Source of the DNA: Ignavibacteriales bacterium UBA1304
Lineage (GTDB): Bacteria > Bacteroidota > Ignavibacteria > Ignavibacteriales > Ignavibacteriaceae
Length of the DNA stretch: 64,000 nt
Reading direction: 5' to 3'
Assembly: GCA_002307295.1 (NCBI GenBank)
Contig: DBTY01000052.1
Location: forward strand, 24,714-88,713
Shown: piece by piece, positions 1 to 64,000 of the stretch
Numbering within the stretch: the first letter of the stretch is position 1
How the letters are laid out: every line of letters begins with the position of its first letter
Translations under genes and position numbers: made by a program
The notes under the pieces: model-generated
The model's database searches: none
Seen by the model: only the letters and a program-made list of their open reading frames with translations
Told to the model about the DNA's origin: nothing

Positions 1-1491
1 GAATCCTTAAAATATTCTGCCAGGGCGCAAAGAATTGCCGAAAAAATAAACGATGGATATGGTTTGGGGCGCGCGTTAAACAATGTCGGCGTAAGCTATT
101 TCCAATTGAAGAACTATAATAAGGCTAAAGAAATTCAGTTAAAATCTCTTTCGGTAAAAGAATCATATGGAGACCAAACTGGTATAGCGTATTCGTATTG
201 TAACATTGGGGATATTTATGCAGCGCTGGGCAATTATGGCAAGGCAATAGAATATTACAAGAAGGCGTTGGAAATACGAGAAAAATTATCAGATCCTTTC
301 GGCATCGCTACGGTTATGCTTAGAATGGGCACGACCTACAAACTTGCCGGCAATTATCAGACGGCTCATAAGTACTTGGATGAAAGCCTGCGGCTTGCAA
401 AGAAATTCCGAATTAATGAAATCGAGATGGACGCCTATTCCAACTATTCTAATCTGTATGAATCAGAAGGCGACTATAAAGACGCTCTTATTTATTATAA
501 GCTTTTTGACGTTGCGCAGGATTCAATATATTCTAAAGAATATAGGAGCAAGCTTGTTGAATTGCGTTTTAATTACGAATCTGAGAAAAAAGAAAAAGAA
601 ATTGCGCTCCTTACAAAAGAGAATGAACTTAATCAGTTACAGATAAATAAGCAATCATTTTGGACGAGCATATTGATTGCTCTACTTATGTTTGGCTTTT
701 TTGTAGCAATTATTTATTTCTATTTCCAGAATAAGCGGAAAGCTCTTTTACTTGAAAAGAACCGGGCCATGGAAGAAAACTCGGCAGAGCTCAGAGAGCT
801 TAACGCAAGTAAAGATAAATTCTTTTCTATAGTCGCGCACGATTTGAAAAGCCCGTTTCAGGGATTGCTTGGGTTTTCTGCTCTACTGGCAGATGGAATT
901 GATACGCTACCGCAGGATCAGTTAAAGCGGTATGCCGCCAATATAAAAAATGGCACAAAAAATGTATATGAGTTAATAGAAAATCTATTGGATTGGTCAA
1001 GAATGCAGACAGGCAGGTTTGATTTCTCGCCTGAGAAAATAGACATATTTGTAGAAGTTCCTCTTATATTAGAGCTGATTGGCAGTAATGCCGACCACAA
1101 AGGGATTACAATTAAAAACGAAGTACAGGAAGGAACATATCTTTTTGCAGATATAAAAGCTACTCGCTCAATTATTCAGAATATAGTTTCTAACGCCATC
1201 AAATTTACCCTTAAGGGGGGAGAGGTCAAAATTAGTTCTCTACAAAAGGGCGATTTAGTAGAAATAAAAGTGACTGATACCGGAGTTGGAATAAGCGAGA
1301 CGAATCTTTCTAAATTATTTAAAATTGACGTGCAGTTGACTACTGTTGGCACGGCTAATGAAAAAGGGACAGGACTAGGATTACTGCTTTGTAAAGAGAT
1401 GATAGAGAAACAAGGGGGCGAAATAAAAGTTGAAAGTAAATTAGGCTCTGGATCGGTATTCAGTTTTACTCTTCCGGCTTATAACGCGTAA
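1..1491 (+). CDS. TPR-repeat sensor histidine kinase (5'-truncated by window edge)
   Basis: Frame 1 is open from base 1 (the track start at 64 is a TTG), so the N-terminus lies upstream of the window. TPR-like repeats (GNYGKAIEYYKKALEI, GNYQTAHKYLDESLRLA, GDYKDALIYYKLF), a coiled coil, one TM helix (FWTSILIALLMFGFFVAIIYFYF), HisKA H-box FSIVAHDLKSPF, and HATPase_c boxes (SNAIKFT, DTGVGI, GTGLGL). Confidence 0.85.
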   Translation, partial: ESLKYSARAQRIAEKINDGYGLGRALNNVGVSYFQLKNYNKAKEIQLKSLSVKESYGDQTGIAYSYCNIGDIYAALGNYGKAIEYYKKALEIREKLSDPFGIATVMLRMGTTYKLAGNYQTAHKYLDESLRLAKKFRINEIEMDAYSNYSNLYESEGDYKDALIYYKLFDVAQDSIYSKEYRSKLVELRFNYESEKKEKEIALLTKENELNQLQINKQSFWTSILIALLMFGFFVAIIYFYFQNKRKALLLEKNRAMEENSAELRELNASKDKFFSIVAHDLKSPFQGLLGFSALLADGIDTLPQDQLKRYAANIKNGTKNVYELIENLLDWSRMQTGRFDFSPEKIDIFVEVPLILELIGSNADHKGITIKNEVQEGTYLFADIKATRSIIQNIVSNAIKFTLKGGEVKISSLQKGDLVEIKVTDTGVGISETNLSKLFKIDVQLTTVGTANEKGTGLGLLLCKEMIEKQGGEIKVESKLGSGSVFSFTLPAYNA

Positions 1492-1534
1492 ATATAAAAT
1501 TTATGGAAATATTAGTTTATTGGAAATTCAATTT

Positions 1535-4231
1535 ATGAACGTAAAAATTCCTGAACCGGCAACTCGTCCATTTTATTTTAAAAAAATTATATGGGGACTT
1601 GTTTCAATCTGGACCTTGCTTGCAATGCTTTTGATTATCGGTCTGGCTTTAATCGAAAGAGAAACAGTTAAGGAAATGGCTCTGACAGAAGCGCGAGCCG
1701 CCTTTAAAAAAGATATGCAATATCTTAAATGGATGGCGGGCAAAGGAGGGGTTTATATAGCTGTTAACGATTCAATAAATGAGAAAATTACAAAACAAGA
1801 TTACTTCCCCCAAAAAATAAAAATAGACGAAAAAACCCATCTTGTTCTTGTAACGCCGGCATATATAGTACATATGGCCAATAAAGAATTGCATGAAACT
1901 TACGGAGTAAAGAGTCGTCTCATAAGCTCGTTCCCTATTGATCCTGAAAACGTTCCGGACTCGTTTGAAGGGAAAGGCCTGGAAATAATAAGGAATGGAA
2001 AGGATGAATGCATGTTGTCCATTGTCCAAAATGGCGAAACAAAACTATTGTATATGCGCAAATTGAAAACAGAGCAGGCGTGTTCTAAATGTCACACTCA
2101 GCCCCAACCTGACGGCAAGCAGTTCCAGGGAGCCGCCAGCGTTGTTGTGCCTTTAAATCCAATAGCCAAAATTATTAATAAAAAAATCAATTTAGGTTCT
2201 TTGGGCATAGGCATGCTTTGGATAATTGGAATTTTATTTCTCTATCTTGGCGGAGAACGTCTTAACAGACAAGGGGAGCAAAAAAACATGGTATTGATTC
2301 GTTTGAACCAAAGCCGAGATCTGTTATTGGAAGCTCAACGGATAGCTAATGTTGGGAGTTTTGAATGGAACCCTAAAACTAATCTGTTTATTGGTTCTGA
2401 AAACTTTTATAAAATCTTTGGCATATCGCATAAAAATACAACTGGATTATTTGAAGAATTTCTAAACATAATTCATCCGGACGATTTAGAACGTACAAGA
2501 AATTATTTTCTGCAAATGCTTCATACGCAAAAGGAAACTTCATGGTATTTCAGAGCTAAAGTTGCTGGAGGAAATACTATATACATACAGGCATGGGGAC
2601 AAATACAAAAAAATAATCTCGGCGAGGCTGAGAAAATAATTGTTTCGGTTCAGGATATTTCCGAAAGGAAAAACTCAGAGCATGAAATAAGAAAATTATC
2701 GCGCGCCATTGAACAAAGCCCGGTTTCAGTTGTTATAACAGACACAAATGGCTGTATAGTATATGTAAACTCAAAGTTTGAAGAAATTTCCGGTTATAGT
2801 ATTCGTGAAGCCATTGGTCAAAATCCGCGTATCCTGAAATCTGGGCATTTTACAAAAAATGATTATAAAATTCTTTGGGATACAATTCTTTCTGGCAATG
2901 AGTGGCGAGGGGAGTTGTTAAATAAAAAGAAAACTGGAGAGCTCTATTGGGTTTCAGCTTCAATTTCGTCAATAAGGAATGAATTTGGCGAAACTACAAA
3001 TTTTATTGCCGTAAAAGAAGATATTACAAAACGGAAGCAAATGGAGATTGAACTTAACCACGCTCTTGCAAGCGAAGCGGAATCGAGCCGTTTAAAATCT
3101 ATTTTGCTTGCCAATATGAGCCATGAACTCAGAACTCCAATGAACGGCATAATGGGTTTTGCTCAACTGCTTGAAAACGAAATTTCAGAACCGGCTCCTA
3201 AGAATATGCTTAAAAACATTCTTGCTTCCGGCAAACGGCTTATGACTACGCTGAATACAATACTTGATCTAACCGAGCTTGAAGCAAACAAGTTTTGTAT
3301 AATAATAGAAAACGTAAACATTTATAATGAAGTGAGCCGTATACTTGAACAATATGAAGCGGCAGTCCTTGCCAAAGGGCTTGCTTTGATTAATGAATGT
3401 CCAAAGGATTTTTGTATTGACGCCGATAAAGGCATACTGCATAAAATATTAGTTAACATGATTGACAATGCCGTTAAGTTTACAAACAAAGGCGAAATTA
3501 AAGTTACGGCAACCAATTCTCTTAAGAATGGAGAAGGCCGCAAAATGATTTCTGAGATCAGCGTAGCTGATACTGGCATCGGAATAGATGAAAAAAACCT
3601 GAAATTAATATTCCAGGAATTTAGACAGGCCAGCGAAGGTTATAATCGTAGCTTTGAAGGGAGCGGCTTAGGGCTGACTCTTGCCCGGAAAATGGCTCTT
3701 CTGCTTAATGGCGATATTACTGTAACAAGCGAAATTGGAAAGGGCTCCGTCTTTTCCTTAAAACTTCCTTCAACGTGCAATGAAGCTATAAAGACGAAAA
3801 GCGAACGAATATCTATTGAAGAAAATAATGGCAGGACGAAAAGCCGAAATATAAAATCAGTCCCTGCTGTACTTTTAGTTGAAGATAACGAAATAAACAC
3901 AGAAGTGGTTCGTTTATATTTGAACGACAATTATAATATAGAATGCGTTAGCGACGGCAAGTCGGCTATAAAAATAGCGTCTGAAAAACAGTTTAATCTT
4001 ATATTGATGGATATTAATCTTGGTCCCGGCATAACAGGTATAGAAGCGACCAGAGAAATAAGGAAATTGCCTAATTATGCCAATACGCCAATAGTAGCCT
4101 TAACAGGCTATGCAATGAGAAAGGACAAAGAACGGTTTTTATCGGAAGGTCTGACGCATTATCTTGCAAAACCTTTTGAACAGAAGGATATTGTAGGATT
4201 ATTAGCCAATATTTTTGGAAACCAAAATTAA
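1535..4231 (+). CDS. Hybrid sensor histidine kinase/response regulator with periplasmic Tll0287/DUF3365-like heme-c (CXXCH) domain and two PAS domains
   Basis: ATG at 1535 preferred to TTG at 1520. TM helix, then a periplasmic region with CSKCH (nt 2081-2095), then a second TM. Two PAS-like regions follow, then HisKA (MSHELRTPMNGI), HATPase_c (DNAVKFT, DTGIGI, GSGLGL) and a C-terminal receiver (LLVEDNEIN, ILMDINLGP, ALTGYA, AKPF). Confidence 0.85.
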   Translation: MNVKIPEPATRPFYFKKIIWGLVSIWTLLAMLLIIGLALIERETVKEMALTEARAAFKKDMQYLKWMAGKGGVYIAVNDSINEKITKQDYFPQKIKIDEKTHLVLVTPAYIVHMANKELHETYGVKSRLISSFPIDPENVPDSFEGKGLEIIRNGKDECMLSIVQNGETKLLYMRKLKTEQACSKCHTQPQPDGKQFQGAASVVVPLNPIAKIINKKINLGSLGIGMLWIIGILFLYLGGERLNRQGEQKNMVLIRLNQSRDLLLEAQRIANVGSFEWNPKTNLFIGSENFYKIFGISHKNTTGLFEEFLNIIHPDDLERTRNYFLQMLHTQKETSWYFRAKVAGGNTIYIQAWGQIQKNNLGEAEKIIVSVQDISERKNSEHEIRKLSRAIEQSPVSVVITDTNGCIVYVNSKFEEISGYSIREAIGQNPRILKSGHFTKNDYKILWDTILSGNEWRGELLNKKKTGELYWVSASISSIRNEFGETTNFIAVKEDITKRKQMEIELNHALASEAESSRLKSILLANMSHELRTPMNGIMGFAQLLENEISEPAPKNMLKNILASGKRLMTTLNTILDLTELEANKFCIIIENVNIYNEVSRILEQYEAAVLAKGLALINECPKDFCIDADKGILHKILVNMIDNAVKFTNKGEIKVTATNSLKNGEGRKMISEISVADTGIGIDEKNLKLIFQEFRQASEGYNRSFEGSGLGLTLARKMALLLNGDITVTSEIGKGSVFSLKLPSTCNEAIKTKSERISIEENNGRTKSRNIKSVPAVLLVEDNEINTEVVRLYLNDNYNIECVSDGKSAIKIASEKQFNLILMDINLGPGITGIEATREIRKLPNYANTPIVALTGYAMRKDKERFLSEGLTHYLAKPFEQKDIVGLLANIFGNQN

Positions 4232-4256
4232 AGAACTAAGTATTTAACAGCTATAC

Positions 4257-5189
4257 ATGAATATAAAAAACAGCGTTACAGAACTATTCAAAATTAAATA
4301 TCCGGTCATTCAGGGGGGAATGGTCTGGGCGTCCGGTTGGAGGCTTGCTTCAGCGGTTTCAAATTGCGGCGGGCTGGGGCTTATTGGAGCCGGTTCTATG
4401 AAGCCGGAATTATTGCGCGAGCATATAAAAAAATGTAAAGCCGCAACGGCGCTCCCATTTGGAGTTAATATCCCTCTAATGCGCGGCGACGCTGAAGACC
4501 TGATTAAAACTACAATAGACGAGGGAGTAAAAATAGTATTTACATCGGCGGGCTCGCCGGCAAAGTTTATAGAGCTACTTAAAAAAAACGGAGTTATTTC
4601 TACTCACGTAGCGGCTACGGTAAAGCACGGTATTAAAGCCGAAAACGTCGGCTGCGACGCCATTGTAGGCGAAGGAGTAGAAGCCGGAGGACATAACGGA
4701 GCTGATGAAATTACGACCTTATGTTTAATTCCGCAGCTTGTAGACGCGGTAAAAATTCCAGTTATTGCAGCTGGCGGAATTGCCGATGGAAGGCAGATTG
4801 CCGCGGCGTTTTGCCTTGGAGCTAAAGGCGTTCAGATTGGGACGCGGTTTGCCGCTACGGTTGAATCCTCTGCAAGCGACGTATATAAAGAAAGAATTGC
4901 TGTTGCAAAGGACGATGCTACTACGCTGGCTTTTAAGAAAATTGGCTTGGTTAGAATGCTAAAAACTGAGTTTGCTTTGCGCGTATTATCTGCCGAAAAC
5001 GAAGGCGTATCTTCAGAACAACTAAAAGAGATTCTTGGCAGTAAAAGAGAAATGCAGGGAATTTTTAACGGCGACGAAAAAGAAGGGGCTTTTGAAGCCG
5101 GGCAAAGCTCAGGGTTAGTAAAAAGCGTTTTGACTGTAAAAGAAGTTTTTGAAGAATTAATAACTTGTTACGACAAGATAAAAATATAA
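4257..5189 (+). CDS. NAD(P)H-dependent flavin oxidoreductase, FabK (enoyl-ACP reductase II) / nitronate monooxygenase family
   Basis: Full-length by-eye similarity to FabK/NPD proteins: YPVIQGGM, GLGLIGAG, GEGVEAGGH, IPVIAAGGIADGR, GAKGVQIGTRF. Confidence 0.8.
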   Translation: MNIKNSVTELFKIKYPVIQGGMVWASGWRLASAVSNCGGLGLIGAGSMKPELLREHIKKCKAATALPFGVNIPLMRGDAEDLIKTTIDEGVKIVFTSAGSPAKFIELLKKNGVISTHVAATVKHGIKAENVGCDAIVGEGVEAGGHNGADEITTLCLIPQLVDAVKIPVIAAGGIADGRQIAAAFCLGAKGVQIGTRFAATVESSASDVYKERIAVAKDDATTLAFKKIGLVRMLKTEFALRVLSAENEGVSSEQLKEILGSKREMQGIFNGDEKEGAFEAGQSSGLVKSVLTVKEVFEELITCYDKIKI

Positions 5190-5218
5190 CCTTCAGGGGG
5201 GAGGGATCCCTGAAGGTT
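5188..5218. terminator. Hairpin between convergent genes (probable bidirectional terminator)
   Basis: Perfect 11-bp stem aaccttcaggg / ccctgaaggtt with a 9-nt loop, lying exactly between the stop codons at 5189 (+) and 5223 (-). No long U-tract. Confidence 0.55.
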
Positions 5219-5222
5219 AATC

Positions 5223-5585
5223 TTAAAAGAAATCTTCTCTTACTAAGAGAAGTATTGCGGACTGGGAAACTATAAATAGCTTTTCTTTTTCGTATTCAAT
5301 TTCAACTGCTTCTTTACGTAAAAATATGGCTAAATCGCCTTCTTTACATTGTAGAGGCACATATCTAACTTTTTCCTGCTTCTCTTTCCATGGCTCTTCG
5401 TCGTCAACATTTGCAGGCACTGGATAACCGGGACCAACTTTAAGAATATACCCGGATTGAACTTTCTCTTTTTCCTGCACTCCGACCGGCAAATATAATC
5501 CGCTTGCTGTTTTTTCAGAATCTTCTTCTGGGCGGACTAAAACCCGGTCGCCTACGACCAATAGCTTGTGAATATTTTTTAACAT
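5223..5585 (-). CDS. GroES/Cpn10-family protein, atypically long, orphan (no groEL nearby)
   Basis: Cpn10 pattern GDRVLVRP..(mobile-loop-like EKTASGLYLP)..SGYILKVGPG....EGDLAIF....IVSQSAILLLV. The segment after VGPG is clearly longer than in canonical ~95-aa GroES. Confidence 0.6.
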   Translation of the reverse strand: MLKNIHKLLVVGDRVLVRPEEDSEKTASGLYLPVGVQEKEKVQSGYILKVGPGYPVPANVDDEEPWKEKQEKVRYVPLQCKEGDLAIFLRKEAVEIEYEKEKLFIVSQSAILLLVREDFF

Positions 5586-5803
5586 CTCTTCAATATTTCT
5601 TTTATTCTACAAATATACAAACAATTATTTTTAATGTCAGTTAAAAAATAAAATGCGGAAAATTTTAAGCGCATTATAACTTCTTTATGTAATTCTTCTT
5701 AAAAATAATATCTGTATGTTTAAAACCAAATTTTTATATAATTGTTCAATTGGATATTGGAAATATTTAAGCGGTAAACGCTCTTATTGCGGAGAAATTA
5801 TAA

Positions 5804-6328
5804 ATGAATGAAAAAATAGTTTTAATTGGCGATTCAATTACTTTTGGCTTTGAGACAAAGGAATTGCTGCCTGAATTTAATATTGTTAATAAAGGAATTT
5901 ACGGAGATAATACTACGGGCGTATTAGTCCGTTTGGAAAATGACGTAATTAAAGAAAACCCGGATAAAGTATTTGTTTTAATTGGGACGAATGATTTTGC
6001 GCTTGAAAGAAGCGATGAGGAACTAATAAATAACATTAGCGAGATTCTGGACGAATTGAGTGAGCGACTAAAAGATGCAAAGATTTATTTAACTCCGCTT
6101 TTGCCAACGCTGAATATTGATAACAGACCAAACGACAGAATAAGAGGCGTAAATTTAAAGTTGCGCTTACTGACCGAAAAATATAAAATAAATTATTTTG
6201 ACCTATACAATAAGCTTGTTAATGTGAATGGGGAGCTAAATGTTCGTTATACAATTGACGGATTGCATTTGAGCGAAGCCGCTTATAAAATTTGGGCGGA
6301 TTTTCTTAAAGAAGAATTACAAAAATAA
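5804..6328 (+). CDS. SGNH/GDSL-family hydrolase (esterase/acylhydrolase)
   Basis: SGNH blocks: LIGDSITFG (block I Ser), YGDNTTG (block II Gly), LIGTNDF (block III Asn), DGLHLS (block V Asp/His). GGAGA RBS upstream of the ATG. Confidence 0.8.
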   Translation: MNEKIVLIGDSITFGFETKELLPEFNIVNKGIYGDNTTGVLVRLENDVIKENPDKVFVLIGTNDFALERSDEELINNISEILDELSERLKDAKIYLTPLLPTLNIDNRPNDRIRGVNLKLRLLTEKYKINYFDLYNKLVNVNGELNVRYTIDGLHLSEAAYKIWADFLKEELQK

Positions 6329-6342
6329 AAGAGCTAAAAAAA

Positions 6343-6377
6343 CGTCAGAGCAAGCGCTTTTGCTCTGACGCTTTTCT
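6343..6377. terminator. Rho-independent-type hairpin between convergent genes
   Basis: Perfect 10-bp stem cgtcagagca / tgctctgacg with an 8-nt loop, an A-run upstream and a T-rich tail downstream. Sits between the stops at 6328 (+) and 6388 (-). Confidence 0.65.
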
Positions 6378-6387
6378 AAAAATATAA

Positions 6388-9300
6388 TTATTCTTCCGCT
6401 AACGTGTTATGCTCCGGAGCAAAGCCTAATTTTGCATTAACCTTTGCAAGGCCTTCAATGGCGGACTTATTAGAAGGCGAATTTTTTACTCCCCATTCAA
6501 ACATTGTCTTCGAAGAATCAAATATTCCGGCTGAATAAAACGCCTCGCCCAATCCTGCGCAGGCGCGCGAAGAGGAAGGGACAAGTTTAAGCTCTTCTGA
6601 AAAATAATCTTTCGCGGCGTCTAATTCCCCGGAAACTAATGCAATATTACCAGCTAAGTTCACTACGTCGGGATAATCAAGTTTGTAATTTCTTCTGTTT
6701 GATACATGGAAAGTTTCAGCCGCTATTTTAAACCATTTATTTGCATAAGTAAATTTTTGTTCTTCTGCGTAAGCTATAGCTCTTTCAAACGCCTCAATAA
6801 AAGTATCGTTATTAAGAGGATATTTTATTGGACAGGTCTTAAATTCTTTTCCTTTAATCCATATCTCGTCTGGCGACGCGCCCCATTTATCAGCAAATAT
6901 TTCTCCGTTAATTTTTAGTCTTTCAGCGTAATTGTTTTCGCCGTCCGATTTAAAACTTTTTGAACCATAATGATGGATAAAAACATCCGCCGCTATAACT
7001 GCTTTATAACCAGCAAGCTGAGCGCGCAGGCAATAATCGTCGTCTTCAAAATTACCGGGACTAAAACGCTCGTCCAAGCCGCCAAGCTCTTCAAACGTTC
7101 TTCTTTTTATAAGAGTACATAAGAAGGCGAGTCGCGGAAACTGGGTAATAACGCCTGCATTTTTTGTCTTTGCGTTTTGCGCGTATAGTTCCATTTCCTT
7201 AATAGACGAGTATTTGGCCTGAGAATCAAATTGCGCTCCGCTAACGGAATTGCTGATAGGTCCTACAACCCCAATATGTGGGTCTGATTCGGCTACGTCG
7301 ATTAATCTTTCGAGCCAGCCTTTGGTAACAACTGTATCGTTATTTAATATCAAAACATAAGAGCCCATGGCAGCTTTTATCCCCTGATTAACAGCGGCTG
7401 GGAATCCAAGATTCTCAGCATTAGCTATGACTCTTATTTCCGGATAAATATGTTTAACCTGCGCTATCGTGTCGTCAGATGAAGCGTTATCAATAAGTAT
7501 TATTTCGTAATTAAGTTTTGTGTAGAGCTTAACGCTTTCTATGCACTCTTTGGTATAGTTAAACTGATTAAATGTAACGAGTATAATGCTTACTATAGGA
7601 GGTTCTGAATATGCTAATGCGCGGGATGTTTTAAAGTCTTTGCGCGAAGTAAAACTCAAAAGATGCTGCAATCGTTTACGCATCATTGCGCTGGAAAATT
7701 GCGATGAGATTAATTCTTTCCCTTTTGCGGAAAATGACTCCCACAAAGATTTATCTGTATATAATAATATAGCTTTTTGGGCAAACTCTTTTGGGTCGTC
7801 TGTAATAAATGAATGAACTCCATTAATAATATTCATCCCTTCGGCGCCAATAGAGGTAGAAACCATTGGCAGCCCGTGCGAAAGCGATTGTCCTACTTTG
7901 CCCTTCATACCAGCTCCAAAGCGAAGCGGCGTAACAGTAACTCTGCATTTATTAAGATAAGGCTCAACTTCAGGTACCCAGCCTGTAACAATAATATCGT
8001 CGGAAGAAAGGGCAGTTATTCTTTCAGTGGGGTTATTGCCGACTATATAAAACTTAACGTCTGTTAGTCCCTTCTTAATTAAAGGAAATATTTCATTTAC
8101 AAAATAAAAGACAGCGTCTTCATTTGGGTTGTGGTTAAAGTTGCCTACGAATATAAAATCTTTTCGCTCGTCAAAACCAGAGGCGGAGTCGCGCGCATCG
8201 TGTACGTCGGGGATAACAAACACAGCTTTATCTGCTAAATCTTTTTTAAGAACATCTTTATCCTGCGCCGTAACAGTAAGTACGCAATCAGATTTTGTAT
8301 ACAAAGCAAGTTCTCGTTGTTTTGTCAATGCGGCTTCATTCAGCAGGTTGTTGTCTTTTAATAGATATGCTCTTCTTTGTTCGCGCAGGTAGTGGATATC
8401 AACCGAATCAATAATAACAGGCGTATCAGGGATTTCATTTCTAATCAAATCAATAAAGTAGTCTGCTATATGCCAAAAAGCTATATAAACAAAATCAAAC
8501 TTACGAGCTTTTAATTCAAGACTGCCAATTAATTCTTTAAGTATTGGCTGAACCGAAGGCGTATTGCGAATACCCCACCAGCTTTCGTAGTTGAACCAGT
8601 GAAATTCAACTCCCTGCATTTCGAAATCGTGGAAATATTCAGCGGCTTTTTCATCGGAGTATTGTTTGCCCATCATATGCGCATAAGTAACCTGACAGTC
8701 CAGGTCAATAAGTTGTTTTAAGGTATTGTAATGCCTTAAAGCTCCGGATGCTCTATCGGGCAGGGGAGGGATATCGTCAATGATTAAAATGCGCTTGCCC
8801 TGTTTGCGGTTAGAAAACTGATAAAGAAGTTTGGGAGCGTTGGGGTATTGCAAAGCAAGTTCGCTTTGCCATTTTTCAATAAACTTAGGCGCATTGATAA
8901 TCTGATATCTTTTTAATCCGACAGTAACGTCAGTCCCGTTAGTAACGCCTTCGTAATGGATAACATGAGACGAAGGGCAATAATAAATTTTGTAACCAAG
9001 TTTTCGAATGCCAAAACAGAGGTCGGTATCTTCAAAATATGCGGGAGCAAAACGATAATCAAATCCGTCCAGCTGGTTAAACAAACTGCGTTTAACCATT
9101 AGCGAGGCTCCGGAACAATAATCTACTTCTCTTGCAAAATTATAACGGGCGTCGATAATCTCGCCATTACGGCCGTAGTTCCAGCCGGTAGCGTCGTTAA
9201 AAATAACTCCGCCCGCTTCTTGTAATTTTTTGTTAGCAAAAATAAGTTTAGAGCCTGCGCCGCCTGCATCCGGATAATAAACAAAAATATTATATAAATT

Positions 9301-10044
9301 ATTAAGCCAGTCGGGCATAACTTCAGTGTCGTTATTCAGGAAGAGCACATATTCCGCGTCTGAATGACTAACGCCGATATTATTCCCGCCGATAAAACCC
9401 ACGTTGGAATTAATGCGCACGTATTTAAGCCTTTTGCCAAATGTTTCAAGATATTCTGGCGTTTCGTCAACCGAAGCGTTATCTACGGCAATGATTTCAT
9501 AATTCGGATATTTTGTATTTTTAAAAATTGAAGCGATGCATTTTTTAGTAAATTCAACTTTGTTATAACAGAGCAGTATTATTGATATTTTAGGAAATTT
9601 ATTCTCCTGATTCTGCGGCTTAATAACATCAGGCTGGCTTAAAATAAAATCTAATTTATTATCAACGTTAAATTCTATTTTTTTCGCGGCATCTAACAGA
9701 TAATCTATTATCTGCGGATGATTTTCGGTTTCTTTAGAAAATCTATCATAAAGCATAAAAGCTGATTTGTAATCGCCTTCTTTCTCATATATATTAGCTA
9801 AATAAAAAAGCGAATATAAATTAGCCCGGTCTACCTGCAGCGCGTTGAGGAAGAATTCTTTAGCGGCGGAAAAGATTTCTTTGTGATAATAAAGTCTTCC
9901 AATGCAAAAAAGATTTTCTGCCATTTCAGCGCCGTTAAGCTTGCGGAGTTTAATATCATCCAAAAGCGCAGTCGCCGAGTTTTCATATTTATCGTTGTTA
10001 ATTAGCGATTGAAGTTTGTTAAGCATATCCTCTGTTAAAGGCAT
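6388..10044 (-). CDS. Multidomain glycosyltransferase: TPR - GT2 - GT4-like (GT-B) - GT2 - TPR
   Basis: aa ~40-105 are TPR-like. GT2 no.1 (aa ~152-375) has ISIILLCYN, AVDNASVDET, FLNNDT, FEDTDLC. The GT-B/GT4-like region (aa ~417-795) has FVGNFNHNPNEDA, RFGAGMKGKVGQSLSHGLPMVSTSIGAEG. GT2 no.2 (aa ~816-1035) has VSIILVTFN, LIDNASSDDT, ILNNDT, FEDDDYC. The C-terminal TPR-like region is aa ~1085-1205. Confidence 0.8.
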   Translation of the reverse strand: MPLTEDMLNKLQSLINNDKYENSATALLDDIKLRKLNGAEMAENLFCIGRLYYHKEIFSAAKEFFLNALQVDRANLYSLFYLANIYEKEGDYKSAFMLYDRFSKETENHPQIIDYLLDAAKKIEFNVDNKLDFILSQPDVIKPQNQENKFPKISIILLCYNKVEFTKKCIASIFKNTKYPNYEIIAVDNASVDETPEYLETFGKRLKYVRINSNVGFIGGNNIGVSHSDAEYVLFLNNDTEVMPDWLNNLYNIFVYYPDAGGAGSKLIFANKKLQEAGGVIFNDATGWNYGRNGEIIDARYNFAREVDYCSGASLMVKRSLFNQLDGFDYRFAPAYFEDTDLCFGIRKLGYKIYYCPSSHVIHYEGVTNGTDVTVGLKRYQIINAPKFIEKWQSELALQYPNAPKLLYQFSNRKQGKRILIIDDIPPLPDRASGALRHYNTLKQLIDLDCQVTYAHMMGKQYSDEKAAEYFHDFEMQGVEFHWFNYESWWGIRNTPSVQPILKELIGSLELKARKFDFVYIAFWHIADYFIDLIRNEIPDTPVIIDSVDIHYLREQRRAYLLKDNNLLNEAALTKQRELALYTKSDCVLTVTAQDKDVLKKDLADKAVFVIPDVHDARDSASGFDERKDFIFVGNFNHNPNEDAVFYFVNEIFPLIKKGLTDVKFYIVGNNPTERITALSSDDIIVTGWVPEVEPYLNKCRVTVTPLRFGAGMKGKVGQSLSHGLPMVSTSIGAEGMNIINGVHSFITDDPKEFAQKAILLYTDKSLWESFSAKGKELISSQFSSAMMRKRLQHLLSFTSRKDFKTSRALAYSEPPIVSIILVTFNQFNYTKECIESVKLYTKLNYEIILIDNASSDDTIAQVKHIYPEIRVIANAENLGFPAAVNQGIKAAMGSYVLILNNDTVVTKGWLERLIDVAESDPHIGVVGPISNSVSGAQFDSQAKYSSIKEMELYAQNAKTKNAGVITQFPRLAFLCTLIKRRTFEELGGLDERFSPGNFEDDDYCLRAQLAGYKAVIAADVFIHHYGSKSFKSDGENNYAERLKINGEIFADKWGASPDEIWIKGKEFKTCPIKYPLNNDTFIEAFERAIAYAEEQKFTYANKWFKIAAETFHVSNRRNYKLDYPDVVNLAGNIALVSGELDAAKDYFSEELKLVPSSSRACAGLGEAFYSAGIFDSSKTMFEWGVKNSPSNKSAIEGLAKVNAKLGFAPEHNTLAEE

Positions 10045-10076
10045 AAATATAATTCCTGAGTAATTTGTTTATCTAA

Positions 10077-11021
10077 TTATTTTCGGTAAAGACTACAATA
10101 GTAATCTGCCGCATCGTCCCATGCGTCTGATTCTTTCCATCTTTTTGCTATGCGTGCGGCGTTATTAAAATTTATTCTTTTTAGCGGTTCGGAAAAATCT
10201 GTTTGTTCATTTAATTCAAATTTACATTTAATATTTAATCTTTTAGAAAGCTCCTTTGCAAAACGGGATGTGAACTTCCATTGGCTTTCCGTATAGCCGC
10301 TCGGATTAATTTTAACTATCTGTTTTTTTGATGAAATAAACTCGCTTACAAAATAATTATAAACCTCTGCCAGCAAACTAATGTGAATGTTATCTCTGAT
10401 ATAATCAGGAGTATTGACGCCGGGCGTTTTATCTTCAAACCAGTTTTTAACCAGATAATTTGTAAACCGCGGTTCCTCAAAAGGACCGAACGGATTTGGT
10501 ATAACAAACTTGCCGAGTTTAACATTTTTAATCCTGCAGTAATATTCAAATATCTGCCAGGTTAAACCTTTTGAAAAACCATAAGGAGAAAACGCTGCGA
10601 GCGGTTTATTCCCTTTCCCTTCGTTTTGTTCAAATACGCTTCCGGTAAGTATAACGCCTCTGATTTTGCCTTCGTTAATTATATCAAGCGTTTGAGAAAG
10701 ATTATGAGTATTATTTTGTATGGCGGAGTTAACGTCAAACTCAAAACTTTTATAATTTCTTACATCAGCCGCATGATGACATAAAAGATCAAAGCCGCTT
10801 GCGCTTTCTAAAAGGCGCAAAAAATTATTATCTCCAAACGAGCAGTTAAAAACAGGTCTGCTAATTCTCACTATCCTCAAGACTCGCTCTTTGCGAATCC
10901 CTTCATAGTCGTCCGGTTTGTTTTTGGTAAAGGTCGTATAAACATTATGTCCGGCTTCAGAAAGAGTTTTTACAAACCAGTAGCCGGTAAATGAAGATGC
11001 GCCTGTGAATAAAATGTCCAT
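10077..11021 (-). CDS. NAD-dependent epimerase/dehydratase/reductase (extended SDR)
   Basis: N-terminal Rossmann motif ILFTGASSFTGYW and catalytic YGFSK (YxxxK). The reaction step cannot be assigned by eye. A 4-reductase role is inferred only from its position after the RmlC-like gene. Confidence 0.7.
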   Translation of the reverse strand: MDILFTGASSFTGYWFVKTLSEAGHNVYTTFTKNKPDDYEGIRKERVLRIVRISRPVFNCSFGDNNFLRLLESASGFDLLCHHAADVRNYKSFEFDVNSAIQNNTHNLSQTLDIINEGKIRGVILTGSVFEQNEGKGNKPLAAFSPYGFSKGLTWQIFEYYCRIKNVKLGKFVIPNPFGPFEEPRFTNYLVKNWFEDKTPGVNTPDYIRDNIHISLLAEVYNYFVSEFISSKKQIVKINPSGYTESQWKFTSRFAKELSKRLNIKCKFELNEQTDFSEPLKRINFNNAARIAKRWKESDAWDDAADYYCSLYRK

Positions 11022-11023
11022 AA

Positions 11024-11569
11024 TTATTTCAGATGATAGTTTTCGTTAAAGTCAGGGTGATTTTTATCTTTCTCCGATATAATTACCGGTTGAATAGGCC
11101 ACTTAATATTAATCGCAGGGTCGTTCCAGCGCAAGCCTCTTTCGTATTGCGGAGCGTAAAACTCCGTTACTAAATAAAACGCTTCGGAGTTGTCGGTTAA
11201 CGTTATAAACGAATGCGCAAAGCCTTTGGGAACATAAAGCATTGTACGGTTGTCCTCGTTGAGCTCCACGCCGAACCATTTTAAAAACGTATCGGATTCT
11301 TTTCTTAAGTCAACGATAACATCGTAGAAAGAACCTTTGAGGCATCTGATTATTTTAGTCTCCGCTTTAGGAGCTAATTGGTAATGTATACCGCGGAGAG
11401 TCCCTTTATCTTTGCTGGTAGAATTATTTATCTGGACAATCTTATTATCAAGTCCAAGTTTTTCAAATTCATTAACGCAAAAGAAACGGGCAAAAAAACC
11501 TCTATCGTCTCCGCGTTTTTCAAGGTCAATTGTATAAGCCCCTTTAAGAGGCGTTTCAGTAAAAATCAT
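11024..11569 (-). CDS. NDP-4-dehydro-6-deoxyhexose 3,5-epimerase-like cupin (RmlC/RfbC family)
   Basis: RmlC-family pattern: TPLKGAY, DDRGFFARFF, LRGIHYQ, KIIRCLKGSFYDVIVDLR, VPKGFAHSF. Size ~180 aa. Confidence 0.8.
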   Translation of the reverse strand: MIFTETPLKGAYTIDLEKRGDDRGFFARFFCVNEFEKLGLDNKIVQINNSTSKDKGTLRGIHYQLAPKAETKIIRCLKGSFYDVIVDLRKESDTFLKWFGVELNEDNRTMLYVPKGFAHSFITLTDNSEAFYLVTEFYAPQYERGLRWNDPAINIKWPIQPVIISEKDKNHPDFNENYHLK

Positions 11570-11584
11570 TTTTTAATAGTCCTT

Positions 11585-12574
11585 CTATTTTAATCTTTCT
11601 TTCAGCGCTTTTAGGCGGATATATTTTGAGCCTTCAAAATCAGCCAGGCTGAATTTATTTTTTATGAATTTTTTGTGAAGCTCTTCCATCCCAGAATCAA
11701 GGTTATAGGAAAGTTTAAAATTTGGAAGCAGCTTATACAGCAGATCAAAATTCACCCTGTAATTTCTTGGATCGGAACCAACCTCTCCTGTAAAAACAAC
11801 GTTAGCGTTTGGAATAAGTTTCTTTACTTTATTAGCCACGTCCTTTACCTGATAGTTTTCTGAGTTCGCGCCGATATTTATCGAGCGGTTATGCACGTCT
11901 TCTCTGGGAGCTTTAGCCAAAGCTATAAAAGCTCTTGCAATATCGCGGCAGTGAATAAGCGGACGCCATGGCGTTCCGTCGCTCATAATCCTAATATCTC
12001 CGCGCGTAAACGCGCACGCCAAAAGATTATTAACTACAAGGTCAATTCTTAACATAGGGGAATATCCATAAGCGGTTGAATTCCTTAAAATGATTGGAGA
12101 AAAATCAGCGTCGGCAAGTTTTTTAATTCCGGTTTCAGCGTCAACTTTGGAAATTGCGTAAGCTGAAACAGGATTAAAATTAGCCGATTCGTCTAAATCT
12201 AATTTTTCGCCTTTGCCATAAACAGAGCAGCTGCCGGCAAATAAAAACCGCCCAACTCCAGCATGTTTAGCCATTTTGGCCAGATTAATAGACCCGTTTC
12301 TGTTAATATTGTAAGTGAGCGATGTGTTAATATCGCCCATTGGGTCGTTTGATATAGCGGCTAAATGCATAACGCAATCGTAGCCTTCTAAATCGTCAGG
12401 CGTAAGCGTTCTTATATCTTTATCCAATTCGATATCCGCTTTTACAAGAGGTTCAAATTCGCAGCCTTCATAAAAGGAAAGGTCGCATCCGGTGACGCTA
12501 TGCCCTTCCTGTTTTAGTAAATCAACTAAATGGCTGCCAATATATCCTTTGTGTCCGGTTACAAAAACTTTCAT
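11585..12574 (-). CDS. NAD-dependent epimerase/dehydratase family protein (GalE-like extended SDR)
   Basis: ATG at 12574 (MKVFVTGHKGYIGSHL) preferred to the upstream ATG at 12619, which would overlap rfbF. GSCSVYG ... YAISK catalytic Ser/Tyr/Lys. Lacks the acidic dyad or SDKCY signature of NDP-hexose 4,6-dehydratases. Confidence 0.75.
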   Translation of the reverse strand: MKVFVTGHKGYIGSHLVDLLKQEGHSVTGCDLSFYEGCEFEPLVKADIELDKDIRTLTPDDLEGYDCVMHLAAISNDPMGDINTSLTYNINRNGSINLAKMAKHAGVGRFLFAGSCSVYGKGEKLDLDESANFNPVSAYAISKVDAETGIKKLADADFSPIILRNSTAYGYSPMLRIDLVVNNLLACAFTRGDIRIMSDGTPWRPLIHCRDIARAFIALAKAPREDVHNRSINIGANSENYQVKDVANKVKKLIPNANVVFTGEVGSDPRNYRVNFDLLYKLLPNFKLSYNLDSGMEELHKKFIKNKFSLADFEGSKYIRLKALKERLK

Positions 12575-12587
12575 AATAATTACTCCG

Positions 12588-13382
12588 TTAAATAACTTTC
12601 CATGGCGCATTTCCGGCATTCCATAACGAGTTGAGATAATCGCGGTCGCGCTGAGTATCCATGCAGCTCCAGAAGCCTTTGTGCTTGTACATATTTAATT
12701 CTCCATCTTTAGCCAATCTGACTAACGGTTCTTTCTCAAGGACGCATTCATCGTCTTTAGAAAGATACTTAAGAAATTCTTTTTTGAAGAAAAAATATCC
12801 TCCGTTAATCCAATTGTCTGTAAAGTCTGGTTTTTCGGCAAATTCAAGAACTTTGTCGTCGTCCAATTTAATTTCGCCAAAACGGGAAGGCGGATTTACG
12901 CCAAGGACGGTTCCGGTTTTGTTGTTTGAAAAATGATAATAATATTCTTCGCCTAGATTAGCGTCAGTCAGACCGTCGCCATAAGTAACCGCAAAATGAT
13001 CTGCAGCGCCAAGATATTTTTCCGCCGCTCTGGCAATGCGGGCTCCGGTCATTGTATACTCGCCTGTATAAGCAAGCGTAACTTCCCAATCTAAATTGTG
13101 ATCTATCGAGTGCACTGTTACGTTATTGCTTTTAAGGTCGACGGTAAAATCGCTGTTGAGCGACGTATAGTTAAGGAAATAAGATTTAATTATTTCCGAT
13201 TTAAAACCCGTGCAAAGAACAAATTTTATAAATCCATATTTCCTGTAATATTTCATAATATGCCAAAGCACCGGGAAATTGCCTATCGGTACCATTGGTT
13301 TTGGACGGAACTCAGTTTCTTCTTTCAATCTGGTCCCTAGGCCTCCGCATAAAATAAATACCGGAATTTCATTAATTGTCAT
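12588..13382 (-). CDS. rfbF: Glucose-1-phosphate cytidylyltransferase
   Basis: Near full-length by-eye alignment with Salmonella/Yersinia RfbF/DdhA: ILCGGLGTRLKEET..PKPMVPIG..P.LWHIMK.Y, TGARIARA (cf. TGGRLKR), TYGDGLTD, PPSRFGEI, EKP, INGGYFF, GFWSCMDTQRD, LW..G.APWK. Confidence 0.9.
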   Translation of the reverse strand: MTINEIPVFILCGGLGTRLKEETEFRPKPMVPIGNFPVLWHIMKYYRKYGFIKFVLCTGFKSEIIKSYFLNYTSLNSDFTVDLKSNNVTVHSIDHNLDWEVTLAYTGEYTMTGARIARAAEKYLGAADHFAVTYGDGLTDANLGEEYYYHFSNNKTGTVLGVNPPSRFGEIKLDDDKVLEFAEKPDFTDNWINGGYFFFKKEFLKYLSKDDECVLEKEPLVRLAKDGELNMYKHKGFWSCMDTQRDRDYLNSLWNAGNAPWKVI

Positions 13383-13437
13383 TTTAACTCCTGGCAGTAA
13401 TTAATCCGCAAAAACAAGCGATTCGTTTTTAGAATAA

Positions 13438-16400
13438 TTACCAATTTGTTAACGCAAGAACATTTTCTTTAGTTAGTATTCTAAATAAATTTTCATTTAA
13501 TAAATAATTTTGCAAATGAGAATTGTCTACATTTAACGAACTGTTATTCCCGCCGCATTCGTTGCAGTAGGGAATATCTTTTGTCTCCAAATCTTCAATT
13601 TCTTCTTTATAACTTTTATTGTCGGAAAAACTTTGTCTTGCTAAAAAGTACATGCTGGAATTAAACAGCTCCTCGCTGGAATTATGCTTCAGCAAACCAG
13701 GGAAAATAAGATTCCTGTTTTTTGTAGGAGGCGCGCAGCAGGGAATAATATTCCCGTGAGCGTCCATAACAATATTCTTGTATAGCCATTCGCATGTATA
13801 TTTATTTTCGGGCTCGCTTTTGCTTAATTCATTTTGCGGAAAACTGTTGAGCAAGGTCGTCCATGTTTTTTCCGGCTGATAATTTAATTCCACATTATTA
13901 TGAGACTCTTTTTCCCATTTATCAGAGCTGTTGTTCCAGTTGCGCAGAAAGCTAATCCGCTTGCTTAAGCTTTTTACCTCAGCCGGAATTGTAATTTCAG
14001 GATCGGCGGCGCTGACGTCAAAAGGCGTTGCAAGATTTATTTCGTCAATCCCAATTTCTTTGGCAGTATTTACTGCTAAATCTATTTCGTGTTTATTGTG
14101 GTTAAATATTAAAAACTGCCAGACTAAAGTAGGCTTGGATAAACCGTACTTCTTTTTGGCTTCAACAAGCTTTTTCATATTCTCCATAACAAGCTCAAAC
14201 TTTCCGCCTTTTCTGTATTTTTCATAAGTCTTTGCCGAAGCTCCGTCTACTGAAAAGACTAGATAATCCAATCCGGAATTAACGATAGCTTCCGCGTCTA
14301 TAGGCAGCGATAGGTTAGTAGAAAGAGAAGTAAATAGTTTGTATTCCTTTGCAAGGGCAATGAACTCAGGCGTTTGTTTATTGATAAATGGTTCGCCGTA
14401 ATTAAAAAATAAAATATGAGTAGCGTAAGGGCCAAAGCTATTCAGGTATTTTTTATACGTCTCTAGAGATAGCAGCCCATTTTCCCAAAGGAAATCTTTT
14501 TTATCCTGAACGTCGTGCAAACATCCGGGGCAGTGCAAATTGCATCCGTTTGAGGGATCAAGTAGCAGACCGAACGGCTTTGCAAGCATATAATTATGTT
14601 TTCTGAAATACTGATATTTTAATACAAGTAAGTTTGTAATTTTAGCAATAAATAAATTAGCGTCGGTAGCAGAACTAAAAGAGCCTTTTAGCGCCTGCGT
14701 AAGATTATCAGTTAATTTATCAATATGATCGATGAACGAAAAAATATTTCCTGCGCTATAAGTCATAATATCAGCTTCATGTATTATGTTATTAACGTAA
14801 AGCGCATTATCAATAGGCGCATTGATATTTCCGTTTAAGGCAAATACGTATTCAATATTTTCTTTTGCCGCAATATTTCCTGGATCGGCTAACAAAGCTT
14901 TGTTAAAATAACGTAAAGCCTCGTAAGGATTATTTTCTAATATCTCAATTATACCCATATCATTTAGCGCGTCCGGATTATCCGGAGCTATGCTAAGAAG
15001 TTTATCTAATATTTTTCTTGCTCCGCTAAAATTTTTCTGAACTAATATCTTTTCCGCTTCGACAATCATTTTTTGAATATCGTTTTTCCTGAAAGCCTGG
15101 AAGTTAAATGCATCCTTCGTTAAGTCCTTATCATCGTTCTTATTTTTAGGGATAACCGGGGCGGCGGTTTTACTGCAGGGAATAATTTCAGCTTTTAGCG
15201 ATTTAACATAAACTGACAACTCGCGCAGATCGCTATTAATATTTAAATCGCGCGGGATAAAACTACCTGAAGATTCAATCGTAATTTCATATTCCGGCTC
15301 TGTGCCGTCAATTGCTATTTCAACCGGCGCGGTTTGGTAATTATTTTTTAACTCAATTTTATTTGTAACGACGTCGTTAACTTTTATAGTTATTACAAGC
15401 GGAGACGTTTTGTAACAGGCCATGGCCATATTTGTCACAGTAAACGAAATTACTGCCGCATTGTTTAGCGTAATGAAAAATTTTCCTTTTTTTGCAATCC
15501 ATCTGATACCGTTTTCTTCCGGATAAAACCCTTCTGCAAATGCGCAGCTAATTCCGCTTTCTTTATCCGAAATAATTTCTGAAGGTTTTACAATGTATTT
15601 GTTCCATGCAATTATTGATTTCAGGACAAAATTTTCTGAGAAATCCATTCCATCCGCTAGGCATTTTTCTATTTCTTTCTTCCAGCGCCATGTAATTAAA
15701 TCAGACTGCCAATAATCGGGAGAAAAATGGTAAGGATAAAAAACTCCCCCGTTCATGTCTCTGCTTTTTAAAAGAGTATAATGCCGTTCTAAAATATCAG
15801 CTCTTGTTTTTAAAACCGGGGAGTAAAACGAACGAACGTCTTTATTAATCATAAATGAAGTACGTATTCGTTTGCCCAATTCGCTTTCAGTATTTGAGTG
15901 GCTGATTATGCTGGACAAAAACTCTGCCGGTAAAACCGAGCATGCATACCCATGTCTTTCAAGCAAAGCATCGGAAAGGTACTTTGCGGTATTGGCGCTC
16001 CAGTCGCTAATGAAAAAAACTTTTCCTGCGTAAACGCCTGCAAATCTATCCGGGCTTTTAACCGTATAACCAAGCTGAACTAATTTATCTTTTAACAGAA
16101 AAATCAATTCATACATGATTGTTTCGGCCTCGGCAAAAAGCGGCTGCAACTGTTCCAGATTTTCTGTTTCTGAATAAGTAAACCAATTCTTAAACAGCTG
16201 AACAGAGTTATTAATAAAAGCGCCGACGCGGTCAGGCAGAACAATTTTGTTCATCTCCATTATTTTAACAGAAAGAGAAAGCGATTTCATTCGCATAAGA
16301 TGATTTCTTACAGATAATTCCTTCTTTTGCATTTCTTCCATAAACTCAATCGGGAATTCCATCAGAAATAGTTCGACTAAATTAATCAACTGATTTTCAG

Positions 16401-18243
16401 GCGGAGCCTGCTGCGGCGCCAATGGCGGCGCCTGGTTAGACACAGTTTGTAAAATATCGTCGCCGTAAATATGCACAAGGCTAAATGTGGGATGCAGCCA
16501 TGATATTTGACTGAGCAATTCTGCATTAATAAATGCAGAAGGCGGATGCTTAATTACATAACGTTCCTGTTCGCTTAAACTGAAAAAAGAATCAATGCAG
16601 AGCTTTAATTCATTCTTGCCGAATTTATCATTTATAACAATAATAAAATCCATATCTGAAAGTCCGGGAACGGAAACCGTGCCCATCTGATAAATACTCT
16701 GTATGCCGCCGCATTGAACAATAGTATCCACATATTTCTTTTTTACTGAATCGTAAAAATCCATTTCAAATTTTTGCGGAAAATCAGTTAGGAGGTACGA
16801 CGCGCCGTTTATCTCAGCAAAGCAATTAGACTCGTTTTGGTTCTCTTTGGAAATGGAACCTGATTCATCTGAAATAAAATTAGCCCAAAGGTCGCCTTCG
16901 CCTCCGGCGCATTGAGGCAGATGTAATAACTCGTCTTCCCATATATCATTAGTAGAAAGGAATTTTTGTTTTTCATTTTCAAACAGAGTCTCAATTAGTT
17001 CGGCCGAACGCCCAAGCATATCCGGATAGAGCTCTCTCTTTAACCATTCAGGAATATCAACCTGCATGTCATGCCCGGCGATATCTTCGTCGGCTTCTTT
17101 AAGCGCTTTAATATATAAATTACTATTTCTAAGTTTAGTCGCCTGTTCTATCAGGCTGTATAAATTATCAGGAATTTCTTTTCGTAATAAAGTATACAGA
17201 TGCTTTTTATAAATAAAAGCGCCGTGCAGTTCATAATAAAATATGGGCATTAGCAGCGCAACCTGAACGTATTGTTTTAGCGCGAATAAATCAGAAGGGA
17301 AATTTCCACATATCCAATCGTGACGCATTCCATACGTAATATTCCAAAAATCTGTTCGTCTTTCTATTAATGAAGGACGGATTGAATAATTAAGGTAATT
17401 ATCCGCAGCATATAAAACTTTTGAATAATCCATCAGCACAAGCGGAAGCCAGGTCTGCGGAAAATATTTCATGTCCTGCTCTGTGTAAACGTATATGCCG
17501 TGGTGCTGAAACGGATCAATCTCTTTGAATAAATTACTGATGACTTTGTTTTTTGCTCTCAGCTCTAAAAGCGCTGAAGGAGAAACGGCAGTTTGCCGAT
17601 TTAAAATAGCAAGCGAATCGCAATCGCTTGAACCATAAACATAATCTAAAGTGGCAAGACTGCCATGCAGCAGAAAGCAGGAGAGATACTGTTGTAAGTC
17701 AATTACTAAATCGTTTAATTCAGTAAGAGAGCCAAGTAAAACAGGTTCGTCTAAATATTCTTTAGCGTCAAATTCAGGTATTTCGTCAATATCAATTGTG
17801 ACTGCTCTTGTTCCTGCTGGAAGAATAATATTTTCAAATTCTTTATAAAATAGTGAAATATACTCGGCGGCCGAAGTTTCTGATATCCTAAGCTCCGCAG
17901 AATACTTGCCAATCCACGATCTTAATTGTTCAAAAGAGTTTGGAGTATACGCGCAAAGAATATTTATTAGCTTAGCCGCTTTATCTAAATTCAGGCGCTT
18001 TACTTCTATATCGCTGTTGTTATCGGCGTCGTTTAGATAAAACTGTAAAAGCCCATGAAAGAGATTTTGCAGCTGCGATAAAATTATTTCGACAGGGGAG
18101 AGTAATTTGAATACCGGAGCCGTATTAAAGTTTTCTGGATTTGAAATTATAAATTCGCCCGGATCAGAAAATAAATTTAATATCTGCTCGTCATCTTTAA
18201 GGAATTTATCTCCAGTTCTTTTATAGCTGTTTTTATCTGGCAT
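13438..18243 (-). CDS. Giant multidomain protein: 2x Pol-beta-type nucleotidyltransferase-like modules + beta-sandwich + TPR + radical-SAM with SPASM-like C-terminus
   Basis: Uninterrupted 1601-codon ORF. Its ATG lies 6 nt after the upstream stop. Motifs: HGSLATLDYVYGSSDCD (aa 193-209, nt 17617-17667) and GTVSVPGLSDMD (aa 521-532, nt 16648-16683). GFYPEENGIRW...DLRELSV spans aa ~905-1017, and TPR-like repeats span aa ~1055-1130. CNLHCPGC (aa 1234-1241, nt 14521-14544) comes with YGEPF, STN and SVDG. The cysteines C1484, PCC(1502-1503) and CNEC(1560-1563) are SPASM/twitch-like. Confidence 0.7.
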   Translation of the reverse strand: MPDKNSYKRTGDKFLKDDEQILNLFSDPGEFIISNPENFNTAPVFKLLSPVEIILSQLQNLFHGLLQFYLNDADNNSDIEVKRLNLDKAAKLINILCAYTPNSFEQLRSWIGKYSAELRISETSAAEYISLFYKEFENIILPAGTRAVTIDIDEIPEFDAKEYLDEPVLLGSLTELNDLVIDLQQYLSCFLLHGSLATLDYVYGSSDCDSLAILNRQTAVSPSALLELRAKNKVISNLFKEIDPFQHHGIYVYTEQDMKYFPQTWLPLVLMDYSKVLYAADNYLNYSIRPSLIERRTDFWNITYGMRHDWICGNFPSDLFALKQYVQVALLMPIFYYELHGAFIYKKHLYTLLRKEIPDNLYSLIEQATKLRNSNLYIKALKEADEDIAGHDMQVDIPEWLKRELYPDMLGRSAELIETLFENEKQKFLSTNDIWEDELLHLPQCAGGEGDLWANFISDESGSISKENQNESNCFAEINGASYLLTDFPQKFEMDFYDSVKKKYVDTIVQCGGIQSIYQMGTVSVPGLSDMDFIIVINDKFGKNELKLCIDSFFSLSEQERYVIKHPPSAFINAELLSQISWLHPTFSLVHIYGDDILQTVSNQAPPLAPQQAPPENQLINLVELFLMEFPIEFMEEMQKKELSVRNHLMRMKSLSLSVKIMEMNKIVLPDRVGAFINNSVQLFKNWFTYSETENLEQLQPLFAEAETIMYELIFLLKDKLVQLGYTVKSPDRFAGVYAGKVFFISDWSANTAKYLSDALLERHGYACSVLPAEFLSSIISHSNTESELGKRIRTSFMINKDVRSFYSPVLKTRADILERHYTLLKSRDMNGGVFYPYHFSPDYWQSDLITWRWKKEIEKCLADGMDFSENFVLKSIIAWNKYIVKPSEIISDKESGISCAFAEGFYPEENGIRWIAKKGKFFITLNNAAVISFTVTNMAMACYKTSPLVITIKVNDVVTNKIELKNNYQTAPVEIAIDGTEPEYEITIESSGSFIPRDLNINSDLRELSVYVKSLKAEIIPCSKTAAPVIPKNKNDDKDLTKDAFNFQAFRKNDIQKMIVEAEKILVQKNFSGARKILDKLLSIAPDNPDALNDMGIIEILENNPYEALRYFNKALLADPGNIAAKENIEYVFALNGNINAPIDNALYVNNIIHEADIMTYSAGNIFSFIDHIDKLTDNLTQALKGSFSSATDANLFIAKITNLLVLKYQYFRKHNYMLAKPFGLLLDPSNGCNLHCPGCLHDVQDKKDFLWENGLLSLETYKKYLNSFGPYATHILFFNYGEPFINKQTPEFIALAKEYKLFTSLSTNLSLPIDAEAIVNSGLDYLVFSVDGASAKTYEKYRKGGKFELVMENMKKLVEAKKKYGLSKPTLVWQFLIFNHNKHEIDLAVNTAKEIGIDEINLATPFDVSAADPEITIPAEVKSLSKRISFLRNWNNSSDKWEKESHNNVELNYQPEKTWTTLLNSFPQNELSKSEPENKYTCEWLYKNIVMDAHGNIIPCCAPPTKNRNLIFPGLLKHNSSEELFNSSMYFLARQSFSDNKSYKEEIEDLETKDIPYCNECGGNNSSLNVDNSHLQNYLLNENLFRILTKENVLALTNW

Positions 18244-18249
18244 ATTGTC

Positions 18250-18756
18250 TCACTTTATCGCTCTAAGAAAAAATTCTATACTGCCGACTACGTTAAAAAA
18301 ATGTCGTCTGGCATATTCCTTAACAATTGCAGTTTTATTCTCCCATTCCGGGAAGTAGTTATATTTAACATTTTCAGTCCTAAACCTTGCTTTAGTCGTT
18401 TCGTTAGCCGAACCGACTAATTTCCCTTCTTCAAAAAACAGAAAACTGTGTTCGTTGAAATGGACATGGTGATAAGGATTTACAAGATTATATTCCATAC
18501 TTGTAATATAAGGGACTCCAATATGAACAAGCGCGTCAGGCGCGGCAACGCGCCATAGTTCTTCAATTACGTATAGATAATTCTGGCTGTGTTCAATTGA
18601 ATGCCATGCGAGAACTTCATCAAAAAAATTATCGTCAAAAGGCCATTTATCCTTATCCATATCAAAATGGACGTCGGCTTTTAGATTAGAATTAATATCG
18701 GCGTTAATATAGTCGTCAATATATTTTGTTCCGCATCCTAAATGAAGTTTATTCAT
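18250..18756 (-). CDS. Class I SAM-dependent methyltransferase (small, Methyltransf_11-like)
   Basis: ATG at 18756 (MNKLHLGCG) has a GAGGA RBS 7 nt upstream and avoids overlap with the upstream gene, so the track start at 18792 was rejected. Motif I LHLGCG, then INADIN and AWHSIEH. Confidence 0.65.
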   Translation of the reverse strand: MNKLHLGCGTKYIDDYINADINSNLKADVHFDMDKDKWPFDDNFFDEVLAWHSIEHSQNYLYVIEELWRVAAPDALVHIGVPYITSMEYNLVNPYHHVHFNEHSFLFFEEGKLVGSANETTKARFRTENVKYNYFPEWENKTAIVKEYARRHFFNVVGSIEFFLRAIK

Positions 18757-18772
18757 AGCGCAATCCTCATAA

Positions 18773-20689
18773 TTATTTAGTCCGCCCATCAAATAAATTG
18801 CTAAACCCGCGTCTTCCGCTCATATAATCTTTATCGCGCGCAGGCGCTACGGGAGAGGACGCGTCGGCTAAATATTGCAAACTCCAGCCGACATCTAAGG
18901 CTATTTTGCCTAAATGTTTTTTTATACGCCCGGCAAGTATTTTACCCGTTATGCTTGCCGCAATAATAGCTATGTCAAAATCATATTCCTGAACTTCTTC
19001 CCACAGTTTATCTAAACTGCCAAAAGCCTCCGCGCCTGAATGAGGCGTGTAAATGGCTCCTGCTAATTCTGGTTTTGACTGGGGCATGCCTGCTGATTTA
19101 AATGATTCCCTGTAGTCGTCGTTTTGCAAAAGCCGTGCAAATTTTACAGCGGCGTTTCCAATCAACAATATTTTGCCTTTGCTTAAAAGAGGCAATAAAT
19201 AACCCTGGTCTAAAAGCTCCGCGTTAATTACTACGTCAAATTCGTTTTGTAAATAAACATTATGCTGATGGTATGCTGCAAAAGTTTTATCAGTATCGGC
19301 GCTCCATTGTGCGTTAACGGTTTTTCTGTGAGAACCAAGTATATCGGCTTCAAGCAAGATATCAAAATATTCCTTTTGCGCTTCTGTAAAAACGTTTGTC
19401 TGTAGCGCGCATGGATTTAATCCAAGATTTTTCTCTAGAACTGCGGCTTCCGTTTGTAAATCCAGACGTTCAATATCAATTTTGCCGTAAGCCAAAAATC
19501 TTGCTTCAATATCGCCTATGCGAACCATCGAAAAAGGAAGCTTAGCGGCAATAGCCGCATATAGTTTTTCAATAATAATTTTTACGCGTTCATGCGTATA
19601 ATATTCATTAAAGAATCCCGACGTAAATACTTCGGGCGATTTTAAATCATCATTCGTAATAGCAGGCGTTTGTAAATCCGCCGATATATTTTTAGCAATA
19701 AGATTGATTCTCTTGTTTCCTGCTCCGTCTTTTTCGTCTGTAATGTAGAGTCTTTCAATTTCAAATTTACTCCCAAAGTTATTTCTTATTTTATCTTCAT
19801 TATAAAAAGCTACATGGGCCGGATCAGGGAACGATTTTTCAAACGGACAGTGAATAATTAAATATCCCCCCGGCTTTAACGCGTTTGAGATTTTATCTAA
19901 TACCAGAGGAAGGTCCTCTTCATAAATGTGCTCCAATACGTCAAACGCTATAACGCTGTTAAAATACTTTGGCGGAAGCTGCATATCTGCAAAAGTAGAA
20001 TTGCAGTAGCTGATTCTTTGCGCTATTTCTGGGGGCTCGTTTGCTCTTATTTTAATTGCGCCGTTTATGGCGTCAGTCTGAATATCAACCCCATAGACAA
20101 AATGCCCGTTGCGGGCAAGTATGACGCTATTGAGGCCAAGATTACAGCCCAGGTGTAAAACGGTTGCGCCAAGTTTGGCTCTAAACGTTTTAAGCAGTTT
20201 ATAATCGTGATGGTTATACCGAAAAGCAAAATCAAGCGGAATTAAATTCTTTTCTTTCGCTAAGTATTGGGCGTTAAGCGCTGTTGTCTTAAAGCTGTCC
20301 CTGGGTAAGCCATACAGTATATTCTTATAATCTGGTTTCTTTTTTATTTGACGGGAAAAATATTCAATGGCTTTCTTGCAGCCGGATTTATCCTTTTGAA
20401 GGAATGATGTTTTAATAAAATCCCAATAAAAAGAATCTAGCTCGTAATCAGTCCTTTTTTCCGATTCATACAGGTTAATTAATTCAGAAAGGACTTTATG
20501 TTTATTATCTCCATTCCTAAGAGCAAGTCTTAAATGCTCTTCGTAATTATTATAATCCAGTCCATCCGGAATATCATTTAGCGCATAATTTACCGGCGAA
20601 AAAATGCCGTCAGGGTTTGTTTCTAAGCCTGATTTCGAGTTTAGCCCGGCGATATTAGCGTTAGTTCCAAATAAGTCGGAGGAAGACAT
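18773..20689 (-). CDS. Fusion protein: N-terminal unknown region + class I SAM methyltransferase + C-terminal GT-D/DUF1792-like putative glycosyltransferase domain
   Basis: Methyltransferase at aa ~175-285: VLHLGCNLGLNS, VYGVDI, AFDVLEHI, LKPGGYLII. C-terminal aa ~365-610: SMVRIGDIEARFL, KILLIGNAA, DIAIIAASITGKILAGRIKKHLGKIALDVG, resembling my recollection of the DUF1792 (RFGDGE ... Gp.a..la ... aiDiG) pattern. The C-terminal call is tentative. Confidence 0.55.
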   Translation of the reverse strand: MSSSDLFGTNANIAGLNSKSGLETNPDGIFSPVNYALNDIPDGLDYNNYEEHLRLALRNGDNKHKVLSELINLYESEKRTDYELDSFYWDFIKTSFLQKDKSGCKKAIEYFSRQIKKKPDYKNILYGLPRDSFKTTALNAQYLAKEKNLIPLDFAFRYNHHDYKLLKTFRAKLGATVLHLGCNLGLNSVILARNGHFVYGVDIQTDAINGAIKIRANEPPEIAQRISYCNSTFADMQLPPKYFNSVIAFDVLEHIYEEDLPLVLDKISNALKPGGYLIIHCPFEKSFPDPAHVAFYNEDKIRNNFGSKFEIERLYITDEKDGAGNKRINLIAKNISADLQTPAITNDDLKSPEVFTSGFFNEYYTHERVKIIIEKLYAAIAAKLPFSMVRIGDIEARFLAYGKIDIERLDLQTEAAVLEKNLGLNPCALQTNVFTEAQKEYFDILLEADILGSHRKTVNAQWSADTDKTFAAYHQHNVYLQNEFDVVINAELLDQGYLLPLLSKGKILLIGNAAVKFARLLQNDDYRESFKSAGMPQSKPELAGAIYTPHSGAEAFGSLDKLWEEVQEYDFDIAIIAASITGKILAGRIKKHLGKIALDVGWSLQYLADASSPVAPARDKDYMSGRRGFSNLFDGRTK

Positions 20690-20793
20690 TAAATACTGTC
20701 CTTAATTAATTGCCATATTAGCCGTGAATTTTTGCAGAAAACTCTGTTTGTCATAAATAACGGCATTGTTGTACATTAAACATACAGGGGTTC

Positions 20794-20809
20794 TGCAATT
20801 TTTGTACCA
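20794..20809 (-). promoter_or_regulatory. Candidate sigma54 (RpoN) -24/-12 promoter for the 8-gene operon
   Basis: The minus strand reads TGGTACaaaaaTTGCA, against the consensus TGGCAC-N5-TTGCW. GG and GC have the exact canonical spacing. It lies ~105 nt upstream of the ATG at 20689. Confidence 0.5.
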
Positions 20810-20860
20810 GCTGAAAAATGGCGATTTTGGATTAATTTTAAGGTGAAAGGGATAAATTTA

Positions 20861-20888
20861 GCAGTATGGCTTATATTAGCCATACTGC
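20861..20888 (-). terminator. Hairpin downstream of rubrerythrin
   Basis: Perfect 11-bp stem gcagtatggct / agccatactgc with a 6-nt loop, ~28 nt after the rbr stop on the minus strand, followed by AT-rich sequence. Confidence 0.55.
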
Positions 20889-20915
20889 GCTATTAAATAG
20901 AGCGGTTAAATTTAA

Positions 20916-21419
20916 TTAAAATTCAACATATTTATCTTTTGGGGCTCCGCAGACAGGGCATTTATCCGGGGCTGAGCCAATGTGAGTATCGCCGCAAATA
21001 GGGCAGACGTAAACTTTTGCAGAAGGGATGTCTTTTTTCTCTTTTACGCTTTCTTTTGCGTCGTTATACATTTTCTCGTGAGTCTTTTCCGCTTCATATG
21101 CGCCGTGCATTGATCTTACGGCTCCTTTTTCTCCCTGCAATTCAGCTACAGCCATAAAAGCGGGATACATTTCTTCAACTTCGTAGTTTTCTCCGCCGGC
21201 TGCTGCCGCAAGGTTATCTACTGTGTCTTTTATCAGCTCAAGGACTCTAAAGTGGTTTGTTGCGTGAACTTTTTCCGCAAAGGCAATAGCTCTAAAAAGT
21301 TTTGCAACTTCCGGATATCCTTCCCGGTCAGCCTTATCGGCATAGATTGAATATTTCATGTGAGCCTGGCTTTCGCCTGCAAAAGCGGCTTCCAGATTTG
21401 CTTTGGTCATTAATTTCAT
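20916..21419 (-). CDS. rbr: Rubrerythrin
   Basis: Ferritin-like di-iron motifs (EAAFAGESQAHMKY, EKVHATNH, GENYEVEEMYP, EAEKTHEKMY) plus a C-terminal rubredoxin-like CPICG...CPVCG. Confidence 0.9.
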   Translation of the reverse strand: MKLMTKANLEAAFAGESQAHMKYSIYADKADREGYPEVAKLFRAIAFAEKVHATNHFRVLELIKDTVDNLAAAAGGENYEVEEMYPAFMAVAELQGEKGAVRSMHGAYEAEKTHEKMYNDAKESVKEKKDIPSAKVYVCPICGDTHIGSAPDKCPVCGAPKDKYVEF

Positions 21420-21570
21420 TTATAACTCCTTTTGAAAATTTTTAGTTAGATCTTTTCATAACGCACATATAGCCATAAAACTGACATAATTTAACTTATG
21501 AAAATTTTAAATACAACTATATTAAATTATAATTTTTATTGCATTGGGATCATATTTATATAATTATTTC

Positions 21571-23103
21571 TTATTCGAAATTTTTATTCCTTAGTCTTAA
21601 ACTGTCAAAACTTATCTTCATATTATGGCCGATAAATAAGGCTAAATTGTTCTCATATGGAAGCGCATATTTTGAAACTGCCAAACCTGCAGAATCAACT
21701 TGCTCAAATAAGCGTTCATAGGATTTTTTCGTGTTGCCCATTACAATTACCGTAGCGAGCGGTTTCACGTCAGCGCACCATATCCAATAGTTATTATGAA
21801 ACGAAATAGCAGGCGGGAGTTCATATTTCGAGGCAAAATACTCAACGGCTCCTGCTTCGCCATAGTTATTACAAAAAACGACGCATTTCTTTTGTTCATC
21901 GGAGGGAAGGCTTTTGTATACTTTTGATACCTCCGCAGCCAATTCTTCCCATCCGTGCATATCTGCATAAAACTGTGGGAGCTCCGAAACCTTTTTCCCT
22001 TCAACAGACGACGGTTTCTGACCGACAATTTCCTGGTACCTGATAAATGACTCTACAGGGAGTACGGGCAGAGCAAGCGGAATTAAAAAGATTCCGGTAA
22101 TCCAGATAAGAACTATAATAAGATAATTAAAGCTTTTCCATGTAATATTCTTAGCCTGGCTTTCAAGAAATACGCCTCCTCCGGCAAACAGGGCTGAATA
22201 TGCAACTGCCAGATACTCCGACTTACTTTTCCCATTAAGGAGAAGTATAAGGAAAGTAACAGTGAAAATAATTCCAAGGTAGCGGAATTTCTTCCCATAA
22301 GGAGTAAATAGAAAGAAGTAAAGACCCGCAATCCAAACAGGAAGAGCGGCAGGGCCGTTTAATAATATTTGTCCCTTAATAAAATCAATCCGCGTAATTC
22401 CGGAATACTTATGAGCGATGGCATTATGCATAAATTCAAGAATGGCAAAATTGTTGTTCAGATTCCATATTATATATGGAAGGAAAATTAAAAAACTTAT
22501 TCCGGTCATAATAAGGAAATCCCGGGTAAATAGTTTTTCCCGTTTTTCTGAAAGAACCAGAGCCGCTACAAATCCGGCGATAAACCAAAGCATGCTTATT
22601 TTATTTAATGTTCCAAGTCCAAGAATAACTCCCATTATTATCCAATCGCTTTTTTTATCCTCTTCAAATATTTTTATTGCAAAATAATATGCCGCGGACC
22701 AAAAAAGGATATCGATGCTGTTCATTGAATAAATTGTATTCATCCCAAGCAGAATAGGGGCAAATGTTACTGAAGTAAGAGAAATTACAAGAGCCGTTAT
22801 TCCGCCGCCCATCCGTTTAGTAATCAGTCCCGTAATGAATACTGTAAACGCCGAAAAAACGGCGGGGAAAAGGCGTAAAGCAAATACCGAATCGCCAATT
22901 GCTAATCTGCCCAAAGCAAGCAGCCAGATAGAAAATGGAGGCTGATCTACATAACCTGCCGATAAATGTTTACTGCAGGCTATATAATACATTTCATCCC
23001 TGAAAATGCCATAATTGCAGAAAAGATCAGAATAAATATGGATTAAAAACACAAGAGCGGGGAACCCCCAAAGAAGAACTCTCTCTTTTTTGTTAAAATT
23101 CAT
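21571..23103 (-). CDS. Membrane glycosyltransferase, GT39/PMT_2 (ArnT-like) family
   Basis: ATG at 23103 (MNFNKKERVLLWG) preferred to the TTG-type start at 23142. Polytopic membrane protein with the family N-terminal loop motif FRDEMYYIACSKHLSAGYVDQPPFSIWLLAL and a soluble C-terminal domain. Confidence 0.8.
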   Translation of the reverse strand: MNFNKKERVLLWGFPALVFLIHIYSDLFCNYGIFRDEMYYIACSKHLSAGYVDQPPFSIWLLALGRLAIGDSVFALRLFPAVFSAFTVFITGLITKRMGGGITALVISLTSVTFAPILLGMNTIYSMNSIDILFWSAAYYFAIKIFEEDKKSDWIIMGVILGLGTLNKISMLWFIAGFVAALVLSEKREKLFTRDFLIMTGISFLIFLPYIIWNLNNNFAILEFMHNAIAHKYSGITRIDFIKGQILLNGPAALPVWIAGLYFFLFTPYGKKFRYLGIIFTVTFLILLLNGKSKSEYLAVAYSALFAGGGVFLESQAKNITWKSFNYLIIVLIWITGIFLIPLALPVLPVESFIRYQEIVGQKPSSVEGKKVSELPQFYADMHGWEELAAEVSKVYKSLPSDEQKKCVVFCNNYGEAGAVEYFASKYELPPAISFHNNYWIWCADVKPLATVIVMGNTKKSYERLFEQVDSAGLAVSKYALPYENNLALFIGHNMKISFDSLRLRNKNFE

Positions 23104-23235
23104 AATGAAACTTTTTTTATGTGTGATCTGATAATTTAACAAAAATTGGGTAACAATTTGTACTTTTTTACATGAAAGGAGTAAATAGTTTAAAACATAT
23201 TTTGAGAATAATCAAAAATTCCGTAATTTTACGCC

Positions 23236-23308
23236 GCACTCATAGCTCAGTTGGTAGAGCATCTGACTCTTAATCAGCAGGTCGCGGGTTCGAATCCCGC
23301 TGAGTGCA
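23236..23308 (+). tRNA. tRNA-Lys (anticodon CTT)
   Basis: Acceptor stem gcactca/tgagtgc, D-arm tagctcagttggtagagc, anticodon loop ctCTTaa, T-arm gcgggttcgaatcccgc, discriminator A. CCA is not encoded. Confidence 0.9.
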
Positions 23309-23314
23309 CAAGTC

Positions 23315-23350
23315 AAAGCCTTGCAATATTATAAGTTGCAAGGCTTTTTT
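23315..23350 (+). terminator. Rho-independent terminator after tRNA-Lys
   Basis: Perfect 12-bp stem aaagccttgcaa / ttgcaaggcttt with a 9-nt loop, running into a T-tract (tttttt). Confidence 0.75.
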
Positions 23351-24139
23351 AATTTTAAATAATTCCTGTTTTTTTCTTCAATGATCTAAAAAAACTATTT
23401 GCCTCCTAAAAACCACTGCATCTTTTTGTAAAAAGATATTTTTGATTAATAAGAGCTCATTAAGTATGGCGCAAAGGGGAATAAAAAAGACGAGGTTTTA
23501 GTAAACATCCCTTTGGCGGGTCTGTGTAATTTCATCAATTCAGCTAATTGCAGAGACTCGCATATTCGCACATAGTATTTAGTGTAAGTTTTTTTGCGCT
23601 TACAGCTGACTAATTCATCAATTACGAATGTCCCCACTATTCTGATCCTGGGTTAACTCTTTGGTAAAACATAATTAATTTTGTAAAAAACTTAACGTGC
23701 GATTCTTATCGAATATTGGAGCTAATAATTTGCGAAAAAAAATAAATGATAAAGCGCCAAGTCAACCTGATTTATAAAATCGGCTTCATGGGATTATAAA
23801 AAGAAATTGCTCGAAATGAACAATTTTTAGCTATCAAGCGCTCAAAGGGCTATCTGAATAAAAGCAAGAGCCAAACAACAACGAAGAGCAGTAAACTTTA
23901 TACAATTGGAAGAAAGTTGGCTAATACGAGAGCGTAAATTTTATAATAAAATTAACTGGCATAAATAAGTAAATCTTTCTATTTTAATTCCAGATAAAAA
24001 TTTAGATTATTTTTACTGGCAGGCACAAATAATCGGGCGACTATCAGAAGAAAAAGAATTGTTTTGACAAATTAATTAGTACGTAAACAACGGAATTGAG
24101 GCAATGAATGTATTCTGAAAAATTCAATTATTTTACGAA

Positions 24140-25642
24140 ATGAAAGGCGAATGGAAATTCATTGGTTTTGATCTTGGAGCCGAGAGCGGAAGATGTATAG
24201 TAGCAGCTCTGAAAGATCAAAAAATAAAATTAAATCAGGTTCATCGTTTTGCGACGCACACTGTTAAGCTTGCAAATGAATTGCATTGGGATGTTCTAGC
24301 AATATTTGACGAAATAATTAAAGGGCTGTCAAAGGCCAAAGATGAATTCGGAGCCGATTTCGATGGGATTGGAATTGATACCTGGGGAGTAGATTATGTA
24401 TTAATCGATTCAAACGGCAGACCTCTAAGCTATCCATACCATTACCGCGATAACCGTACTGACGGTATAATGGAAGAAGCATTTAAGATTTTATCCAAAG
24501 AATCCATTTATGCTAAAGCCGGCAATCAGGCCGCGCAGTATAATACTCTTTTTCAACTGTTAGCGGAAAAAAAGAAAAAGACGAATCTGCTAAATATTTC
24601 GGATAAATTTATGCTTATGCCTGATTACTTTAATTTTCTGCTTTCAGGTAAAAAGAGAGCTGAATTTACAATCGCTTCGACAACAAACCTTACAAATCCA
24701 ATTACAAGAGACTGGTTGTGGGAACTAATTGATACTTTTGGGATGCCAAAGACTATTTTCCCAGAAATAGTTGAACCGGGAACAAAATTAGGAACTCTGC
24801 TTCCCTGGCTTGCTAAAGAGACTGGATTAAATACAAACATTCCGATTATTGCCGTCGCTGGACACGATACGGCGTCGGCTGTAGCTTCAATTCCTGCAAT
24901 GGAAAGCCGCCGGGCATTTTTAAGCTCCGGAACATGGTCGCTAATGGGCGTTGAATTGGATAAACCGATACTTAATAAAATAGCGCTTAATTATGGTTTT
25001 ACAAATGAGGGCGGTTTTAATAAAACAAACCAGCTCTTAAAAAATATAATTGGCCTTTGGCCAATTCAGGAATGCAGAAAAAGCTGGATAGCCGAAGGCA
25101 ATGAATACAGCTATGCGCAATTGGCGGATATGTCTAAGACGGCTGGATTTGTAAATGCATGGGTGGATTTAAGCGACTCAAGATTTTTGAAGCCGGGAAA
25201 TATGCCGGAAAAAATCTGCGATTATCTTTTCGAGACAAATCAAATATTAAAAAAAGAAATCGGTTTTATCGTTGCGGTAATTTTAGAAAGCCTTGCTTTT
25301 ACTTATCGCAAGACGCTAAAAGAAATTGAGGAATTAACTGGAGAAAAAATTGAACGGCTTCATATTGTAGGCGGCGGAATTCAGAATGAAGCGCTAACGC
25401 AATATACCGCCGATGCAATTGGCAGAATCGTAAACGCAGGCCCAATTGAAGGCGCTGTTGCGGGCAATATTGGAGCGCAGGCTATTTCAATTGGCGCAGT
25501 TCCAGATATAAAATGCTGGCGTAACATTGTCGCCGGTTCGTTTGCTATTAAAGAATACAGCCCCATCAATACGAAGTACTATGTAGATAATGAAGATAAT
25601 TATGAAAAGATTCTAAAAATAAATATGGAGAAAAAAAAGTGA
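24140..25642 (+). CDS. fucK: FGGY carbohydrate kinase of the rhamnulokinase type; probable L-fuculokinase by operon context
   Basis: By-eye alignment with E. coli RhaB along the whole length (FDLGAESGR, HRF, GIDTWGVDYVL, YRDNRT, LMPDYFNFLLSG, AGHDTASAV, LSSGTWSLMG, TNEGG, KNI.GLW, HIVGGG.QN). It is co-operonic with fucA/fucI/fucP and overlaps fucA by 4 nt. Confidence 0.75.
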   Translation: MKGEWKFIGFDLGAESGRCIVAALKDQKIKLNQVHRFATHTVKLANELHWDVLAIFDEIIKGLSKAKDEFGADFDGIGIDTWGVDYVLIDSNGRPLSYPYHYRDNRTDGIMEEAFKILSKESIYAKAGNQAAQYNTLFQLLAEKKKKTNLLNISDKFMLMPDYFNFLLSGKKRAEFTIASTTNLTNPITRDWLWELIDTFGMPKTIFPEIVEPGTKLGTLLPWLAKETGLNTNIPIIAVAGHDTASAVASIPAMESRRAFLSSGTWSLMGVELDKPILNKIALNYGFTNEGGFNKTNQLLKNIIGLWPIQECRKSWIAEGNEYSYAQLADMSKTAGFVNAWVDLSDSRFLKPGNMPEKICDYLFETNQILKKEIGFIVAVILESLAFTYRKTLKEIEELTGEKIERLHIVGGGIQNEALTQYTADAIGRIVNAGPIEGAVAGNIGAQAISIGAVPDIKCWRNIVAGSFAIKEYSPINTKYYVDNEDNYEKILKINMEKKK

Positions 25643-26328
25643 AACCAAATATTCCAGCTCTTAGAAAAGAAATTGTAGAAGTAGGGAAGAGAATTTATAA
25701 CAGAGGATATGTAGCTTCCAATGATGGAAATATAAGCGCGAGGATAGATAAGGATAGAATTCTTATTACTCCAACTGGCGTGAGCAAAGGCTTTATGGCT
25801 CCTGAAGATCTTTTAATTGTAGATATGAGCGGCAAGCTGTTAAGCGGAAAGAAGAAGCAGTCATCTGAATCGAATATGCATATACAGGTTTATAACGACA
25901 GACCCGACGTAACAAGCGTTTGCCATGCGCATCCGCCTTATTCAACGGGATTTGCAGTCGCCGGAATTCCGCTTGATAAAATGATTCTTCCGGAAGTTAT
26001 TATTGCGCTTGGAACAGTTCCTATTGTTGAATACGGCACGACAGGCACGGATGAGCTTTATGGAATGATCTCTAAATATGTTCAGGATTATGACGCGTTC
26101 CTGCTTGCAAACCATGGCGCTTTAACTATCGGCTCATCTGTTCTAAACGCTTATCATAAAATGGAAACTCTGGAACATGCCGCTATGATACAATTTGTGG
26201 CTAAACAACTTGGCAAAGTAAACACTCTTAATAATAAGCAAACTAATCAGCTCATTGACCTTCGTGCAAAATTCGGAATAAGAAAAGATATTGGACTGAA
26301 ACTAACCGGAAAATTAAAACGAAAATAA
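25639..26328 (+). CDS. fucA: Class II aldolase, probable L-fuculose-1-phosphate aldolase
   Basis: Class II aldolase/adducin motifs (SNDGNISAR, ILITPTG, SSE..MH, CHAHPPY, ANHGALT). GTG start overlaps the fucK stop. Lies between the kinase and fucI. Confidence 0.8.
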   Translation: MKPNIPALRKEIVEVGKRIYNRGYVASNDGNISARIDKDRILITPTGVSKGFMAPEDLLIVDMSGKLLSGKKKQSSESNMHIQVYNDRPDVTSVCHAHPPYSTGFAVAGIPLDKMILPEVIIALGTVPIVEYGTTGTDELYGMISKYVQDYDAFLLANHGALTIGSSVLNAYHKMETLEHAAMIQFVAKQLGKVNTLNNKQTNQLIDLRAKFGIRKDIGLKLTGKLKRK

Positions 26329-26343
26329 AATTAAGGGAATGAT

Positions 26344-28152
26344 ATGAACAAAAATATTGAAGAACCTAATTGTATTGAAAAAAGATTGAAAGGCAGTCTG
26401 CCTAAAATTGGGATCCGCCCTGTAATTGACGGTAGAAGAAAAGGAGTAAGAGAATCTTTAGAAGCTCAAACAATGCTGATGGCAAAAAATGCCGCTGAGT
26501 TTTTAAGCGGGAATCTTCGTCATCCAAATGGAATGAGCGTGGAATGTATTATTGCCGATACTTGTATTGGCGGAGTTGCAGAAGCCGCTGAATGCGAGGA
26601 AAAATTTGCTCGGCAAAATGTCGGCTTATCGCTTACTGTTACGCCATGCTGGTGTTACGGAACAGAAGTGATGGATTCCAACCCGCTTATCCCCAAAGCA
26701 GTGTGGGGATTTAACGGAACTGAAAGGCCGGGCGCAGTGTATCTTGCCGCGGCTCTTGCCGGATATTCGCAGACTGGCTTGCCTGCTTTTAGCATTTATG
26801 GAAAGGATGTTCAGGATAAGGACGATAATACGATTCCCGAAGACGTTAAAGAAAAACTTTTGCTTTTTGCTAAAGCTGGTTTAGCTGTAGCAGAAATGAG
26901 AAACAAATCCTATCTTTCAATTGGTTCGGTAGCTATGGGCATTGCGGGTTCTGTTGTGGATCCTAATTTCTTTCGCGATTATCTTGGCATGCGAAACGAA
27001 TCAGTCGATATGTGCGAATTGGTAAGACGAATTGATGAAAAAATATATGACGAAGAAGAATATCAAAAAGCGCTAAAATGGACTAAAGAAAATTGCAAAG
27101 AAGGGGAAGACATAAATAAAAACAAATCGTCCGACGAAAGAAAACAATATGAATGGGAAACCGTAGTTAAGATGACGATTATTGCCCGCGATCTGATGAT
27201 AGGCAATCCTGCGCTTACGAAGCTCGGTTTTGAAGAAGAAGCGCAGGGACATAACGCCATTGCGGCTGGCTTTCAGGGGCAACGCCAGTGGACGGATCAT
27301 TTTCCAAACGGTGATTTTCTTGAAGCGCTTTTAAACTCATCATTTGACTGGAATGGAATACGCCAGCCGTTTGTTGTAGCCACGGAAAACGACAGCTTAA
27401 ACGGCGCCGCTATGCTGTTTGGCCATTTAGTATCGGACACTGCTCAAATCTTTTCCGACGTTAGAACTTACTGGAGTCCAGCGGCGGTAAAGCGGGTAAC
27501 AGGAAAGACGCTAAAAGGCAAAGCCTCAGAGGGAATTATCCATCTTATAAATTCCGGTTCAACAACATTAGACGGAACCGGCAAACAAAAAGTAAATGGC
27601 AAGCCTGCAATGAAACCATTCTGGGAAGTTAACAAAAACGAAGTTGACGCATGTTTGAAGGCTACTGAATGGCGCGCAGCGGAAAAAGAATATTTTAGAG
27701 GAGGCGGATTTAGCTCTCAGTTTTTAACTGAAGGGGATATGCCGGTTACAATGAGCCGCGTAAATTTAATCAAAGGAATAGGCCCGGTACTACAAATTGC
27801 CGAAGGCTATACTGTAAGCTTGCCTGAAGATGTTGATTCAATATTGCAAAAAAGAACAAACCCCACATGGCCTACAACATGGTTTGCTCCTACTCTTACG
27901 GGCAAAGGCGCATTCAAAGACGTTTATTCGGTTATGGCTAACTGGGGAGCTAACCATGGAGCTATTAGCTATGGACACATTGGCGATAAGCTGATAACAT
28001 TAGCTTCGATGCTTCGTATTCCTGTTAATATGCACAACGTACCCGAAGAAAAGATTTACAGACCAAGCGCATGGAGCGCATTTGGCACAAACGATTTAGA
28101 AGGCTCCGATTACCGCGCTTGTAAAAATTTCGGTCCGCTATATAGCAGATGA
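26344..28152 (+). CDS. fucI: L-fucose isomerase
   Basis: Collinear, high-identity by-eye alignment with E. coli FucI ([117 protein letters not shown]). Confidence 0.95.
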
Positions 28153-28421
28153 GTTCCGGAATGAATTGAACGAAGCCAGAATGCTATACAGTTTTGAAAG
28201 CGGCAAGGGCTGGATTTAATTCAGCCCTACGTTTTATAATGTCAAATATAATTATTGACAAAAATAAAAAACTTTTAATCGAAAATTATCCGGCACAAAC
28301 GGCGAGGCAATACAATTTGCATTTCGGAGGAAAGAGAAAAAAATATTAACAAGCAGCTGCAAATAAAAGTTGGAAGAAATATTCAATTGTAGTTAATAAG
28401 AAAATATCTGAGGGACATAGA

Positions 28422-29759
28422 ATGAATTTTTCTAAAATGTTCAAAACAGACGATGGTAAAAACCTATTTTTTACATTCGCGCTTGTAAGTACGTTATTTT
28501 TGCTATGGGGCGTTTGCAATGGAATGATTGACGTAATGGACAAACATTTCCAGGATCTTTTACATTTATCAAAATCTCAATCAGCGTGGGTGCAGTTTTC
28601 ACATTACTTAGGTTATTTGCTGATGGCTCTGCCAGCAAGCTGGCTTGCCCGTAAGCTTGGTTACAAAGGGGGGATTATAGCGGGTCTGTTATTAGTATCT
28701 GTCGGGGGCTTTTGGTTTATTCCCGCTACAAGTATCGCTTCCTTCTGGGCATTCCTTCTAGGCGTTTGTTTAATAGCAATGGGATTGACAGTATTAGAGA
28801 CTGTAGCTAATCCATATACTACAGTCCTCGGTTCTAAACAATATGCTGCGTCAAGGATTAATTTAGCGCAGTCGTTTAACGGGGCGGGATGGATTCTCGG
28901 GCCGATTATCGGCGGCGTGTTTTTCTATTCTTCCGACGGAGCGGAAGCAGCGCAGAAGAGCCTTTACATTCCTTATCTGGTTGTGGCAATAATTGTTCTT
29001 GTGATGGCTGTAGTTTTTTATTTCGCCAAAGTTCCGGATCTAAACACGGAAGATGAATATCATTTGAACGAAGCAGAAGAAATTGACGGCAAATCCTCTA
29101 TCTGGAAGCGTCCGCATTTTGCTGGAGCAGTTCTTGCGCAATTTGTATACGTTGCCGCTCAGGCTGGAATTTTTAGTTTCTTTATAAATTATATGATAGA
29201 GGAAGTCCCACCGGTTTCCGGAGCAATAGCTAATAGCTGGTTGTTTTTGGGGAAGACGGCTTTGCGCAACGGCATTTTTTTTGTAAATGAAAAAGGCGCG
29301 ACATTTCTTCTTGGAACAATTGGATTTCCGCTCTTCTTAATTGGGCGCGCAACCGGAGCGGTTATTATGCGAAAGTTGAAAGCTCACCGGGCTCTTGGCG
29401 CGTACGCATTGGTCAATGTATTTCTTTGCGGAATTGTAGTTCTTAAACTTGGCTGGCTGTCGGTCGCCGCTGTTTTTCTTAGTTTTTTATTTATGTCCAT
29501 AATGTTCCCAACAATATTTGCGCTTGGTATTTACGGCCTTGGCGTACAGGCTAAGAAGGCTTCTGGTTTTATTGTTATGGCTATTATGGGCGGCGCTGTT
29601 ATGCCTAAGCTTATGGGCTATATCGGCGATGTTTATAATATGTCTGCTGGTTTTATTATGCCTCTTTTCTGTTTTATGATCGTAGCCGCTTACGGGTATT
29701 TATGGCCGAAGTTAAGTAAAACTGACGGACTTACTGAATTGAAGGTTGAAGAGCATTAA
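28422..29759 (+). CDS. fucP: L-fucose:H+ symporter-type MFS permease
   Basis: 12-TM MFS. The N-terminal FTFALVSTLFLLWGVCNGMIDVMDKHFQ matches the FucP-family signature. Last gene of the fucose operon. Confidence 0.85.
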   Translation: MNFSKMFKTDDGKNLFFTFALVSTLFLLWGVCNGMIDVMDKHFQDLLHLSKSQSAWVQFSHYLGYLLMALPASWLARKLGYKGGIIAGLLLVSVGGFWFIPATSIASFWAFLLGVCLIAMGLTVLETVANPYTTVLGSKQYAASRINLAQSFNGAGWILGPIIGGVFFYSSDGAEAAQKSLYIPYLVVAIIVLVMAVVFYFAKVPDLNTEDEYHLNEAEEIDGKSSIWKRPHFAGAVLAQFVYVAAQAGIFSFFINYMIEEVPPVSGAIANSWLFLGKTALRNGIFFVNEKGATFLLGTIGFPLFLIGRATGAVIMRKLKAHRALGAYALVNVFLCGIVVLKLGWLSVAAVFLSFLFMSIMFPTIFALGIYGLGVQAKKASGFIVMAIMGGAVMPKLMGYIGDVYNMSAGFIMPLFCFMIVAAYGYLWPKLSKTDGLTELKVEEH

Positions 29760-29788
29760 TTATAGATTTGTGTGTTATATATCCTGAT

Positions 29789-29823
29789 GCGCTAAAGCTC
29801 GCACTACTGATTGAGCTTTAGCG
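29789..29823. terminator. Hairpin between convergent fucP and GH95 genes
   Basis: 11-bp stem cgctaaagctc / gagctttagcg with a 12-nt loop, 30 nt after the fucP stop. No clean U-tract. Confidence 0.45.
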
Positions 29824-29981
29824 TGTAGAGGGGACTTTTTGTTTGTCTAAAGAACGAATTTCTTTTCCTGCCGCTTTAATCGAAACTATTAGATCTGCCT
29901 CGCCAGTTTTATTAAAATAAGCTGCTCCATAATTATACAGGTCGTCGGCAAGCGCCTTTGTCCATTTCTAGCCTAATGTTT

Positions 29982-32429
29982 TTAATTACTAAAATCGATA
30001 ATTGTCGCCTCGCCTTTTTTTAATACAATGTTAAGAAAACCGCCAACGGGTTTTGCTTTAATCATTGTGCCGTTTTTATTTATAGAAGCGTTACTAATAT
30101 GAGCTGGTATTTTTATTCTAAAAGAATTATCGACAGTTGGAGTAATTTGCATTTGATTGACCGTTCCATTTGTCCAGCGTGCAGCAATACTAGCTCCGCC
30201 GCGAACGCATAATCCTGAAAAGCTACCTGACTCCCATTCGTTAGGCAAGGCTGGCAAAAGCTCAATATAACCGTTGTGACTTTGCAGCAACATTTCTGCA
30301 ATTCCAGCCGTTCCGCCAAAGTTGCCATCAATCTGAAACGGAGGATGAGCGCAGAATAAATTGCTATATGTTCCGCCGCCATTACTCATATTTACTTTAT
30401 TTCCGCTTACAGGACGTAACAATTTATGTAATAGAGCTAACGCCCGATTACCTTCATGCAATCTTGCCCAGAAGTTAATCTTCCATGCAAGCGACCAGCC
30501 AGTGCCGTCGTCTCCTCTTGTTTCCAAAGAGGCTTTGGCGGCATTTATAATGTTTGAAGAGCCCATAGTAATTTCACTACCTGGATATAATCCCCATAAA
30601 TGGGATGCATGACGATGATGCGCGTCTGTTTCTTTATACTCCTGTAGCCATTCCATTAAACGGCCGTCTTTCCAAATTTGATTTGGCGGTAATTTCTCTA
30701 AAACCTGTTCTAAAGAATCGCGCAATAATTGATCAGTATTTAGCTTAGAAGAGGCTTCTATTGTTGCCGAAAAAAGAAAGCGAATAATTTGATTATCAAT
30801 TGTCGAACCGATGCACACGTTTGCAGAATTCCCATCAGGTAATATAAATGCGTTTTCCGGAGAATTTGATGGCGCTGTTACAAGCCATCCATGAGCAGGT
30901 TCTTTTATCAGGGAGCTTAGATAAAACTCAGTTGATCCTTTTATAATTGGATATAACATGCGCAAGTAAGCGGTGTCTTTTGAGAATTCATAGTGGCTCC
31001 ACAGCATTTGGCAGAGCCATGCAGAACCAGTATTGAAAGAGCCCCATGTATAATCTTCACCCGGCGAAGTATATCCCCAGATATTGGAAATAACGTGAGC
31101 TACCCAGCCATTAGCAGCGTAGTAAGCTTTTGCTGTCTTTTCTCCTGGAGAGACTAAACTATTTACAAAACTAAAGAAGGGCTCGTCTAACATGCCGAGA
31201 TTTGTAACGTCAAGCGGCCAGTGATTCATTTGAATATTAATATTCAAATGGTAATCTCCATTCCAAGGCGTTTCAATTGTATTAGCCCATAAACCCTGCA
31301 AATTAGGAGGCAATAATCCTGGTCTGGCGCTGCATATCAACAAATAACGTCCATACTGAAAATACAGCTCTGGCAATCCGACATCATTTGAGCTAGCCGT
31401 AAAAGCTTGCAACCTTTCATTAGTGGGCAGACTATCATTGTGTAATCCTTCAATATTGATAGCCGCGCCCTGATAAAGATGTTGATATTTATTTATATGT
31501 TCAGCTTTATGAATTTCATATGGTTTGTTAAAACTGCGAGTTAGAATATTCCTGGCGGCGTTTATATAATCTGGATTTTTGAAATCAGTACTGGCTGAAA
31601 TATAAATTATTGCAGTATCGGCATTTTCTAACAGTAAAGAATTGCCGCTTGCCGTCACTTTCCCAGTCAGAGATTTGATTGCTATTAGCGCTATGTATTG
31701 CATTCCAGCGCTATCAACGCCGTTATTCAAACGACCCCGCATTTGAAGCTCATTGCCGTCAGTTTGGGTCTGGAATCTCTCTGGTCTGTCTAACGTCAAA
31801 GTAAAACTAATTTTCTTTTTTTTGTTTGCAAAAAGCTTAATAGCAATAACGTCGTTATCAAAGCTGGTAAAATATTCGCGCGAATAAATAGTATTATCAA
31901 TCATGAACTCAGTTTTTACTATGGCGCTATCAAGCGATAATTCTCTTCGGTAATTTACCGCTTTAATATCGGCGCTGTCGGAATCATATTGATACTGCAA
32001 ATGCAGGGTTCCTAATACCTGGTATGAACCATAAGGAACATTGGCTCCATTACCTTGTCCGGAACCTTGACCTTTACATACAAAATTACGCCCCATTACT
32101 GCTTGCGCTTCTCTGTTTTTCCCCTCTATCAGCAAGCGCCGTATTTCTGGTAAAGATTTATAAGCGTCGGGATTATCGGCATCCTGTGGGCATCCAGACC
32201 ACAGAGTAATATCATTTAGAACGATGTTCTCTTTTGTTATGCCGCCATCTGGCATAGCTCCCAGACGCCCATTACCTATGGGCAGACAGGCTTCCCATTG
32301 AGTCGCGGGAGTATTGTACCATAAGTTTGATGGATGCGGTTGCGCAAATGTTTTTACAAATGAAAAAATAATAATATATGCTATTATTTTCCTGTCTGAA
32401 AACCGTTTAGTTTTGTAAGATATTGCCAT
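29982..32429 (-). CDS. GH95 alpha-L-fucosidase (1,2-alpha-L-fucosidase type), secreted
   Basis: Signal peptide. GH95 N-terminal signature LWYNTPATQWEACLPIGNGRLGAM..GG...E.I.LN..TLWSG and the catalytic-region motif NGDYHLNINIQMNHWP. Confidence 0.9.
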   Translation of the reverse strand: MAISYKTKRFSDRKIIAYIIIFSFVKTFAQPHPSNLWYNTPATQWEACLPIGNGRLGAMPDGGITKENIVLNDITLWSGCPQDADNPDAYKSLPEIRRLLIEGKNREAQAVMGRNFVCKGQGSGQGNGANVPYGSYQVLGTLHLQYQYDSDSADIKAVNYRRELSLDSAIVKTEFMIDNTIYSREYFTSFDNDVIAIKLFANKKKKISFTLTLDRPERFQTQTDGNELQMRGRLNNGVDSAGMQYIALIAIKSLTGKVTASGNSLLLENADTAIIYISASTDFKNPDYINAARNILTRSFNKPYEIHKAEHINKYQHLYQGAAINIEGLHNDSLPTNERLQAFTASSNDVGLPELYFQYGRYLLICSARPGLLPPNLQGLWANTIETPWNGDYHLNINIQMNHWPLDVTNLGMLDEPFFSFVNSLVSPGEKTAKAYYAANGWVAHVISNIWGYTSPGEDYTWGSFNTGSAWLCQMLWSHYEFSKDTAYLRMLYPIIKGSTEFYLSSLIKEPAHGWLVTAPSNSPENAFILPDGNSANVCIGSTIDNQIIRFLFSATIEASSKLNTDQLLRDSLEQVLEKLPPNQIWKDGRLMEWLQEYKETDAHHRHASHLWGLYPGSEITMGSSNIINAAKASLETRGDDGTGWSLAWKINFWARLHEGNRALALLHKLLRPVSGNKVNMSNGGGTYSNLFCAHPPFQIDGNFGGTAGIAEMLLQSHNGYIELLPALPNEWESGSFSGLCVRGGASIAARWTNGTVNQMQITPTVDNSFRIKIPAHISNASINKNGTMIKAKPVGGFLNIVLKKGEATIIDFSN

Positions 32430-32446
32430 AAAATTATTACTTCGCT

Positions 32447-34687
32447 TTATTCAATTATAATTTCATCAGTAAACATCCATGCTTTATCGCCCGCGCCTTT
32501 ATGCCATTTGGGGCATATGCCAATGTTGTTCGCTTTGACGCGAACGAACCTGCCGGAGATATTTGGCTGTTCAAATTTGAATGTTTGTACGATTGGTTTC
32601 TTATTGTTTTGATCGACTGTATCAATAATTTTACCCAATGTAGTAAAATCTTTTTTGTCGTTCGAAATAGAAAATTCAATAGACGCCGGTAAAAATATAT
32701 AGGCTCCGACATCCCTTAAAAACCGGGTCGAAATTGAATTAACCTTTTCTACTTTTCCTAAATTAATTATTACATCTAAATCAGAGCCATTGTATCCCTG
32801 CCATCTGCCGTCTGTAAAATTAGTATTTCCTGTAACTCCGTTCACTAAAGTATAAATGCCTGTTCCGGGATATTTTTCGTCATATGTAGATTTATATTCA
32901 ATTCCATATTTTGCTTTATTAAAACCTGCCGCAACAGGAACGCTTTTAACGCCGTCTTCAGAAATGACAATTGCTGTTATTACAGAGGCGTTATGTAGAA
33001 TCACATCGTTTTTATAAATTAAAGAATTTTCATCCGGTACGCTTCCGTCAAGAGTATAATAAATTTTTGCGCCCTTTGTATCGGAGATTAATCCAAAACT
33101 TACGCTGTCTGCAAATGTTCCGCCATTCGGTACAAATGTAATTTCCGGAGGAGCTTTATATAACCCGAATGATGCAAGAGTCGGAGCGTTTCTACATTCG
33201 TCAATTACAATTTTAATTTTATTAGCTGTTGTTTCCGGAAATCTCAACATCCTTTTATATCCAACAGTTGTCGCCTCGGCAAACTTATTCCACTGAGAGC
33301 CATTCCAATATTCCAAATGGAATTTCTCTATTCTTTGTCCGACTAAAATATTTTCCTGCAATACGGCGCGGTTGAATGACTGCGATTTACCCAAATCAAT
33401 TTCGATTGAAGCCTGATTTATTGCTCCGTCCGTCGTCCAATATGTGTCCAAATTACCGTCAAGAATATTAGAGACTTCGTTCCCTTTTTTTTCGCTTGAA
33501 GCGGAGGCTGCGCAGTTAGCGACTAAATTTGTTTTAAACGTTTCATCCAGAAGATAACGCATACCCTGAAGAGATTTTATATCATTATCGCAAATCAGAC
33601 CGCGTTTATCGGGAGGAACGTTCAAAAGTAAGACTCCATTCAACCCAACGGAGTTGTAATAAATATCCACGAGCTTATAAGGAGATTTTACTAAATCATC
33701 GTCATTGCTATTGTAAAACCATTTCGGTCTGATAGAAACGTCAATCTCAGCCGGGTACCAGACTAATGATGAAGCCTTTTCTATTTTCATTCTGCTACCC
33801 AAATCTTCATCAACGAGATCGTGCGGAATGAAAGCTCCGTCGCCTGACTGCTGTTGGGAGTTAGAAGCTATCTTATCCTGATTGGCGCTTGCGCCAGGCA
33901 ATACGCTCCATTCAGTTTGCCGGCCATATCCTGATTCAGTTCCAACCCACCGAACATCAGGCCCCATAACAGCTATTACTGCTTTGGGTTGTAGCTTGCG
34001 TATTAATTTATAATAGGACTGCCAGTCATAATTTTGCTTTTTCCCGTTTGGGCCTTCGCCGTTTGCGCCGTCAAACCAAACTTCAGATATTTCTCCATAA
34101 TTGGTTAATAGCTCCGTTAGCTGATTAAGGAAGAATGTATTGTATTCGGGCGAACCATAAAAATCTTCGTGCATATCCCAGGGGGAAAGATAGACCCCAA
34201 ATTTTAATCCTGCTTCTCGACATGCGCTTGATAAATCTCTTACAATATCGCCTTTCCCGTTTTGGAACGGTGTGTTTGAGATATTAAGCTTTTTATATTT
34301 TGTAGGCCAGAGACAAAACCCGTCATGATGTTTTGTTGTTAGTATAACTAACTTTACTCCGGCATCCTTAAGAACTTTTACCCATTGTTTTACATCAATA
34401 TCTTTTGGGTTAAATTGTGATATGTCGACATTTTTTTGACCCCACTCTACTTCGTCAAAAGTATTGATGCCAAAATGAATAAAAGCCGTAAACTCAAGTT
34501 TCTGCCATTCGTATTGTATTTGGGAAGGCGTTACGTTTGCCGCTTTAGTTATAATCTGTTCTGGCGTATCTCCCGGATTTATACTTATATTATTCCCGGA
34601 TGAATTCTGGCAGAAGCTCTCGGAGCATATTAAATAAAAAAAAGTAACTGCCGCAAAAAAGACTGAACTAATTTTAATATGTTTCAT
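32447..34687 (-). CDS. GH29 alpha-L-fucosidase with F5/8 type C (CBM32-like) domains, secreted
   Basis: ATG at 34687 (MKHIKISSVFF..., signal peptide) preferred to the GTG at 34699. GH29 core: EWQKLEFTAFIHFG.NTF, AGVKLVILTTKHHDGFCLWPT, WFDGA. Central discoidin domain (ILDGNLDTYWTTD). C-terminal chitobiase-C-like plus discoidin-like cassette. Confidence 0.9.
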   Translation of the reverse strand: MKHIKISSVFFAAVTFFYLICSESFCQNSSGNNISINPGDTPEQIITKAANVTPSQIQYEWQKLEFTAFIHFGINTFDEVEWGQKNVDISQFNPKDIDVKQWVKVLKDAGVKLVILTTKHHDGFCLWPTKYKKLNISNTPFQNGKGDIVRDLSSACREAGLKFGVYLSPWDMHEDFYGSPEYNTFFLNQLTELLTNYGEISEVWFDGANGEGPNGKKQNYDWQSYYKLIRKLQPKAVIAVMGPDVRWVGTESGYGRQTEWSVLPGASANQDKIASNSQQQSGDGAFIPHDLVDEDLGSRMKIEKASSLVWYPAEIDVSIRPKWFYNSNDDDLVKSPYKLVDIYYNSVGLNGVLLLNVPPDKRGLICDNDIKSLQGMRYLLDETFKTNLVANCAASASSEKKGNEVSNILDGNLDTYWTTDGAINQASIEIDLGKSQSFNRAVLQENILVGQRIEKFHLEYWNGSQWNKFAEATTVGYKRMLRFPETTANKIKIVIDECRNAPTLASFGLYKAPPEITFVPNGGTFADSVSFGLISDTKGAKIYYTLDGSVPDENSLIYKNDVILHNASVITAIVISEDGVKSVPVAAGFNKAKYGIEYKSTYDEKYPGTGIYTLVNGVTGNTNFTDGRWQGYNGSDLDVIINLGKVEKVNSISTRFLRDVGAYIFLPASIEFSISNDKKDFTTLGKIIDTVDQNNKKPIVQTFKFEQPNISGRFVRVKANNIGICPKWHKGAGDKAWMFTDEIIIE

Positions 34688-34695
34688 AGGATAAA

Positions 34696-36135
34696 TCACT
34701 TATTAATTGCAGATATTTTTAACGTCCATGCATACTTGCATGGAGGATTGTTACGCGCAGACGCAGGAATAATTATTTTGCAGCCATTGTCTGTCTTTTG
34801 CCAATTTAGTTTTTCTCCTGTCCCCAGTAATTCAATTGTGGAATTATCGGGCAGAAGGAATTTATTTAAAGTAATATTTTCTGGGAGTGTCTTTTCGTCT
34901 TCATCAGCCAGATAAATTGCATATGTCGTTTTGTCCTGTAGCTGAGTGAAACAAACTTTCCTTTCTCTGTAAGGCAGTACAGGGCGCGAGTTGTAAATTG
35001 CCTGGCTGTTTACTTTCATCCATTTACTTATTTCATTTAAACGGTCGTAAGCCTCTTCTTCGTAATCGCCATTAGCAGTTGGCGCCGCGTTAAGCAATAG
35101 GTTTCCGCCTTTAGCTACAATATCAATTAATAAATGTATAAGCGTTCTTGCAGGCTTATATTCCAAGCCCGGCTCATACGACCAGCTTGGCGTCATTGGG
35201 ATACATGTTTCCCAGGGATATGGGAGAGTTTTATCAGGAACCTGGTTTTCAGGCGTGAGATAATTCTGTTGCGGGCCGGGAACAGCCCTATCAACTACAA
35301 TTATACCCGGTTGTTTTGCTCTTGCGTTTTTTGCAATCAGCGGCATGTTTATATCCTGATTCTGAATGCGGTGAATATTAGCGCTAGAAATTTTTCTTTC
35401 TTCTTCAATTTCGTTTTCCGTATAGCTGCGCACCCAGCATCCATCGAACCAGAGTATATCAATCTTGCCGTAATCGCTCATAAGTTCGTCTATCTGGTTA
35501 TGCGTAAACTCAACAAACTTTTGCCAGCGATCGGAATGTTTTATAATATCATAATTTGCATTGCGATCTGGCGTTGCAAAATTTTTCCACCAGAAATAAT
35601 CTGAATGCCAATCTGGTTTTGAAAAATATGCGCCTATCATAAATCCTTTTTTCCTGAATTCATCGAATATCTCTTTTGCGATATTTGCTTTTGTATTTGA
35701 ATGAAACGGACATTCGTCGTCTGTAACTTTATAATTGGTAAATTTAGAATCATACATGCAAAAACCATCATGATGTTTGGTAGTAAACACTACGTATTTC
35801 ATTCCTGCTTTGTCTGCAGCTTCTGCCCATTTTGCCGGATTAAAATTTACGGGATTAAAAGTCTTCTTTAATCCTTCATATTGCTTTTTGTATTCGGTAT
35901 AGTCCTCAATTTTCCTTTTACACCAGTCTTCATCTTCAGAACAGAGCGACCACGATTCTACAATTCCCCATTGGCTTGACGGAGCCCAATGCATCAGCAG
36001 GCCAAATTTATAGTTTTGCCATTCTTCTAATTTATTTAGAACAAGCGGGTCGGTTTCCGGGTAGTATTCCTTTAACGCTTTATCAATTTCAACTGCGCCT
36101 GCGTGTAATGATTCTTTTTTTTCTGTTTCGCTCAT
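34696..36135 (-). CDS. GH29 alpha-L-fucosidase, no signal peptide (cytoplasmic)
   Basis: GH29 core motifs: KFGLLMHWAP, AGMKYVVFTTKHHDGFCMYDS, ILWFDG. The N-terminus MSETEKKESLH lacks a signal sequence. Confidence 0.85.
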   Translation of the reverse strand: MSETEKKESLHAGAVEIDKALKEYYPETDPLVLNKLEEWQNYKFGLLMHWAPSSQWGIVESWSLCSEDEDWCKRKIEDYTEYKKQYEGLKKTFNPVNFNPAKWAEAADKAGMKYVVFTTKHHDGFCMYDSKFTNYKVTDDECPFHSNTKANIAKEIFDEFRKKGFMIGAYFSKPDWHSDYFWWKNFATPDRNANYDIIKHSDRWQKFVEFTHNQIDELMSDYGKIDILWFDGCWVRSYTENEIEEERKISSANIHRIQNQDINMPLIAKNARAKQPGIIVVDRAVPGPQQNYLTPENQVPDKTLPYPWETCIPMTPSWSYEPGLEYKPARTLIHLLIDIVAKGGNLLLNAAPTANGDYEEEAYDRLNEISKWMKVNSQAIYNSRPVLPYRERKVCFTQLQDKTTYAIYLADEDEKTLPENITLNKFLLPDNSTIELLGTGEKLNWQKTDNGCKIIIPASARNNPPCKYAWTLKISAINK

Positions 36136-36153
36136 ATTTGTAATTCCGGTTTA

Positions 36154-38997
36154 CTAATTAAATAATTCTTTAATTTTTTCTATTTGAATTTCCTGCGCTG
36201 GATTAAATGAAACGCTATGCATATATTTAATAATACTGAAAGTTAGCTGCTTAGCTTCCGGACGCTTTTCCGCATCTGTCAATAAGTCTATTCCGGAAAT
36301 TATTATTTTCCCTTTGCCAACCTTTGCTTCAATAATTAATCCCAATGGACGGTTTGTAAACCAGTCGTCAATAATCCGAACAACCGGCTGAATATTGCTT
36401 CCAAGCTCGTTTAAGAAAATTGCATTTGAATGACTCATTGCGTCATACCATTGGTAATTACTGTGGTATTGCGTAGGGAATTCTTTTAACAATGGATTTT
36501 TAGGATCGCATAAAATACACAGCGTGTGAGGCGGTTGTTTTAACGTCCAGGCTGTATTCCAAAAGATGCTTGAGAAGCCGACTGCAACGTCGCCCCCTTT
36601 TTCTTTTTTAACGCTTCCTTTTACAGGAGTAAGAAGAACCTTCCCTCCGTTATTAAGAAAATTAATTGTCTCATCGTCTAGCTGACGTACAATTTTAATA
36701 TCGGAACTAAAAATGGATTCGGAATTTTCATATGGATAAACCCAGAAGTCCCATTTATTGTTAAATGTTCCCACGCTTACTACAAGCGTATACATGGCGG
36801 GAGCTTTTAGTCCTGATAATGGATAACGGATGGAGCCTAATTTAATACCGTTATCAACTGGTATAGTTGTTTTTGCAAGCGAACCGTTAGCAACTATGTT
36901 TCCGGCTTCGTCTGTAATTTTCCATTCAGGAATTACTCCGTTTAAAGCCACAGGGCCGAAATGAGAAACTTCCACTGTCGCAACAAAATCTTCAGCAGAG
37001 TTGAAAATAAATTTTGACAAACGCGCAAGCGGAACGGTTGTATTACAAAATTGTTTGTATTCATCTGGCGTTACATATCCCTTTGAATCCCAGAATGGAT
37101 CTAACACGCCGATTAACGCCGTGCCTTGTCCGGGGAAATCATGCAGGTCAAGCAGCTGAAATCCGCCCAATCCTTTTGTGCGGAGAGCCGCTTCAATTTC
37201 GGCTTTATAACATAAGACCTGCAATTTACCTGAAGCGATCAAAAAGCTATCTGCAAGCTGCGCCATTCCATTATCGGCTAAAGTCTGTTTAAATATTTCA
37301 AAATTGTTTGCGCGTAAAACTCCGTCATATTTTTTTATTTCCTTAAAGTTTGGATAGACGCACCATTGACCAATTTCATGACTGATGACAGGCTTTCCTC
37401 TCCATTCAATAATATTATGCCAGTCGTAGTTTGAGCTTGGCGGCTGACTGTTTATTATACTGGTTAAGCCGGCTCCCCAAAGCTGAATACGCGGCTCGTA
37501 CATGCTATGAAAATCGTTTACCTCAAGAGCGGGCCAGCCTGATGCGCTTGAATACAGTCTGCGGTTATCTTTCTTTTTCCAGTGAGAAACAAAACCAGTA
37601 AGGTAACTTTGATGGTTAACTCCGTCTGGCTCGTTGCCGTATAGTAAAAAGCAAAATGAAGGATGGTTGCCGAACGCTTTTACAATCCTTTCGCTTTCGT
37701 CATAAATGTATTGATCAATTGGTTTGCCGTCGCCAAGGGACGAGCCCTGATTTGCCCAGGAAGAACATTCCACATACAAATATACTCCAGCTTTATCAGC
37801 CGCAATAAAAGCGGCTTCCGGCGGGCACCAGGAATGAAACCGCATATGATTCAGTCCGTAGCTTTTGCAGGTATTAAAAATTCTTGTCCATTCGTTTACG
37901 TCAACTGGAGGATAGCCGGTTTTAGGAAATACTGCGCATTCAAGCGTTCCGCGCAAAAAGGTTAATTTGTCGTTAACAGTAAATTGAGTCTTTTTTGTGC
38001 CAAGCTTTCTTAGGCCAAATATTTCCTCTTTAGCGTCGTAAATGTTTTTGGCGGAGAGTTTACAAGTCAGGTTATATAAATTCGGATTAAATTCGTCCCA
38101 AAGCAAAGCCTTATCGCCCATCTCATAATCAATTGTAATTGTATTAGCGCCAGGTATTAACTCAACTTCATTATTATATTCTTTAAATAAATGGCCATCT
38201 GCTGTTTTATCTTCCGACTTTGCCTGTATTGATAAATTTACTTTTTGTTTCTCTTCGGTTAAATTGATTATCTGAAATTCAACAGAGACTTTTTTATTTA
38301 TGATATCCGGAAAAATTCTGATATCGCCAAAATGAATTCTATCTCTTGCAGTAAGAGACATCTCGCCGATGATTCCATTCCAGTTTGTTTGCGAATGCTC
38401 CGTAAGGCTGCTTGAATTAGCTCCGGGATTTATGTCTTTGATCCTGTTATCAACGCATACAGTAATTGTATGATCGCCTGGAACTAATTTACCTGTTAAG
38501 TCAAATATATGCGGCGCGCTTAAAGCGTTCTGAGTTCCTATAAAGTTATCGTCGATCCACAACGCAGACTGCCAGTGGCAGCGTTCAAAGAAAAGCTCTA
38601 CCGATTTATCTTTCCAGTTTTTAGGGATTGTTATTTTTCGTTTGTACCAGGCGGCGCCATAGTAATTTTTATTTGGCTGGAGCCAAAAAGGAATTTTGAA
38701 GTTGTCCGCTTTGCGGTATTTTTCATATTGAGGTTCTTTGAAAAACGATGAATCAAGTATATTGCCAGTCCATTTTGTTGCAAGGGAAATATCATATCCT
38801 TTCCCGTTTTCCGCCATAGAACCGGGGAGATTTACCGTTTCGTCAAACGATTTGGAAAACCACTTTTCCTGCGTTCCTTTATCGAGCGAATCAATAGCAA
38901 ATTGCCATTTGCCGCTTAACTGAATTTCTTCCTGCGCATTCAATACGGAACAGGAAAGCAATACCAAAATTAGAAGGGTAGAGTATGTTTTTTTCAT
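36154..38997 (-). CDS. GH2-family glycosidase (beta-galactosidase/beta-mannosidase-like), lipoprotein-type signal
   Basis: Signal peptide with LLSC lipobox-like motif. N-terminal sugar-binding jelly-roll (LSGKWQFAID, WYKR). TIM-barrel motifs NHMRFHSWCPPE, NHPSFCFLLYGNEP (acid/base Glu). Confidence 0.75.
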   Translation of the reverse strand: MKKTYSTLLILVLLSCSVLNAQEEIQLSGKWQFAIDSLDKGTQEKWFSKSFDETVNLPGSMAENGKGYDISLATKWTGNILDSSFFKEPQYEKYRKADNFKIPFWLQPNKNYYGAAWYKRKITIPKNWKDKSVELFFERCHWQSALWIDDNFIGTQNALSAPHIFDLTGKLVPGDHTITVCVDNRIKDINPGANSSSLTEHSQTNWNGIIGEMSLTARDRIHFGDIRIFPDIINKKVSVEFQIINLTEEKQKVNLSIQAKSEDKTADGHLFKEYNNEVELIPGANTITIDYEMGDKALLWDEFNPNLYNLTCKLSAKNIYDAKEEIFGLRKLGTKKTQFTVNDKLTFLRGTLECAVFPKTGYPPVDVNEWTRIFNTCKSYGLNHMRFHSWCPPEAAFIAADKAGVYLYVECSSWANQGSSLGDGKPIDQYIYDESERIVKAFGNHPSFCFLLYGNEPDGVNHQSYLTGFVSHWKKKDNRRLYSSASGWPALEVNDFHSMYEPRIQLWGAGLTSIINSQPPSSNYDWHNIIEWRGKPVISHEIGQWCVYPNFKEIKKYDGVLRANNFEIFKQTLADNGMAQLADSFLIASGKLQVLCYKAEIEAALRTKGLGGFQLLDLHDFPGQGTALIGVLDPFWDSKGYVTPDEYKQFCNTTVPLARLSKFIFNSAEDFVATVEVSHFGPVALNGVIPEWKITDEAGNIVANGSLAKTTIPVDNGIKLGSIRYPLSGLKAPAMYTLVVSVGTFNNKWDFWVYPYENSESIFSSDIKIVRQLDDETINFLNNGGKVLLTPVKGSVKKEKGGDVAVGFSSIFWNTAWTLKQPPHTLCILCDPKNPLLKEFPTQYHSNYQWYDAMSHSNAIFLNELGSNIQPVVRIIDDWFTNRPLGLIIEAKVGKGKIIISGIDLLTDAEKRPEAKQLTFSIIKYMHSVSFNPAQEIQIEKIKELFN

Positions 38998-39053
38998 AGT
39001 AATTCAAATTTATTAAATAAATAAATGATTTGTTTTATATTTACTAAGACGCA

Positions 39054-41312
39054 TTATTTAACTACTATTTCATCAATGAACAACCATGATTTTTCTCCTT
39101 TATACGGATGCCAGTCAGGGCAAACTTTAAGGCTCTCCGCTTTAACTTTTATATATCGCGCGGATTTATTTTTAAAGAGAGCTGGGAATTCTTTAAGGAT
39201 AATCTCTGAATTTTTTTGAGGGACGTCATTCATAATGGTTTGGGAATCATTAAAATTAACGCCGTCATTTGAAAGCGAGGCTTCAACTTTATTTGGCAGA
39301 AAAACCCAGGAGTTCGAGTTTAATAGGAAGCGCGGAGAAACTTCAGAAACTTCTTTTGTTTCGCCTAAATCTATTACGCATTCAAAATCAACTCCTTCAA
39401 AACCCTGCCATGAGCCGTCATGGAAGTTATCCGTTCCTCGTACCCCGTCTATCAAACCGTTTTCGCCTCCGGCTCTGTATCTTTCATCATATTTATTAAC
39501 TAAAGTAATTTTGGAATTAAGAGCTTTATGAAAATCAAACGATAAAGTAGTCCGTTTGCCAATAAAATGGTTTTCTCTAAACGCGGCTATTTTTACGATA
39601 GTCGTTTTGTTTATTTTAATTGGCTCTGAATATAATATCGAAGTTGTATCGGCGTCGCTTCCGTCTATTGTATAGCGGACGTCAATCCCTGCCTGACCTT
39701 TTGAAATTGTAAGTAAAAATTCTTTTTTTGCATTGTCATAAGCAGAAGATGTTGTGATCACTTTTGTTTCACGGCCATATTTAATTCCGCGCGCATCTAA
39801 ATCTTTATAAGCTGTTTGGACGCGTGAATAAAACTCGTCGTAATTCTTATTCTGTGGATTATTCCAAAATACCTCGGCAAGAGCTAATATTCTTGGGAAA
39901 AGTTTACTGTCGACAGTTTCCTGCGGAGCCCGTTCCGTCCATAAATTGGCTTCGCCGCCAAGCACAAATTTCTTTTCCTTGGCCGTTAAATCATCAGGAG
40001 CAGGTTTAAAAGAATACGCAATGCGCAAATCAAGGTCTTCCGGATCTTCATTAAGATAAGTATGCGAAGCCGGAGAACAAATAGTATAATGCCCAAGTTT
40101 AACTGCGTCAATTGTTCCCTGAAAACTTCGCCATGACTGAACTACCATTCCCGGCGCCAGCCCTCCCTGTAAAACTTCATCCCAGCCAATTACTGTTTTG
40201 CCTTTTGAAGCAAGATAACCAGCAATTCGTTTAGTAAAATAGCCTTGTAATGCGTGTTCGTCTTTTAATCCTTCTGCTTTAATTCTAGCCTGGCATTTGG
40301 GGCATTCTTTCCATCTGTCTTTAGGCGCTTCGTCGCCCCCAATATGTATGTATTTGCCTGGGAACAATGCAGTAACTTCATCTAAAACGTCCTGCAAAAA
40401 ATAGAAGGTTGAATCGTTTCCTGCGCAATAAATATCCTTCATTACTCCCCACATAATCGTTACTTCAAATGGGCCGCCTGTGCATGAATATTCAGGGTAA
40501 GCTGCAAGCGAAGCAAGCGTATGCCCCGGCATCTCAATTTCCGGAACTATGTTTATATATCTTTCTTGCGCATAAGCTACTACTTCTTTAATATCTTCCT
40601 GAGTATAAAATCCGCCATATAGGGAACCGTCGGCTTCTTTACGCCATGCGCCAACCTGTGTCAGTTTTGGATATCTTTTTATTTCGATGCGCCATCCCTG
40701 ATCTTCTACAAGTCTCCAGTGAAATGTGTTGAGTTTATAGTAAGCCAATATATCAATATAACGTTTGATAAAGTCTTTGCTCATAAAATGACGGCAGCAA
40801 TCTAAGTGCAATCCCCGCCAGCTAAATTGAGGTTTGTCAGAAATCAGACAACAAGGAATTTCAATTGATCCGTTTTTGTCTGCTTTTACAGAGGCAGGAA
40901 TTAGCTGAAATAAAGTCTGCATTCCTCTAAACAAACCTTCTTCGTCTGACGCGGTAATTTCAATTTTATTCCTGGATACTGATAATTGATAAGCTTCTTT
41001 ATTCGATCCTGCAGACTGATCATTAATTTTAAAAATTATTTGCAAATGCGAGCTGCCAGTTAAGTTAGATTTAAGCTCTAATCCGGTAAAGGACTTAATT
41101 TGTGCTATAAAATAGCTTTTAAGCTTATCGCTTTGACTAATAATTGATGTTTTATCTGATAGTAAAACGTTGCCCTGCAGCCATTCGACTTTTTCTGGAA
41201 AAGGTATCAGATTTTTTCCTTTGTCGTTAAAGCCGTTTTCGAAAGCAAGTAAACCAGAGAAACTAAAGCCAATAGAAATTAAAAAAGAGAGGAGAAATGT
41301 TTTAAGTGGCAT
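39054..41312 (-). CDS. GH20 beta-N-acetylhexosaminidase with C-terminal chitobiase-C-like + discoidin-like cassette, secreted
   Basis: ATG at 41312 (AAGGA RBS) preferred to TTG 41327. GH20 motifs: FSWRGLHLDCCRHF, NTFHWRLVEDQGWR, EIEMPGH, IHIGGDE, WNN-type tail. Confidence 0.9.
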   Translation of the reverse strand: MPLKTFLLSFLISIGFSFSGLLAFENGFNDKGKNLIPFPEKVEWLQGNVLLSDKTSIISQSDKLKSYFIAQIKSFTGLELKSNLTGSSHLQIIFKINDQSAGSNKEAYQLSVSRNKIEITASDEEGLFRGMQTLFQLIPASVKADKNGSIEIPCCLISDKPQFSWRGLHLDCCRHFMSKDFIKRYIDILAYYKLNTFHWRLVEDQGWRIEIKRYPKLTQVGAWRKEADGSLYGGFYTQEDIKEVVAYAQERYINIVPEIEMPGHTLASLAAYPEYSCTGGPFEVTIMWGVMKDIYCAGNDSTFYFLQDVLDEVTALFPGKYIHIGGDEAPKDRWKECPKCQARIKAEGLKDEHALQGYFTKRIAGYLASKGKTVIGWDEVLQGGLAPGMVVQSWRSFQGTIDAVKLGHYTICSPASHTYLNEDPEDLDLRIAYSFKPAPDDLTAKEKKFVLGGEANLWTERAPQETVDSKLFPRILALAEVFWNNPQNKNYDEFYSRVQTAYKDLDARGIKYGRETKVITTSSAYDNAKKEFLLTISKGQAGIDVRYTIDGSDADTTSILYSEPIKINKTTIVKIAAFRENHFIGKRTTLSFDFHKALNSKITLVNKYDERYRAGGENGLIDGVRGTDNFHDGSWQGFEGVDFECVIDLGETKEVSEVSPRFLLNSNSWVFLPNKVEASLSNDGVNFNDSQTIMNDVPQKNSEIILKEFPALFKNKSARYIKVKAESLKVCPDWHPYKGEKSWLFIDEIVVK

Positions 41313-41705
41313 AAGAATCCTTATCAAATTAAATTCAATTCAATTAAATTAATATTTAGCTTAAAAAGAACCGTAATAATTTTATTAAAAAATATTCTAA
41401 CGCATCTGAATATACGGAAAAAAAATAAAAAAGCGCAATTGTTGCTAAAATTTAAAAAATCAAAGCAAAATTGATTTTGATTATGATAATATATTTACTA
41501 TTTTTTGCCAAGAGCTCGCGTTTATTTTTATAAAATAAAAACTTACTGAAAAATGTATCATTTGAAAGAAAAAAGGAAAGCATAAAAAAAGGACCTGGAC
41601 AATAATAAAAAATACTGTTTAAGAGGTTTATTTCGGAAATGACTTTACATGTAAAACCTTCTACAGCAAATAATTAATTTCGACATAAAATTCAAAAGGA
41701 CGCTT

Positions 41706-43655
41706 ATGAACTTAACGCTTATTGATTGGTTAATTGTAGTATTTTGTGTAGGAGTGCTCTTTTATGGGGTACATTTAAGCAAGAAATATGTAAAGAGCGT
41801 AGTGGATTTCCTTTCTGCCGGTAGAACTGCCGGAAGATATATGATTACGGTCTCTCAAGGGATGGCGGCTATTGGAGCCATTACAATAGTAGGCCAGTGG
41901 GAAATGAATTATGTCGCTGGTTTTGCGCTCAGATGGTGGGAATTTACCATGGCTGTAGTCCTTCTTGTTATGACAGTATCCGGGTGGGTGATATATAGAT
42001 TCAGGCAGACAAGGGCGTTAACAATCGCTCAGTTTTTAGAGATTCGTTACAGTAAAAATTTCAGAATTTTTGCAGGCATACTGGCATTTGTTTCCGGTCT
42101 GCTTAATTTTGGAATTTTCCCGGCTGTAAGCGCGAGGTTTATTATTTATTTTTGCGGATTTCCGCTTTACTTTCCGCTGTTTGGCATAAACATTTCAACA
42201 TTCCCAATCGTGATGGCTGGATTTTTACTCGTCTCGCTTTATTTCGTTTTTTCAGGCGGACAAATTGCAGTTATAATCACAGAGTTTATACAGGGAATAT
42301 TCTCGAATATAACATTTCTTGTTATTATTATTTACTGTTTGTTTTATGTTAATTGGGATCAGGTTTTTCAGGCTGTAAACGCCGCGCCTGCTAATGCGTC
42401 GTTGATTAATCCATACAAGACGAGCGCTGTTCCCGATTTTAACTTATGGTATTTCTTAATCAGCGTTGTAGGCGTAATTTATGTTAAATTGTCCTGGCAG
42501 GGTTCCCAAGGGTTTAACTCATCCGCTAAAAGCGCTCACGAAGCAAAGATGGGGGAAGTGCTCGGAAATCTTCGCGATATTCCAAGATGGCTTTTCCTTG
42601 TTTTAATTCCCGTTATAGCCTATACTATTTTACACCATTCAGATTTTGCAAATCTTGCAGCCGGAGTCAACCAAACCTTGACGGGCGTAGGCAATAAGGC
42701 AATTCAAAGTCAGTTAAGGATACCGCTTGTGCTTTCCAAGATGCTGCCAGTCGGCGTAATGGGCGCGTTTATGGCTGTAATGTTAATGGCTACAATCGGC
42801 ACGCATAATTCCTACATGCATTCATGGGGGAGCATTTTTATTCAGGATATTATTATGCCGTTCAGGAAAAAACCATTTGAACCCGGGCAGCATTTGAAAG
42901 TGCTCCGTTTATCAATTTTAGGCGTTTGCATTTTTATTTTTACATTTAGCCTTTTATTCCCGATGACTGATTATATTTTTCTATATTTTGCAATTACAGC
43001 CGCAATATTTGTTGGAGGATCCGGCGCAGTAATTATAGGCGGATTATATTGGAAAAGAGGAACGACCTGGGGCGCGTGGAGCGCTTTAATTGTAGGATCA
43101 GTCGTATCGGTCGCTGGAATAATTCTTCAGCAGGTTTATCCAAGTCTTCCAATTAATGGTCAGTACTATTGGGGAATTTCGATGGGAGTTTCTTCAATAG
43201 TCTATATATTAGTATCATTATTAGGTAAAAAACAAAATTTCAATATGGACAAAATGCTCCACCGCGGTCAGTATGCAAGTAAAGAAGACGCTATAATTAT
43301 TGACGCAGTTCCGGTTAAGGGTTTTAAAATGCTTGGCATGGGGAAGGAATTTACGCGCGGAGATAAGTTTATTTATATTGCCGCTTATAGCTGGACTTTC
43401 ATTTGGATAGCCGTATTTATAATAGGCACTATTTTTAATCTTTCGGGCGATGTGCCTAATTCTTCCTGGATGGCGTTCTGGAAAGCATTTGTGATGATTA
43501 ACCTTTCTGTTTCTATTATTGTGATAATTTGGTTTGCAATTGGAGGAATAAGAGATTTTAAAGATATGCTTTACAGATTAAAAACGATGGTTCGCGATCA
43601 TGACGATGATGGAACTGTTAAGCAGGAAGCTAATGAAGACGCAGGTATTAAATAA
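41706..43655 (+). CDS. Sodium:solute symporter (SSS) family transporter with extended C-terminus
   Basis: Polytopic membrane protein with SSS-type helices and a GG.YWKRGT motif (GGLYWKRGTTWGA). Two extra TM helices sit in a ~100-aa C-terminal extension. AAGGA RBS. Confidence 0.8.
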   Translation: MNLTLIDWLIVVFCVGVLFYGVHLSKKYVKSVVDFLSAGRTAGRYMITVSQGMAAIGAITIVGQWEMNYVAGFALRWWEFTMAVVLLVMTVSGWVIYRFRQTRALTIAQFLEIRYSKNFRIFAGILAFVSGLLNFGIFPAVSARFIIYFCGFPLYFPLFGINISTFPIVMAGFLLVSLYFVFSGGQIAVIITEFIQGIFSNITFLVIIIYCLFYVNWDQVFQAVNAAPANASLINPYKTSAVPDFNLWYFLISVVGVIYVKLSWQGSQGFNSSAKSAHEAKMGEVLGNLRDIPRWLFLVLIPVIAYTILHHSDFANLAAGVNQTLTGVGNKAIQSQLRIPLVLSKMLPVGVMGAFMAVMLMATIGTHNSYMHSWGSIFIQDIIMPFRKKPFEPGQHLKVLRLSILGVCIFIFTFSLLFPMTDYIFLYFAITAAIFVGGSGAVIIGGLYWKRGTTWGAWSALIVGSVVSVAGIILQQVYPSLPINGQYYWGISMGVSSIVYILVSLLGKKQNFNMDKMLHRGQYASKEDAIIIDAVPVKGFKMLGMGKEFTRGDKFIYIAAYSWTFIWIAVFIIGTIFNLSGDVPNSSWMAFWKAFVMINLSVSIIVIIWFAIGGIRDFKDMLYRLKTMVRDHDDDGTVKQEANEDAGIK

Positions 43656-43693
43656 CTATTAATAAAAAATTGTTAAGCTTTAAGGAGAATTTT

Positions 43694-46192
43694 ATGAATA
43701 GATTTGTTATCGCTATTCTATTCGTTTTAATTTTTTCAGCAAATAGATTTTGTCAAACAGCCGATACTGTCGTCATAAAAGACGGGCTGATAATTAAAGT
43801 ATCGCAGCAGGATGCAAATAAGGTTATTGCTCCTGACGTAATAACAGCATTGGTAGAAACTGGCCTATGGAAAACTCCTTCAGAAAATGATAAGTTGGAA
43901 TTCAACGATAAATCAACCGGCGTTTGGAAGAAAATAACCGCTAATGAAAACGGCTGGTTTATAAGCGATACTTTAACAAACGCTTATGTCGATCTGCAAT
44001 ATAAATCGGATAAAGACGATGTAATTCTTTTGGAGGGAATGGGGCATAGCGTTGTTTATGTAAATGGATTAGCTCATTCCGGTAATCCATACAGAACGCA
44101 GGACAACTTTGATCCGTGGGGTCCGCGATTTGATTATTCGCTTATTCCCGTGAAAGTACATAAAGGGAATAATGAACTTCTGTTTGGCTGTAACAGAGAC
44201 GGAGTTCTTAAAGTGAAAATTCATAGAGGCGCTAACGGATTAATTTTTATTGATAAAGACCTTACTATTCCGGATATTATTGTTAATGAAAAAACGGATA
44301 CTTACGGAGCCCTTCCAATTATAAACGCTACTGAAAACGCGTATAATAATTTATTCATAAAAACATGGAGCGAAGGAACAACTCCCGAATATTGCCCGGT
44401 CAAACAGATAATTTCTCTTTCTATTTATAAAGCAATGTTTTATATTAAACTTCCTGTTCAGGAAAGCGCCGGTAAGATTAAATTCAATATCGAACTGGTA
44501 AAAAAAGATAATTCAAAAGAAGAAGTTTTGGCGTCGTCCGTTATTGAATTAAATGTAGTGAAATCAAACGAAAAACATAAAGAAACATTCATAAGCGATC
44601 TTGATGGAAGCGTACAATACTATGCTGTTACTCCGCCAGAAAATTTAAACTGCAAACCTGCTTTGTTCTTTAGTTTACATGGCGCAGGCGTAGAAGCTAT
44701 AAACCAGGCGCAGGCATATAATTATAAAAACTGGGGATATGTAGTATGCCCGACTAACCGCAGGCCTTATGGTTATAACTGGGAAAACTGGGGAAGGCTT
44801 GACGCGCTGGAAGTTTTTAATATTGCCAAGAGTAAATTTAACATTGATACCAGCCGCGTTTATCTTACAGGGCATTCAATGGGAGGACACGGAACATGGC
44901 AGCTGGGAATTAACTATGCAGATAAGTTTGCGGCTGTTGGGCCAAGCGCAGGCTGGATTAGCATCTGGTCTTACAGAATTAAACCGACGACAGATTCCTC
45001 GGAAACAAAAAAAATGCTGCTGCGTTCAACAAAGCAAAGCGATACTTATGCGTTCAGCACAAATCTTAAGCAAGACGGCGTCTATATAATTCAAGGCGAC
45101 GCTGACGATAATGTCCCTCCGCAGCAATCCAGATCAATGGTCGAAAATTTATCTAAATTCCACAAAGATTTTATTTATTATGAACAGCCTGGCGCCGGGC
45201 ATTGGTGGGATAATTCGGACGAACCCGGAGCTGACTGCGTTGACTGGGCTCCAATGTTCGATTTCTTTGCTCATCATTCAGTTCCTGATAAAGACAAAAT
45301 TAAAATGATTGACTTTGTTACTGCAAATCTTGCAATTTCTTCCAGCAATTATTGGATAGAAATACTTAACCAGATTGAACAGCAGAAAATGAGCAAGGTT
45401 ACAATTAAAGTTGAAACAGGCAATAGAAAATTTATTGGTACGACAAGTAATGTTGAGAGAATGTCTATTGATGCGTCAATGCTTTCAATAAACAAATCTG
45501 TATCAATTAATCTGGATAACCAATTAATTCCTGACGTAATTATTCCTGCTGATAAAAAAATATATCTTTATAGAGAGAAAGGGAAATGGGGATTAAGCGG
45601 CAAACAAAGCGAAGAGAATAAATATCCGGGACGATGCGGTAATTTTAGAGAGGCTCTTAACTACCAGGTCGTATTTGTATATGGAACCAATGGCGGCAAA
45701 GAAGAGAATAAATGGTCTTTAGAAAAAGCAAGATATGATGCTGAAAAAATTTGGTATCAGGGCAATGGCAGCGTTGAAGTAATAACTGATAAGCAATTTG
45801 ATCCCATAAAATATAAAGATAGAAGCGTTGTTCTTTTTGGCAATTCAAAAACAAATTCTGCATGGAACTCGCTGCTAAAAGATTCCCCGGTTCAGATTGA
45901 CGATAAAAAAGTTAAAATTGGCGATAAAGAGTATAAAGGAAAAGATTTAGCCTGCCTGATGATTCGCCCCAGAACAGATAGTAAAATTGCCAGCGTTGCC
46001 GTAGTGGCAGGAACTGGGATTGAAGGAATGAAATTGGCTGATCTGGCTCAATACTCTCATCCTTATGTAAGTTTTCCGGATGTTGTCGTTTATAATTCGG
46101 ACATACTGCAATCGGACGAAAAAGGAGTAAAGTATGCCGGATATTTTGGAAATGACTGGTCGTTACCAAATGGAGAATGGATTTTTCAATAA
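43694..46192 (+). CDS. Secreted alpha/beta-hydrolase (S9 peptidase/esterase-like) with large N- and C-terminal accessory regions
   Basis: ATG at 43694 with an AAGGAG RBS 6 nt upstream (track TTG 43670 rejected). Signal peptide. Nucleophile elbow GHSMGGHG, GDADDNV (Asp), GAGHWW (His). Confidence 0.6.
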   Translation: MNRFVIAILFVLIFSANRFCQTADTVVIKDGLIIKVSQQDANKVIAPDVITALVETGLWKTPSENDKLEFNDKSTGVWKKITANENGWFISDTLTNAYVDLQYKSDKDDVILLEGMGHSVVYVNGLAHSGNPYRTQDNFDPWGPRFDYSLIPVKVHKGNNELLFGCNRDGVLKVKIHRGANGLIFIDKDLTIPDIIVNEKTDTYGALPIINATENAYNNLFIKTWSEGTTPEYCPVKQIISLSIYKAMFYIKLPVQESAGKIKFNIELVKKDNSKEEVLASSVIELNVVKSNEKHKETFISDLDGSVQYYAVTPPENLNCKPALFFSLHGAGVEAINQAQAYNYKNWGYVVCPTNRRPYGYNWENWGRLDALEVFNIAKSKFNIDTSRVYLTGHSMGGHGTWQLGINYADKFAAVGPSAGWISIWSYRIKPTTDSSETKKMLLRSTKQSDTYAFSTNLKQDGVYIIQGDADDNVPPQQSRSMVENLSKFHKDFIYYEQPGAGHWWDNSDEPGADCVDWAPMFDFFAHHSVPDKDKIKMIDFVTANLAISSSNYWIEILNQIEQQKMSKVTIKVETGNRKFIGTTSNVERMSIDASMLSINKSVSINLDNQLIPDVIIPADKKIYLYREKGKWGLSGKQSEENKYPGRCGNFREALNYQVVFVYGTNGGKEENKWSLEKARYDAEKIWYQGNGSVEVITDKQFDPIKYKDRSVVLFGNSKTNSAWNSLLKDSPVQIDDKKVKIGDKEYKGKDLACLMIRPRTDSKIASVAVVAGTGIEGMKLADLAQYSHPYVSFPDVVVYNSDILQSDEKGVKYAGYFGNDWSLPNGEWIFQ

Positions 46193-46206
46193 TCAAAGGG
46201 AACCTC

Positions 46207-49161
46207 ATGAAAAAATATTTTAATAAATGTCTGACGCTGATTACGTTTATAATAGTTTTTGCCGTTACAGTTTCAGCACAGGAAAAATTAACTAAGTATG
46301 TAAAACCAATTATTGGAACCGACGGACACGGGCATACATATCCAGGAGCTTCTCTGCCTTTTGGGATGGCGCAGTTAAGTCCTGATACTGATGTAGACGG
46401 CTGGGATTGGTGTTCCGGTTATCATTATTCAGATAGTTCAATAATGGGGTTTAGCCATACTCACTTAAGCGGAACAGGCTGCGCTGATTATGGCGATATT
46501 CTTTTAATGCCTACGACTGGCGAATTGAAAACTGAACCCGGCGCAAAAGATCGCCCGGGATCCGGTTACCGGTCAAAATTCAGTCATCAGAACGAAGTAG
46601 CTAAGGCTGGATATTATTCTGTCTTGCTTGACGATTATAACATAAAAGCGGAATTGACTGCTACAAAACGCGCAGGATTTCATAAATATACTTTCCCTAA
46701 ATCGGAAAATTCTCATATCATTATCGATTTAGAGCATGGAATTCAAACTAAAGTAATAGATTCTAAAATAGAGGCGGTCAATAACACTACAATATGGGGA
46801 TATAAAAGATCATTAGGCTGGGCAAACAACCATTGCGTTTATTTTGTAGCTGAGTTTTCCAAGCCATTTAAATCTTACGGGATAGTTAGCGACGGGAAAA
46901 ATTTAAATGCGGTGAAAACTATTTCCGGAAAGAAATTAAAAGCGTATGTAAATTACGAAACTACTGCCAATGAACCCATTTTAGTTAAAGTCGGCATCTC
47001 GTTTGTAAGTATAGAAGACGCTAAACAAAATCTTAAAAGCGAAATACCGGATTGGAATTTTAATAAAGTAAAAAAGCAGGCTGAAGACGCTTGGGAAAAG
47101 GAACTTTCTAAAATTACAGTTGAAAGCCCGGATGCAAACAGTAAAACCATTTTTTATACGGCATTATATCACGCTTGCCTTAGCCCAAATACTTTTTCCG
47201 ATATCAACGGAGATTATATAGGAATGGATAAGAAAATCCATTCGGTAAAAGGAGGCGATATTTATACCGTCTTTTCGCTATGGGATACTTTCCGCGCGGA
47301 ACATCCTCTTTTTACAATTATCGACCCTAAACGGGCGGTAGATATGGTAAAGACTTTGATTGCAAAATATGACGAATCTGGTTTACTGCCAATATGGGAG
47401 CTGGCCGCAAATGAAACCGGAACCATGATAGGATATCATTCGATACCGGTTATAGCGGATGCATATTTTAAGGGCATTAGAAATTTTGACGTTGCAAAGG
47501 CTTATGAGGCCATGAAAAAAAGCGCAATGCAAAATACTCAGGGTTTGGACTTTTATAAGGATATGGGTTATATCCCTTCAGACATTGAGAGCGAAAGCGT
47601 TTCTAAAACTCTTGAGTACGCTTATGACGACTGGTGCATTGCCAAAATGGCAAAAGCGCTTGGACGCGAGGACGACTATAATTATTTTATAGAACGCGCA
47701 AAATACTATGTGAATGTTTTCGATCCTACTACGTCTCTGATGCGGGCAAAGAAAAATGGCATGTGGTTCGAACCGTTTGATCCGTTTTCCGTTAGTGGAA
47801 ATTATACGGAAGCAAACGCCTGGCAGTATAGCTTTTTTGTGCCGCAGGATATTGAAGGGCTAATTTCGCTAATGAAAGGGGATAAAAACTTTATTTCTAA
47901 ATTGGACGAATTATTTACTACAAATTCACAAACCACCGGCAGAGTTCAATCCGATATTTCTGGCATGATTGGGCAATATGCTCATGGAAATGAACCAAGC
48001 CATCATATGGCTTATCTTTACAATTACGCTGGCGCTCCCTGGAAAACTCAGGAAAGAGTTCGCGAAATTATGACAAAATTATATACCGAAAAACCGGACG
48101 GGCTTTGTGGGAACGACGATTGCGGGCAAATGTCCGCTTGGTATGTGTTTAGCGCAATGGGTTTTTATCCTGTCTGCCCAGGCGATGGTAAGTACGTAAT
48201 TGGAACTCCTCATTTCAAAAAAACAACAGTAGGCGACGGCAAAACGAAGTTTACAATTACGGCGAATAATTTTTCGGAAGAAAATATCTACATTCAATCG
48301 GCAAAGTTAAACGGTAAAAAATACCCGTATACTTATATTAGTCATTCTGACGTAGTTAAAGGCGGTTCTTTAGTTTTAGAAATGGGAGCTAAACCAGGCA
48401 AATGGGGCGTTGAAATTTCTGCAAGGCCTAAGTCTTCAATTGATTTAAATTTCATTCCGAATCCAGTTCTATCGTCCGGCGAGAAAGTTTTTCGCGATTC
48501 TACAGTCGTTGCCGCCGCTCCTTCAAACAACTCGGAGGAAATATTTTATACTACGGATGGTTCAAAACCAAGTTCTGCTTCAAACAAATATGCCGGACCG
48601 CTAACATTTAAAAAATCTGCGACGCTTAGAATTATAAGCTATAAAGACGGTAAATATAGCAAAATAGTAACTGCAACTTTTAACAAAATACAGAAAAGTA
48701 AAAGCGTCAGGTTAAATACAAAATATCACGAAAACTACCCGGGAGGCGGAGCTCTTGGCTTGATTGACGGTATTAAAGGACCAATGAACCACCACTCAGA
48801 AGCCTGGATGGGTTATGAAGGCAATGATTTGGACGCAGTTGTAGATCTTGGCGAAGTTCAAAAAGTTAATTCGATAGACGTTTCTTTTCTACAGAACGTA
48901 GGCTCGTGGATTTTCTATCCAGTTTCAATTGAGTATTCCGTTTCTTCGGACGGAAGTAATTTTAGTAAAGTATACGGCATTCAAAATGATTTGAACCAAA
49001 GTAAAATAGAACCTGGAATTAAAGATTTCAGCGCAAACATTGAGGGCGTTGAAGCCAGATATGTAAAGGTATTTGCAAAAAATGTAGGCGTATGCCCTCC
49101 ATGGCATCAGGGAGCGGGATATAAAGCCTGGTTGTTTGTTGACGAGATAACTATTAAATAA
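46207..49161 (+). CDS. GH92 alpha-mannosidase with C-terminal chitobiase-C-like + discoidin-like cassette, secreted
   Basis: ATG at 46207 (MKKYFNKCL, signal peptide). GH92 N-terminal signature YVKPIIGTDGHGHTYPGASLPFGMAQLSPDT, SHTHLSGTG, YAHGNEPSHH, GNDDCGQMSAW. Confidence 0.9.
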   Translation: MKKYFNKCLTLITFIIVFAVTVSAQEKLTKYVKPIIGTDGHGHTYPGASLPFGMAQLSPDTDVDGWDWCSGYHYSDSSIMGFSHTHLSGTGCADYGDILLMPTTGELKTEPGAKDRPGSGYRSKFSHQNEVAKAGYYSVLLDDYNIKAELTATKRAGFHKYTFPKSENSHIIIDLEHGIQTKVIDSKIEAVNNTTIWGYKRSLGWANNHCVYFVAEFSKPFKSYGIVSDGKNLNAVKTISGKKLKAYVNYETTANEPILVKVGISFVSIEDAKQNLKSEIPDWNFNKVKKQAEDAWEKELSKITVESPDANSKTIFYTALYHACLSPNTFSDINGDYIGMDKKIHSVKGGDIYTVFSLWDTFRAEHPLFTIIDPKRAVDMVKTLIAKYDESGLLPIWELAANETGTMIGYHSIPVIADAYFKGIRNFDVAKAYEAMKKSAMQNTQGLDFYKDMGYIPSDIESESVSKTLEYAYDDWCIAKMAKALGREDDYNYFIERAKYYVNVFDPTTSLMRAKKNGMWFEPFDPFSVSGNYTEANAWQYSFFVPQDIEGLISLMKGDKNFISKLDELFTTNSQTTGRVQSDISGMIGQYAHGNEPSHHMAYLYNYAGAPWKTQERVREIMTKLYTEKPDGLCGNDDCGQMSAWYVFSAMGFYPVCPGDGKYVIGTPHFKKTTVGDGKTKFTITANNFSEENIYIQSAKLNGKKYPYTYISHSDVVKGGSLVLEMGAKPGKWGVEISARPKSSIDLNFIPNPVLSSGEKVFRDSTVVAAAPSNNSEEIFYTTDGSKPSSASNKYAGPLTFKKSATLRIISYKDGKYSKIVTATFNKIQKSKSVRLNTKYHENYPGGGALGLIDGIKGPMNHHSEAWMGYEGNDLDAVVDLGEVQKVNSIDVSFLQNVGSWIFYPVSIEYSVSSDGSNFSKVYGIQNDLNQSKIEPGIKDFSANIEGVEARYVKVFAKNVGVCPPWHQGAGYKAWLFVDEITIK

Positions 49162-49243
49162 TTAGCTAATTTTGATATATTTCATTAAATATGAAATTAA
49201 AAAAAATAGCAACTGTATATATAATGTAGATAATAATATCAAT

Positions 49244-50425
49244 ATGAACGAAAAAACTCTGTTATCCTTTCATGCAAGCGTTGTTAAAGACATTAACGAA
49301 CAGGTCGTATTAAAGCTCATTCTGGAAAATGAAATTATTTCAAGCTCCGATTTAGTTAAAATAACTGGTATGCGGCCTTCTACAATTTTTAATATTCTCA
49401 AACAATTGTCAGCCAGATCTTTAGTCTCCTTTCATGGGAAAGGTATTTCGACCAATAAAGGGGGCAAAAAACCTTATACATGGATGCTAAATAAAGACGC
49501 CGCTTATGTTATAGGGTTAGATATTGAAGTCGGCGAAATGACTACCGTGATTTTAGATTTTAGCGGAAAAATTATAGCAAAAAAAATCATCCAGCTTGAA
49601 ATTGGACGCACATTAGACGAGCTTAGCGAATCTATTAAAAAAGTTGTATATGAAGTAATTACAGAAAACAATATCTATACGGATAAAGTGTTGGGGCTTG
49701 GCGTCGCTTTTGCCGGAATTGTAGACTATTTGAGCGGAATTGTTATTATGTCCAGCGTTTTGCCTGAAATGAACTTCCCTTTACTAGAAAGATTAAGCAG
49801 TCTGCCTTTTCCTGTATTAATTGAAAATAATGCAAATGCCGCCGCAGTTGGATTGAAATGGAATGATAAAGACAAAACAAAAAGGAATAGTCTGACCATA
49901 TTAGTAGAAATGGATAAAAATGTTAGCGGGCTCGGAATAGGTATTGTTGTTGATGGGGAATTATACCATGGAGCTTCTTTCTGCGCAGGGGAATTATACA
50001 CGCATATGCCGACTTTAAAAGAATTTCTATCGACAATTCGCAGCAGATTCGTTGAAAGCGATATTTTTAAAAATTATATTTCATCCCTCGACTCTATCAA
50101 TATGGAGTTCTTGCTAGAAGCTGCAAAGCAGGGGGATGTAATTGCTACGCGCGTATTTTCAATGATTGGTAATATTGTTGGTCAAACAATTGCTCCTGCA
50201 GTCGCCTTATTAAATCCGGATTCAGTTATTATTACCGGAATGGTTTCCGAAATTGAAGATATTTTAACTGATTCGGTAAGGAAGGCAATTGAAATGAGGG
50301 TGCTTTCAATCACCGCCAACGCGCTTTCTATAACAACAGATAAGCGCTATCATTATTCAGTAGCCTTAGGGGCGGCGGCGTTAGTTCTGGAAGATTACTT
50401 TAGGCTTCCGCTGTTAAATAAATAA
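49244..50425 (+). CDS. ROK-family transcriptional regulator (wHTH + ROK domain lacking the Zn-Cys motif)
   Basis: ATG at 49244 preferred to TTG 49172. N-terminal wHTH (SSSDLVKITGMRPSTIFNILKQL). ROK core (VIGLDI, ENNANAAA, GLGIGIVVDGELYHG, CAGE). No CxCGxxGC motif follows. Confidence 0.8.
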   Translation: MNEKTLLSFHASVVKDINEQVVLKLILENEIISSSDLVKITGMRPSTIFNILKQLSARSLVSFHGKGISTNKGGKKPYTWMLNKDAAYVIGLDIEVGEMTTVILDFSGKIIAKKIIQLEIGRTLDELSESIKKVVYEVITENNIYTDKVLGLGVAFAGIVDYLSGIVIMSSVLPEMNFPLLERLSSLPFPVLIENNANAAAVGLKWNDKDKTKRNSLTILVEMDKNVSGLGIGIVVDGELYHGASFCAGELYTHMPTLKEFLSTIRSRFVESDIFKNYISSLDSINMEFLLEAAKQGDVIATRVFSMIGNIVGQTIAPAVALLNPDSVIITGMVSEIEDILTDSVRKAIEMRVLSITANALSITTDKRYHYSVALGAAALVLEDYFRLPLLNK

Positions 50426-50438
50426 AGCTTATTAAGAT

Positions 50439-50473
50439 AAAATCCCGATATTTGTTCATCGGGATTTTTTTTT
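50439..50473 (+). terminator. Rho-independent terminator after the ROK gene
   Basis: Perfect 9-bp stem aatcccgat / atcgggatt with an 8-nt loop, followed by a run of 9 T. Confidence 0.75.
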
Positions 50474-50500
50474 GTCCATTAGAGCTCAAATCTAACTATT

Positions 50501-50547
50501 TTCACCGCTATTCACGAAATATCCCCAACTAATCACGCACAATCACC
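50501..50547 (+). repeat. Four phased direct repeats (W)TCAC(S)(S), function unknown
   Basis: ttcaccg (50501), ttcacga (50511), atcacgc (50532), atcaccg (50542). TCAC cores are spaced 10, 21 and 10 bp, all in one orientation. They lie ~320-360 bp upstream of the GH94 start. Confidence 0.6.
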
Positions 50548-50864
50548 GCCAAGTTAATTTTTTTACAAATTTTATTGCGAGTGGCGTTTTCTCAGAATAA
50601 GCCATCTAATTTAAATATATTTCATTATTACGCTTTAAACGTAATATTCATTTGCATTTTAATCGGAGATGTTATAATTTAATATCCAGAATATTTTAGA
50701 ATAAAATAAATACAACAGTATTTAAAATAAACATGGTTTCCTTTCTTAGCGCTAGTTTTAACTCCTTTTTGTTACTAAATATGGACTTTGATAGTTTTCC
50801 AGTACGAGAGTTGCGCTTTTTTAGGAAGCAGGCTAAGTAAATATCTTTAGTTTGGAGGGTTTTA

Positions 50865-53240
50865 ATGAATTATGGTTACTTTTCTAAAGATGGAAAAGAA
50901 TATATAATATCCAACGCAAAAACGCCGACGCCTTGGATAAATTATATATACAATGGGGATTATTTTTCAACGATATCTAACAATGCCGGCGGAATGAGTT
51001 ATTTCAAAAATCCCCTTCACGGCAGAATTACAAGATATCGCATTAATGACGTTCCTCCTGATCGTCCGGGAAAATATCTTTATATTAAAGATAATGATAG
51101 CGGCGAATTATGGAGTCTATCCTGGCAGCCTGTAGGTAAAAACTGCGATGCATATAAAACTATACACGGATTTGGTTATACCCGTATCGAATCTGAAATT
51201 GAAGAAATAAAATCATCAGTTCTCTATTTCGTTCCATCGGACGATAACAGAGAAATCTGGAAGTCGCTAATTAAAAACAATTCTAATAAAGTTCGCCATC
51301 TTTCTGTATACGGTTATGTTGAATTTGCGCTGGGGCATGGGCTGATTGACATAATTAATCAGTGCGATGATCAGCATTTCAACAGAGTTCATTTTGATAA
51401 AAACATAAATTCTATTTTTGCTACAAAAACTTATTGGGTAACTCAATCTAACGGAACACAACAGCAGGAAAATCAGGAATGGGATCAATGGGTCTACTTT
51501 ACAGTCAATCATCCTGTTGTAAAATACGAAACGCTTCGCGAAAGATTTATCGGATTGTACCGAAATGAGAATAATCCTGAAGCGATTGAAACTGGAAATT
51601 TATCCTGTAAGGATACCGATTTTGGAAATACTGTCGGCGTTCTTCAGATTGACATCGAACTTCAGCCAGGCGAAACTAAAGATGTAATTTTCTCGCTTGG
51701 AGTAATTCCCAAAACTGAATTTGAAGAAAAAAAAGAGAGCGTACCGGGACTATTTAATGATGTTGACGTTGTAGACTCTGCACTGCTAAATGTTAAAGCT
51801 AAATGGGATTCTTTCTTTAAAAACGCTTTTGCTGTTACGCCGGACGATAAAGTTAATACGTTTATGAATTACTGGATACAATACCAGGCCAAAGTAGCTT
51901 TTGACGTTGGGCGAGTCGCTAGCTTTTATTATTGGGGAATCAGCCGCGGCTTTGGTTTCCGCGACACTTCGCAGGATGTTATTGCGGTTACAATTTCTGA
52001 ACCGCAAAAAGCTTATGAAAGAATTTTGTTCATAGCCCGTCAAATGTTTACTGATGGAAAAGTCTATCATCATTTTTATAACGAAGGCGAAGGCGAATTA
52101 ACAAAACATTGCGACGATCCGCTTTGGTTTATTTTAGCCGTAACGGAATACATTAAAGAAACGGACGATTTCTCAATTCTTGAAGAGAAAGCCCCTTTTG
52201 CAGATAAGGGCGAAGGAACTATCCTTGACCATCTATTTGCAGTTGTTACTTTTGTAAAAAATAATCTTACAAAGCACAACCTGCCTGTATTCGGCAGAGG
52301 CGATTGGAACGATACTCTGGATTTTATTGGCGGCGAAGACGGCGGAGAAAGCGTATGGGGCGCAATGTTCTACGTTGCAATGCTTAATAAATTGATTGAA
52401 CTTCTTGATCACATGAAAATTATAAGAAATGATATAGTTGAATTAAGAGATACAATAAGAAAAAGTATTGATGAATTCTGCTGGGATGGCGAATGGTATG
52501 TAAGAGCATTCGGAGCTAAAGGTAAAAAAGTAGGTTCAAAGGAAAATAAGTACGGAAAGATATTTATAAATACACAAAGCTGGCCGGCAATTGCAGATTT
52601 GCCAGATAAGCGCCGATTGCTATCTTCGCTTGACAGCGCGAAAAAATATCTTGATTCAGAAATTGGGCCCAAGATATGCGCTCCAGCTTACCGGGAAATC
52701 GATTTGAACATAGGTTTAATAACAAGATGCGTCGCTGGGAAAAAAGAAAATGCCGCCGTATTTAATCACCCGGCTACCTGGCTTATTCAGGCCGAATGTA
52801 TGATGGGCAGAGGCAATCAGGCTTTTGAATATTTTAAGAAATTACTGCCAAATAGAATTGATTCAGATATTTTTCAGGCTGAACCTTATGTGTATTCGCA
52901 ATACATTACAAGCGATGAACATAGCATTCCCGGTAAAGCAAGCCATTCATGGCAAACTGGAACTGCGTCCTGGATGTACAGAATTTCGTTTGATTATATT
53001 TTAGGCGTAAGACCAACATACGCAGGTTTGTTGGTAGATCCGGTAATTCCATCTGAATGGAAAACATTTAGAGTAGAAAGAGTTTTTAGAGGAACAAAAT
53101 ATATCATTGAGGTTGAAAACCCTGAAGCTGTTGAACATGGGTTAAGATTTATTTATGTTGATGGCGAATTAATCAGGGGAAATGTTCTGCCTATTTCTAA
53201 GAATGAAATCTGTAATGTAAAAGTTGTGATGGGAAATTAA
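50865..53240 (+). CDS. GH94 disaccharide phosphorylase (cellobiose / N,N'-diacetylchitobiose phosphorylase family), cytoplasmic
   Basis: GGAGG RBS. The N-terminus MNYGYFSKDGKEYIISNAKTPTPWINY parallels cellobiose phosphorylase (M.YG.F.....EY.I....TP.PWINY). RGDWND motif. ~790 aa, no signal peptide. Confidence 0.8.
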   Translation: MNYGYFSKDGKEYIISNAKTPTPWINYIYNGDYFSTISNNAGGMSYFKNPLHGRITRYRINDVPPDRPGKYLYIKDNDSGELWSLSWQPVGKNCDAYKTIHGFGYTRIESEIEEIKSSVLYFVPSDDNREIWKSLIKNNSNKVRHLSVYGYVEFALGHGLIDIINQCDDQHFNRVHFDKNINSIFATKTYWVTQSNGTQQQENQEWDQWVYFTVNHPVVKYETLRERFIGLYRNENNPEAIETGNLSCKDTDFGNTVGVLQIDIELQPGETKDVIFSLGVIPKTEFEEKKESVPGLFNDVDVVDSALLNVKAKWDSFFKNAFAVTPDDKVNTFMNYWIQYQAKVAFDVGRVASFYYWGISRGFGFRDTSQDVIAVTISEPQKAYERILFIARQMFTDGKVYHHFYNEGEGELTKHCDDPLWFILAVTEYIKETDDFSILEEKAPFADKGEGTILDHLFAVVTFVKNNLTKHNLPVFGRGDWNDTLDFIGGEDGGESVWGAMFYVAMLNKLIELLDHMKIIRNDIVELRDTIRKSIDEFCWDGEWYVRAFGAKGKKVGSKENKYGKIFINTQSWPAIADLPDKRRLLSSLDSAKKYLDSEIGPKICAPAYREIDLNIGLITRCVAGKKENAAVFNHPATWLIQAECMMGRGNQAFEYFKKLLPNRIDSDIFQAEPYVYSQYITSDEHSIPGKASHSWQTGTASWMYRISFDYILGVRPTYAGLLVDPVIPSEWKTFRVERVFRGTKYIIEVENPEAVEHGLRFIYVDGELIRGNVLPISKNEICNVKVVMGN

Positions 53241-53293
53241 GTTTTATTAATTTTAATTTCTCCCTAATTAAGTCGTGTAATTGAAAAGAAATA

Positions 53294-54268
53294 ATGGAGC
53301 TGCTGATGTTAACGAGAAGCGTAAAAAATCCAATAATTTCAAGGAAAGATGTTCCTAATATTTATCCTAATGCAGTGGACGTTTCATCCGTATTTAATCC
53401 GGGCGCAATAAAATATAACGGAAAGTACATTCTTCTTCTCCGCGTTCAAAACAGAGGGCGAGAAACGTTTATTATGCAGGCTGAAAGCGCTAATGGAGTT
53501 GATTTTAAAGTAGCGGATAAGATTGTAGTTTTTAACGGATTAGAAAAGATAAAAGAAAAAATTTATCACATTTACGACGCAAGAATTACAAAACTTGAAA
53601 ATAAATACTACGTCCTGTTTGCAATGGATATGGATGACGGATGTAAGCTTGGTCTAGCTAAAACGGAATCATTTGAAGAATATGAATTCTTGGGAATTAT
53701 TTCGGAGGGAGACGTTCGAAATGGAGTCCTATTTCCTGAAAAAATTAACGGCAAATATTTACGGTTAGATAGACCAAATAAAGTTCAGCTTGAAGGCGGA
53801 CCATCATCGGGCAATACAATCTGTTTATCGGAATCCGAAGATCTGCTAAAATGGAAAACAGTCAAAAGCGTAATGAGCGGAAGATTTCATTACTGGGATG
53901 AAAACATAGGCTCAGGACCTACGCCGATAAAAACACGCGAAGGATGGCTGCACATTTACCATGGCGTAGCTACTCATTTTGCCAGTTCTAATATTTATCA
54001 GGCGGGAGTTTCTTTGCTTGATTTGAACGATCCTTCCATTGTGCTTGCAAGAGGGAGGTATAACATTCTTGAACCAAGAGAGATGTATGAACTAACAGGG
54101 CAGGTTCAAAATGTGGTGTTCCCAAGCGGAATGGTAGTGGAGGATTATGACGACGAAGGTTTTGCGCTGACGGATAGTAAAGTTCTTGTCTATTATGGCG
54201 CGGCAGACACTGTTGTAGGTTTAGCGGTTTCGACTGTAAAAGAATTAATTGAAGCTTCAAAACAATAA
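53294..54268 (+). CDS. GH130 beta-mannoside phosphorylase family protein, cytoplasmic
   Basis: GH130/DUF377 pattern: NPIISRKDVP, SVFNPGAIKYNGKYILLLRVQ, RITKLENKYYV, NGVLFPEKINGKY..L.RP, GWLHIYHGV, YYGAADT. The start may instead be the ATG at 53306 (a GGAG lies 6 nt upstream). Confidence 0.85.
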   Translation: MELLMLTRSVKNPIISRKDVPNIYPNAVDVSSVFNPGAIKYNGKYILLLRVQNRGRETFIMQAESANGVDFKVADKIVVFNGLEKIKEKIYHIYDARITKLENKYYVLFAMDMDDGCKLGLAKTESFEEYEFLGIISEGDVRNGVLFPEKINGKYLRLDRPNKVQLEGGPSSGNTICLSESEDLLKWKTVKSVMSGRFHYWDENIGSGPTPIKTREGWLHIYHGVATHFASSNIYQAGVSLLDLNDPSIVLARGRYNILEPREMYELTGQVQNVVFPSGMVVEDYDDEGFALTDSKVLVYYGAADTVVGLAVSTVKELIEASKQ

Positions 54269-54389
54269 TTCTTTCTTTTTGCTCATAGTATTTACAGGTT
54301 CTTTAGGCTAGATAAAGAAATTAATTTCGCGGAACATTTTATAAAATCCGCGTATTACATTTTACATTAAATCCGGGTAAAAGATTATT

Positions 54390-55490
54390 ATGTTAAAATT
54401 ATCAGCTCTGGTTTTTATGCTTGCAACAGCTTGTTTTGCGCAGGCTGTCCCAATTCCAACTATCGAATTTTCACCAAAGAAATATGTCTGTTACAAAACT
54501 AGTGATTCCATAAATGTAGATGGGAAAATGGAGGAATCGGCTTGGTTAAAAGCTGAATGGACAGACGACTATGTAGATATTGAAGGGGCGGTAAAACCAA
54601 CTCCCAGATTCCGGACTCGTTGCAAGATGCTTTGGGATGAAAATTATCTTTATATAGCGGCAGAAATTCAGGAGCCGGATATTTGGAGTAATGTGAAAAA
54701 CCGGGATGACGTAATTTTTTATGATAATGATTTTGAAGTTTTTATCGACCCGGATGGAGACACTCACCGTTATAGCGAATTTGAAATGAACGCCCTGAAT
54801 ACAGTTTGGGATTTGCTTCTTGTTCAACCATACAGAGATACAAAAAATGCGGCTATAGACGCGTGGGATTTTAAGGGATTAAAAACAGGGGTTTCGGTTA
54901 ACGGCACAATAAATAAACCTGGCGACGTTGATAAAAACTGGACTGTAGAGATTGCTTTCCCTTGGAAGGCTTTTAAAGAAATTGCAGAAACAGCCGCGCC
55001 GCCAAACGACAACGATCAATGGCGAATAAATTTTTCGCGCGTTGAATGGAAGACCGAAGTAATTGAGGGCAAATATCAGAAACAAATAGATCCGGCTACC
55101 GGAAAGCCATTTCCGGAAGATAACTGGGTTTGGTCGCCGCAGGGAGTTGTAAATATGCATTACCCTGAAATGTGGGGTTATGTGCAGTTTTCAAAGGAAG
55201 CTGTCGGCAGCGCTAAAACGTCTTTTATTGAAAACAAGGATGAAGCCGCAAAATGGTTTTTAAGAAATATCTATTATAAAGAAAGCAGTTATTTCGAAAA
55301 GCATGGCGTATTTACAACTAGCGTAAATGAATTAGGAATTGAATTGAAAAATATTCCTGGCTTTATTATGCCTCCTGTTATTGAATGTACAACAGATATG
55401 TTTGAAGCGTCGCTTAAATCTGAAGACTTAACAAAAAAAATAAACATCAGGACTGACGGCCTGACCTGGATTTCAAAAATTCAGAAATAG
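54390..55490 (+). CDS. Carbohydrate-binding family 9 (CBM9/DOMON)-like secreted protein
   Basis: Signal peptide. CBM9-like pattern: DGKMEESAW, DIEG, KMLWDENYLYIAAEIQEPDIW, DNDFEVFIDPDGD...YSEFEMNALNTVWDLLL. Confidence 0.7.
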   Translation: MLKLSALVFMLATACFAQAVPIPTIEFSPKKYVCYKTSDSINVDGKMEESAWLKAEWTDDYVDIEGAVKPTPRFRTRCKMLWDENYLYIAAEIQEPDIWSNVKNRDDVIFYDNDFEVFIDPDGDTHRYSEFEMNALNTVWDLLLVQPYRDTKNAAIDAWDFKGLKTGVSVNGTINKPGDVDKNWTVEIAFPWKAFKEIAETAAPPNDNDQWRINFSRVEWKTEVIEGKYQKQIDPATGKPFPEDNWVWSPQGVVNMHYPEMWGYVQFSKEAVGSAKTSFIENKDEAAKWFLRNIYYKESSYFEKHGVFTTSVNELGIELKNIPGFIMPPVIECTTDMFEASLKSEDLTKKINIRTDGLTWISKIQK

Positions 55491-55561
55491 CAAAATTGTG
55501 TTCTAACGTCTTGACTGTATAAATCATTTTTATTTAAGAAAACGAAATACGCGATTGTTAT

Positions 55562-56911
55562 ATGAATAAACGTCCAACGCTGGAAAACCGAAAATTTACA
55601 AGCGATTCAGTAGAAAAAAAAATAGCTGAAGTTAGCGAATTTATTGAAGACAAAAAATTAGCCGGACTTTTTGAAAATTGCTTTCCAAATTCACTAGACA
55701 CAGCAATCAATTTTTCAATTGAAAATGGCGAGCCTGATACGTTTGTTATAACCGGCGATATCAGTGCGATGTGGCTTAGAGATTCAAGCGCCCAGGTATG
55801 GCCTTATTTAAGTTTAGCGCCTGAAGACAAAAAGCTGAAAGAAATGGTTCGCGGCGTAATTAACCGGCAAACTAAATGCATTTTGCTTGACCCTTACGCA
55901 AATGCTTTTAGTAATGATCAAGTAAGAGGCGAATGGTCAAACGATCTTACAGAAATGAAAAATGGACTTCATGAAAGGAAATGGGAAATTGATTCGCTTT
56001 GTTATCCAGTAAGGCTTGCATATGCTTATTGGAAAACTACTGAGGATTCTTCCTGCTTCTCTTCTGATTGGCAATTAGCTGCAAAGCTTATTGTTAAAAC
56101 ATTTAAAGAACAGCAGCGAAAAACAGACAGGGGGATGTACAAATTTGGCAGAGTAACTGCATGGAGCACTGATACTGTGCCAGGTAACGGATATGGGAAT
56201 CCAGTTAATCCGGTAGGGCTCATAGTCTCTATTTTCAGACCTTCTGACGATGCAACGATTTTCCCTTTTCTCGTTCCGTCAAATTATTTTGCCGTAGTAA
56301 CTTTAAAAATGATTGCTCAGATTTTTACCGCAATTTTTAATGATAATGAGTTTGCATCGGAATGCTTAGCAATGGCCAGTGAGATAGAAAAAGCATTAAA
56401 AGAATATGCAGTAACAGGCCATCTTCATTTTGGGAATATCTTTGCTTATGAACTAGACGGTTTCGGAAATAAATTATTTATGGATGACGCAAACATTCCA
56501 AGCCTGCTTTCGCTGCCTTACCTTGACTGCTGCTCTTTAGAAGATACGGTATATCAAAACACAAGAAAATTTGTGTTAAGCAAATTTAACCCTTACTTCT
56601 TTAAGGGAAAAGTAGCAGAAGGAATTGGCAGTCCGCACACATTAATAAATAAGATATGGACAATAAGCATCATTATGAGGGCGATGACAAGCGCTGATGA
56701 TGAAGAAATCATTCAATGCTTAAATTATCTTACAGTAAGTCATGCCGGTACAGGTTTTATGCACGAATCTTTCGAAAAAGATGAGGCTGACGATTATACG
56801 CGTAATTGGTTTGCCTGGGCAAATTCATTATTTGGCGAACTGATAGTCAAACTTTATAATGACAACCCAGCTTTGCTTAAACAAAAATTTAACAACTATA
56901 AAGCGCTTTAG
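55562..56911 (+). CDS. GH125 exo-alpha-1,6-mannosidase family (DUF1237), cytoplasmic
   Basis: GH125 signature: FVITGDISAMWLRDSSAQVWPYL, ERKWEIDSLCYP, DDANIPSLLSLPYL, NWFAWANSLFGE. No signal peptide. Confidence 0.85.
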   Translation: MNKRPTLENRKFTSDSVEKKIAEVSEFIEDKKLAGLFENCFPNSLDTAINFSIENGEPDTFVITGDISAMWLRDSSAQVWPYLSLAPEDKKLKEMVRGVINRQTKCILLDPYANAFSNDQVRGEWSNDLTEMKNGLHERKWEIDSLCYPVRLAYAYWKTTEDSSCFSSDWQLAAKLIVKTFKEQQRKTDRGMYKFGRVTAWSTDTVPGNGYGNPVNPVGLIVSIFRPSDDATIFPFLVPSNYFAVVTLKMIAQIFTAIFNDNEFASECLAMASEIEKALKEYAVTGHLHFGNIFAYELDGFGNKLFMDDANIPSLLSLPYLDCCSLEDTVYQNTRKFVLSKFNPYFFKGKVAEGIGSPHTLINKIWTISIIMRAMTSADDEEIIQCLNYLTVSHAGTGFMHESFEKDEADDYTRNWFAWANSLFGELIVKLYNDNPALLKQKFNNYKAL

Positions 56912-56932
56912 GATTAAACCTTTAGGAGAATT

Positions 56933-59512
56933 ATGAAAACATCAATACTATTTATTTTGTTGTTATGCTTACCGGTTTTAAGCTATGCTCAGAACGATGC
57001 CCCTTTCAAAAATCCGAACTTCTCTATTGAAGCAAGGGTAAGCGATCTTGTATCAAGAATGACGCTTGAAGAAAAGGTTTCGCAGATGGTTTATAATTCG
57101 CCCGCGATTGAGCGTCTTGGAATACCGGAATATAATTGGTGGAATGAAGCTTTACATGGAGTCGCAAGAAACGGTATTGCGACTGTGTTCCCGCAATCAA
57201 TTGGATTGGCCGCTACATGGGATCCGGAGCTAATCTACAGAGTCGCTACAGTGATCTCTGATGAAGCGCGCGCAAAATATAACAGCGCAGTAAGTAGAAA
57301 TAAAAGAGGGAGCTATCAGGGACTTACTTTATGGTCTCCGAATATTAATATTTTTCGCGACCCTCGCTGGGGCAGAGGAATGGAGACGTACGGAGAAGAT
57401 CCATTTTTAACAGGAACTATAGGAGTTCAGTTTGTAAAAGGCTTGCAGGGGACTGACGCTAAATACCTGAAAACAATTGCAACCCCAAAACATTTTGCAG
57501 TGCACAGCGGACCTGAACCAGAGAGGCACGTATTTAATGCAATGATAAGCGATTATGATCTAAGAGAAACTTATCTGCCGCATTTTAAAAAATGCGTAGT
57601 TGAGGGGCATGCATTTTCAGTCATGTGCGCATACAACAGATTTCGCGGAGACGCGTGCTGCGGAAGCAATCCTTTGTTAAAACAAATTTTACGCGATGAA
57701 TGGAATTTCAAAGGGCTGATTGTTTCTGATTGTTGGGCTGTGCCGGATATGTATAACTTCCATAAAATTGTAAATACACCTGAAGAAGCTTCTGCTATTG
57801 CCGTTAAAGCGGGAACTGATCTTGAATGCGGCAATGCTTATCCTTCATTGGTAAACTCAGTGAAACAGGGATTGATAAAGGAAAGCGAACTTGACGTTTC
57901 AATTAAAAGAGTCATGGAGGCAAGATTCCGACTTGGAATGTTTGATCCGCCGGAAATTGTACCGTTCTCAAAATTACAGGAAGTAGATACAAAGTTAGAC
58001 AGAGAAATCGCGCTTGAAACTACAAGAAAATCTATTGTGCTTCTGAAAAATGAAAATAATTTACTTCCGCTTAAAAAAGATATTAAAACCATTGCAGTTA
58101 TTGGTCCTAATGCAAACGACTTTGAAACGCTGCGCGGCAACTATAATGGCTTTCCATCGTACCCTGTAACTCCTTTACAAGGTATAAAAGATAAACTCCC
58201 GGACGCAAAAGTAATATATGAACGCGGCTGCGATCTGGCGGAAAATATGCCTTCGTTTGAAGTTGTCGGAAAATCTTTTCTTTTCACTTCGGCGAGTAAA
58301 ACAGAAAGCGGATTGCTTGGCGAGTATTTTGATAATAGAGAATTTAAAGGCAAGCCAACTTTTACTCGGGGTGACAGCATAGTTGATTTTGCCTGGTGGG
58401 ACGGAGCTCCATCTAAAAAATTTAATCCGGATAATTTTGGCGTCAGGTGGTCGGGCGTAATAGCGCCTGATAAGAGCGGCAAATATATTTTAGGCGGATA
58501 CGGTTTCAATGGTTTTAAAATTTATTTCGAAGATACGCTGTTAGTACAGTTCGATGGAGAATTCGACCCGGTAAAGACTTATAAATCGTTAGACCTGACC
58601 GCAGGGAAGACCTATAAAATAAAAATTGAATTCTACAAAAAACTCCGTTATTCGTTTATGCAGTTTATCTGGTCTGTTCCGGATGAAAATCTTGAACAAA
58701 GAGCTCTTGAAGCGGCAAAAAAATCTGATGCCGTTATAATGGTAATGGGTTTATCGCCGCGATTAGAAGGGGAAGAAATGAAAGTTGATATAAAAGGATT
58801 TAAAGGGGGAGACAGAATTGCGTTAGATTTGCCTGAAACGCAAATAAATCTTATCAAAAAAATTCATTCTACAGGAAAACCTGTAACCTTAGTTTTGTTA
58901 AATGGCAGCGCGCTTTCTATAAACTGGGAAAGTAAAAATATTCCGGCAATAATTGAAGCTTGGTATCCGGGGCAGGCAGCTGGAACTGCAATTGCAGATG
59001 TAATATTTGGAGATTATAACCCAGCAGGCAGATTACCGGTCACTTTCTATAAATCTATAGATCAGCTTCCTCCATTTTCAGATTACAAGATGACAGGCAG
59101 AACATATAGATATTTTACAGGCGAACCGCTCTATCCTTTTGGATTTGGGCTGAGCTTTACAACATTCCAATATAAAAATCTAACTATAAGCCAACCGGAA
59201 ATTCATTCAGGCGATTCTACAATTGTATCAGTTGACGTAATGAATACAGGCAAAATAAAAGGGGAAGAGGTCGTGCAGTTATATATAAAGGCCGCTAACG
59301 ATACTATGGCGCTTAAGACGCTAAAAGGTTTTAAAAGAATAAATCTTGAAGCCGGAGAAACGAAGAAAGTTGAATTTACAATTAACTCAGAAACGTTATC
59401 AAGGTGGATTGATGGAAAAGGATATTCAGTTGAGCAGGATAAATATACTGTTATGATTGGATCTTCTTCAGATCAAAAAGATTTAAGAACAATTTATTTA
59501 AACTTAAAATAA
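56933..59512 (+). CDS. GH3 beta-glycosidase (BglX-like) with inserted PA14 domain, secreted
   Basis: AGGAGA RBS and signal peptide. GH3 motifs: WWNEALHGV, KHFAVHSGPE, GLIVSDCWA (nucleophile Asp). PA14-like insert (GLLGEYFDNREFKGKP ... GVRWSG). C-terminal Fn3-like domain. Confidence 0.85.
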   Translation: MKTSILFILLLCLPVLSYAQNDAPFKNPNFSIEARVSDLVSRMTLEEKVSQMVYNSPAIERLGIPEYNWWNEALHGVARNGIATVFPQSIGLAATWDPELIYRVATVISDEARAKYNSAVSRNKRGSYQGLTLWSPNINIFRDPRWGRGMETYGEDPFLTGTIGVQFVKGLQGTDAKYLKTIATPKHFAVHSGPEPERHVFNAMISDYDLRETYLPHFKKCVVEGHAFSVMCAYNRFRGDACCGSNPLLKQILRDEWNFKGLIVSDCWAVPDMYNFHKIVNTPEEASAIAVKAGTDLECGNAYPSLVNSVKQGLIKESELDVSIKRVMEARFRLGMFDPPEIVPFSKLQEVDTKLDREIALETTRKSIVLLKNENNLLPLKKDIKTIAVIGPNANDFETLRGNYNGFPSYPVTPLQGIKDKLPDAKVIYERGCDLAENMPSFEVVGKSFLFTSASKTESGLLGEYFDNREFKGKPTFTRGDSIVDFAWWDGAPSKKFNPDNFGVRWSGVIAPDKSGKYILGGYGFNGFKIYFEDTLLVQFDGEFDPVKTYKSLDLTAGKTYKIKIEFYKKLRYSFMQFIWSVPDENLEQRALEAAKKSDAVIMVMGLSPRLEGEEMKVDIKGFKGGDRIALDLPETQINLIKKIHSTGKPVTLVLLNGSALSINWESKNIPAIIEAWYPGQAAGTAIADVIFGDYNPAGRLPVTFYKSIDQLPPFSDYKMTGRTYRYFTGEPLYPFGFGLSFTTFQYKNLTISQPEIHSGDSTIVSVDVMNTGKIKGEEVVQLYIKAANDTMALKTLKGFKRINLEAGETKKVEFTINSETLSRWIDGKGYSVEQDKYTVMIGSSSDQKDLRTIYLNLK

Positions 59513-59690
59513 TGTTGTACTATAATTTGTTCTTAATTAGTCATAGATCGTATTAGAGAGAAAAATTTTTTACAACTGTTTGACAAAGAAATTCAAACAA
59601 ATTAAACGCATGTTCTTAAAAATTCTTTTAAGTAGTTCAATAATTAATAAATAGGGTAGTTTATTCTGTTATAAAATAAAAAGACTTAAT

Positions 59691-59759
59691 AATAATCTTA
59701 TTTGGTGCATAAAAATAAGTTTATCCTAAGTATTGCAATTTAAAACTAATAAGATTATT
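59691..59759. repeat. Perfect 12-bp inverted repeat in the leader/promoter of the TonB-dependent receptor gene
   Basis: aataatcttatt (59691-59702) and aataagattatt (59748-59759) are exact reverse complements separated by 45 nt. Three more pairs follow after one mismatch. The right arm ends 56 nt upstream of the ATG at 59816. Confidence 0.8.
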
Positions 59760-59815
59760 TTTATATCGAAAAAACTAACTGTCATTTTAAGGTACAATAT
59801 CTCTTGGAGGAGCCT

Positions 59816-62785
59816 ATGTTAAAAAAGATTACCGTTATTTCAGGGTTTGTTTTTTTCTGTATTCTACTGTTAAGCGCGCCGGTATTCGCAATACAAAATG
59901 GCGTTATTAGGGGAACAGTAAGGGATGTTCAATCAAAGGACATTTTACCTTTTGCTAATATTGTTTTGGTCGGAACTGGTCTGGGAGATGCAGCCGATGT
60001 AAAAGGGAATTATATTATTCGTAACGTCCAACCAGGGAAGTATACTTTAAGGGCTACTTATCTTGGCTATAAAAGCATCGACGTTATTGTCGAAGTTACA
60101 GATGGAGGCAAGCTAACACAGGATTTTAATTTGGCTGCTGAAGGGAATTTTGTTAAGGAAGTAGTTGTAACTGCTCAGGCCAAAGGTCAATATGAAGCTA
60201 TCAATGAACAGCTTAACGCCAACACTATAAAAAATGTCGTTTCATTAGCTAAGATCCAGGAATTGCCTGATGCAAATGCAGCTGAGTCTGTCAGCAGGCT
60301 TCCAGGCGTTTCGCTTGTAAGAACAGGCGGCGAAGGCTCAAAAGTCGTTGTGCGCGGTCTCTCTCCTCAATATAACCGGGTAACAATAGACGGCGTGGAA
60401 ATGCCGGCTAATACTTCTTCCAGCGATCCAAACGATCATAAATCGTCGCTTACAAACAGCGATGAGCTTTCTCTTTCAGGAGATAGAGCGACAGACTTAA
60501 GTATGATCTCTTCAAATATGCTTGGCGGAATTGAAGTAATTAAAGCTATAACGCCTGATATGGATGCGACAGTATTTGGAGGAGTAATTAACTTTTCAAT
60601 GCGAAAGGCTCAAAAACCTGACTCTGGCAGCAGACCGCAGTTTGAAATTGTTACTCAGGGATCTTATAATAATTTGAAAGATTCATACAAGGATTATAAG
60701 CTTGTAGGGTCTTATGAACAGCGTTTCTTTGATAACAGTTTCGGCATCTTTGCTCAGGGTTCGGCGGAAGATAAGAACTTAAGCGCAAATCAATTGAGCG
60801 CGGACTATAATTTTTCTGGTAAAACAGATGCAACTGATGAAGGCGTTGCGGACTTTCAATCAATGACTCTTACTGATGTTGTAAGGGACCGAAAACGTTA
60901 CGGCGCTACTGTAGTGTTTGATTATGCTCATGAAACCGGAAGCATCGGATTTATGAACTTTTATAGCAGAAGCAATACAAAAACCATTTCAAGAGCTGAA
61001 TCCTATTATTTGCTGGAAGATTACGGCTATTATTCCGCAACAAATTCTAAATCGGTAATGGACGTCTATAGCAACCTTTTGAACGTTAAACAAAGTCTCT
61101 TTGGCGTTCAGATGGAAGCCAAATTTACTCATTCTTATTCGACTAACGAAAATCCGGATGATGTTAACTTTAAGTTTAAGCAGAACAAAGTAGGATTTGC
61201 AAATGAATACAACGCTTTAAAGCATAAACCGCCTAAGGAAATTGCCACACACGTTGTTCACAATCCTGAATATGCAGACTTTTTTGAAATCTATAATACA
61301 TACAGCTTATCCAAGGATAGGACTCTTGGCGTTTCGCTTGATTTTTCTACAGATTTAATGGTCTCGGATCTTATCTCAAGTAAGGTTAAAGCTGGCGGAG
61401 CTTATCAGTACAGAGACCGCTCATATGATTATAACCAAAACAGCGGGTCGGTATTTTACGATGATGGAGGACAAGTATCGTCAGCAATTTTAAGAGCATT
61501 TCCGCAATTTGGTTCTACTATAACAGCTTCTGATTTTTACGATCCCAATTACAGCTATGGCGAGTTTCTTAAAGGAGATTATAAGCTTCAAAATCCACTT
61601 AATGTGGACTTGATGCTAAGAGTTATGGACGTTGCTAAAGCTAATCCTGGCGTCGGCAGCGGCGGAGGGTATAAGCTGAATAAATTATCGTCCCTGTTGG
61701 ATGACTATAATGGAAATGAAAAAAGATCTGCCGGTTATGCGATGGCTGACTTTAATATCGGTCCTATGGTTTCAGTTTTACCAGGATTTCGTTATCAAAA
61801 TTTAACGACAGAGTATTCAGGAATCAGAGGCGAAGCAGTTCCTGGGGGAATTATATACACAAACGCGACCGAAACTCAATCGCATGGTTATTTACTGCCT
61901 ATGCTGCATTTTCAGGTAAGACCTGCAGACTGGATGCAATTCCATTTTGCTTACACAAATACATTAAACTATCCCGACTATAACACAATTATTCCTAAAT
62001 ATTATGTCGGAACAAATTTTATCATATACAACAATTACAGGCTGAAACCTGCTACTTCTCAAAACTTTGACGCAGTTCTGTCATTATATTCGAATGAGCT
62101 TGGTCTGTTTTCATTTGGCGCGTATAAGAAAAGCATTAAAAATTTAATCTATAACACCAAGTCCTATCCTAAAGATTTTAGCGCTTATCCTGATTTGTAC
62201 GATAAACTAAAAAGCAGGACTGAATCATTTACTCTTTTTACATACATCAATAATCCTTATACAATTGATATATTCGGAATAGAAACAGAATGGCAGACTC
62301 ACTTCTGGTATTTGCCAGAACCATTTTCCGGCCTTATCCTGGATATTAATTATACTCATATTTTTTCAGAGGCAAAATATCCAAAAACAAATTTGGTTAC
62401 TACTTTAGACTCTAACTACATCCAACAAACGACTGCCGTAGATACATTTTATACTTCCCGTTTGTTAGATCAACCAAATGATATTATTAATATTGCATTG
62501 GGATACGACTATGCAGGTTTCTCTATGCGGGTATCGATGCTATATCAAGATAACATATTTAAAAAACCCGATTTTTGGCTGCAAAACAGAGTCCAGTCGA
62601 AAAGATACGTTCGCTTTGATCTTTCTGTAAAACAAGAACTGCCATGGTATGGTATTCAGGTTTACTTTAATCTAAATAATATTAGCGGAGAAGACGACGT
62701 TGATATAAATCAAAAAACTACCTTTATCACTTCTCAGCAGCGTTATGGCATGACGGCGGATTTGGGATTTCGGATAAAGTTCTAA
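59816..62785 (+). CDS. TonB-dependent outer-membrane receptor with N-terminal carboxypeptidase-regulatory-like domain
   Basis: ATG at 59816 with a GGAGGA RBS (track TTG 59804 rejected). Signal peptide. CarbopepD_reg-like domain (GVIRGTVRD...GNYIIRNVQPGKYTLRATYLGYKS), plug domain (PGVSLVRTGGEGSKVVVRGL..QYNRVTIDG), long beta-barrel ending in the terminal aromatic residue GFRIKF. Confidence 0.85.
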   Translation: MLKKITVISGFVFFCILLLSAPVFAIQNGVIRGTVRDVQSKDILPFANIVLVGTGLGDAADVKGNYIIRNVQPGKYTLRATYLGYKSIDVIVEVTDGGKLTQDFNLAAEGNFVKEVVVTAQAKGQYEAINEQLNANTIKNVVSLAKIQELPDANAAESVSRLPGVSLVRTGGEGSKVVVRGLSPQYNRVTIDGVEMPANTSSSDPNDHKSSLTNSDELSLSGDRATDLSMISSNMLGGIEVIKAITPDMDATVFGGVINFSMRKAQKPDSGSRPQFEIVTQGSYNNLKDSYKDYKLVGSYEQRFFDNSFGIFAQGSAEDKNLSANQLSADYNFSGKTDATDEGVADFQSMTLTDVVRDRKRYGATVVFDYAHETGSIGFMNFYSRSNTKTISRAESYYLLEDYGYYSATNSKSVMDVYSNLLNVKQSLFGVQMEAKFTHSYSTNENPDDVNFKFKQNKVGFANEYNALKHKPPKEIATHVVHNPEYADFFEIYNTYSLSKDRTLGVSLDFSTDLMVSDLISSKVKAGGAYQYRDRSYDYNQNSGSVFYDDGGQVSSAILRAFPQFGSTITASDFYDPNYSYGEFLKGDYKLQNPLNVDLMLRVMDVAKANPGVGSGGGYKLNKLSSLLDDYNGNEKRSAGYAMADFNIGPMVSVLPGFRYQNLTTEYSGIRGEAVPGGIIYTNATETQSHGYLLPMLHFQVRPADWMQFHFAYTNTLNYPDYNTIIPKYYVGTNFIIYNNYRLKPATSQNFDAVLSLYSNELGLFSFGAYKKSIKNLIYNTKSYPKDFSAYPDLYDKLKSRTESFTLFTYINNPYTIDIFGIETEWQTHFWYLPEPFSGLILDINYTHIFSEAKYPKTNLVTTLDSNYIQQTTAVDTFYTSRLLDQPNDIINIALGYDYAGFSMRVSMLYQDNIFKKPDFWLQNRVQSKRYVRFDLSVKQELPWYGIQVYFNLNNISGEDDVDINQKTTFITSQQRYGMTADLGFRIKF

Positions 62786-62905
62786 ACATTAAAAATAAAA
62801 GGAGCGCGCCTATGAGTTAAGTAAGTAATACATTTCCTGAAACAAACTTTGTTACTGTTAATAGTAAGATTTAAATAAATCACTAACACAAAAAGGAGAA
62901 CCATT

Positions 62906-64000
62906 ATGAAAAAGCTATACGCTTTTATTGTTTTGCTTGTAATAGCGCTTGTTGTTCCAAATAAAGTATCTGCTCAATCTACTACAGATACAGTTTATAT
63001 ACCGGGTTCGAAGTCTTTACAGATTAGCGACATCATTAATGCCGATACTTCTGTAACAGCTGCTCGCGTTTATGTATTAGACCGCGGAGCTATCTACTAT
63101 ATAGACAAAGCTTTTGAAATCACCCATTCCTGTAAGTTCATCTCTACCGGAACTTCAACAAAAAGACCTGCTGTTTTAGCTGCAGCTATCCGCGCAGATA
63201 ACTCATCGGAAGAATGGTATTTTAAACTTATTCAGGTTGGAATCAAGGTTGAATTAGATGATTTGTATTTGCTTTCTATGCGTTCTGATCTTAAAACTCT
63301 TGGATGGAGCCGCGCTATTCATATTGGCGCTGACAACATAGCTCTAAAGTTAAGAAGAGTTGTATTTGACGGATGGAGCGAAGCGGGTATTCGTGTTTAT
63401 GGAGCTGATCATGTTAAGTTAGACGTTCAAGATTGCCATTTCAGAAACTTTATACATTCCACTTCATATTTTGGCGGACAACCGTTTTTATCAGAAGATA
63501 TGGATCATCCGGATACTACACTTTTTATTAACAACACATTTTTTGCTTGCAACGCTTATGTCTTTTCTGTTCGCGGCCATGGACCAAAATCTGTATTTGA
63601 GCATAATACGATTGCTTACACGGCAGTGAATCCATTTTTATCAGCGCAAGCCGATAATATTTTTATTAAAAATAACCTGGTTTATGCTGCTCATGCATGG
63701 GGCGGCAATCCTGAACAAATTATAGGCGGATGGTTCGAAAATGCTTATGATACCATATCATCATGCGTATTAGCCATTAATAAACAGATGACGTATAATG
63801 GTAAAGAGCAGCATGGTCCGGAAGTTTATTACAAAAACTTAAATCTCACATACAATCCTGCTACAAGATTAGAAGCTGTTCATAATAACGTATGTTATAA
63901 TCCGGATAAACTTGTTAAATTTTATAAAGACTGGAACGATACTGTTAAAACATATGATAGCGTTGAAGTTCTTAATGGCCCGAAACAATATCTAAAAAGA
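62906..64000 (+). CDS. Secreted protein of unknown function, parallel beta-helix-like (3'-truncated by window edge)
   Basis: Not in the ORF track because no stop lies before the window end. ATG at 62906 with an AAGGAG RBS at 62893-62898. My translation is MKKLYAFIVLLVIALVVPNKVSA/QSTT... (SPase I-type signal), open for 365 codons to base 64000. Recurrent short h-x-N-N-x-h type turns (FINNTFF, EHNTIAY, IKNNLVY, HNNVCY) suggest a right-handed beta-helix. Confidence 0.6.
   Translation, partial: MKKLYAFIVLLVIALVVPNKVSAQSTTDTVYIPGSKSLQISDIINADTSVTAARVYVLDRGAIYYIDKAFEITHSCKFISTGTSTKRPAVLAAAIRADNSSEEWYFKLIQVGIKVELDDLYLLSMRSDLKTLGWSRAIHIGADNIALKLRRVVFDGWSEAGIRVYGADHVKLDVQDCHFRNFIHSTSYFGGQPFLSEDMDHPDTTLFINNTFFACNAYVFSVRGHGPKSVFEHNTIAYTAVNPFLSAQADNIFIKNNLVYAAHAWGGNPEQIIGGWFENAYDTISSCVLAINKQMTYNGKEQHGPEVYYKNLNLTYNPATRLEAVHNNVCYNPDKLVKFYKDWNDTVKTYDSVEVLNGPKQYLKR

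Follow-up and report, generated by a model that had tools for sequence, protein, structure and literature searches.

The operon described here, which lies within a 64-kb window (the whole stretch of DNA that was analysed) from an Ignavibacteriales bacterium, on balance encodes a cytoplasmic system for protein O-glycan assembly and tailoring that resembles flagellin glycosylation islands and is unlinked to the flagellin gene. It comprises eight co-directional genes, g1 to g8, on the minus strand (20689–6388), and the ORFs lie where a first-pass annotation had placed them. The gaps from g1 to g8 are 16, 6, 55, 13, 15, 2 and 32 nt, spanning the 2–55 nt range of that annotation, when internal ATG starts are used for g2 (18756) and g5 (12574), both of which are backed by orthologue alignments beginning at residue 1. 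Pfam and NCBIfam searches count four glycosyltransferase and two methyltransferase domains over the eight proteins, in agreement with the two methyltransferase and up to four glycosyltransferase domains expected. In none of g1–g8 does a 19-residue window reach a Kyte-Doolittle value of 1.6, indicating no membrane-spanning segment by hydropathy, as had been judged by eye; by contrast, a neighbouring PMT_2 protein has 41 windows at or above this value. Pfam scans of all other window ORFs of ≥100 aa revealed no Bac_transf, WecA-type, Wzx, Wzy, Wzz or ABC-2 family member. Genes for a priming transferase, a flippase, a polymerase or a polysaccharide exporter, which the first-pass annotation had found lacking in the operon, are thus absent from the whole 64-kb window.

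The link to flagellin is provided by g8 (6388..10044, minus strand), a 1218-aa triple glycosyltransferase with the Pfam architecture TPR-GT2-GT4-GT2-TPR. There are 3009 g8 homologues at E ≤ 1e-50, and many same-length orthologues, 50–57% identical overall, are found in Ignavibacteria. We read seven neighbourhoods of g8 orthologues outside the window's clade (I. album CP003418.1, a Melioribacter sp., an Ignavibacteriales MAG and four other assemblies). In all seven, the g8 orthologue is located directly upstream of genes for a SunS-like GT2-TPR protein, flagellin, fliS and fliD, and no Wzx/Wzy/Wzm-Wzt or priming transferase gene occurs within 10 kb of it. This neighbourhood comparison, which the first-pass annotation had proposed for the 1218-aa protein, therefore points to glycosylation of a protein (flagellin) rather than to an O-antigen/EPS locus. 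A neighbour-joining tree (p-distances, computed without support values) nests the window g8 among the flagellar-locus orthologues, and its distance to them is no greater than the distances among those orthologues. Identity to the flagellar-locus proteins is ~60% in the catalytic domains but no more than 23% and 39% in the two TPR regions, which show poor conservation throughout the g8 family and not in the window's clade alone.

The flagellar loci share further features with the operon. Upstream of the g8 orthologue they encode GT4 and TPR domains joined to radical SAM/SPASM, proteins combining WbsX with a methyltransferase, and an enzyme of the B12-radical SAM type; a 1924-aa megaprotein there has CBM-like and TPR segments in common with g3. 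Elsewhere, g8-like proteins carry radical SAM/SPASM and methyltransferase domains in the same chain (P0244, P0248, P0265). Not found in the flagellar loci are the g1 GT-D domain, the g3 nucleotidyltransferase pair and g4–g7. The GT2-TPR protein beside the g8 orthologues is most like SunS, a peptide glycosyltransferase (82 bits), a match that fits a protein-directed initiating transferase. This partner is missing from the window's cluster and from its three full orthologues; hence, the initiating transferase is not among the assigned genes of the operon. Flagellin, FliS and FliD have no homologue in the 64-kb window, in the 3.3 kb past its left end or within 10 kb of the three complete clusters of the other lineages, and none of these four clusters is near any flagellar gene.

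The complete cluster is rare, being found in four lineages, including the window, among 5.8 billion proteins. Its gene-for-gene conservation in the three other lineages (L001, L003 and L004) makes it more than a chance arrangement. Neither the four full clusters nor the seven g8-orthologue loci have a gene for an exporter, a flippase, a priming transferase or a ligase within 10 kb. In a Melioribacteraceae MAG a g8-like gene is followed directly by g4–g7. A variant locus, L085, has an ABC-2 pair convergent to it, which is DrrA/DrrB-like by NCBIfam and not Wzm/Wzt- or KpsMT-like.

Genes g4–g7, all on the minus strand, carry the predicted nucleotide-sugar functions, confirming the RfbF, two SDRs and RmlC-like cupin named at first pass. 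g4 (12588..13382) is an RfbF-like glucose-1-phosphate cytidylyltransferase (TIGR02623, 298.3 bits, cutoff 300.25) with 87–89% identity among the cluster lineages. g5 (11585..12574) is an extended SDR of the GalE/C4-dehydrogenase type by PDB matches and motif; GalE-type matches score above RmlB, and the best is 6vo6 (81 bits), which we take to be Cj1427. A canonical 4,6-dehydratase was rejected for g5, as its GSCSVYG motif has no Asp/Glu after the Ser and the acid/base residues are missing, with YAISK present; indeed, the canonical 4,6-dehydratase motif is absent from all of the operon's sugar genes. g6 (11024..11569) is an RmlC-type NDP-4-keto-sugar 3,5-epimerase of the cupin fold (PF00908, 224 bits; TIGR01221, 190 bits, cutoff 155.75). 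g7 (10077..11021) is a divergent SDR (PF01370, 41 bits; YGFSK motif) whose sole PDB match has an E value of 0.0026, and its position and pathway logic suggest a C4-reductase. From their sequences, these genes fit a route from CDP-glucose through C4 oxidation and 3,5-epimerisation to C4 reduction. The same gene logic, in which an RmlC-type cupin epimerase accompanies two SDRs, the first lacking dehydratase residues, is found in the heptose-modifying trio of Campylobacter jejuni, composed of the C4-dehydrogenase Cj1427, a C3/C5-epimerase and a C4-reductase (PMC10680097). In that trio it leads to an L-configured sugar with the terminal hydroxyl kept, and the same would be expected of g5–g7. However, the carrier here would be CDP, introduced by an RfbF-type enzyme on glucose-1-phosphate, rather than the GDP-heptose of C. 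jejuni, and the sequence identity of g5 is low (81 bits), the activities of g5–g7 being predicted.

The first two genes of the operon encode methyltransferases. g1 (18773..20689, minus strand; 638 aa) consists of an N-terminal region followed by a class-I SAM methyltransferase (~165–285; PF08241) and a GT-D-fold glycosyltransferase (~371–609; PF22882, 105 bits; NF040628, 80 bits against an NCBIfam cutoff of 75), and is 44–55% identical to its L001, L003 and L004 orthologues. g2 (18250..18756, minus strand) is a small SAM methyltransferase of 168 aa with an LHLGCG motif and a weak Pfam match (Methyltransf_11/23, 24 bits). An L004 orthologue of equal length shares 81% identity with it, and it is homologous to a methyltransferase domain of an 852-aa flagellar-locus protein from Melioribacter sp.

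g3 (13438..18243, minus strand) is a 1601-aa megaprotein in which two nucleotidyltransferase (NTase) modules are followed by a CBM-like β-sandwich, TPRs and a radical SAM domain. Only three orthologues (42–43% identity) were found among 5.8 billion proteins, and in L004 and L003 the TPR-radical SAM part is a separate gene. The two NTase-like modules noted at first pass are borne out by invariant motifs in both and by standalone relatives of module A that match PF01909. Module A (~50–375; 17119..18096) adopts a Pol-β-type NTase fold with a helical domain (AF2 pLDDT 87.7), and residues G194, S195, D207, D209, D243 and H248 are invariant in 70 sequences. Its best fold matches, which are weak, are AadA, ANT(9) and LinB (prob 0.99–1.0, E ~1e-2, TM 0.45–0.5, ~10% identity). 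Module B (~485–840; 15724..16791), assigned by motif, has invariant G521, S529, D530 and D532 and an AF2 pLDDT of ~90; in distant relatives it is a separate ~372-aa gene beside module A. AadA/ANT(3'')(9), ANT(9) and LinB, which nucleotidylylate sugar hydroxyl groups, share with module A the G-S...D-x-D...D signature and the NTase/helical layout. Unlike these enzymes, the g3 modules are arranged in tandem and fused to other domains, and their relatives reside in glycan loci rather than resistance contexts. The β-sandwich (~888–1020; 15184..15582; AF2 model) matches CBM61, CBM35, CBM36, CBM4 and the BcsB carbohydrate-binding domain in Foldseek (E 1e-5 to 1e-4, TM 0.44–0.51). TPR repeats (~1060–1145; 14809..15066; Pfam TPR_19/TPR_2, PDB consensus-TPR matches) precede the radical SAM domain (~1226–1565; 13549..14568), whose Cys-rich C-terminal extension is reduced. 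Of the radical SAM/SPASM assignment made at first pass, the radical SAM part holds (PF04055, 53 bits; CNLHCPGC at 1234–1241), but the SPASM region is partial, scoring 18.6 against 21.5 bits and containing only five Cys after the core motif (1484, 1502, 1503, 1560 and 1563).

These data are consistent with a mechanism whereby g4 would form CDP-glucose, and g5 (C4 oxidation), g6 (3,5-epimerisation) and g7 (C4 reduction) would convert it to a CDP-L-hexose with the 6-hydroxyl kept. The three glycosyltransferase domains of g8 would build a conserved oligosaccharide backbone on a protein-linked primer, to which the g1 GT-D may add a further sugar, possibly the CDP-activated one, that the g1 and g2 methyltransferases would O-methylate. 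g3 may dock on the glycan and protein via its CBM-like and TPR domains and add further decoration by its two ANT-like NTase modules and radical SAM domain. With a protein acceptor exported by the flagellar type III system, the pathway would dispense with a lipid carrier, a flippase, a polymerase and an exporter. The data establish the gene content, its solubility and conservation, the orthology of g8 with genes next to flagellin and the g3 module folds. Flagellar genes and the SunS-like partner are missing near the window's cluster and its three full orthologues, so that flagellin is an inferred target in this organism; so are the step order, sugar product and g3 chemistry. We know of no experimental demonstration of flagellin glycosylation in any Ignavibacterium. 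Ignavibacteria possess flagella or complete sets of flagellar genes (PMC3534657, PMC3362086), protein-linked glycans of ~1.3 kDa have been assigned to them by glycoproteomics (bioRxiv 10.64898/2026.04.15.718822), and flagellin glycosylation islands typically carry methyltransferase and NDP-sugar genes (PMC5109656).

An unlikely alternative is that the operon makes a lipid-linked, O-antigen- or capsule-like surface glycan, with soluble peripheral multi-domain polymerases acting at the cytoplasmic face, methylation capping the chain, and a priming transferase and ABC exporter or flippase encoded elsewhere in the genome. Soluble TPR capsule polymerases of >1100 aa are established in ABC-transporter-dependent systems: the group 2 enzymes Cps1B, Cps3D and Cps7D are large (1100–1300 aa) and soluble and combine two catalytic transferase domains with TPRs that serve in oligomerisation or scaffolding, not substrate-protein recognition (PMC5974469, PMC11666461). 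TPRs, which the first-pass annotation took as a sign of a protein target, are thus not diagnostic. However, these polymerases have TagF-like phosphotransferase domains, a lipid-linked poly-Kdo primer and adjacent kpsMT-type exporters, none of which is present here. The methyltransferase-glycosyltransferase fusions look like chain terminators, the g8 GT2 domains match chondroitin and heparosan synthases, and JGI labels g8 an 'O-antigen biosynthesis protein'. In five loci, distant relatives of the NTase pair abut Wzx genes, and in many they adjoin genes for GT4, UDP-glucose dehydrogenase and NeuB; a PMT_2 (GT-C) membrane glycosyltransferase is encoded two genes upstream of the operon; both observations count against the flagellin reading. 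The ABC-2 pair at L085 counts for surface export, its DrrA/DrrB type against it. Against a surface glycan also stand the four full clusters and seven g8-orthologue loci without export or priming genes, and it does not account for g8 orthologues being tightly and invariably linked to flagellin. The earlier preference for protein glycosylation over O-antigen/EPS is therefore only partly supported: it is upheld by the seven exporter-free g8 neighbourhoods at flagellin, but is weakened by the missing flagellar genes and SunS-like partner in the four full clusters, the non-diagnostic TPRs and the NTase relatives in Wzx-type loci.

It is similarly doubtful that the cluster is uncoupled from flagella and serves another intracellular target, such as another secreted or cytoplasmic protein, a polymethylated polysaccharide (cf. 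mycobacterial MMP/MGLP), or a small molecule or peptide that is glycosylated and that the radical SAM domain would mature. The unlinked flagellar genes in all four lineages, the missing SunS-like initiator, the genes new relative to the flagellar loci, the soluble products with several methyltransferases and the TPR divergence of g8 would all suit such a target, and mycofactocin glycosyltransferase and methyltransferase are among the best NCBIfam matches of g8 and g1, far below cutoffs. Yet the g8 catalytic domains retain their similarity to the flagellar-locus proteins, and the TPR divergence is family-wide. Moreover, there is no ORF for a candidate precursor peptide, a peptidase or a transporter, and the CBM-like domain and three glycosyltransferase domains indicate an oligo- or polysaccharide rather than a small aglycone.

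Flagellin glycosylation, the reading we prefer, accords with the flagellin islands of Geobacillus (FGI types I–V, PMC5109656), Clostridioides difficile (type B, PMC5207246) and Caulobacter (FlmG, PMC7591256), which, like this cluster, have soluble cytoplasmic glycosyltransferases, some with TPRs, and NDP-sugar biosynthesis and methyltransferase genes, with no lipid carrier, flippase or exporter. The g8 orthologues adjoin flagellin-fliS-fliD as in those islands, whereas the window's cluster is away from flagellar genes. It also differs in its CDP-hexose pathway (dTDP-rhamnose or CMP-nonulosonate in the islands), its three-domain 1218-aa glycosyltransferase, its GT-D and the NTase-NTase-CBM-TPR-radical SAM megaprotein; our literature search found none of these last features described for any flagellin island. 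SunS-family peptide S-glycosyltransferases match the flagellar-locus GT2-TPR, a gene missing from the window, and the GT2 domains of g8 match SunS only weakly (31 bits). The first-pass view that no described system has this overall composition agrees with our search, which found no published description of it. Most likely, the operon is a variant of known flagellin-type glycosylation with an unusual and rare accessory enzyme set.

The flanks of the cluster are also conserved, as every complete cluster (4/4 lineages) has a rubrerythrin gene upstream and a convergent GDSL hydrolase gene downstream. The rubrerythrin gene (20916..21419, minus strand; Pfam) directly precedes g1 on the same strand, no terminator being found between them, and is kept there in L001, L003 and L004 (79–82% identity) despite differing outer flanks. 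Speculatively, rubrerythrin could be an accessory protecting, or supplying electrons to, the radical SAM domain. The GDSL/SGNH hydrolase (5804..6328, plus strand; Pfam), of 174 aa and without a signal peptide, shows 62–67% identity among the four lineages. Between it and g8, a strong bidirectional terminator hairpin (6334..6379), with a 20-bp stem and a T tract on both strands, closes the operon.

The eight ORFs of the operon (g1–g8, from the start of g1 at 20689 to the end of g8 at 6388) are all encoded on the minus strand, at the positions proposed in the first-pass annotation. The internal ATG starts that had been picked for g2 (18756) and g5 (12574) are supported by the orthologues, which align from residue 1, and with these starts the intergenic gaps of 2–55 nt are obtained. 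A bidirectional terminator with a 20-bp stem lies directly 3′ of g8 and closes the operon. A sigma-70 promoter scan, which returned 70 sites versus 59.8 ± 7.8 in shuffles, revealed no enrichment and is uninformative for this phylum. The claim that none of the eight proteins has a TM helix also held. Using as the criterion a 19-residue window with a Kyte-Doolittle hydropathy of 1.6 or more, we found zero such windows in the eight products and 41 in the PMT_2 protein encoded two genes upstream of g1. Likewise, Pfam scans of the whole window revealed no priming transferase (initiating phosphoglycosyltransferase), Wzx flippase, Wzy polymerase, Wzz or ABC-2 exporter, in line with what had been claimed for the operon itself. 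The other substantial ORFs in the window encode, by Pfam, two-component kinases, NMO, Cpn10, a GDSL hydrolase, a rubrerythrin and the PMT_2 GT-C protein, together with a long fucose/N-glycan catabolic region that includes a SusC-like receptor.

Pfam and NCBIfam searches show that g1 combines a class-I methyltransferase with a GT-D-fold glycosyltransferase domain (the latter giving methyltransferase matches only in a PDB sequence search), that g2 is a small methyltransferase, that g3 contains TPR and radical SAM regions, that g5 and g7 are SDRs and that g8 has the order TPR-GT2-GT4-GT2-TPR. The g6 protein is an RmlC-type 3,5-epimerase (TIGR01221, 190.2 bits, above the cutoff of 155.75). The g4 protein matches the RfbF-type model TIGR02623 over its full length and is likely, rather than certain, to be a glucose-1-phosphate cytidylyltransferase because its score of 298.3 bits falls just under the equivalog cutoff of 300.25. 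NDP-hexose 4,6-dehydratases carry, besides YxxxK, a catalytic Thr/Ser followed by Asp/Ser-Glu (or Asp-Lys), as described in the SDR literature. The g5 protein has GSCSVYG, with S-C-S before VYG, and YAISK, and therefore lacks the Asp/Glu pair of these enzymes. Its scores against the 4,6-dehydratase models TIGR02622 (22 bits) and TIGR01181 (42 bits) are far under the cutoffs, and with the motif residues also missing we rejected a canonical 4,6-dehydratase. Its best solved relative is PDB 6vo6, which we take to be Cj1427, and GalE-type enzymes outrank RmlB. In the C. jejuni heptoses, C4 oxidation, C3/C5 epimerisation and C4 reduction are established (PMC10680097), and g5, the RmlC-type g6 and the second SDR, g7, follow the same logic. 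By analogy, g4–g7 would yield a CDP-L-hexose with the 6-hydroxyl retained.

Two nucleotidyltransferase (NTase)-like modules had been noted among the operon's products; they lie in the 1601-aa g3 protein, and their assignment is upheld by invariant Pol-beta signatures and by AF2 models whose best matches are of the ANT type. Module A (residues about 50–375) has invariant G194, S195, D207, D209 and D243, and module B (residues about 485–840) has invariant G521, S529, D530 and D532. Alignment and models together fit the Pol-beta type, which is defined by G-[SG]...D-x-D, a third carboxylate and an alpha/beta nucleotidyltransferase fold, and standalone relatives of the modules match PF01909. The closest folds to the AlphaFold model of module A (pLDDT 87.7) are AadA, ANT(9) and LinB (Foldseek probability 0.99–1.0). 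With E values of about 1e-2 and TM scores of 0.45–0.5, the predicted likeness to aminoglycoside/lincosamide O-nucleotidyltransferases is modest. In a second model (pLDDT 79), residues about 888–1020 form a beta-sandwich with best matches to CBM61, CBM35, CBM36, CBM4 and the BcsB carbohydrate-binding domain (E 1e-5 to 1e-4). A weak match to EF-P at residues 902–990 (E 0.18), which gave an EarP-like hint, was put down to chance because this region folds as the CBM-like beta-sandwich.

A full SPASM domain has 7–8 cysteines and binds two auxiliary clusters. Of the radical SAM/SPASM domain noted previously in the operon, which lies in g3, the radical SAM part stands, with CNLHCPGC as its CX3CX2C core motif, while the full SPASM part does not, as only five cysteines follow and the SPASM score is under the cutoff. 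We read the post-core sequence as a putative reduced, Twitch-like auxiliary domain. With the SPASM region reduced and no precursor-like ORF around the cluster, a RiPP peptide-maturase cluster was rejected as the main model; the corresponding check around the cluster found no plausible small ORF, peptidase or exporter.

Among 5.8 billion proteins, g3 has only three orthologues (42–43% identity). All three contigs, each from another lineage, carry the whole cluster in the same gene order, with rubrerythrin upstream and a GDSL hydrolase convergent downstream, and with different outer flanks. Identity among the lineages is 80–89% for g4–g6, 63–68% for g8 and 42–55% for g1 and g3. In two lineages g3 is split: its TPR-radical-SAM part is encoded separately, and its N-terminal part carries additional, fused methyltransferase domains. 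Judged by these comparisons, the cluster is a real, selected and modular unit.

The rubrerythrin (20916–21419, minus strand) and the 174-aa GDSL/SGNH hydrolase, which lacks a signal peptide (5804–6328, plus strand), flank the cluster in 4/4 lineages and are absent from the flagellar-locus relatives described below. Upstream of the rubrerythrin lies the gene for the 523-aa PMT_2 (GT-C, ArnT/PMT-like) membrane glycosyltransferase (21571–23142, minus strand); a PMT_2 protein of 49% identity is also near the cluster in one of the three orthologous contigs, L004, and is not in the other two, L001 and L003. In L003 (14346–19678) apparent frameshifts interrupt most of the sugar genes, and the same is seen in the GT2-TPR, flagellin and FliD genes of an Ignavibacteriales MAG, L086 (13644–14745, 15369–16254 and 16697–18097). 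These splits are probably assembly errors of long-read MAGs, the alternative being pseudogenisation.

The closest relatives of the 1218-aa g8 protein in a scan of species-representative genomes are from Ignavibacteriales and Melioribacteraceae MAGs. A protein search recovered 3009 homologues at E ≤ 1e-50, including forms fused to radical SAM, SPASM and methyltransferase domains. About 80 of the homologues, among them proteins of Ignavibacterium album JCM 16511 and Melioribacter sp., share the length (about 1210 aa) and architecture of g8 at 50–57% identity. Ignavibacteria are flagellated or have complete flagellar gene sets (PMC3534657, PMC3362086). The first-pass annotation had called for a comparison of g8-orthologue neighbourhoods, and we compared seven: the I. 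album chromosome (CP003418.1, 2,909,682–2,933,317), Melioribacter sp., L086 and four other assemblies, which include the nearest outgroup of the window's clade. The outcome favoured the flagellar association, as 7/7 orthologues are flagellin-linked: downstream of each come, in order, a GT2-TPR gene (about 505 aa), flagellin, fliS and fliD. The best match of the GT2-TPR protein is SunS, a peptide glycosyltransferase (82 bits), and this gene order is an invariant block of the seven loci (L086 and L089–L094). No exporter, flippase or priming transferase was found within 10 kb of the g8 orthologue in any of the seven.

Hypervariable blocks lie upstream of these orthologues, and their components are of the kinds seen in the window's cluster: a radical SAM/SPASM-GT4-TPR fusion, WbsX-methyltransferase fusions, a B12-radical SAM enzyme, a TagF-like-WbsX-methyltransferase fusion with a cytidylyltransferase, and a 1924-aa megaprotein that shares its CBM-like and TPR segments with g3. 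The blocks also hold a CMP-sugar synthetase fused to an RraA-like domain and a UDP-galactopyranose mutase. A distance tree places the window's g8 clade nested among the flagellar-locus members, with which the g8 catalytic domains share about 60% identity; across the family, conservation of the TPR regions is poor. The invariant block of the flagellar loci and the hypervariable one before it look like an undescribed flagellin glycosylation island. A variant is found on a Melioribacteraceae MAG contig (L085, CAZCBD010000059.1, 360–9412), where a g8-like gene, whose product is 47% identical and is without the C-terminal TPR, is directly followed by orthologues of g4–g7 and then by a DrrAB-like pair of ABC-2 transporter genes in convergent orientation. 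This contig begins just before the g8-like gene.

We consider it moderately probable that the window's cluster is a system of the flagellin-island type, which O-glycosylates a protein in the cytoplasm and tailors the glycan. As in such islands, hydropathy and the whole-window Pfam scans indicate soluble cytoplasmic glycosyltransferases without a lipid-carrier priming enzyme, flippase or oligosaccharyltransferase. The glycoprotein would leave via the flagellar secretion apparatus, and such an exit route for the acceptor, if this reading is correct, accounts for the all-soluble enzymes and the lack of export machinery in the locus. No homologues of flagellin, FliS or FliD were found in the 64-kb window, in the 3.3 kb beyond it (on an overlapping JGI contig, L095) or in L001–L005, and the window contains no homologue of the SunS-like GT2-TPR protein. 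The GT-D domain of g1 or a GT2 domain of g8 could be a substitute initiating transferase. Our confidence is no higher because this cluster and its three orthologues, in contrast to the g8 orthologues elsewhere, are not near flagellar genes, because the SunS-like initiator is missing, and because the only hint of an Ignavibacterial flagellin glycan is the glycoproteomic detection of about 1.3-kDa glycans attributed to Ignavibacteria (bioRxiv 10.64898/2026.04.15.718822).

It is unlikely that the cluster makes a lipid-linked surface glycan whose export genes lie elsewhere. Soluble capsule polymerases with TPR exist (PMC5974469, PMC11666461), distant relatives of the g3 NTase pair occur in Wzx-type loci, and the architecture of a soluble multi-domain polymerase with scaffolding repeats and a terminating methyltransferase is compatible with such a product, yet the flagellar-locus orthologues have the same architecture, and the invariant flagellin linkage of g8 orthologues would be left unexplained. 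Neither the window nor any of 11 related loci contains a Wzm/Wzt or KpsMT exporter. L085 has the only ABC-2 pair, which was rejected as Wzm/Wzt, as NCBIfam groups it with DrrA/DrrB and NodI. The cluster's position away from flagellar genes and its clade-specific genes would also fit a system redirected to another protein, a methylated polysaccharide inside the cell or a small molecule, an option that we regard as improbable given the conserved g8 catalytic domains and the lack of any precursor peptide, peptidase or transporter around the cluster. A horizontal-transfer island was rejected, since the GC content of the cluster (0.37–0.39) equals that of its flanks and the sole hint is a tRNA-Lys gene 2.5 kb upstream.

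Searching a word index with the N-terminus of g3 gave a single protein, and a first genome scan with the g3 alignment gave no match. An exhaustive HMMER search with residues 1–1060 recovered 1395 cluster representatives, and a metagenome scan identified 79 distant loci. In these relatives, modules A and B are either encoded by two neighbouring genes, for products of about 430 aa and 372 aa, or fused in one protein of about 800–1100 aa. Flanks were usable in 53 loci: in five of these a Wzx gene directly adjoins the pair, in 16 a B12-radical SAM gene lies within 2 kb and in 13 a GT4 gene does. The paired Pol-beta-type NTases form a large orphan family in polysaccharide loci from diverse environments.

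More tentatively, and as a somewhat doubtful extension, g3 and the widespread family of standalone NTase pairs from which it derives, often beside radical SAM enzymes, may represent an undescribed glycan-tailoring machine. On a sugar bound to a protein or a lipid, tandem ANT-like NTases would activate or attach a group in nucleotidyl or phospho linkage, and the fused radical SAM domain would follow with a radical modification, guided by the CBM-like and TPR regions; in the window's clade this system would be uncoupled from the flagellum, possibly with a new cytoplasmic target. To our knowledge, the chemistry of radical SAM enzymes and ANT-like nucleotidyltransferases on protein-linked glycans is almost entirely unexplored. 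As about 1400 protein clusters, from polysaccharide loci across many phyla, contain the same pair, a functional assignment would provide the annotation of a large orphan family.

Flagellin glycosylation islands are a known kind of system (PMC5109656, PMC5207246, PMC7591256). We found no description of an Ignavibacterial one in the literature, nor a paper linking radical SAM enzymes to such islands. New here are the Ignavibacterial island itself, the three-domain glycosyltransferase and its detachment from flagellin, the CDP-hexose route that we infer to lack a dehydratase, and the NTase-NTase-CBM-TPR-radical SAM megaprotein. The most novel part is the chemistry of g3 and of the large orphan NTase-pair family. 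If the favoured, flagellin-type reading is correct, Ignavibacteria have a conserved, undescribed flagellin glycosylation system around a three-in-one glycosyltransferase and a hypervariable tailoring set. The window would then hold a rare version in which the glycosyltransferase was relocated from the flagellin gene and which gained a CDP-L-hexose pathway, a GT-D enzyme and the NTase-NTase-carbohydrate-binding-like-TPR-radical SAM fusion.

The surroundings of the operon yielded further observations. The first window ORF (64–1491, plus strand) encodes the C-terminal portion of a TPR-histidine kinase of 713 aa, whose gene begins to the left of the window (L095 2657–4798); L095, a 13.9-kb contig from sample 3300001213, covers the same region as the window's left end and extends it leftward by the 3.3 kb. 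A tRNA-Lys (CTT) gene (23236–23309, plus strand) followed by a hairpin terminator (23315–23347) lies inside a non-coding stretch of 1 kb that separates the PMT_2 gene from the genes for fucose utilisation. The long carbohydrate-catabolic region (24140–62785) encodes an FGGY kinase, a class II aldolase, an L-fucose isomerase, an MFS transporter, an SSF symporter, a ROK protein and an S9 esterase, the glycoside hydrolases GH95, two GH29 fucosidases, GH2, GH20, GH92, GH94, GH130, GH125 and GH3, and the SusC-like protein, a TonB receptor. This gene content suggests degradation of fucosylated glycans or N-glycans.

Follow-up and report, generated by a model that had tools for sequence, protein, structure and literature searches.

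Polysaccharide operons are known to encode large soluble proteins in which tailoring domains (methyltransferase, kinase) and protein-interaction modules are combined, as in WsaE, WbdD, WbbB and the TPR-containing capsule polymerases, and to our knowledge none of these carries a pair of nucleotidyltransferase-fold modules or a radical-SAM domain. The nucleotidyltransferases of the AadA/ANT group modify hydroxyls of sugar-like substrates. Among radical-SAM proteins, the full SPASM motif has about seven cysteines, including a CX2CX5CX3C stretch, and its truncated form, twitch, has 3-4 Cys ligands to one cluster. The SPASM domain binds two auxiliary clusters (PMC9012708, PMC10470005).

We analysed a stretch of 64,000 nucleotides (the window) that contains, as a first-pass annotation had claimed, a single unbroken ORF of 1601 codons at 13438..18243. 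That annotation was silent on the strand; the gene was placed on the minus strand (18243 to 13438) because the plus-strand translation is packed with stops, and plus-strand coding was rejected. The distance of 6 nt from the small methyltransferase ORF upstream was also found again (TGA at 18252-18250, ATG at 18243-18241), and all of the quoted motifs lie at the residues given for them: HGSLATLDYVYGSSDCD at 193-209, GTVSVPGLSDMD at 521-532, GFYPEENGIRW from 905, CNLHCPGC at 1234-1241, YGEPF, C1484, C1502/C1503 and C1560/C1563, with the last residue of DLRELSV at 1011. Since their residues are invariant or at least 90% conserved in relatives, these motifs are not chance matches.

A potential explanation that would not need to invoke a fused protein is that ordinary separate genes were joined by an assembly error or frameshift, a doubt that had been raised before, and the radical-SAM part is indeed a gene of its own in two sister loci. 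However, 100% identical copies of the 1601-aa protein are present on 4 contigs from three sources (NCBI, JGI and Logan), and P0002, from a second species, is 43-46% identical, has every domain of the architecture and is found on 7 contigs. The N-terminus MPDKNSY is kept in all four orthologues, the parts meet in frame through a linker plus TPR that is colinear in the alignment, and GC content is uniform throughout the operon. The ORF is upheld by these observations and an artefact is extremely improbable. The domains that we established within it are as follows.

13438..18243, minus strand: whole ORF, 1601 aa plus stop, uninterrupted reading frame
16834..18243, minus strand: module A, aa 1-470; N-terminal helical region, Pol-beta-type nucleotidyltransferase core, helical domain
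15724..16824, minus strand: module B, aa 474-840; diverged nucleotidyltransferase-like core plus helical/mixed domain
15559..15723, minus strand: clade-specific segment, aa 841-895; kept in the four orthologues, absent from the wider family
15181..15558, minus strand: all-beta domain, aa 896-1021, motif GFYxxExGxRW...RELSV; likely beta-sandwich
14836..15081, minus strand: TPR region, aa ~1055-1136, five helices (~2.5 TPRs); PF14559
14605..14814, minus strand: helical N-terminal extension of the radical-SAM family, aa 1144-1213; kept in stand-alone relatives
13984..14568, minus strand: radical-SAM core, aa ~1226-1420, C1234-x3-C1238-x2-C1241 and YGEPF; PF04055
13441..13806, minus strand: twitch-like auxiliary-cluster domain, aa ~1480-1601, C1484-x12-G-x4-C1502-C1503 ... 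C1560-x2-C1563

The core of module A spans aa ~167-290 and holds G194-S195, D207xD209 and D243, all of which are invariant in a 92-sequence family alignment; its helical domain contributes K323, Y345-K346 and R372, and the linker that leads to module B (aa 437-472) is disordered. Two AlphaFold2 models were made (mean pLDDT 85), and in module A pLDDT is mostly above 90. In the model, H193-G194-S195 forms an hG[GS] motif at the end of a strand (187-193), and the [DE]x[DE] motif of D207 and D209 is followed by D243 as third carboxylate, with strands at 209-214 and 250-254. Module A of the query itself gave no Pfam match; among its 92 relatives PF01909 was matched by 62 (best E 2.4e-7), Polbeta by 26 and Adenyl_cycl_N by 15. 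When the module-A profile was compared with PDB sequences, nucleotidyltransferases were among the best matches, all of them sub-significant and all aligned at the motif (ANT(3''), 2rff, 1ylq, CdnD, KNT and DrrA), and a word-index search with the same profile returned one protein. Foldseek with aa 1-900 found AadA/ANT(3'')(9), AAD(9), LinB, MNT and CdnE (E ~0.035, probability up to 1.0, target-normalised TM ~0.5, the aligned module, A or B, being unspecified). The AadA/ANT(3'') family, with its DUF4111-type C-terminal domain, had no Pfam match in the query at E <=1, and the likeness to AadA/ANT indicated by the models is one of fold only. Taken together, the PF01909 matches, the PDB profile matches and the AadA/ANT fold bear out the earlier assignment of module A to the nucleotidyltransferases.

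A second nucleotidyltransferase had likewise been proposed at module B, and this holds in part. G521, G527, S529, D530 and D532 do not vary among 14 module-B proteins, so that a G[GS] and a DxD motif sit on a helix-strand-strand core, and the model has the same helix-strand-strand-helix arrangement as module A (helix 494-509, strands 514-520 and 532-537, helix 543-554). An hhalign comparison of A with B gave 84% probability (E 7e-6). The support is weaker than for A: in the 14 sequences no invariant Asp or Glu follows the DxD, and an invariant His566 stands where the third carboxylate would be. H566 lies 34 residues past D532, a spacing equal to that from D209 to D243 in A, although hhalign sets it opposite H248 of A. 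Polbeta and NTP_transf_2 were each matched by one of the 14 module-B members, and the module-B profile found nothing meaningful among PDB sequences. By sequence, module B appears to be a diverged paralogue of A; it has almost no direct Pfam support and no PDB sequence match, and may be a non-catalytic pseudoenzyme. No strongly hydrophobic 19-residue window is present in the 1601-aa protein (maximum Kyte-Doolittle 1.32), on which ground a membrane-protein reading of A and B was rejected for this protein; it is best read as soluble and cytoplasmic.

Beyond module B, the clade-specific segment has a model pLDDT below 50. The all-beta domain is modelled with ten strands and zero helices, in agreement with the beta-sandwich called at aa ~905-1017, and a GT4 glycosyltransferase (P0139) carries two copies of it at its C-terminal end; an EF-P match to it (E 0.12) is weak and was taken as chance. 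The TPR region had been recognised correctly: PF14559 is above its cut-off (E 1e-5, 26.2 bits vs 25), the model has five helices here (H161-241), and the region gave fold matches to OGT and SPINDLY.

The radical-SAM core was confirmed by PF04055 (E 5e-14, 53.2 bits vs 29.5) together with the CX3CX2C cysteines C1234, C1238 and C1241, and the domain is a predicted radical-SAM enzyme. It is preceded by the N-terminal extension, modelled as three long helices. Exactly five cysteines follow the core (C1484, C1502, C1503, C1560 and C1563), each at least 90% conserved in 56 radical-SAM relatives, and PF13186 reached 18.6 bits vs a cut-off of 21.5. The first-pass annotation had offered SPASM or twitch for this domain; because there are only five cysteines rather than about seven, a full SPASM domain is not present and it is the twitch-like alternative that fits, and the spacing C-x17-C ... 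C-x2-C and fold matches to BtrN and MoaA are consistent with one predicted auxiliary cluster. Foldseek with aa 896-1601 returned BlsE (E 2e-9), SuiB, DesII (4e-8), PqqE, MoaA, viperin and BtrN (6e-6), with EpeE also among the top matches; BlsE acts on a nucleoside-sugar, DesII on a TDP-sugar and BtrN on an aminocyclitol. None of the NCBIfam radical-SAM equivalogs (W-cofactor maturase, PqqE, NirJ, AhbD, MoaA, BlsE, HpnH and others) was above its cut-off, the best being TIGR04317 at 90.6 bits vs 380. Sequence comparison places the radical-SAM part in a separate unnamed family of proteins of 450-490 aa. The closest radical-SAM paralogue examined adjoins a 1569-aa multi-glycosyltransferase and a methyltransferase, and tblastn against plasmids found only radical-SAM relatives.

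The full architecture is common to only 4 proteins among the 5.8 billion searched, and an alignment-based locus search found no orthologue among GTDB genome representatives. No curated family spans aa 1-1050, and when PDB sequences were searched with the whole protein and with an N-terminal profile of 4 sequences, nothing but TPR, radical-SAM and chance EF-P matches came back; the statement that the protein has no characterised counterpart is accordingly upheld. The fusion history was established from the sister loci. The C-terminal catalytic domain varies, being radical-SAM in P0001 and P0002 and methyltransferases in P0003 and P0004. In loci L003 and L004 the N-terminal protein ends in methyltransferase domains instead, and the TPR-radical-SAM part is a separate gene directly downstream (48% identity over 552 aa for the L004 copy). 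P0002 retains two TPR blocks, which is what an in-frame joining of the two genes that removed the methyltransferase would leave behind. Given that two sister loci encode the TPR-radical-SAM part on its own, the 1601-aa protein is better described as a gene fusion of three units that occur separately elsewhere than as a single invention.

Outside these four loci, A and B belong to an uncharacterised family of 2278 representatives at 50% clustering, many of which are stand-alone A, stand-alone B or A-B tandems; others are fused to GT4, GT2 or TPR domains. No Pfam or NCBIfam model spans the A-B pair and no relevant paper was found on the family or its context. The gene pairing is established by 102 loci, in 87 of which B is fused to A or lies <=300 nt away. 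Next to the pair lies a Wzx-like flippase gene in 46 of the 102 loci; for the 61 that reach >=10 kb the figure is 34, and 25 of these 61 contain B12-radical-SAM genes. In DPANN archaea, Methanosarcinales, Nitrospirota, Patescibacteria and others the A-B pair is strongly associated with Wzx and B12-radical-SAM genes, and the A-B loci beside Wzx are lipid-linked glycan clusters of archaea and bacteria. Most A-B loci examined have UDP/GDP-type sugar genes rather than cytidylyltransferases. Every genomic context examined was one of glycan biosynthesis, and with BlsE, DesII and BtrN among the best folds the earlier preference for maturation of a peptide or protein is not favoured.

The same glycan context was found around the large ORF in the window, where the neighbouring genes are the following.

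21571..23142, minus strand: PMT_2, GT-C type membrane glycosyltransferase; upstream in L004 too
20916..21419, minus strand: rubrerythrin, conserved as upstream neighbour
18773..20689, minus strand: methyltransferase fused to a GT-D-fold glycosyltransferase, 638 aa; kept in all four loci
18250..18792, minus strand: small class-I methyltransferase-like gene; stop 6 nt before the large-ORF ATG; 168-aa equivalent in L004
12588..13382, minus strand: glucose-1-phosphate cytidylyltransferase-like gene; TIGR02623 298.3 bits vs cut-off 300.25
11585..12619, minus strand: extended SDR, candidate NDP-hexose 4,6-dehydratase or epimerase
11024..11569, minus strand: RmlC-type 3,5-epimerase; TIGR01221 190 bits vs cut-off 155.75
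10077..11021, minus strand: SDR, candidate 4-ketoreductase
6388..10044, minus strand: multi-glycosyltransferase TPR-GT2-GT4-GT2-TPR, 1218 aa; exactly 1218 aa also in L001 and L004
6334..6379, minus strand: terminator-like hairpin, 20-bp stem, closing the operon
5804..6328, plus strand: GDSL/SGNH hydrolase, convergent neighbour; conserved in all four loci

The operon content is conserved in all four loci and includes three methyltransferase domains and at least five glycosyltransferase domains. The cytidylyltransferase, SDR, 3,5-epimerase and second SDR are predicted to provide CDP-6-deoxyhexose. No Wzx, Wzy, ABC exporter or initiating phosphoglycosyltransferase was found at the window locus. 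We detected no precursor-peptide gene at the locus and no PqqD/RRE-like domain in the protein; a precursor-peptide (RiPP) reading was rejected, as a small conserved ORF was not seen and the 1-kb gap 5' of the PMT_2 gene holds tRNA-Lys. A scan for sigma-70 promoters was uninformative (70 found vs 60 expected). The window also contains SusC-like and glycoside-hydrolase genes, and Por_Secre_tail neighbours are present in sister loci, both of which point to a Bacteroidota-like bacterium.

What each domain takes as donor and acceptor, and what chemistry it performs, we infer from homology and genomic context. On balance we favour, by a little over even chances, a soluble cytoplasmic multi-enzyme of three fused units whose task is to tailor either a sugar polymer or the CDP-sugar from which it is made. 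A and B would be an obligate pair of aminoglycoside-adenylyltransferase-like nucleotidyltransferase-fold proteins, A with the full catalytic set (GS, DxD, third Asp) and B with a metal-binding DxD and a His for the third carboxylate, which by analogy with dimeric ANT enzymes would form a pseudo-heterodimer. This dimer could use an NTP to nucleotidylate a hydroxyl or phosphate on a sugar of a nascent or lipid-linked glycan or, less likely, move a phospho-substituent from a CDP-activated donor. The TPR and radical-SAM unit, with its single twitch-type cluster, would, like DesII, BlsE and BtrN, abstract a hydrogen atom from a carbon of the sugar, and the sugar might be oxidised, epimerised, decarboxylated or deoxygenated. 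The beta-sandwich is probably a carbohydrate-binding module, the TPRs probably a docking site for partner enzymes, and the operon would be the source of CDP-6-deoxyhexose. We know of no bacterial glycan with a stable nucleotidyl substituent, so a nucleotidylated product would have to be an intermediate or something new. More tentatively, and with the chances rather against it, the A-B pair may represent an unrecognised, widespread class of glycan-modifying enzymes that act before Wzx flipping on lipid-linked repeat units and add a nucleotidyl- or phospho-linked substituent, joined in this Bacteroidota clade either to a radical-SAM sugar enzyme of a new, twitch-type kind or to methyltransferases as an exchangeable catalytic tail.

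Tailoring of a glycan could also be achieved by a LicD/fukutin-type phosphotransferase, which would take a sugar- or alcohol-phosphate from a CDP-donor (a CDP-alcohol, say, or the CDP-hexose that the next gene downstream would make) onto a glycan, release CMP and give a teichoic-acid-like phosphodiester polymer. Such a reaction would suit the cytidylyltransferase-like gene 55 nt downstream of the large ORF, and LicD-family enzymes use CDP conjugates in capsule and teichoic acid synthesis (PMC11666461, PMC2794190), multi-domain capsule polymerases being described in the same paper as this use. However, PF04991 had no match in the query at E <=1, LicD is not among the 25 of 28 families listed for the 92 module-A relatives, FKRP is not within the top 50 fold matches, which ANT enzymes dominate, and the prevalence of UDP/GDP-type sugar genes in A-B loci does not fit; we consider a LicD-type activity unlikely.

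TPRs suit protein substrates too, and they are found both here, with fold matches to OGT and SPINDLY, and in the 1218-aa glycosyltransferase. They might recruit a protein for the nucleotidyltransferase modules to AMPylate in the manner of MNT or DrrA, for the radical-SAM domain to cross-link or epimerise and for the glycosyltransferases to glycosylate. MNT and DrrA are among the nucleotidyltransferase matches, peptide-acting SuiB, PqqE and EpeE, which also speak against a sugar substrate, are among the top radical-SAM fold matches, and an exporter is absent from the window locus. Against such a role stand the undetected PqqD/RRE-like domain and precursor gene, the single predicted auxiliary cluster, the sugar-acting BlsE and DesII among the top matches, the NCBIfam maturase models, all far under cut-off (e.g. 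90.6 vs 380), and the position of the A-B family beside Wzx flippases in lipid-linked glycan clusters of archaea and bacteria, and we regard a protein-directed modifier as distinctly improbable. It is also conceivable, at a slightly lower probability again, that B or both modules are non-catalytic and that the N-terminal 1000 residues act as scaffold, chain-length ruler or substrate platform that serves the glycosyltransferases and the radical-SAM domain (in sister loci, the methyltransferase domain), for which WbdD, a terminator and ruler protein, would be an analogue. The exchangeable C-terminal domain and the lack of a third carboxylate in B would agree with this; however, every catalytic residue of A is invariant across 92 diverse sequences, which argues for catalysis, B keeps its invariant DxD and His, and stand-alone A-B pairs exist without a fused catalytic domain.

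Once the reaction of the A-B pair is defined, thousands of genes of surface-glycan loci would gain an annotation, and a new type of glycan substituent or activation step might come to light; the fused form is rare and the family of the pair large (~2300 representatives). The fusion indicates that the pair acts together with a radical-SAM or methyltransferase step, and the radical-SAM family may join the few radical enzymes known to have nucleotide-sugars or glycans as substrates.

Each domain lies in a known superfamily and none in a characterised family. With the SPASM maturases (SuiB, PqqE, anSME, sactisynthases) the radical-SAM part shares the CX3CX2C core and the first SPASM half, C-x12-G-x4-C, and SuiB and PqqE are good fold matches; however, CX2CX5CX3C is reduced to CX2C, RRE/PqqD and a precursor gene were not found, and with five cysteines in all there should be no second auxiliary cluster. 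BlsE, DesII and BtrN likewise have a partial TIM-barrel radical-SAM core that is extended at the C-terminus, BlsE was in addition matched weakly by sequence and BtrN has the four-Cys, one-cluster twitch arrangement (PMC9012708), whereas identity is 12-16% and the ~70-aa helical N-terminal extension and the CC pair 1502-1503 are peculiar to the present family. LicD, fukutin and FKRP (PF04991) are NTase-fold enzymes of glycan and teichoic-acid assembly that use CDP donors (PMC2794190, PMC11666461), and a cytidylyltransferase-like gene is adjacent here, but a sequence-profile match is absent and they lie outside the top fold matches. AadA/ANT(3'')(9), AAD(9), LinB and KNT/ANT(4') share a Pol-beta-type core, with GS, DxD and third carboxylate, and a helical domain behind it, and the AadA/ANT group gave the best fold matches (probability <=1.0, TM ~0.5 on target) and the best profile-sequence matches. 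They differ in that identity is ~10-12%, PF13427/DUF4111 is unmatched here, modules A and B measure ~400 aa and include a large additional helical region at the N-terminus, and a heterologous A-B pair, not a homodimer, is found in glycan biosynthesis loci, not resistance cassettes. In overall design the protein may be likened to WsaE/WbdD-type proteins, the sister loci having methyltransferase domains at the same position.

We found that the minus strand of the window carries a single unbroken ORF of 1601 codons at 13438..18243; the plus-strand translation of the same interval has stops throughout. All of the motifs that the first-pass annotation had quoted for this 1601-aa protein (P0001) were present in the translation at the residues assigned to them. 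The claimed 6-nt gap to the upstream gene was also correct, with the stop codon of a small methyltransferase-like ORF at 18252-18250 and the ATG of the 1601-aa gene at 18243-18241. A potential explanation that would not need to invoke a real gene of this length is an assembly artefact, and this was ruled out on four grounds: assemblies from NCBI, JGI and Logan together contain four contigs that encode an identical protein; P0002, a 1724-aa protein found in another organism on seven contigs, is 43-46% identical to P0001 and shares its architecture end to end; the N-terminus of P0001 is kept in every orthologue; and GC content is level over the entire operon. We conclude that the 1601-aa ORF exists as annotated.

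The gene lies in an operon whose gene order is kept in all four loci, that is, the window and the loci of P0002, P0003 and P0004, the other proteins that share its N-terminal module.

Genes of the operon, in order, all on one strand
1. PMT_2 membrane glycosyltransferase, rubrerythrin
2. 18773-20689, methyltransferase fused to a GT-D glycosyltransferase
3. 18250-18792, small methyltransferase
4. 13438..18243, minus strand, the 1601-aa gene
5. glucose-1-phosphate cytidylyltransferase-like gene (298.3 bits against a cut-off of 300.25)
6-8. SDR, RmlC-type 3,5-epimerase (above cut-off), SDR
9. 1218-aa TPR-GT2-GT4-GT2-TPR protein

Genes 2 to 9 occupy 6388-20689, and genes 5 to 8 would make up a four-enzyme pathway to a CDP-sugar. 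The last 20 nt of the methyltransferase/GT-D gene are shared with the small methyltransferase-like ORF, for which the ORF list offers TTG as the sole start codon; its called length on the JGI contig is 179 aa, and the P0004 locus (L004) has a counterpart of 168 aa. The operon is closed by a perfect 20-bp-stem hairpin at 6334-6379, flanked on both sides by T-runs and placed between the convergent genes for the 1218-aa glycosyltransferase and a GDSL hydrolase, which looks like a bidirectional terminator. Upstream of the operon, the rubrerythrin gene (20916-21419) is conserved in the window and in L001, L003 and L004, the loci of P0002 to P0004, and may bear on the protection or supply of an oxygen-sensitive Fe-S enzyme. 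Within the window no Wzx, Wzy, ABC exporter or priming transferase was found. The remainder consists of glycan-degradation genes, a content typical of glycan-foraging Bacteroidota: dense sets for utilisation of fucose and host glycans at 24140-41327 and 46177-53240 (FGGY kinase, class II aldolase, L-fucose isomerase, MFS transporter), which include the glycoside hydrolases GH95, GH29 fucosidases (x2), GH2, GH20, GH92 and GH94, and a SusC-like TonB receptor at 59804-62785. A tRNA-Lys (CTT) gene, 23236-23309, sits inside the 1-kb gap between the PMT_2 and fucose-utilisation genes.

Of 5.8 billion clustered proteins searched, only four carried the N-terminal module of about 1020 aa. No orthologue of P0001 was present among 185,579 GTDB species representatives, and the P0002 contig was the sole find in JGI metagenomes. 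P0001 and P0002 end in TPRs and a radical-SAM domain; P0003 and P0004 end in TPRs and class-I methyltransferase domains (Methyltransf_24 with or without Methyltransf_11), and their loci carry a separate TPR-radical-SAM gene immediately downstream. In L004 the separate protein has 561 aa and aligns with P0001 aa ~1055-1601 over 552 residues at 48% identity. Because these genes are separate in L003 and L004, and two TPR blocks are kept in P0002, P0001 is a fusion in which an 'N-module' gene was joined to the TPR-radical-SAM gene that followed it, and the methyltransferase tail was lost. The junction lies at window ~15080-15180. Several short ORFs stand in place of the radical-SAM, cytidylyltransferase, SDR and epimerase genes on the ENA contig that encodes P0003 (L003 14346-16869 and 16884-19678), probably owing to frameshift errors of long-read assembly or to true decay of the locus.

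Neither Pfam nor NCBIfam matched the N-terminal 1020 residues of P0001 itself. A four-sequence profile, run exhaustively with HMMER against 1.84 billion representatives, recovered 2278 proteins at E 1e-3 or better, and domain mapping resolved the region into three evolutionary units: module A (aa ~1-470), which also exists on its own at roughly 400-470 aa; module B (aa ~480-850), likewise found on its own at ~380-415 aa; and module C (aa 896-1021). Among the best 147 matches outside the clade of P0001-P0004, about 45 were A-B tandems, some of them fused to GT4, GT2 or TPR domains. In a 92-sequence alignment of module A, G194, S195, D207, D209, D243, H248, P267 and K346 are invariant, and the GS, DxD and third Asp among them read as a Pol-beta-type nucleotidyltransferase signature. 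Relatives of module A matched PF01909 (62 of the 92, best E 2.4e-7), PF18765 (26/92) and Adenyl_cycl_N (15/92). The best matches of its profile in the PDB, all sub-significant, were ANT(3'')/AAD(9), two archaeal minimal nucleotidyltransferases, CdnD, KNT and DrrA, with the motif aligned in every case. For module B, 14 aligned sequences share invariant G521, G527, S529, D530, D532, Y562, H566 and R646 and conserve no third carboxylate. The 34-residue spacing from D532 to H566 equals that from D209 to D243 in module A; hhalign, however, which matched the A and B cores with 84% probability (E 7e-6), paired H566 with H248 and not with D243. Pfam support among module-B relatives was minimal, and its profile gained none from PDB sequences.

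An AlphaFold2 model of aa 1-900, built from 69 sequences, had a mean pLDDT of 85, and both modules were predicted to share a core of helix-strand(G[ST])-strand(DxD)-helix-strand, with helices after each. Foldseek matched this model to PDB entries for AadA/ANT(3'')(9), AAD(9), LinB, the MNT antitoxin, CdnE and ANT(4'), with probability up to 1.0, E ~0.035 and target TM ~0.5 over ~280-300 columns. The proposed tandem of nucleotidyltransferase-plus-helical modules is thus well supported for module A by the invariant motif, PF01909 in relatives, the modelled core and Foldseek. For module B it is reasonably supported by the modelled core and hhalign, although a catalytic residue is changed.

Modules A and B occur as paired genes in glycan clusters. 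In all 23 genome loci recovered with a module-A profile (Woesearchaeota, Nanoarchaeota, Methanosarcinales, Nitrosopumilaceae, Nitrospirota, Spirochaetes, Desulfobacterales, Patescibacteria, Sumerlaeota), B was fused to A or near it, within 300 nt in 22 and at ~0.9 kb in L014. B was fused or at most 300 nt away in 87 of 102 loci, and in 83/91 of those in which the sequence continues for 1 kb or more past the A gene. A Wzx-type flippase gene lies directly upstream of A in three Pfam-annotated loci, with glycosyltransferases, sugar-nucleotide enzymes and B12-binding radical-SAM proteins nearby. Scored with home-made HMMs across the 102 loci, a Wzx-like gene adjoined A in 46. Among the 61 loci that were 10 kb or longer, it did so in 34, and a B12-radical-SAM gene was present in 25. 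A conserved triad of Wzx-type flippase, nucleotidyltransferase A and nucleotidyltransferase-like B is found repeatedly in gene clusters for polysaccharides, in DPANN archaea, Methanosarcinales, Nitrospirota and Patescibacteria among other groups (L008-L110), often with B12-binding radical-SAM genes close by.

Examples of the triad
L017, 6563-10389, with the stand-alone Methanosarcinales A and B genes at 7992-10389
L009, 6232-10137
L012, 6287-10173

No curated model for the A-B pair was found in Pfam or NCBIfam, and a literature search likewise returned no paper on it. The 1601-aa protein is a rare fusion built of two uncharacterised families, and the A-B pair beside Wzx offers a broader lead of greater interest.

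For aa 896-1601, a model built from 56 sequences (pLDDT 85) places ten strands and no helices at aa 896-1020, followed by five TPR-like helices (aa ~1056-1136), three long helices and a radical-SAM barrel. A GT4 protein carries two copies of module C at its C-terminus. TPR_19 and Radical_SAM scored above their Pfam cut-offs in P0001. SPASM scored below (18.6 bits against 21.5), and every curated NCBIfam radical-SAM model fell far under its cut-off. The tail has exactly five cysteines, all family-conserved (C1484-x12-G-x4-C1502-C1503 and C1560-x2-C1563). SPASM domains bind two auxiliary clusters; the twitch domain, a truncated SPASM, binds one, with four Cys ligands in BtrN and three in MoaA (PMC9012708, PMC10470005). 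Judged by its cysteines, the tail fits the twitch pattern, and we read the C-terminus as twitch-like and not as a full SPASM domain. Stand-alone proteins of ~450-490 aa, at 36-44% identity, make up the unnamed family of this radical-SAM domain, and one of them adjoins a 1569-aa multi-glycosyltransferase and a methyltransferase. The closest stand-alone paralogues, P0160 and P0162, are each preceded by a conserved 530-535-aa protein without a Pfam domain (L006 6363-7970, L007 6409-8001), which may be their unrecognised partner.

Beyond the observed domain identities, fusion, A-B pairing and glycan context, we suggest that A-B would act as a pseudo-heterodimeric ANT-like transferase, with A catalytic, that modifies a sugar hydroxyl or phosphate with an NTP or, less probably, with a CDP-activated donor. 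The twitch radical-SAM domain might abstract hydrogen at a sugar carbon of a CDP-6-deoxyhexose or of the polymer, the likely beta-sandwich could bind carbohydrate, and the TPRs may bring the protein together with the methyltransferases and the triple glycosyltransferase in one complex. Rival explanations are that the protein is a LicD-like phosphotransferase, a non-catalytic scaffold or a protein-directed modifier. The first-pass interpretation is supported in part: its domain calls were largely right, but we favour a glycan-directed role over a peptide-directed one. When aa 896-1601 were compared with known structures using Foldseek, BlsE was the top match (2e-9), followed by SuiB, DesII, PqqE, MoaA, viperin, BtrN and EpeE, so that several enzymes among the nearest folds have nucleoside-sugars, NDP-sugars, nucleotides or cyclitols, and not peptides, as their substrates.
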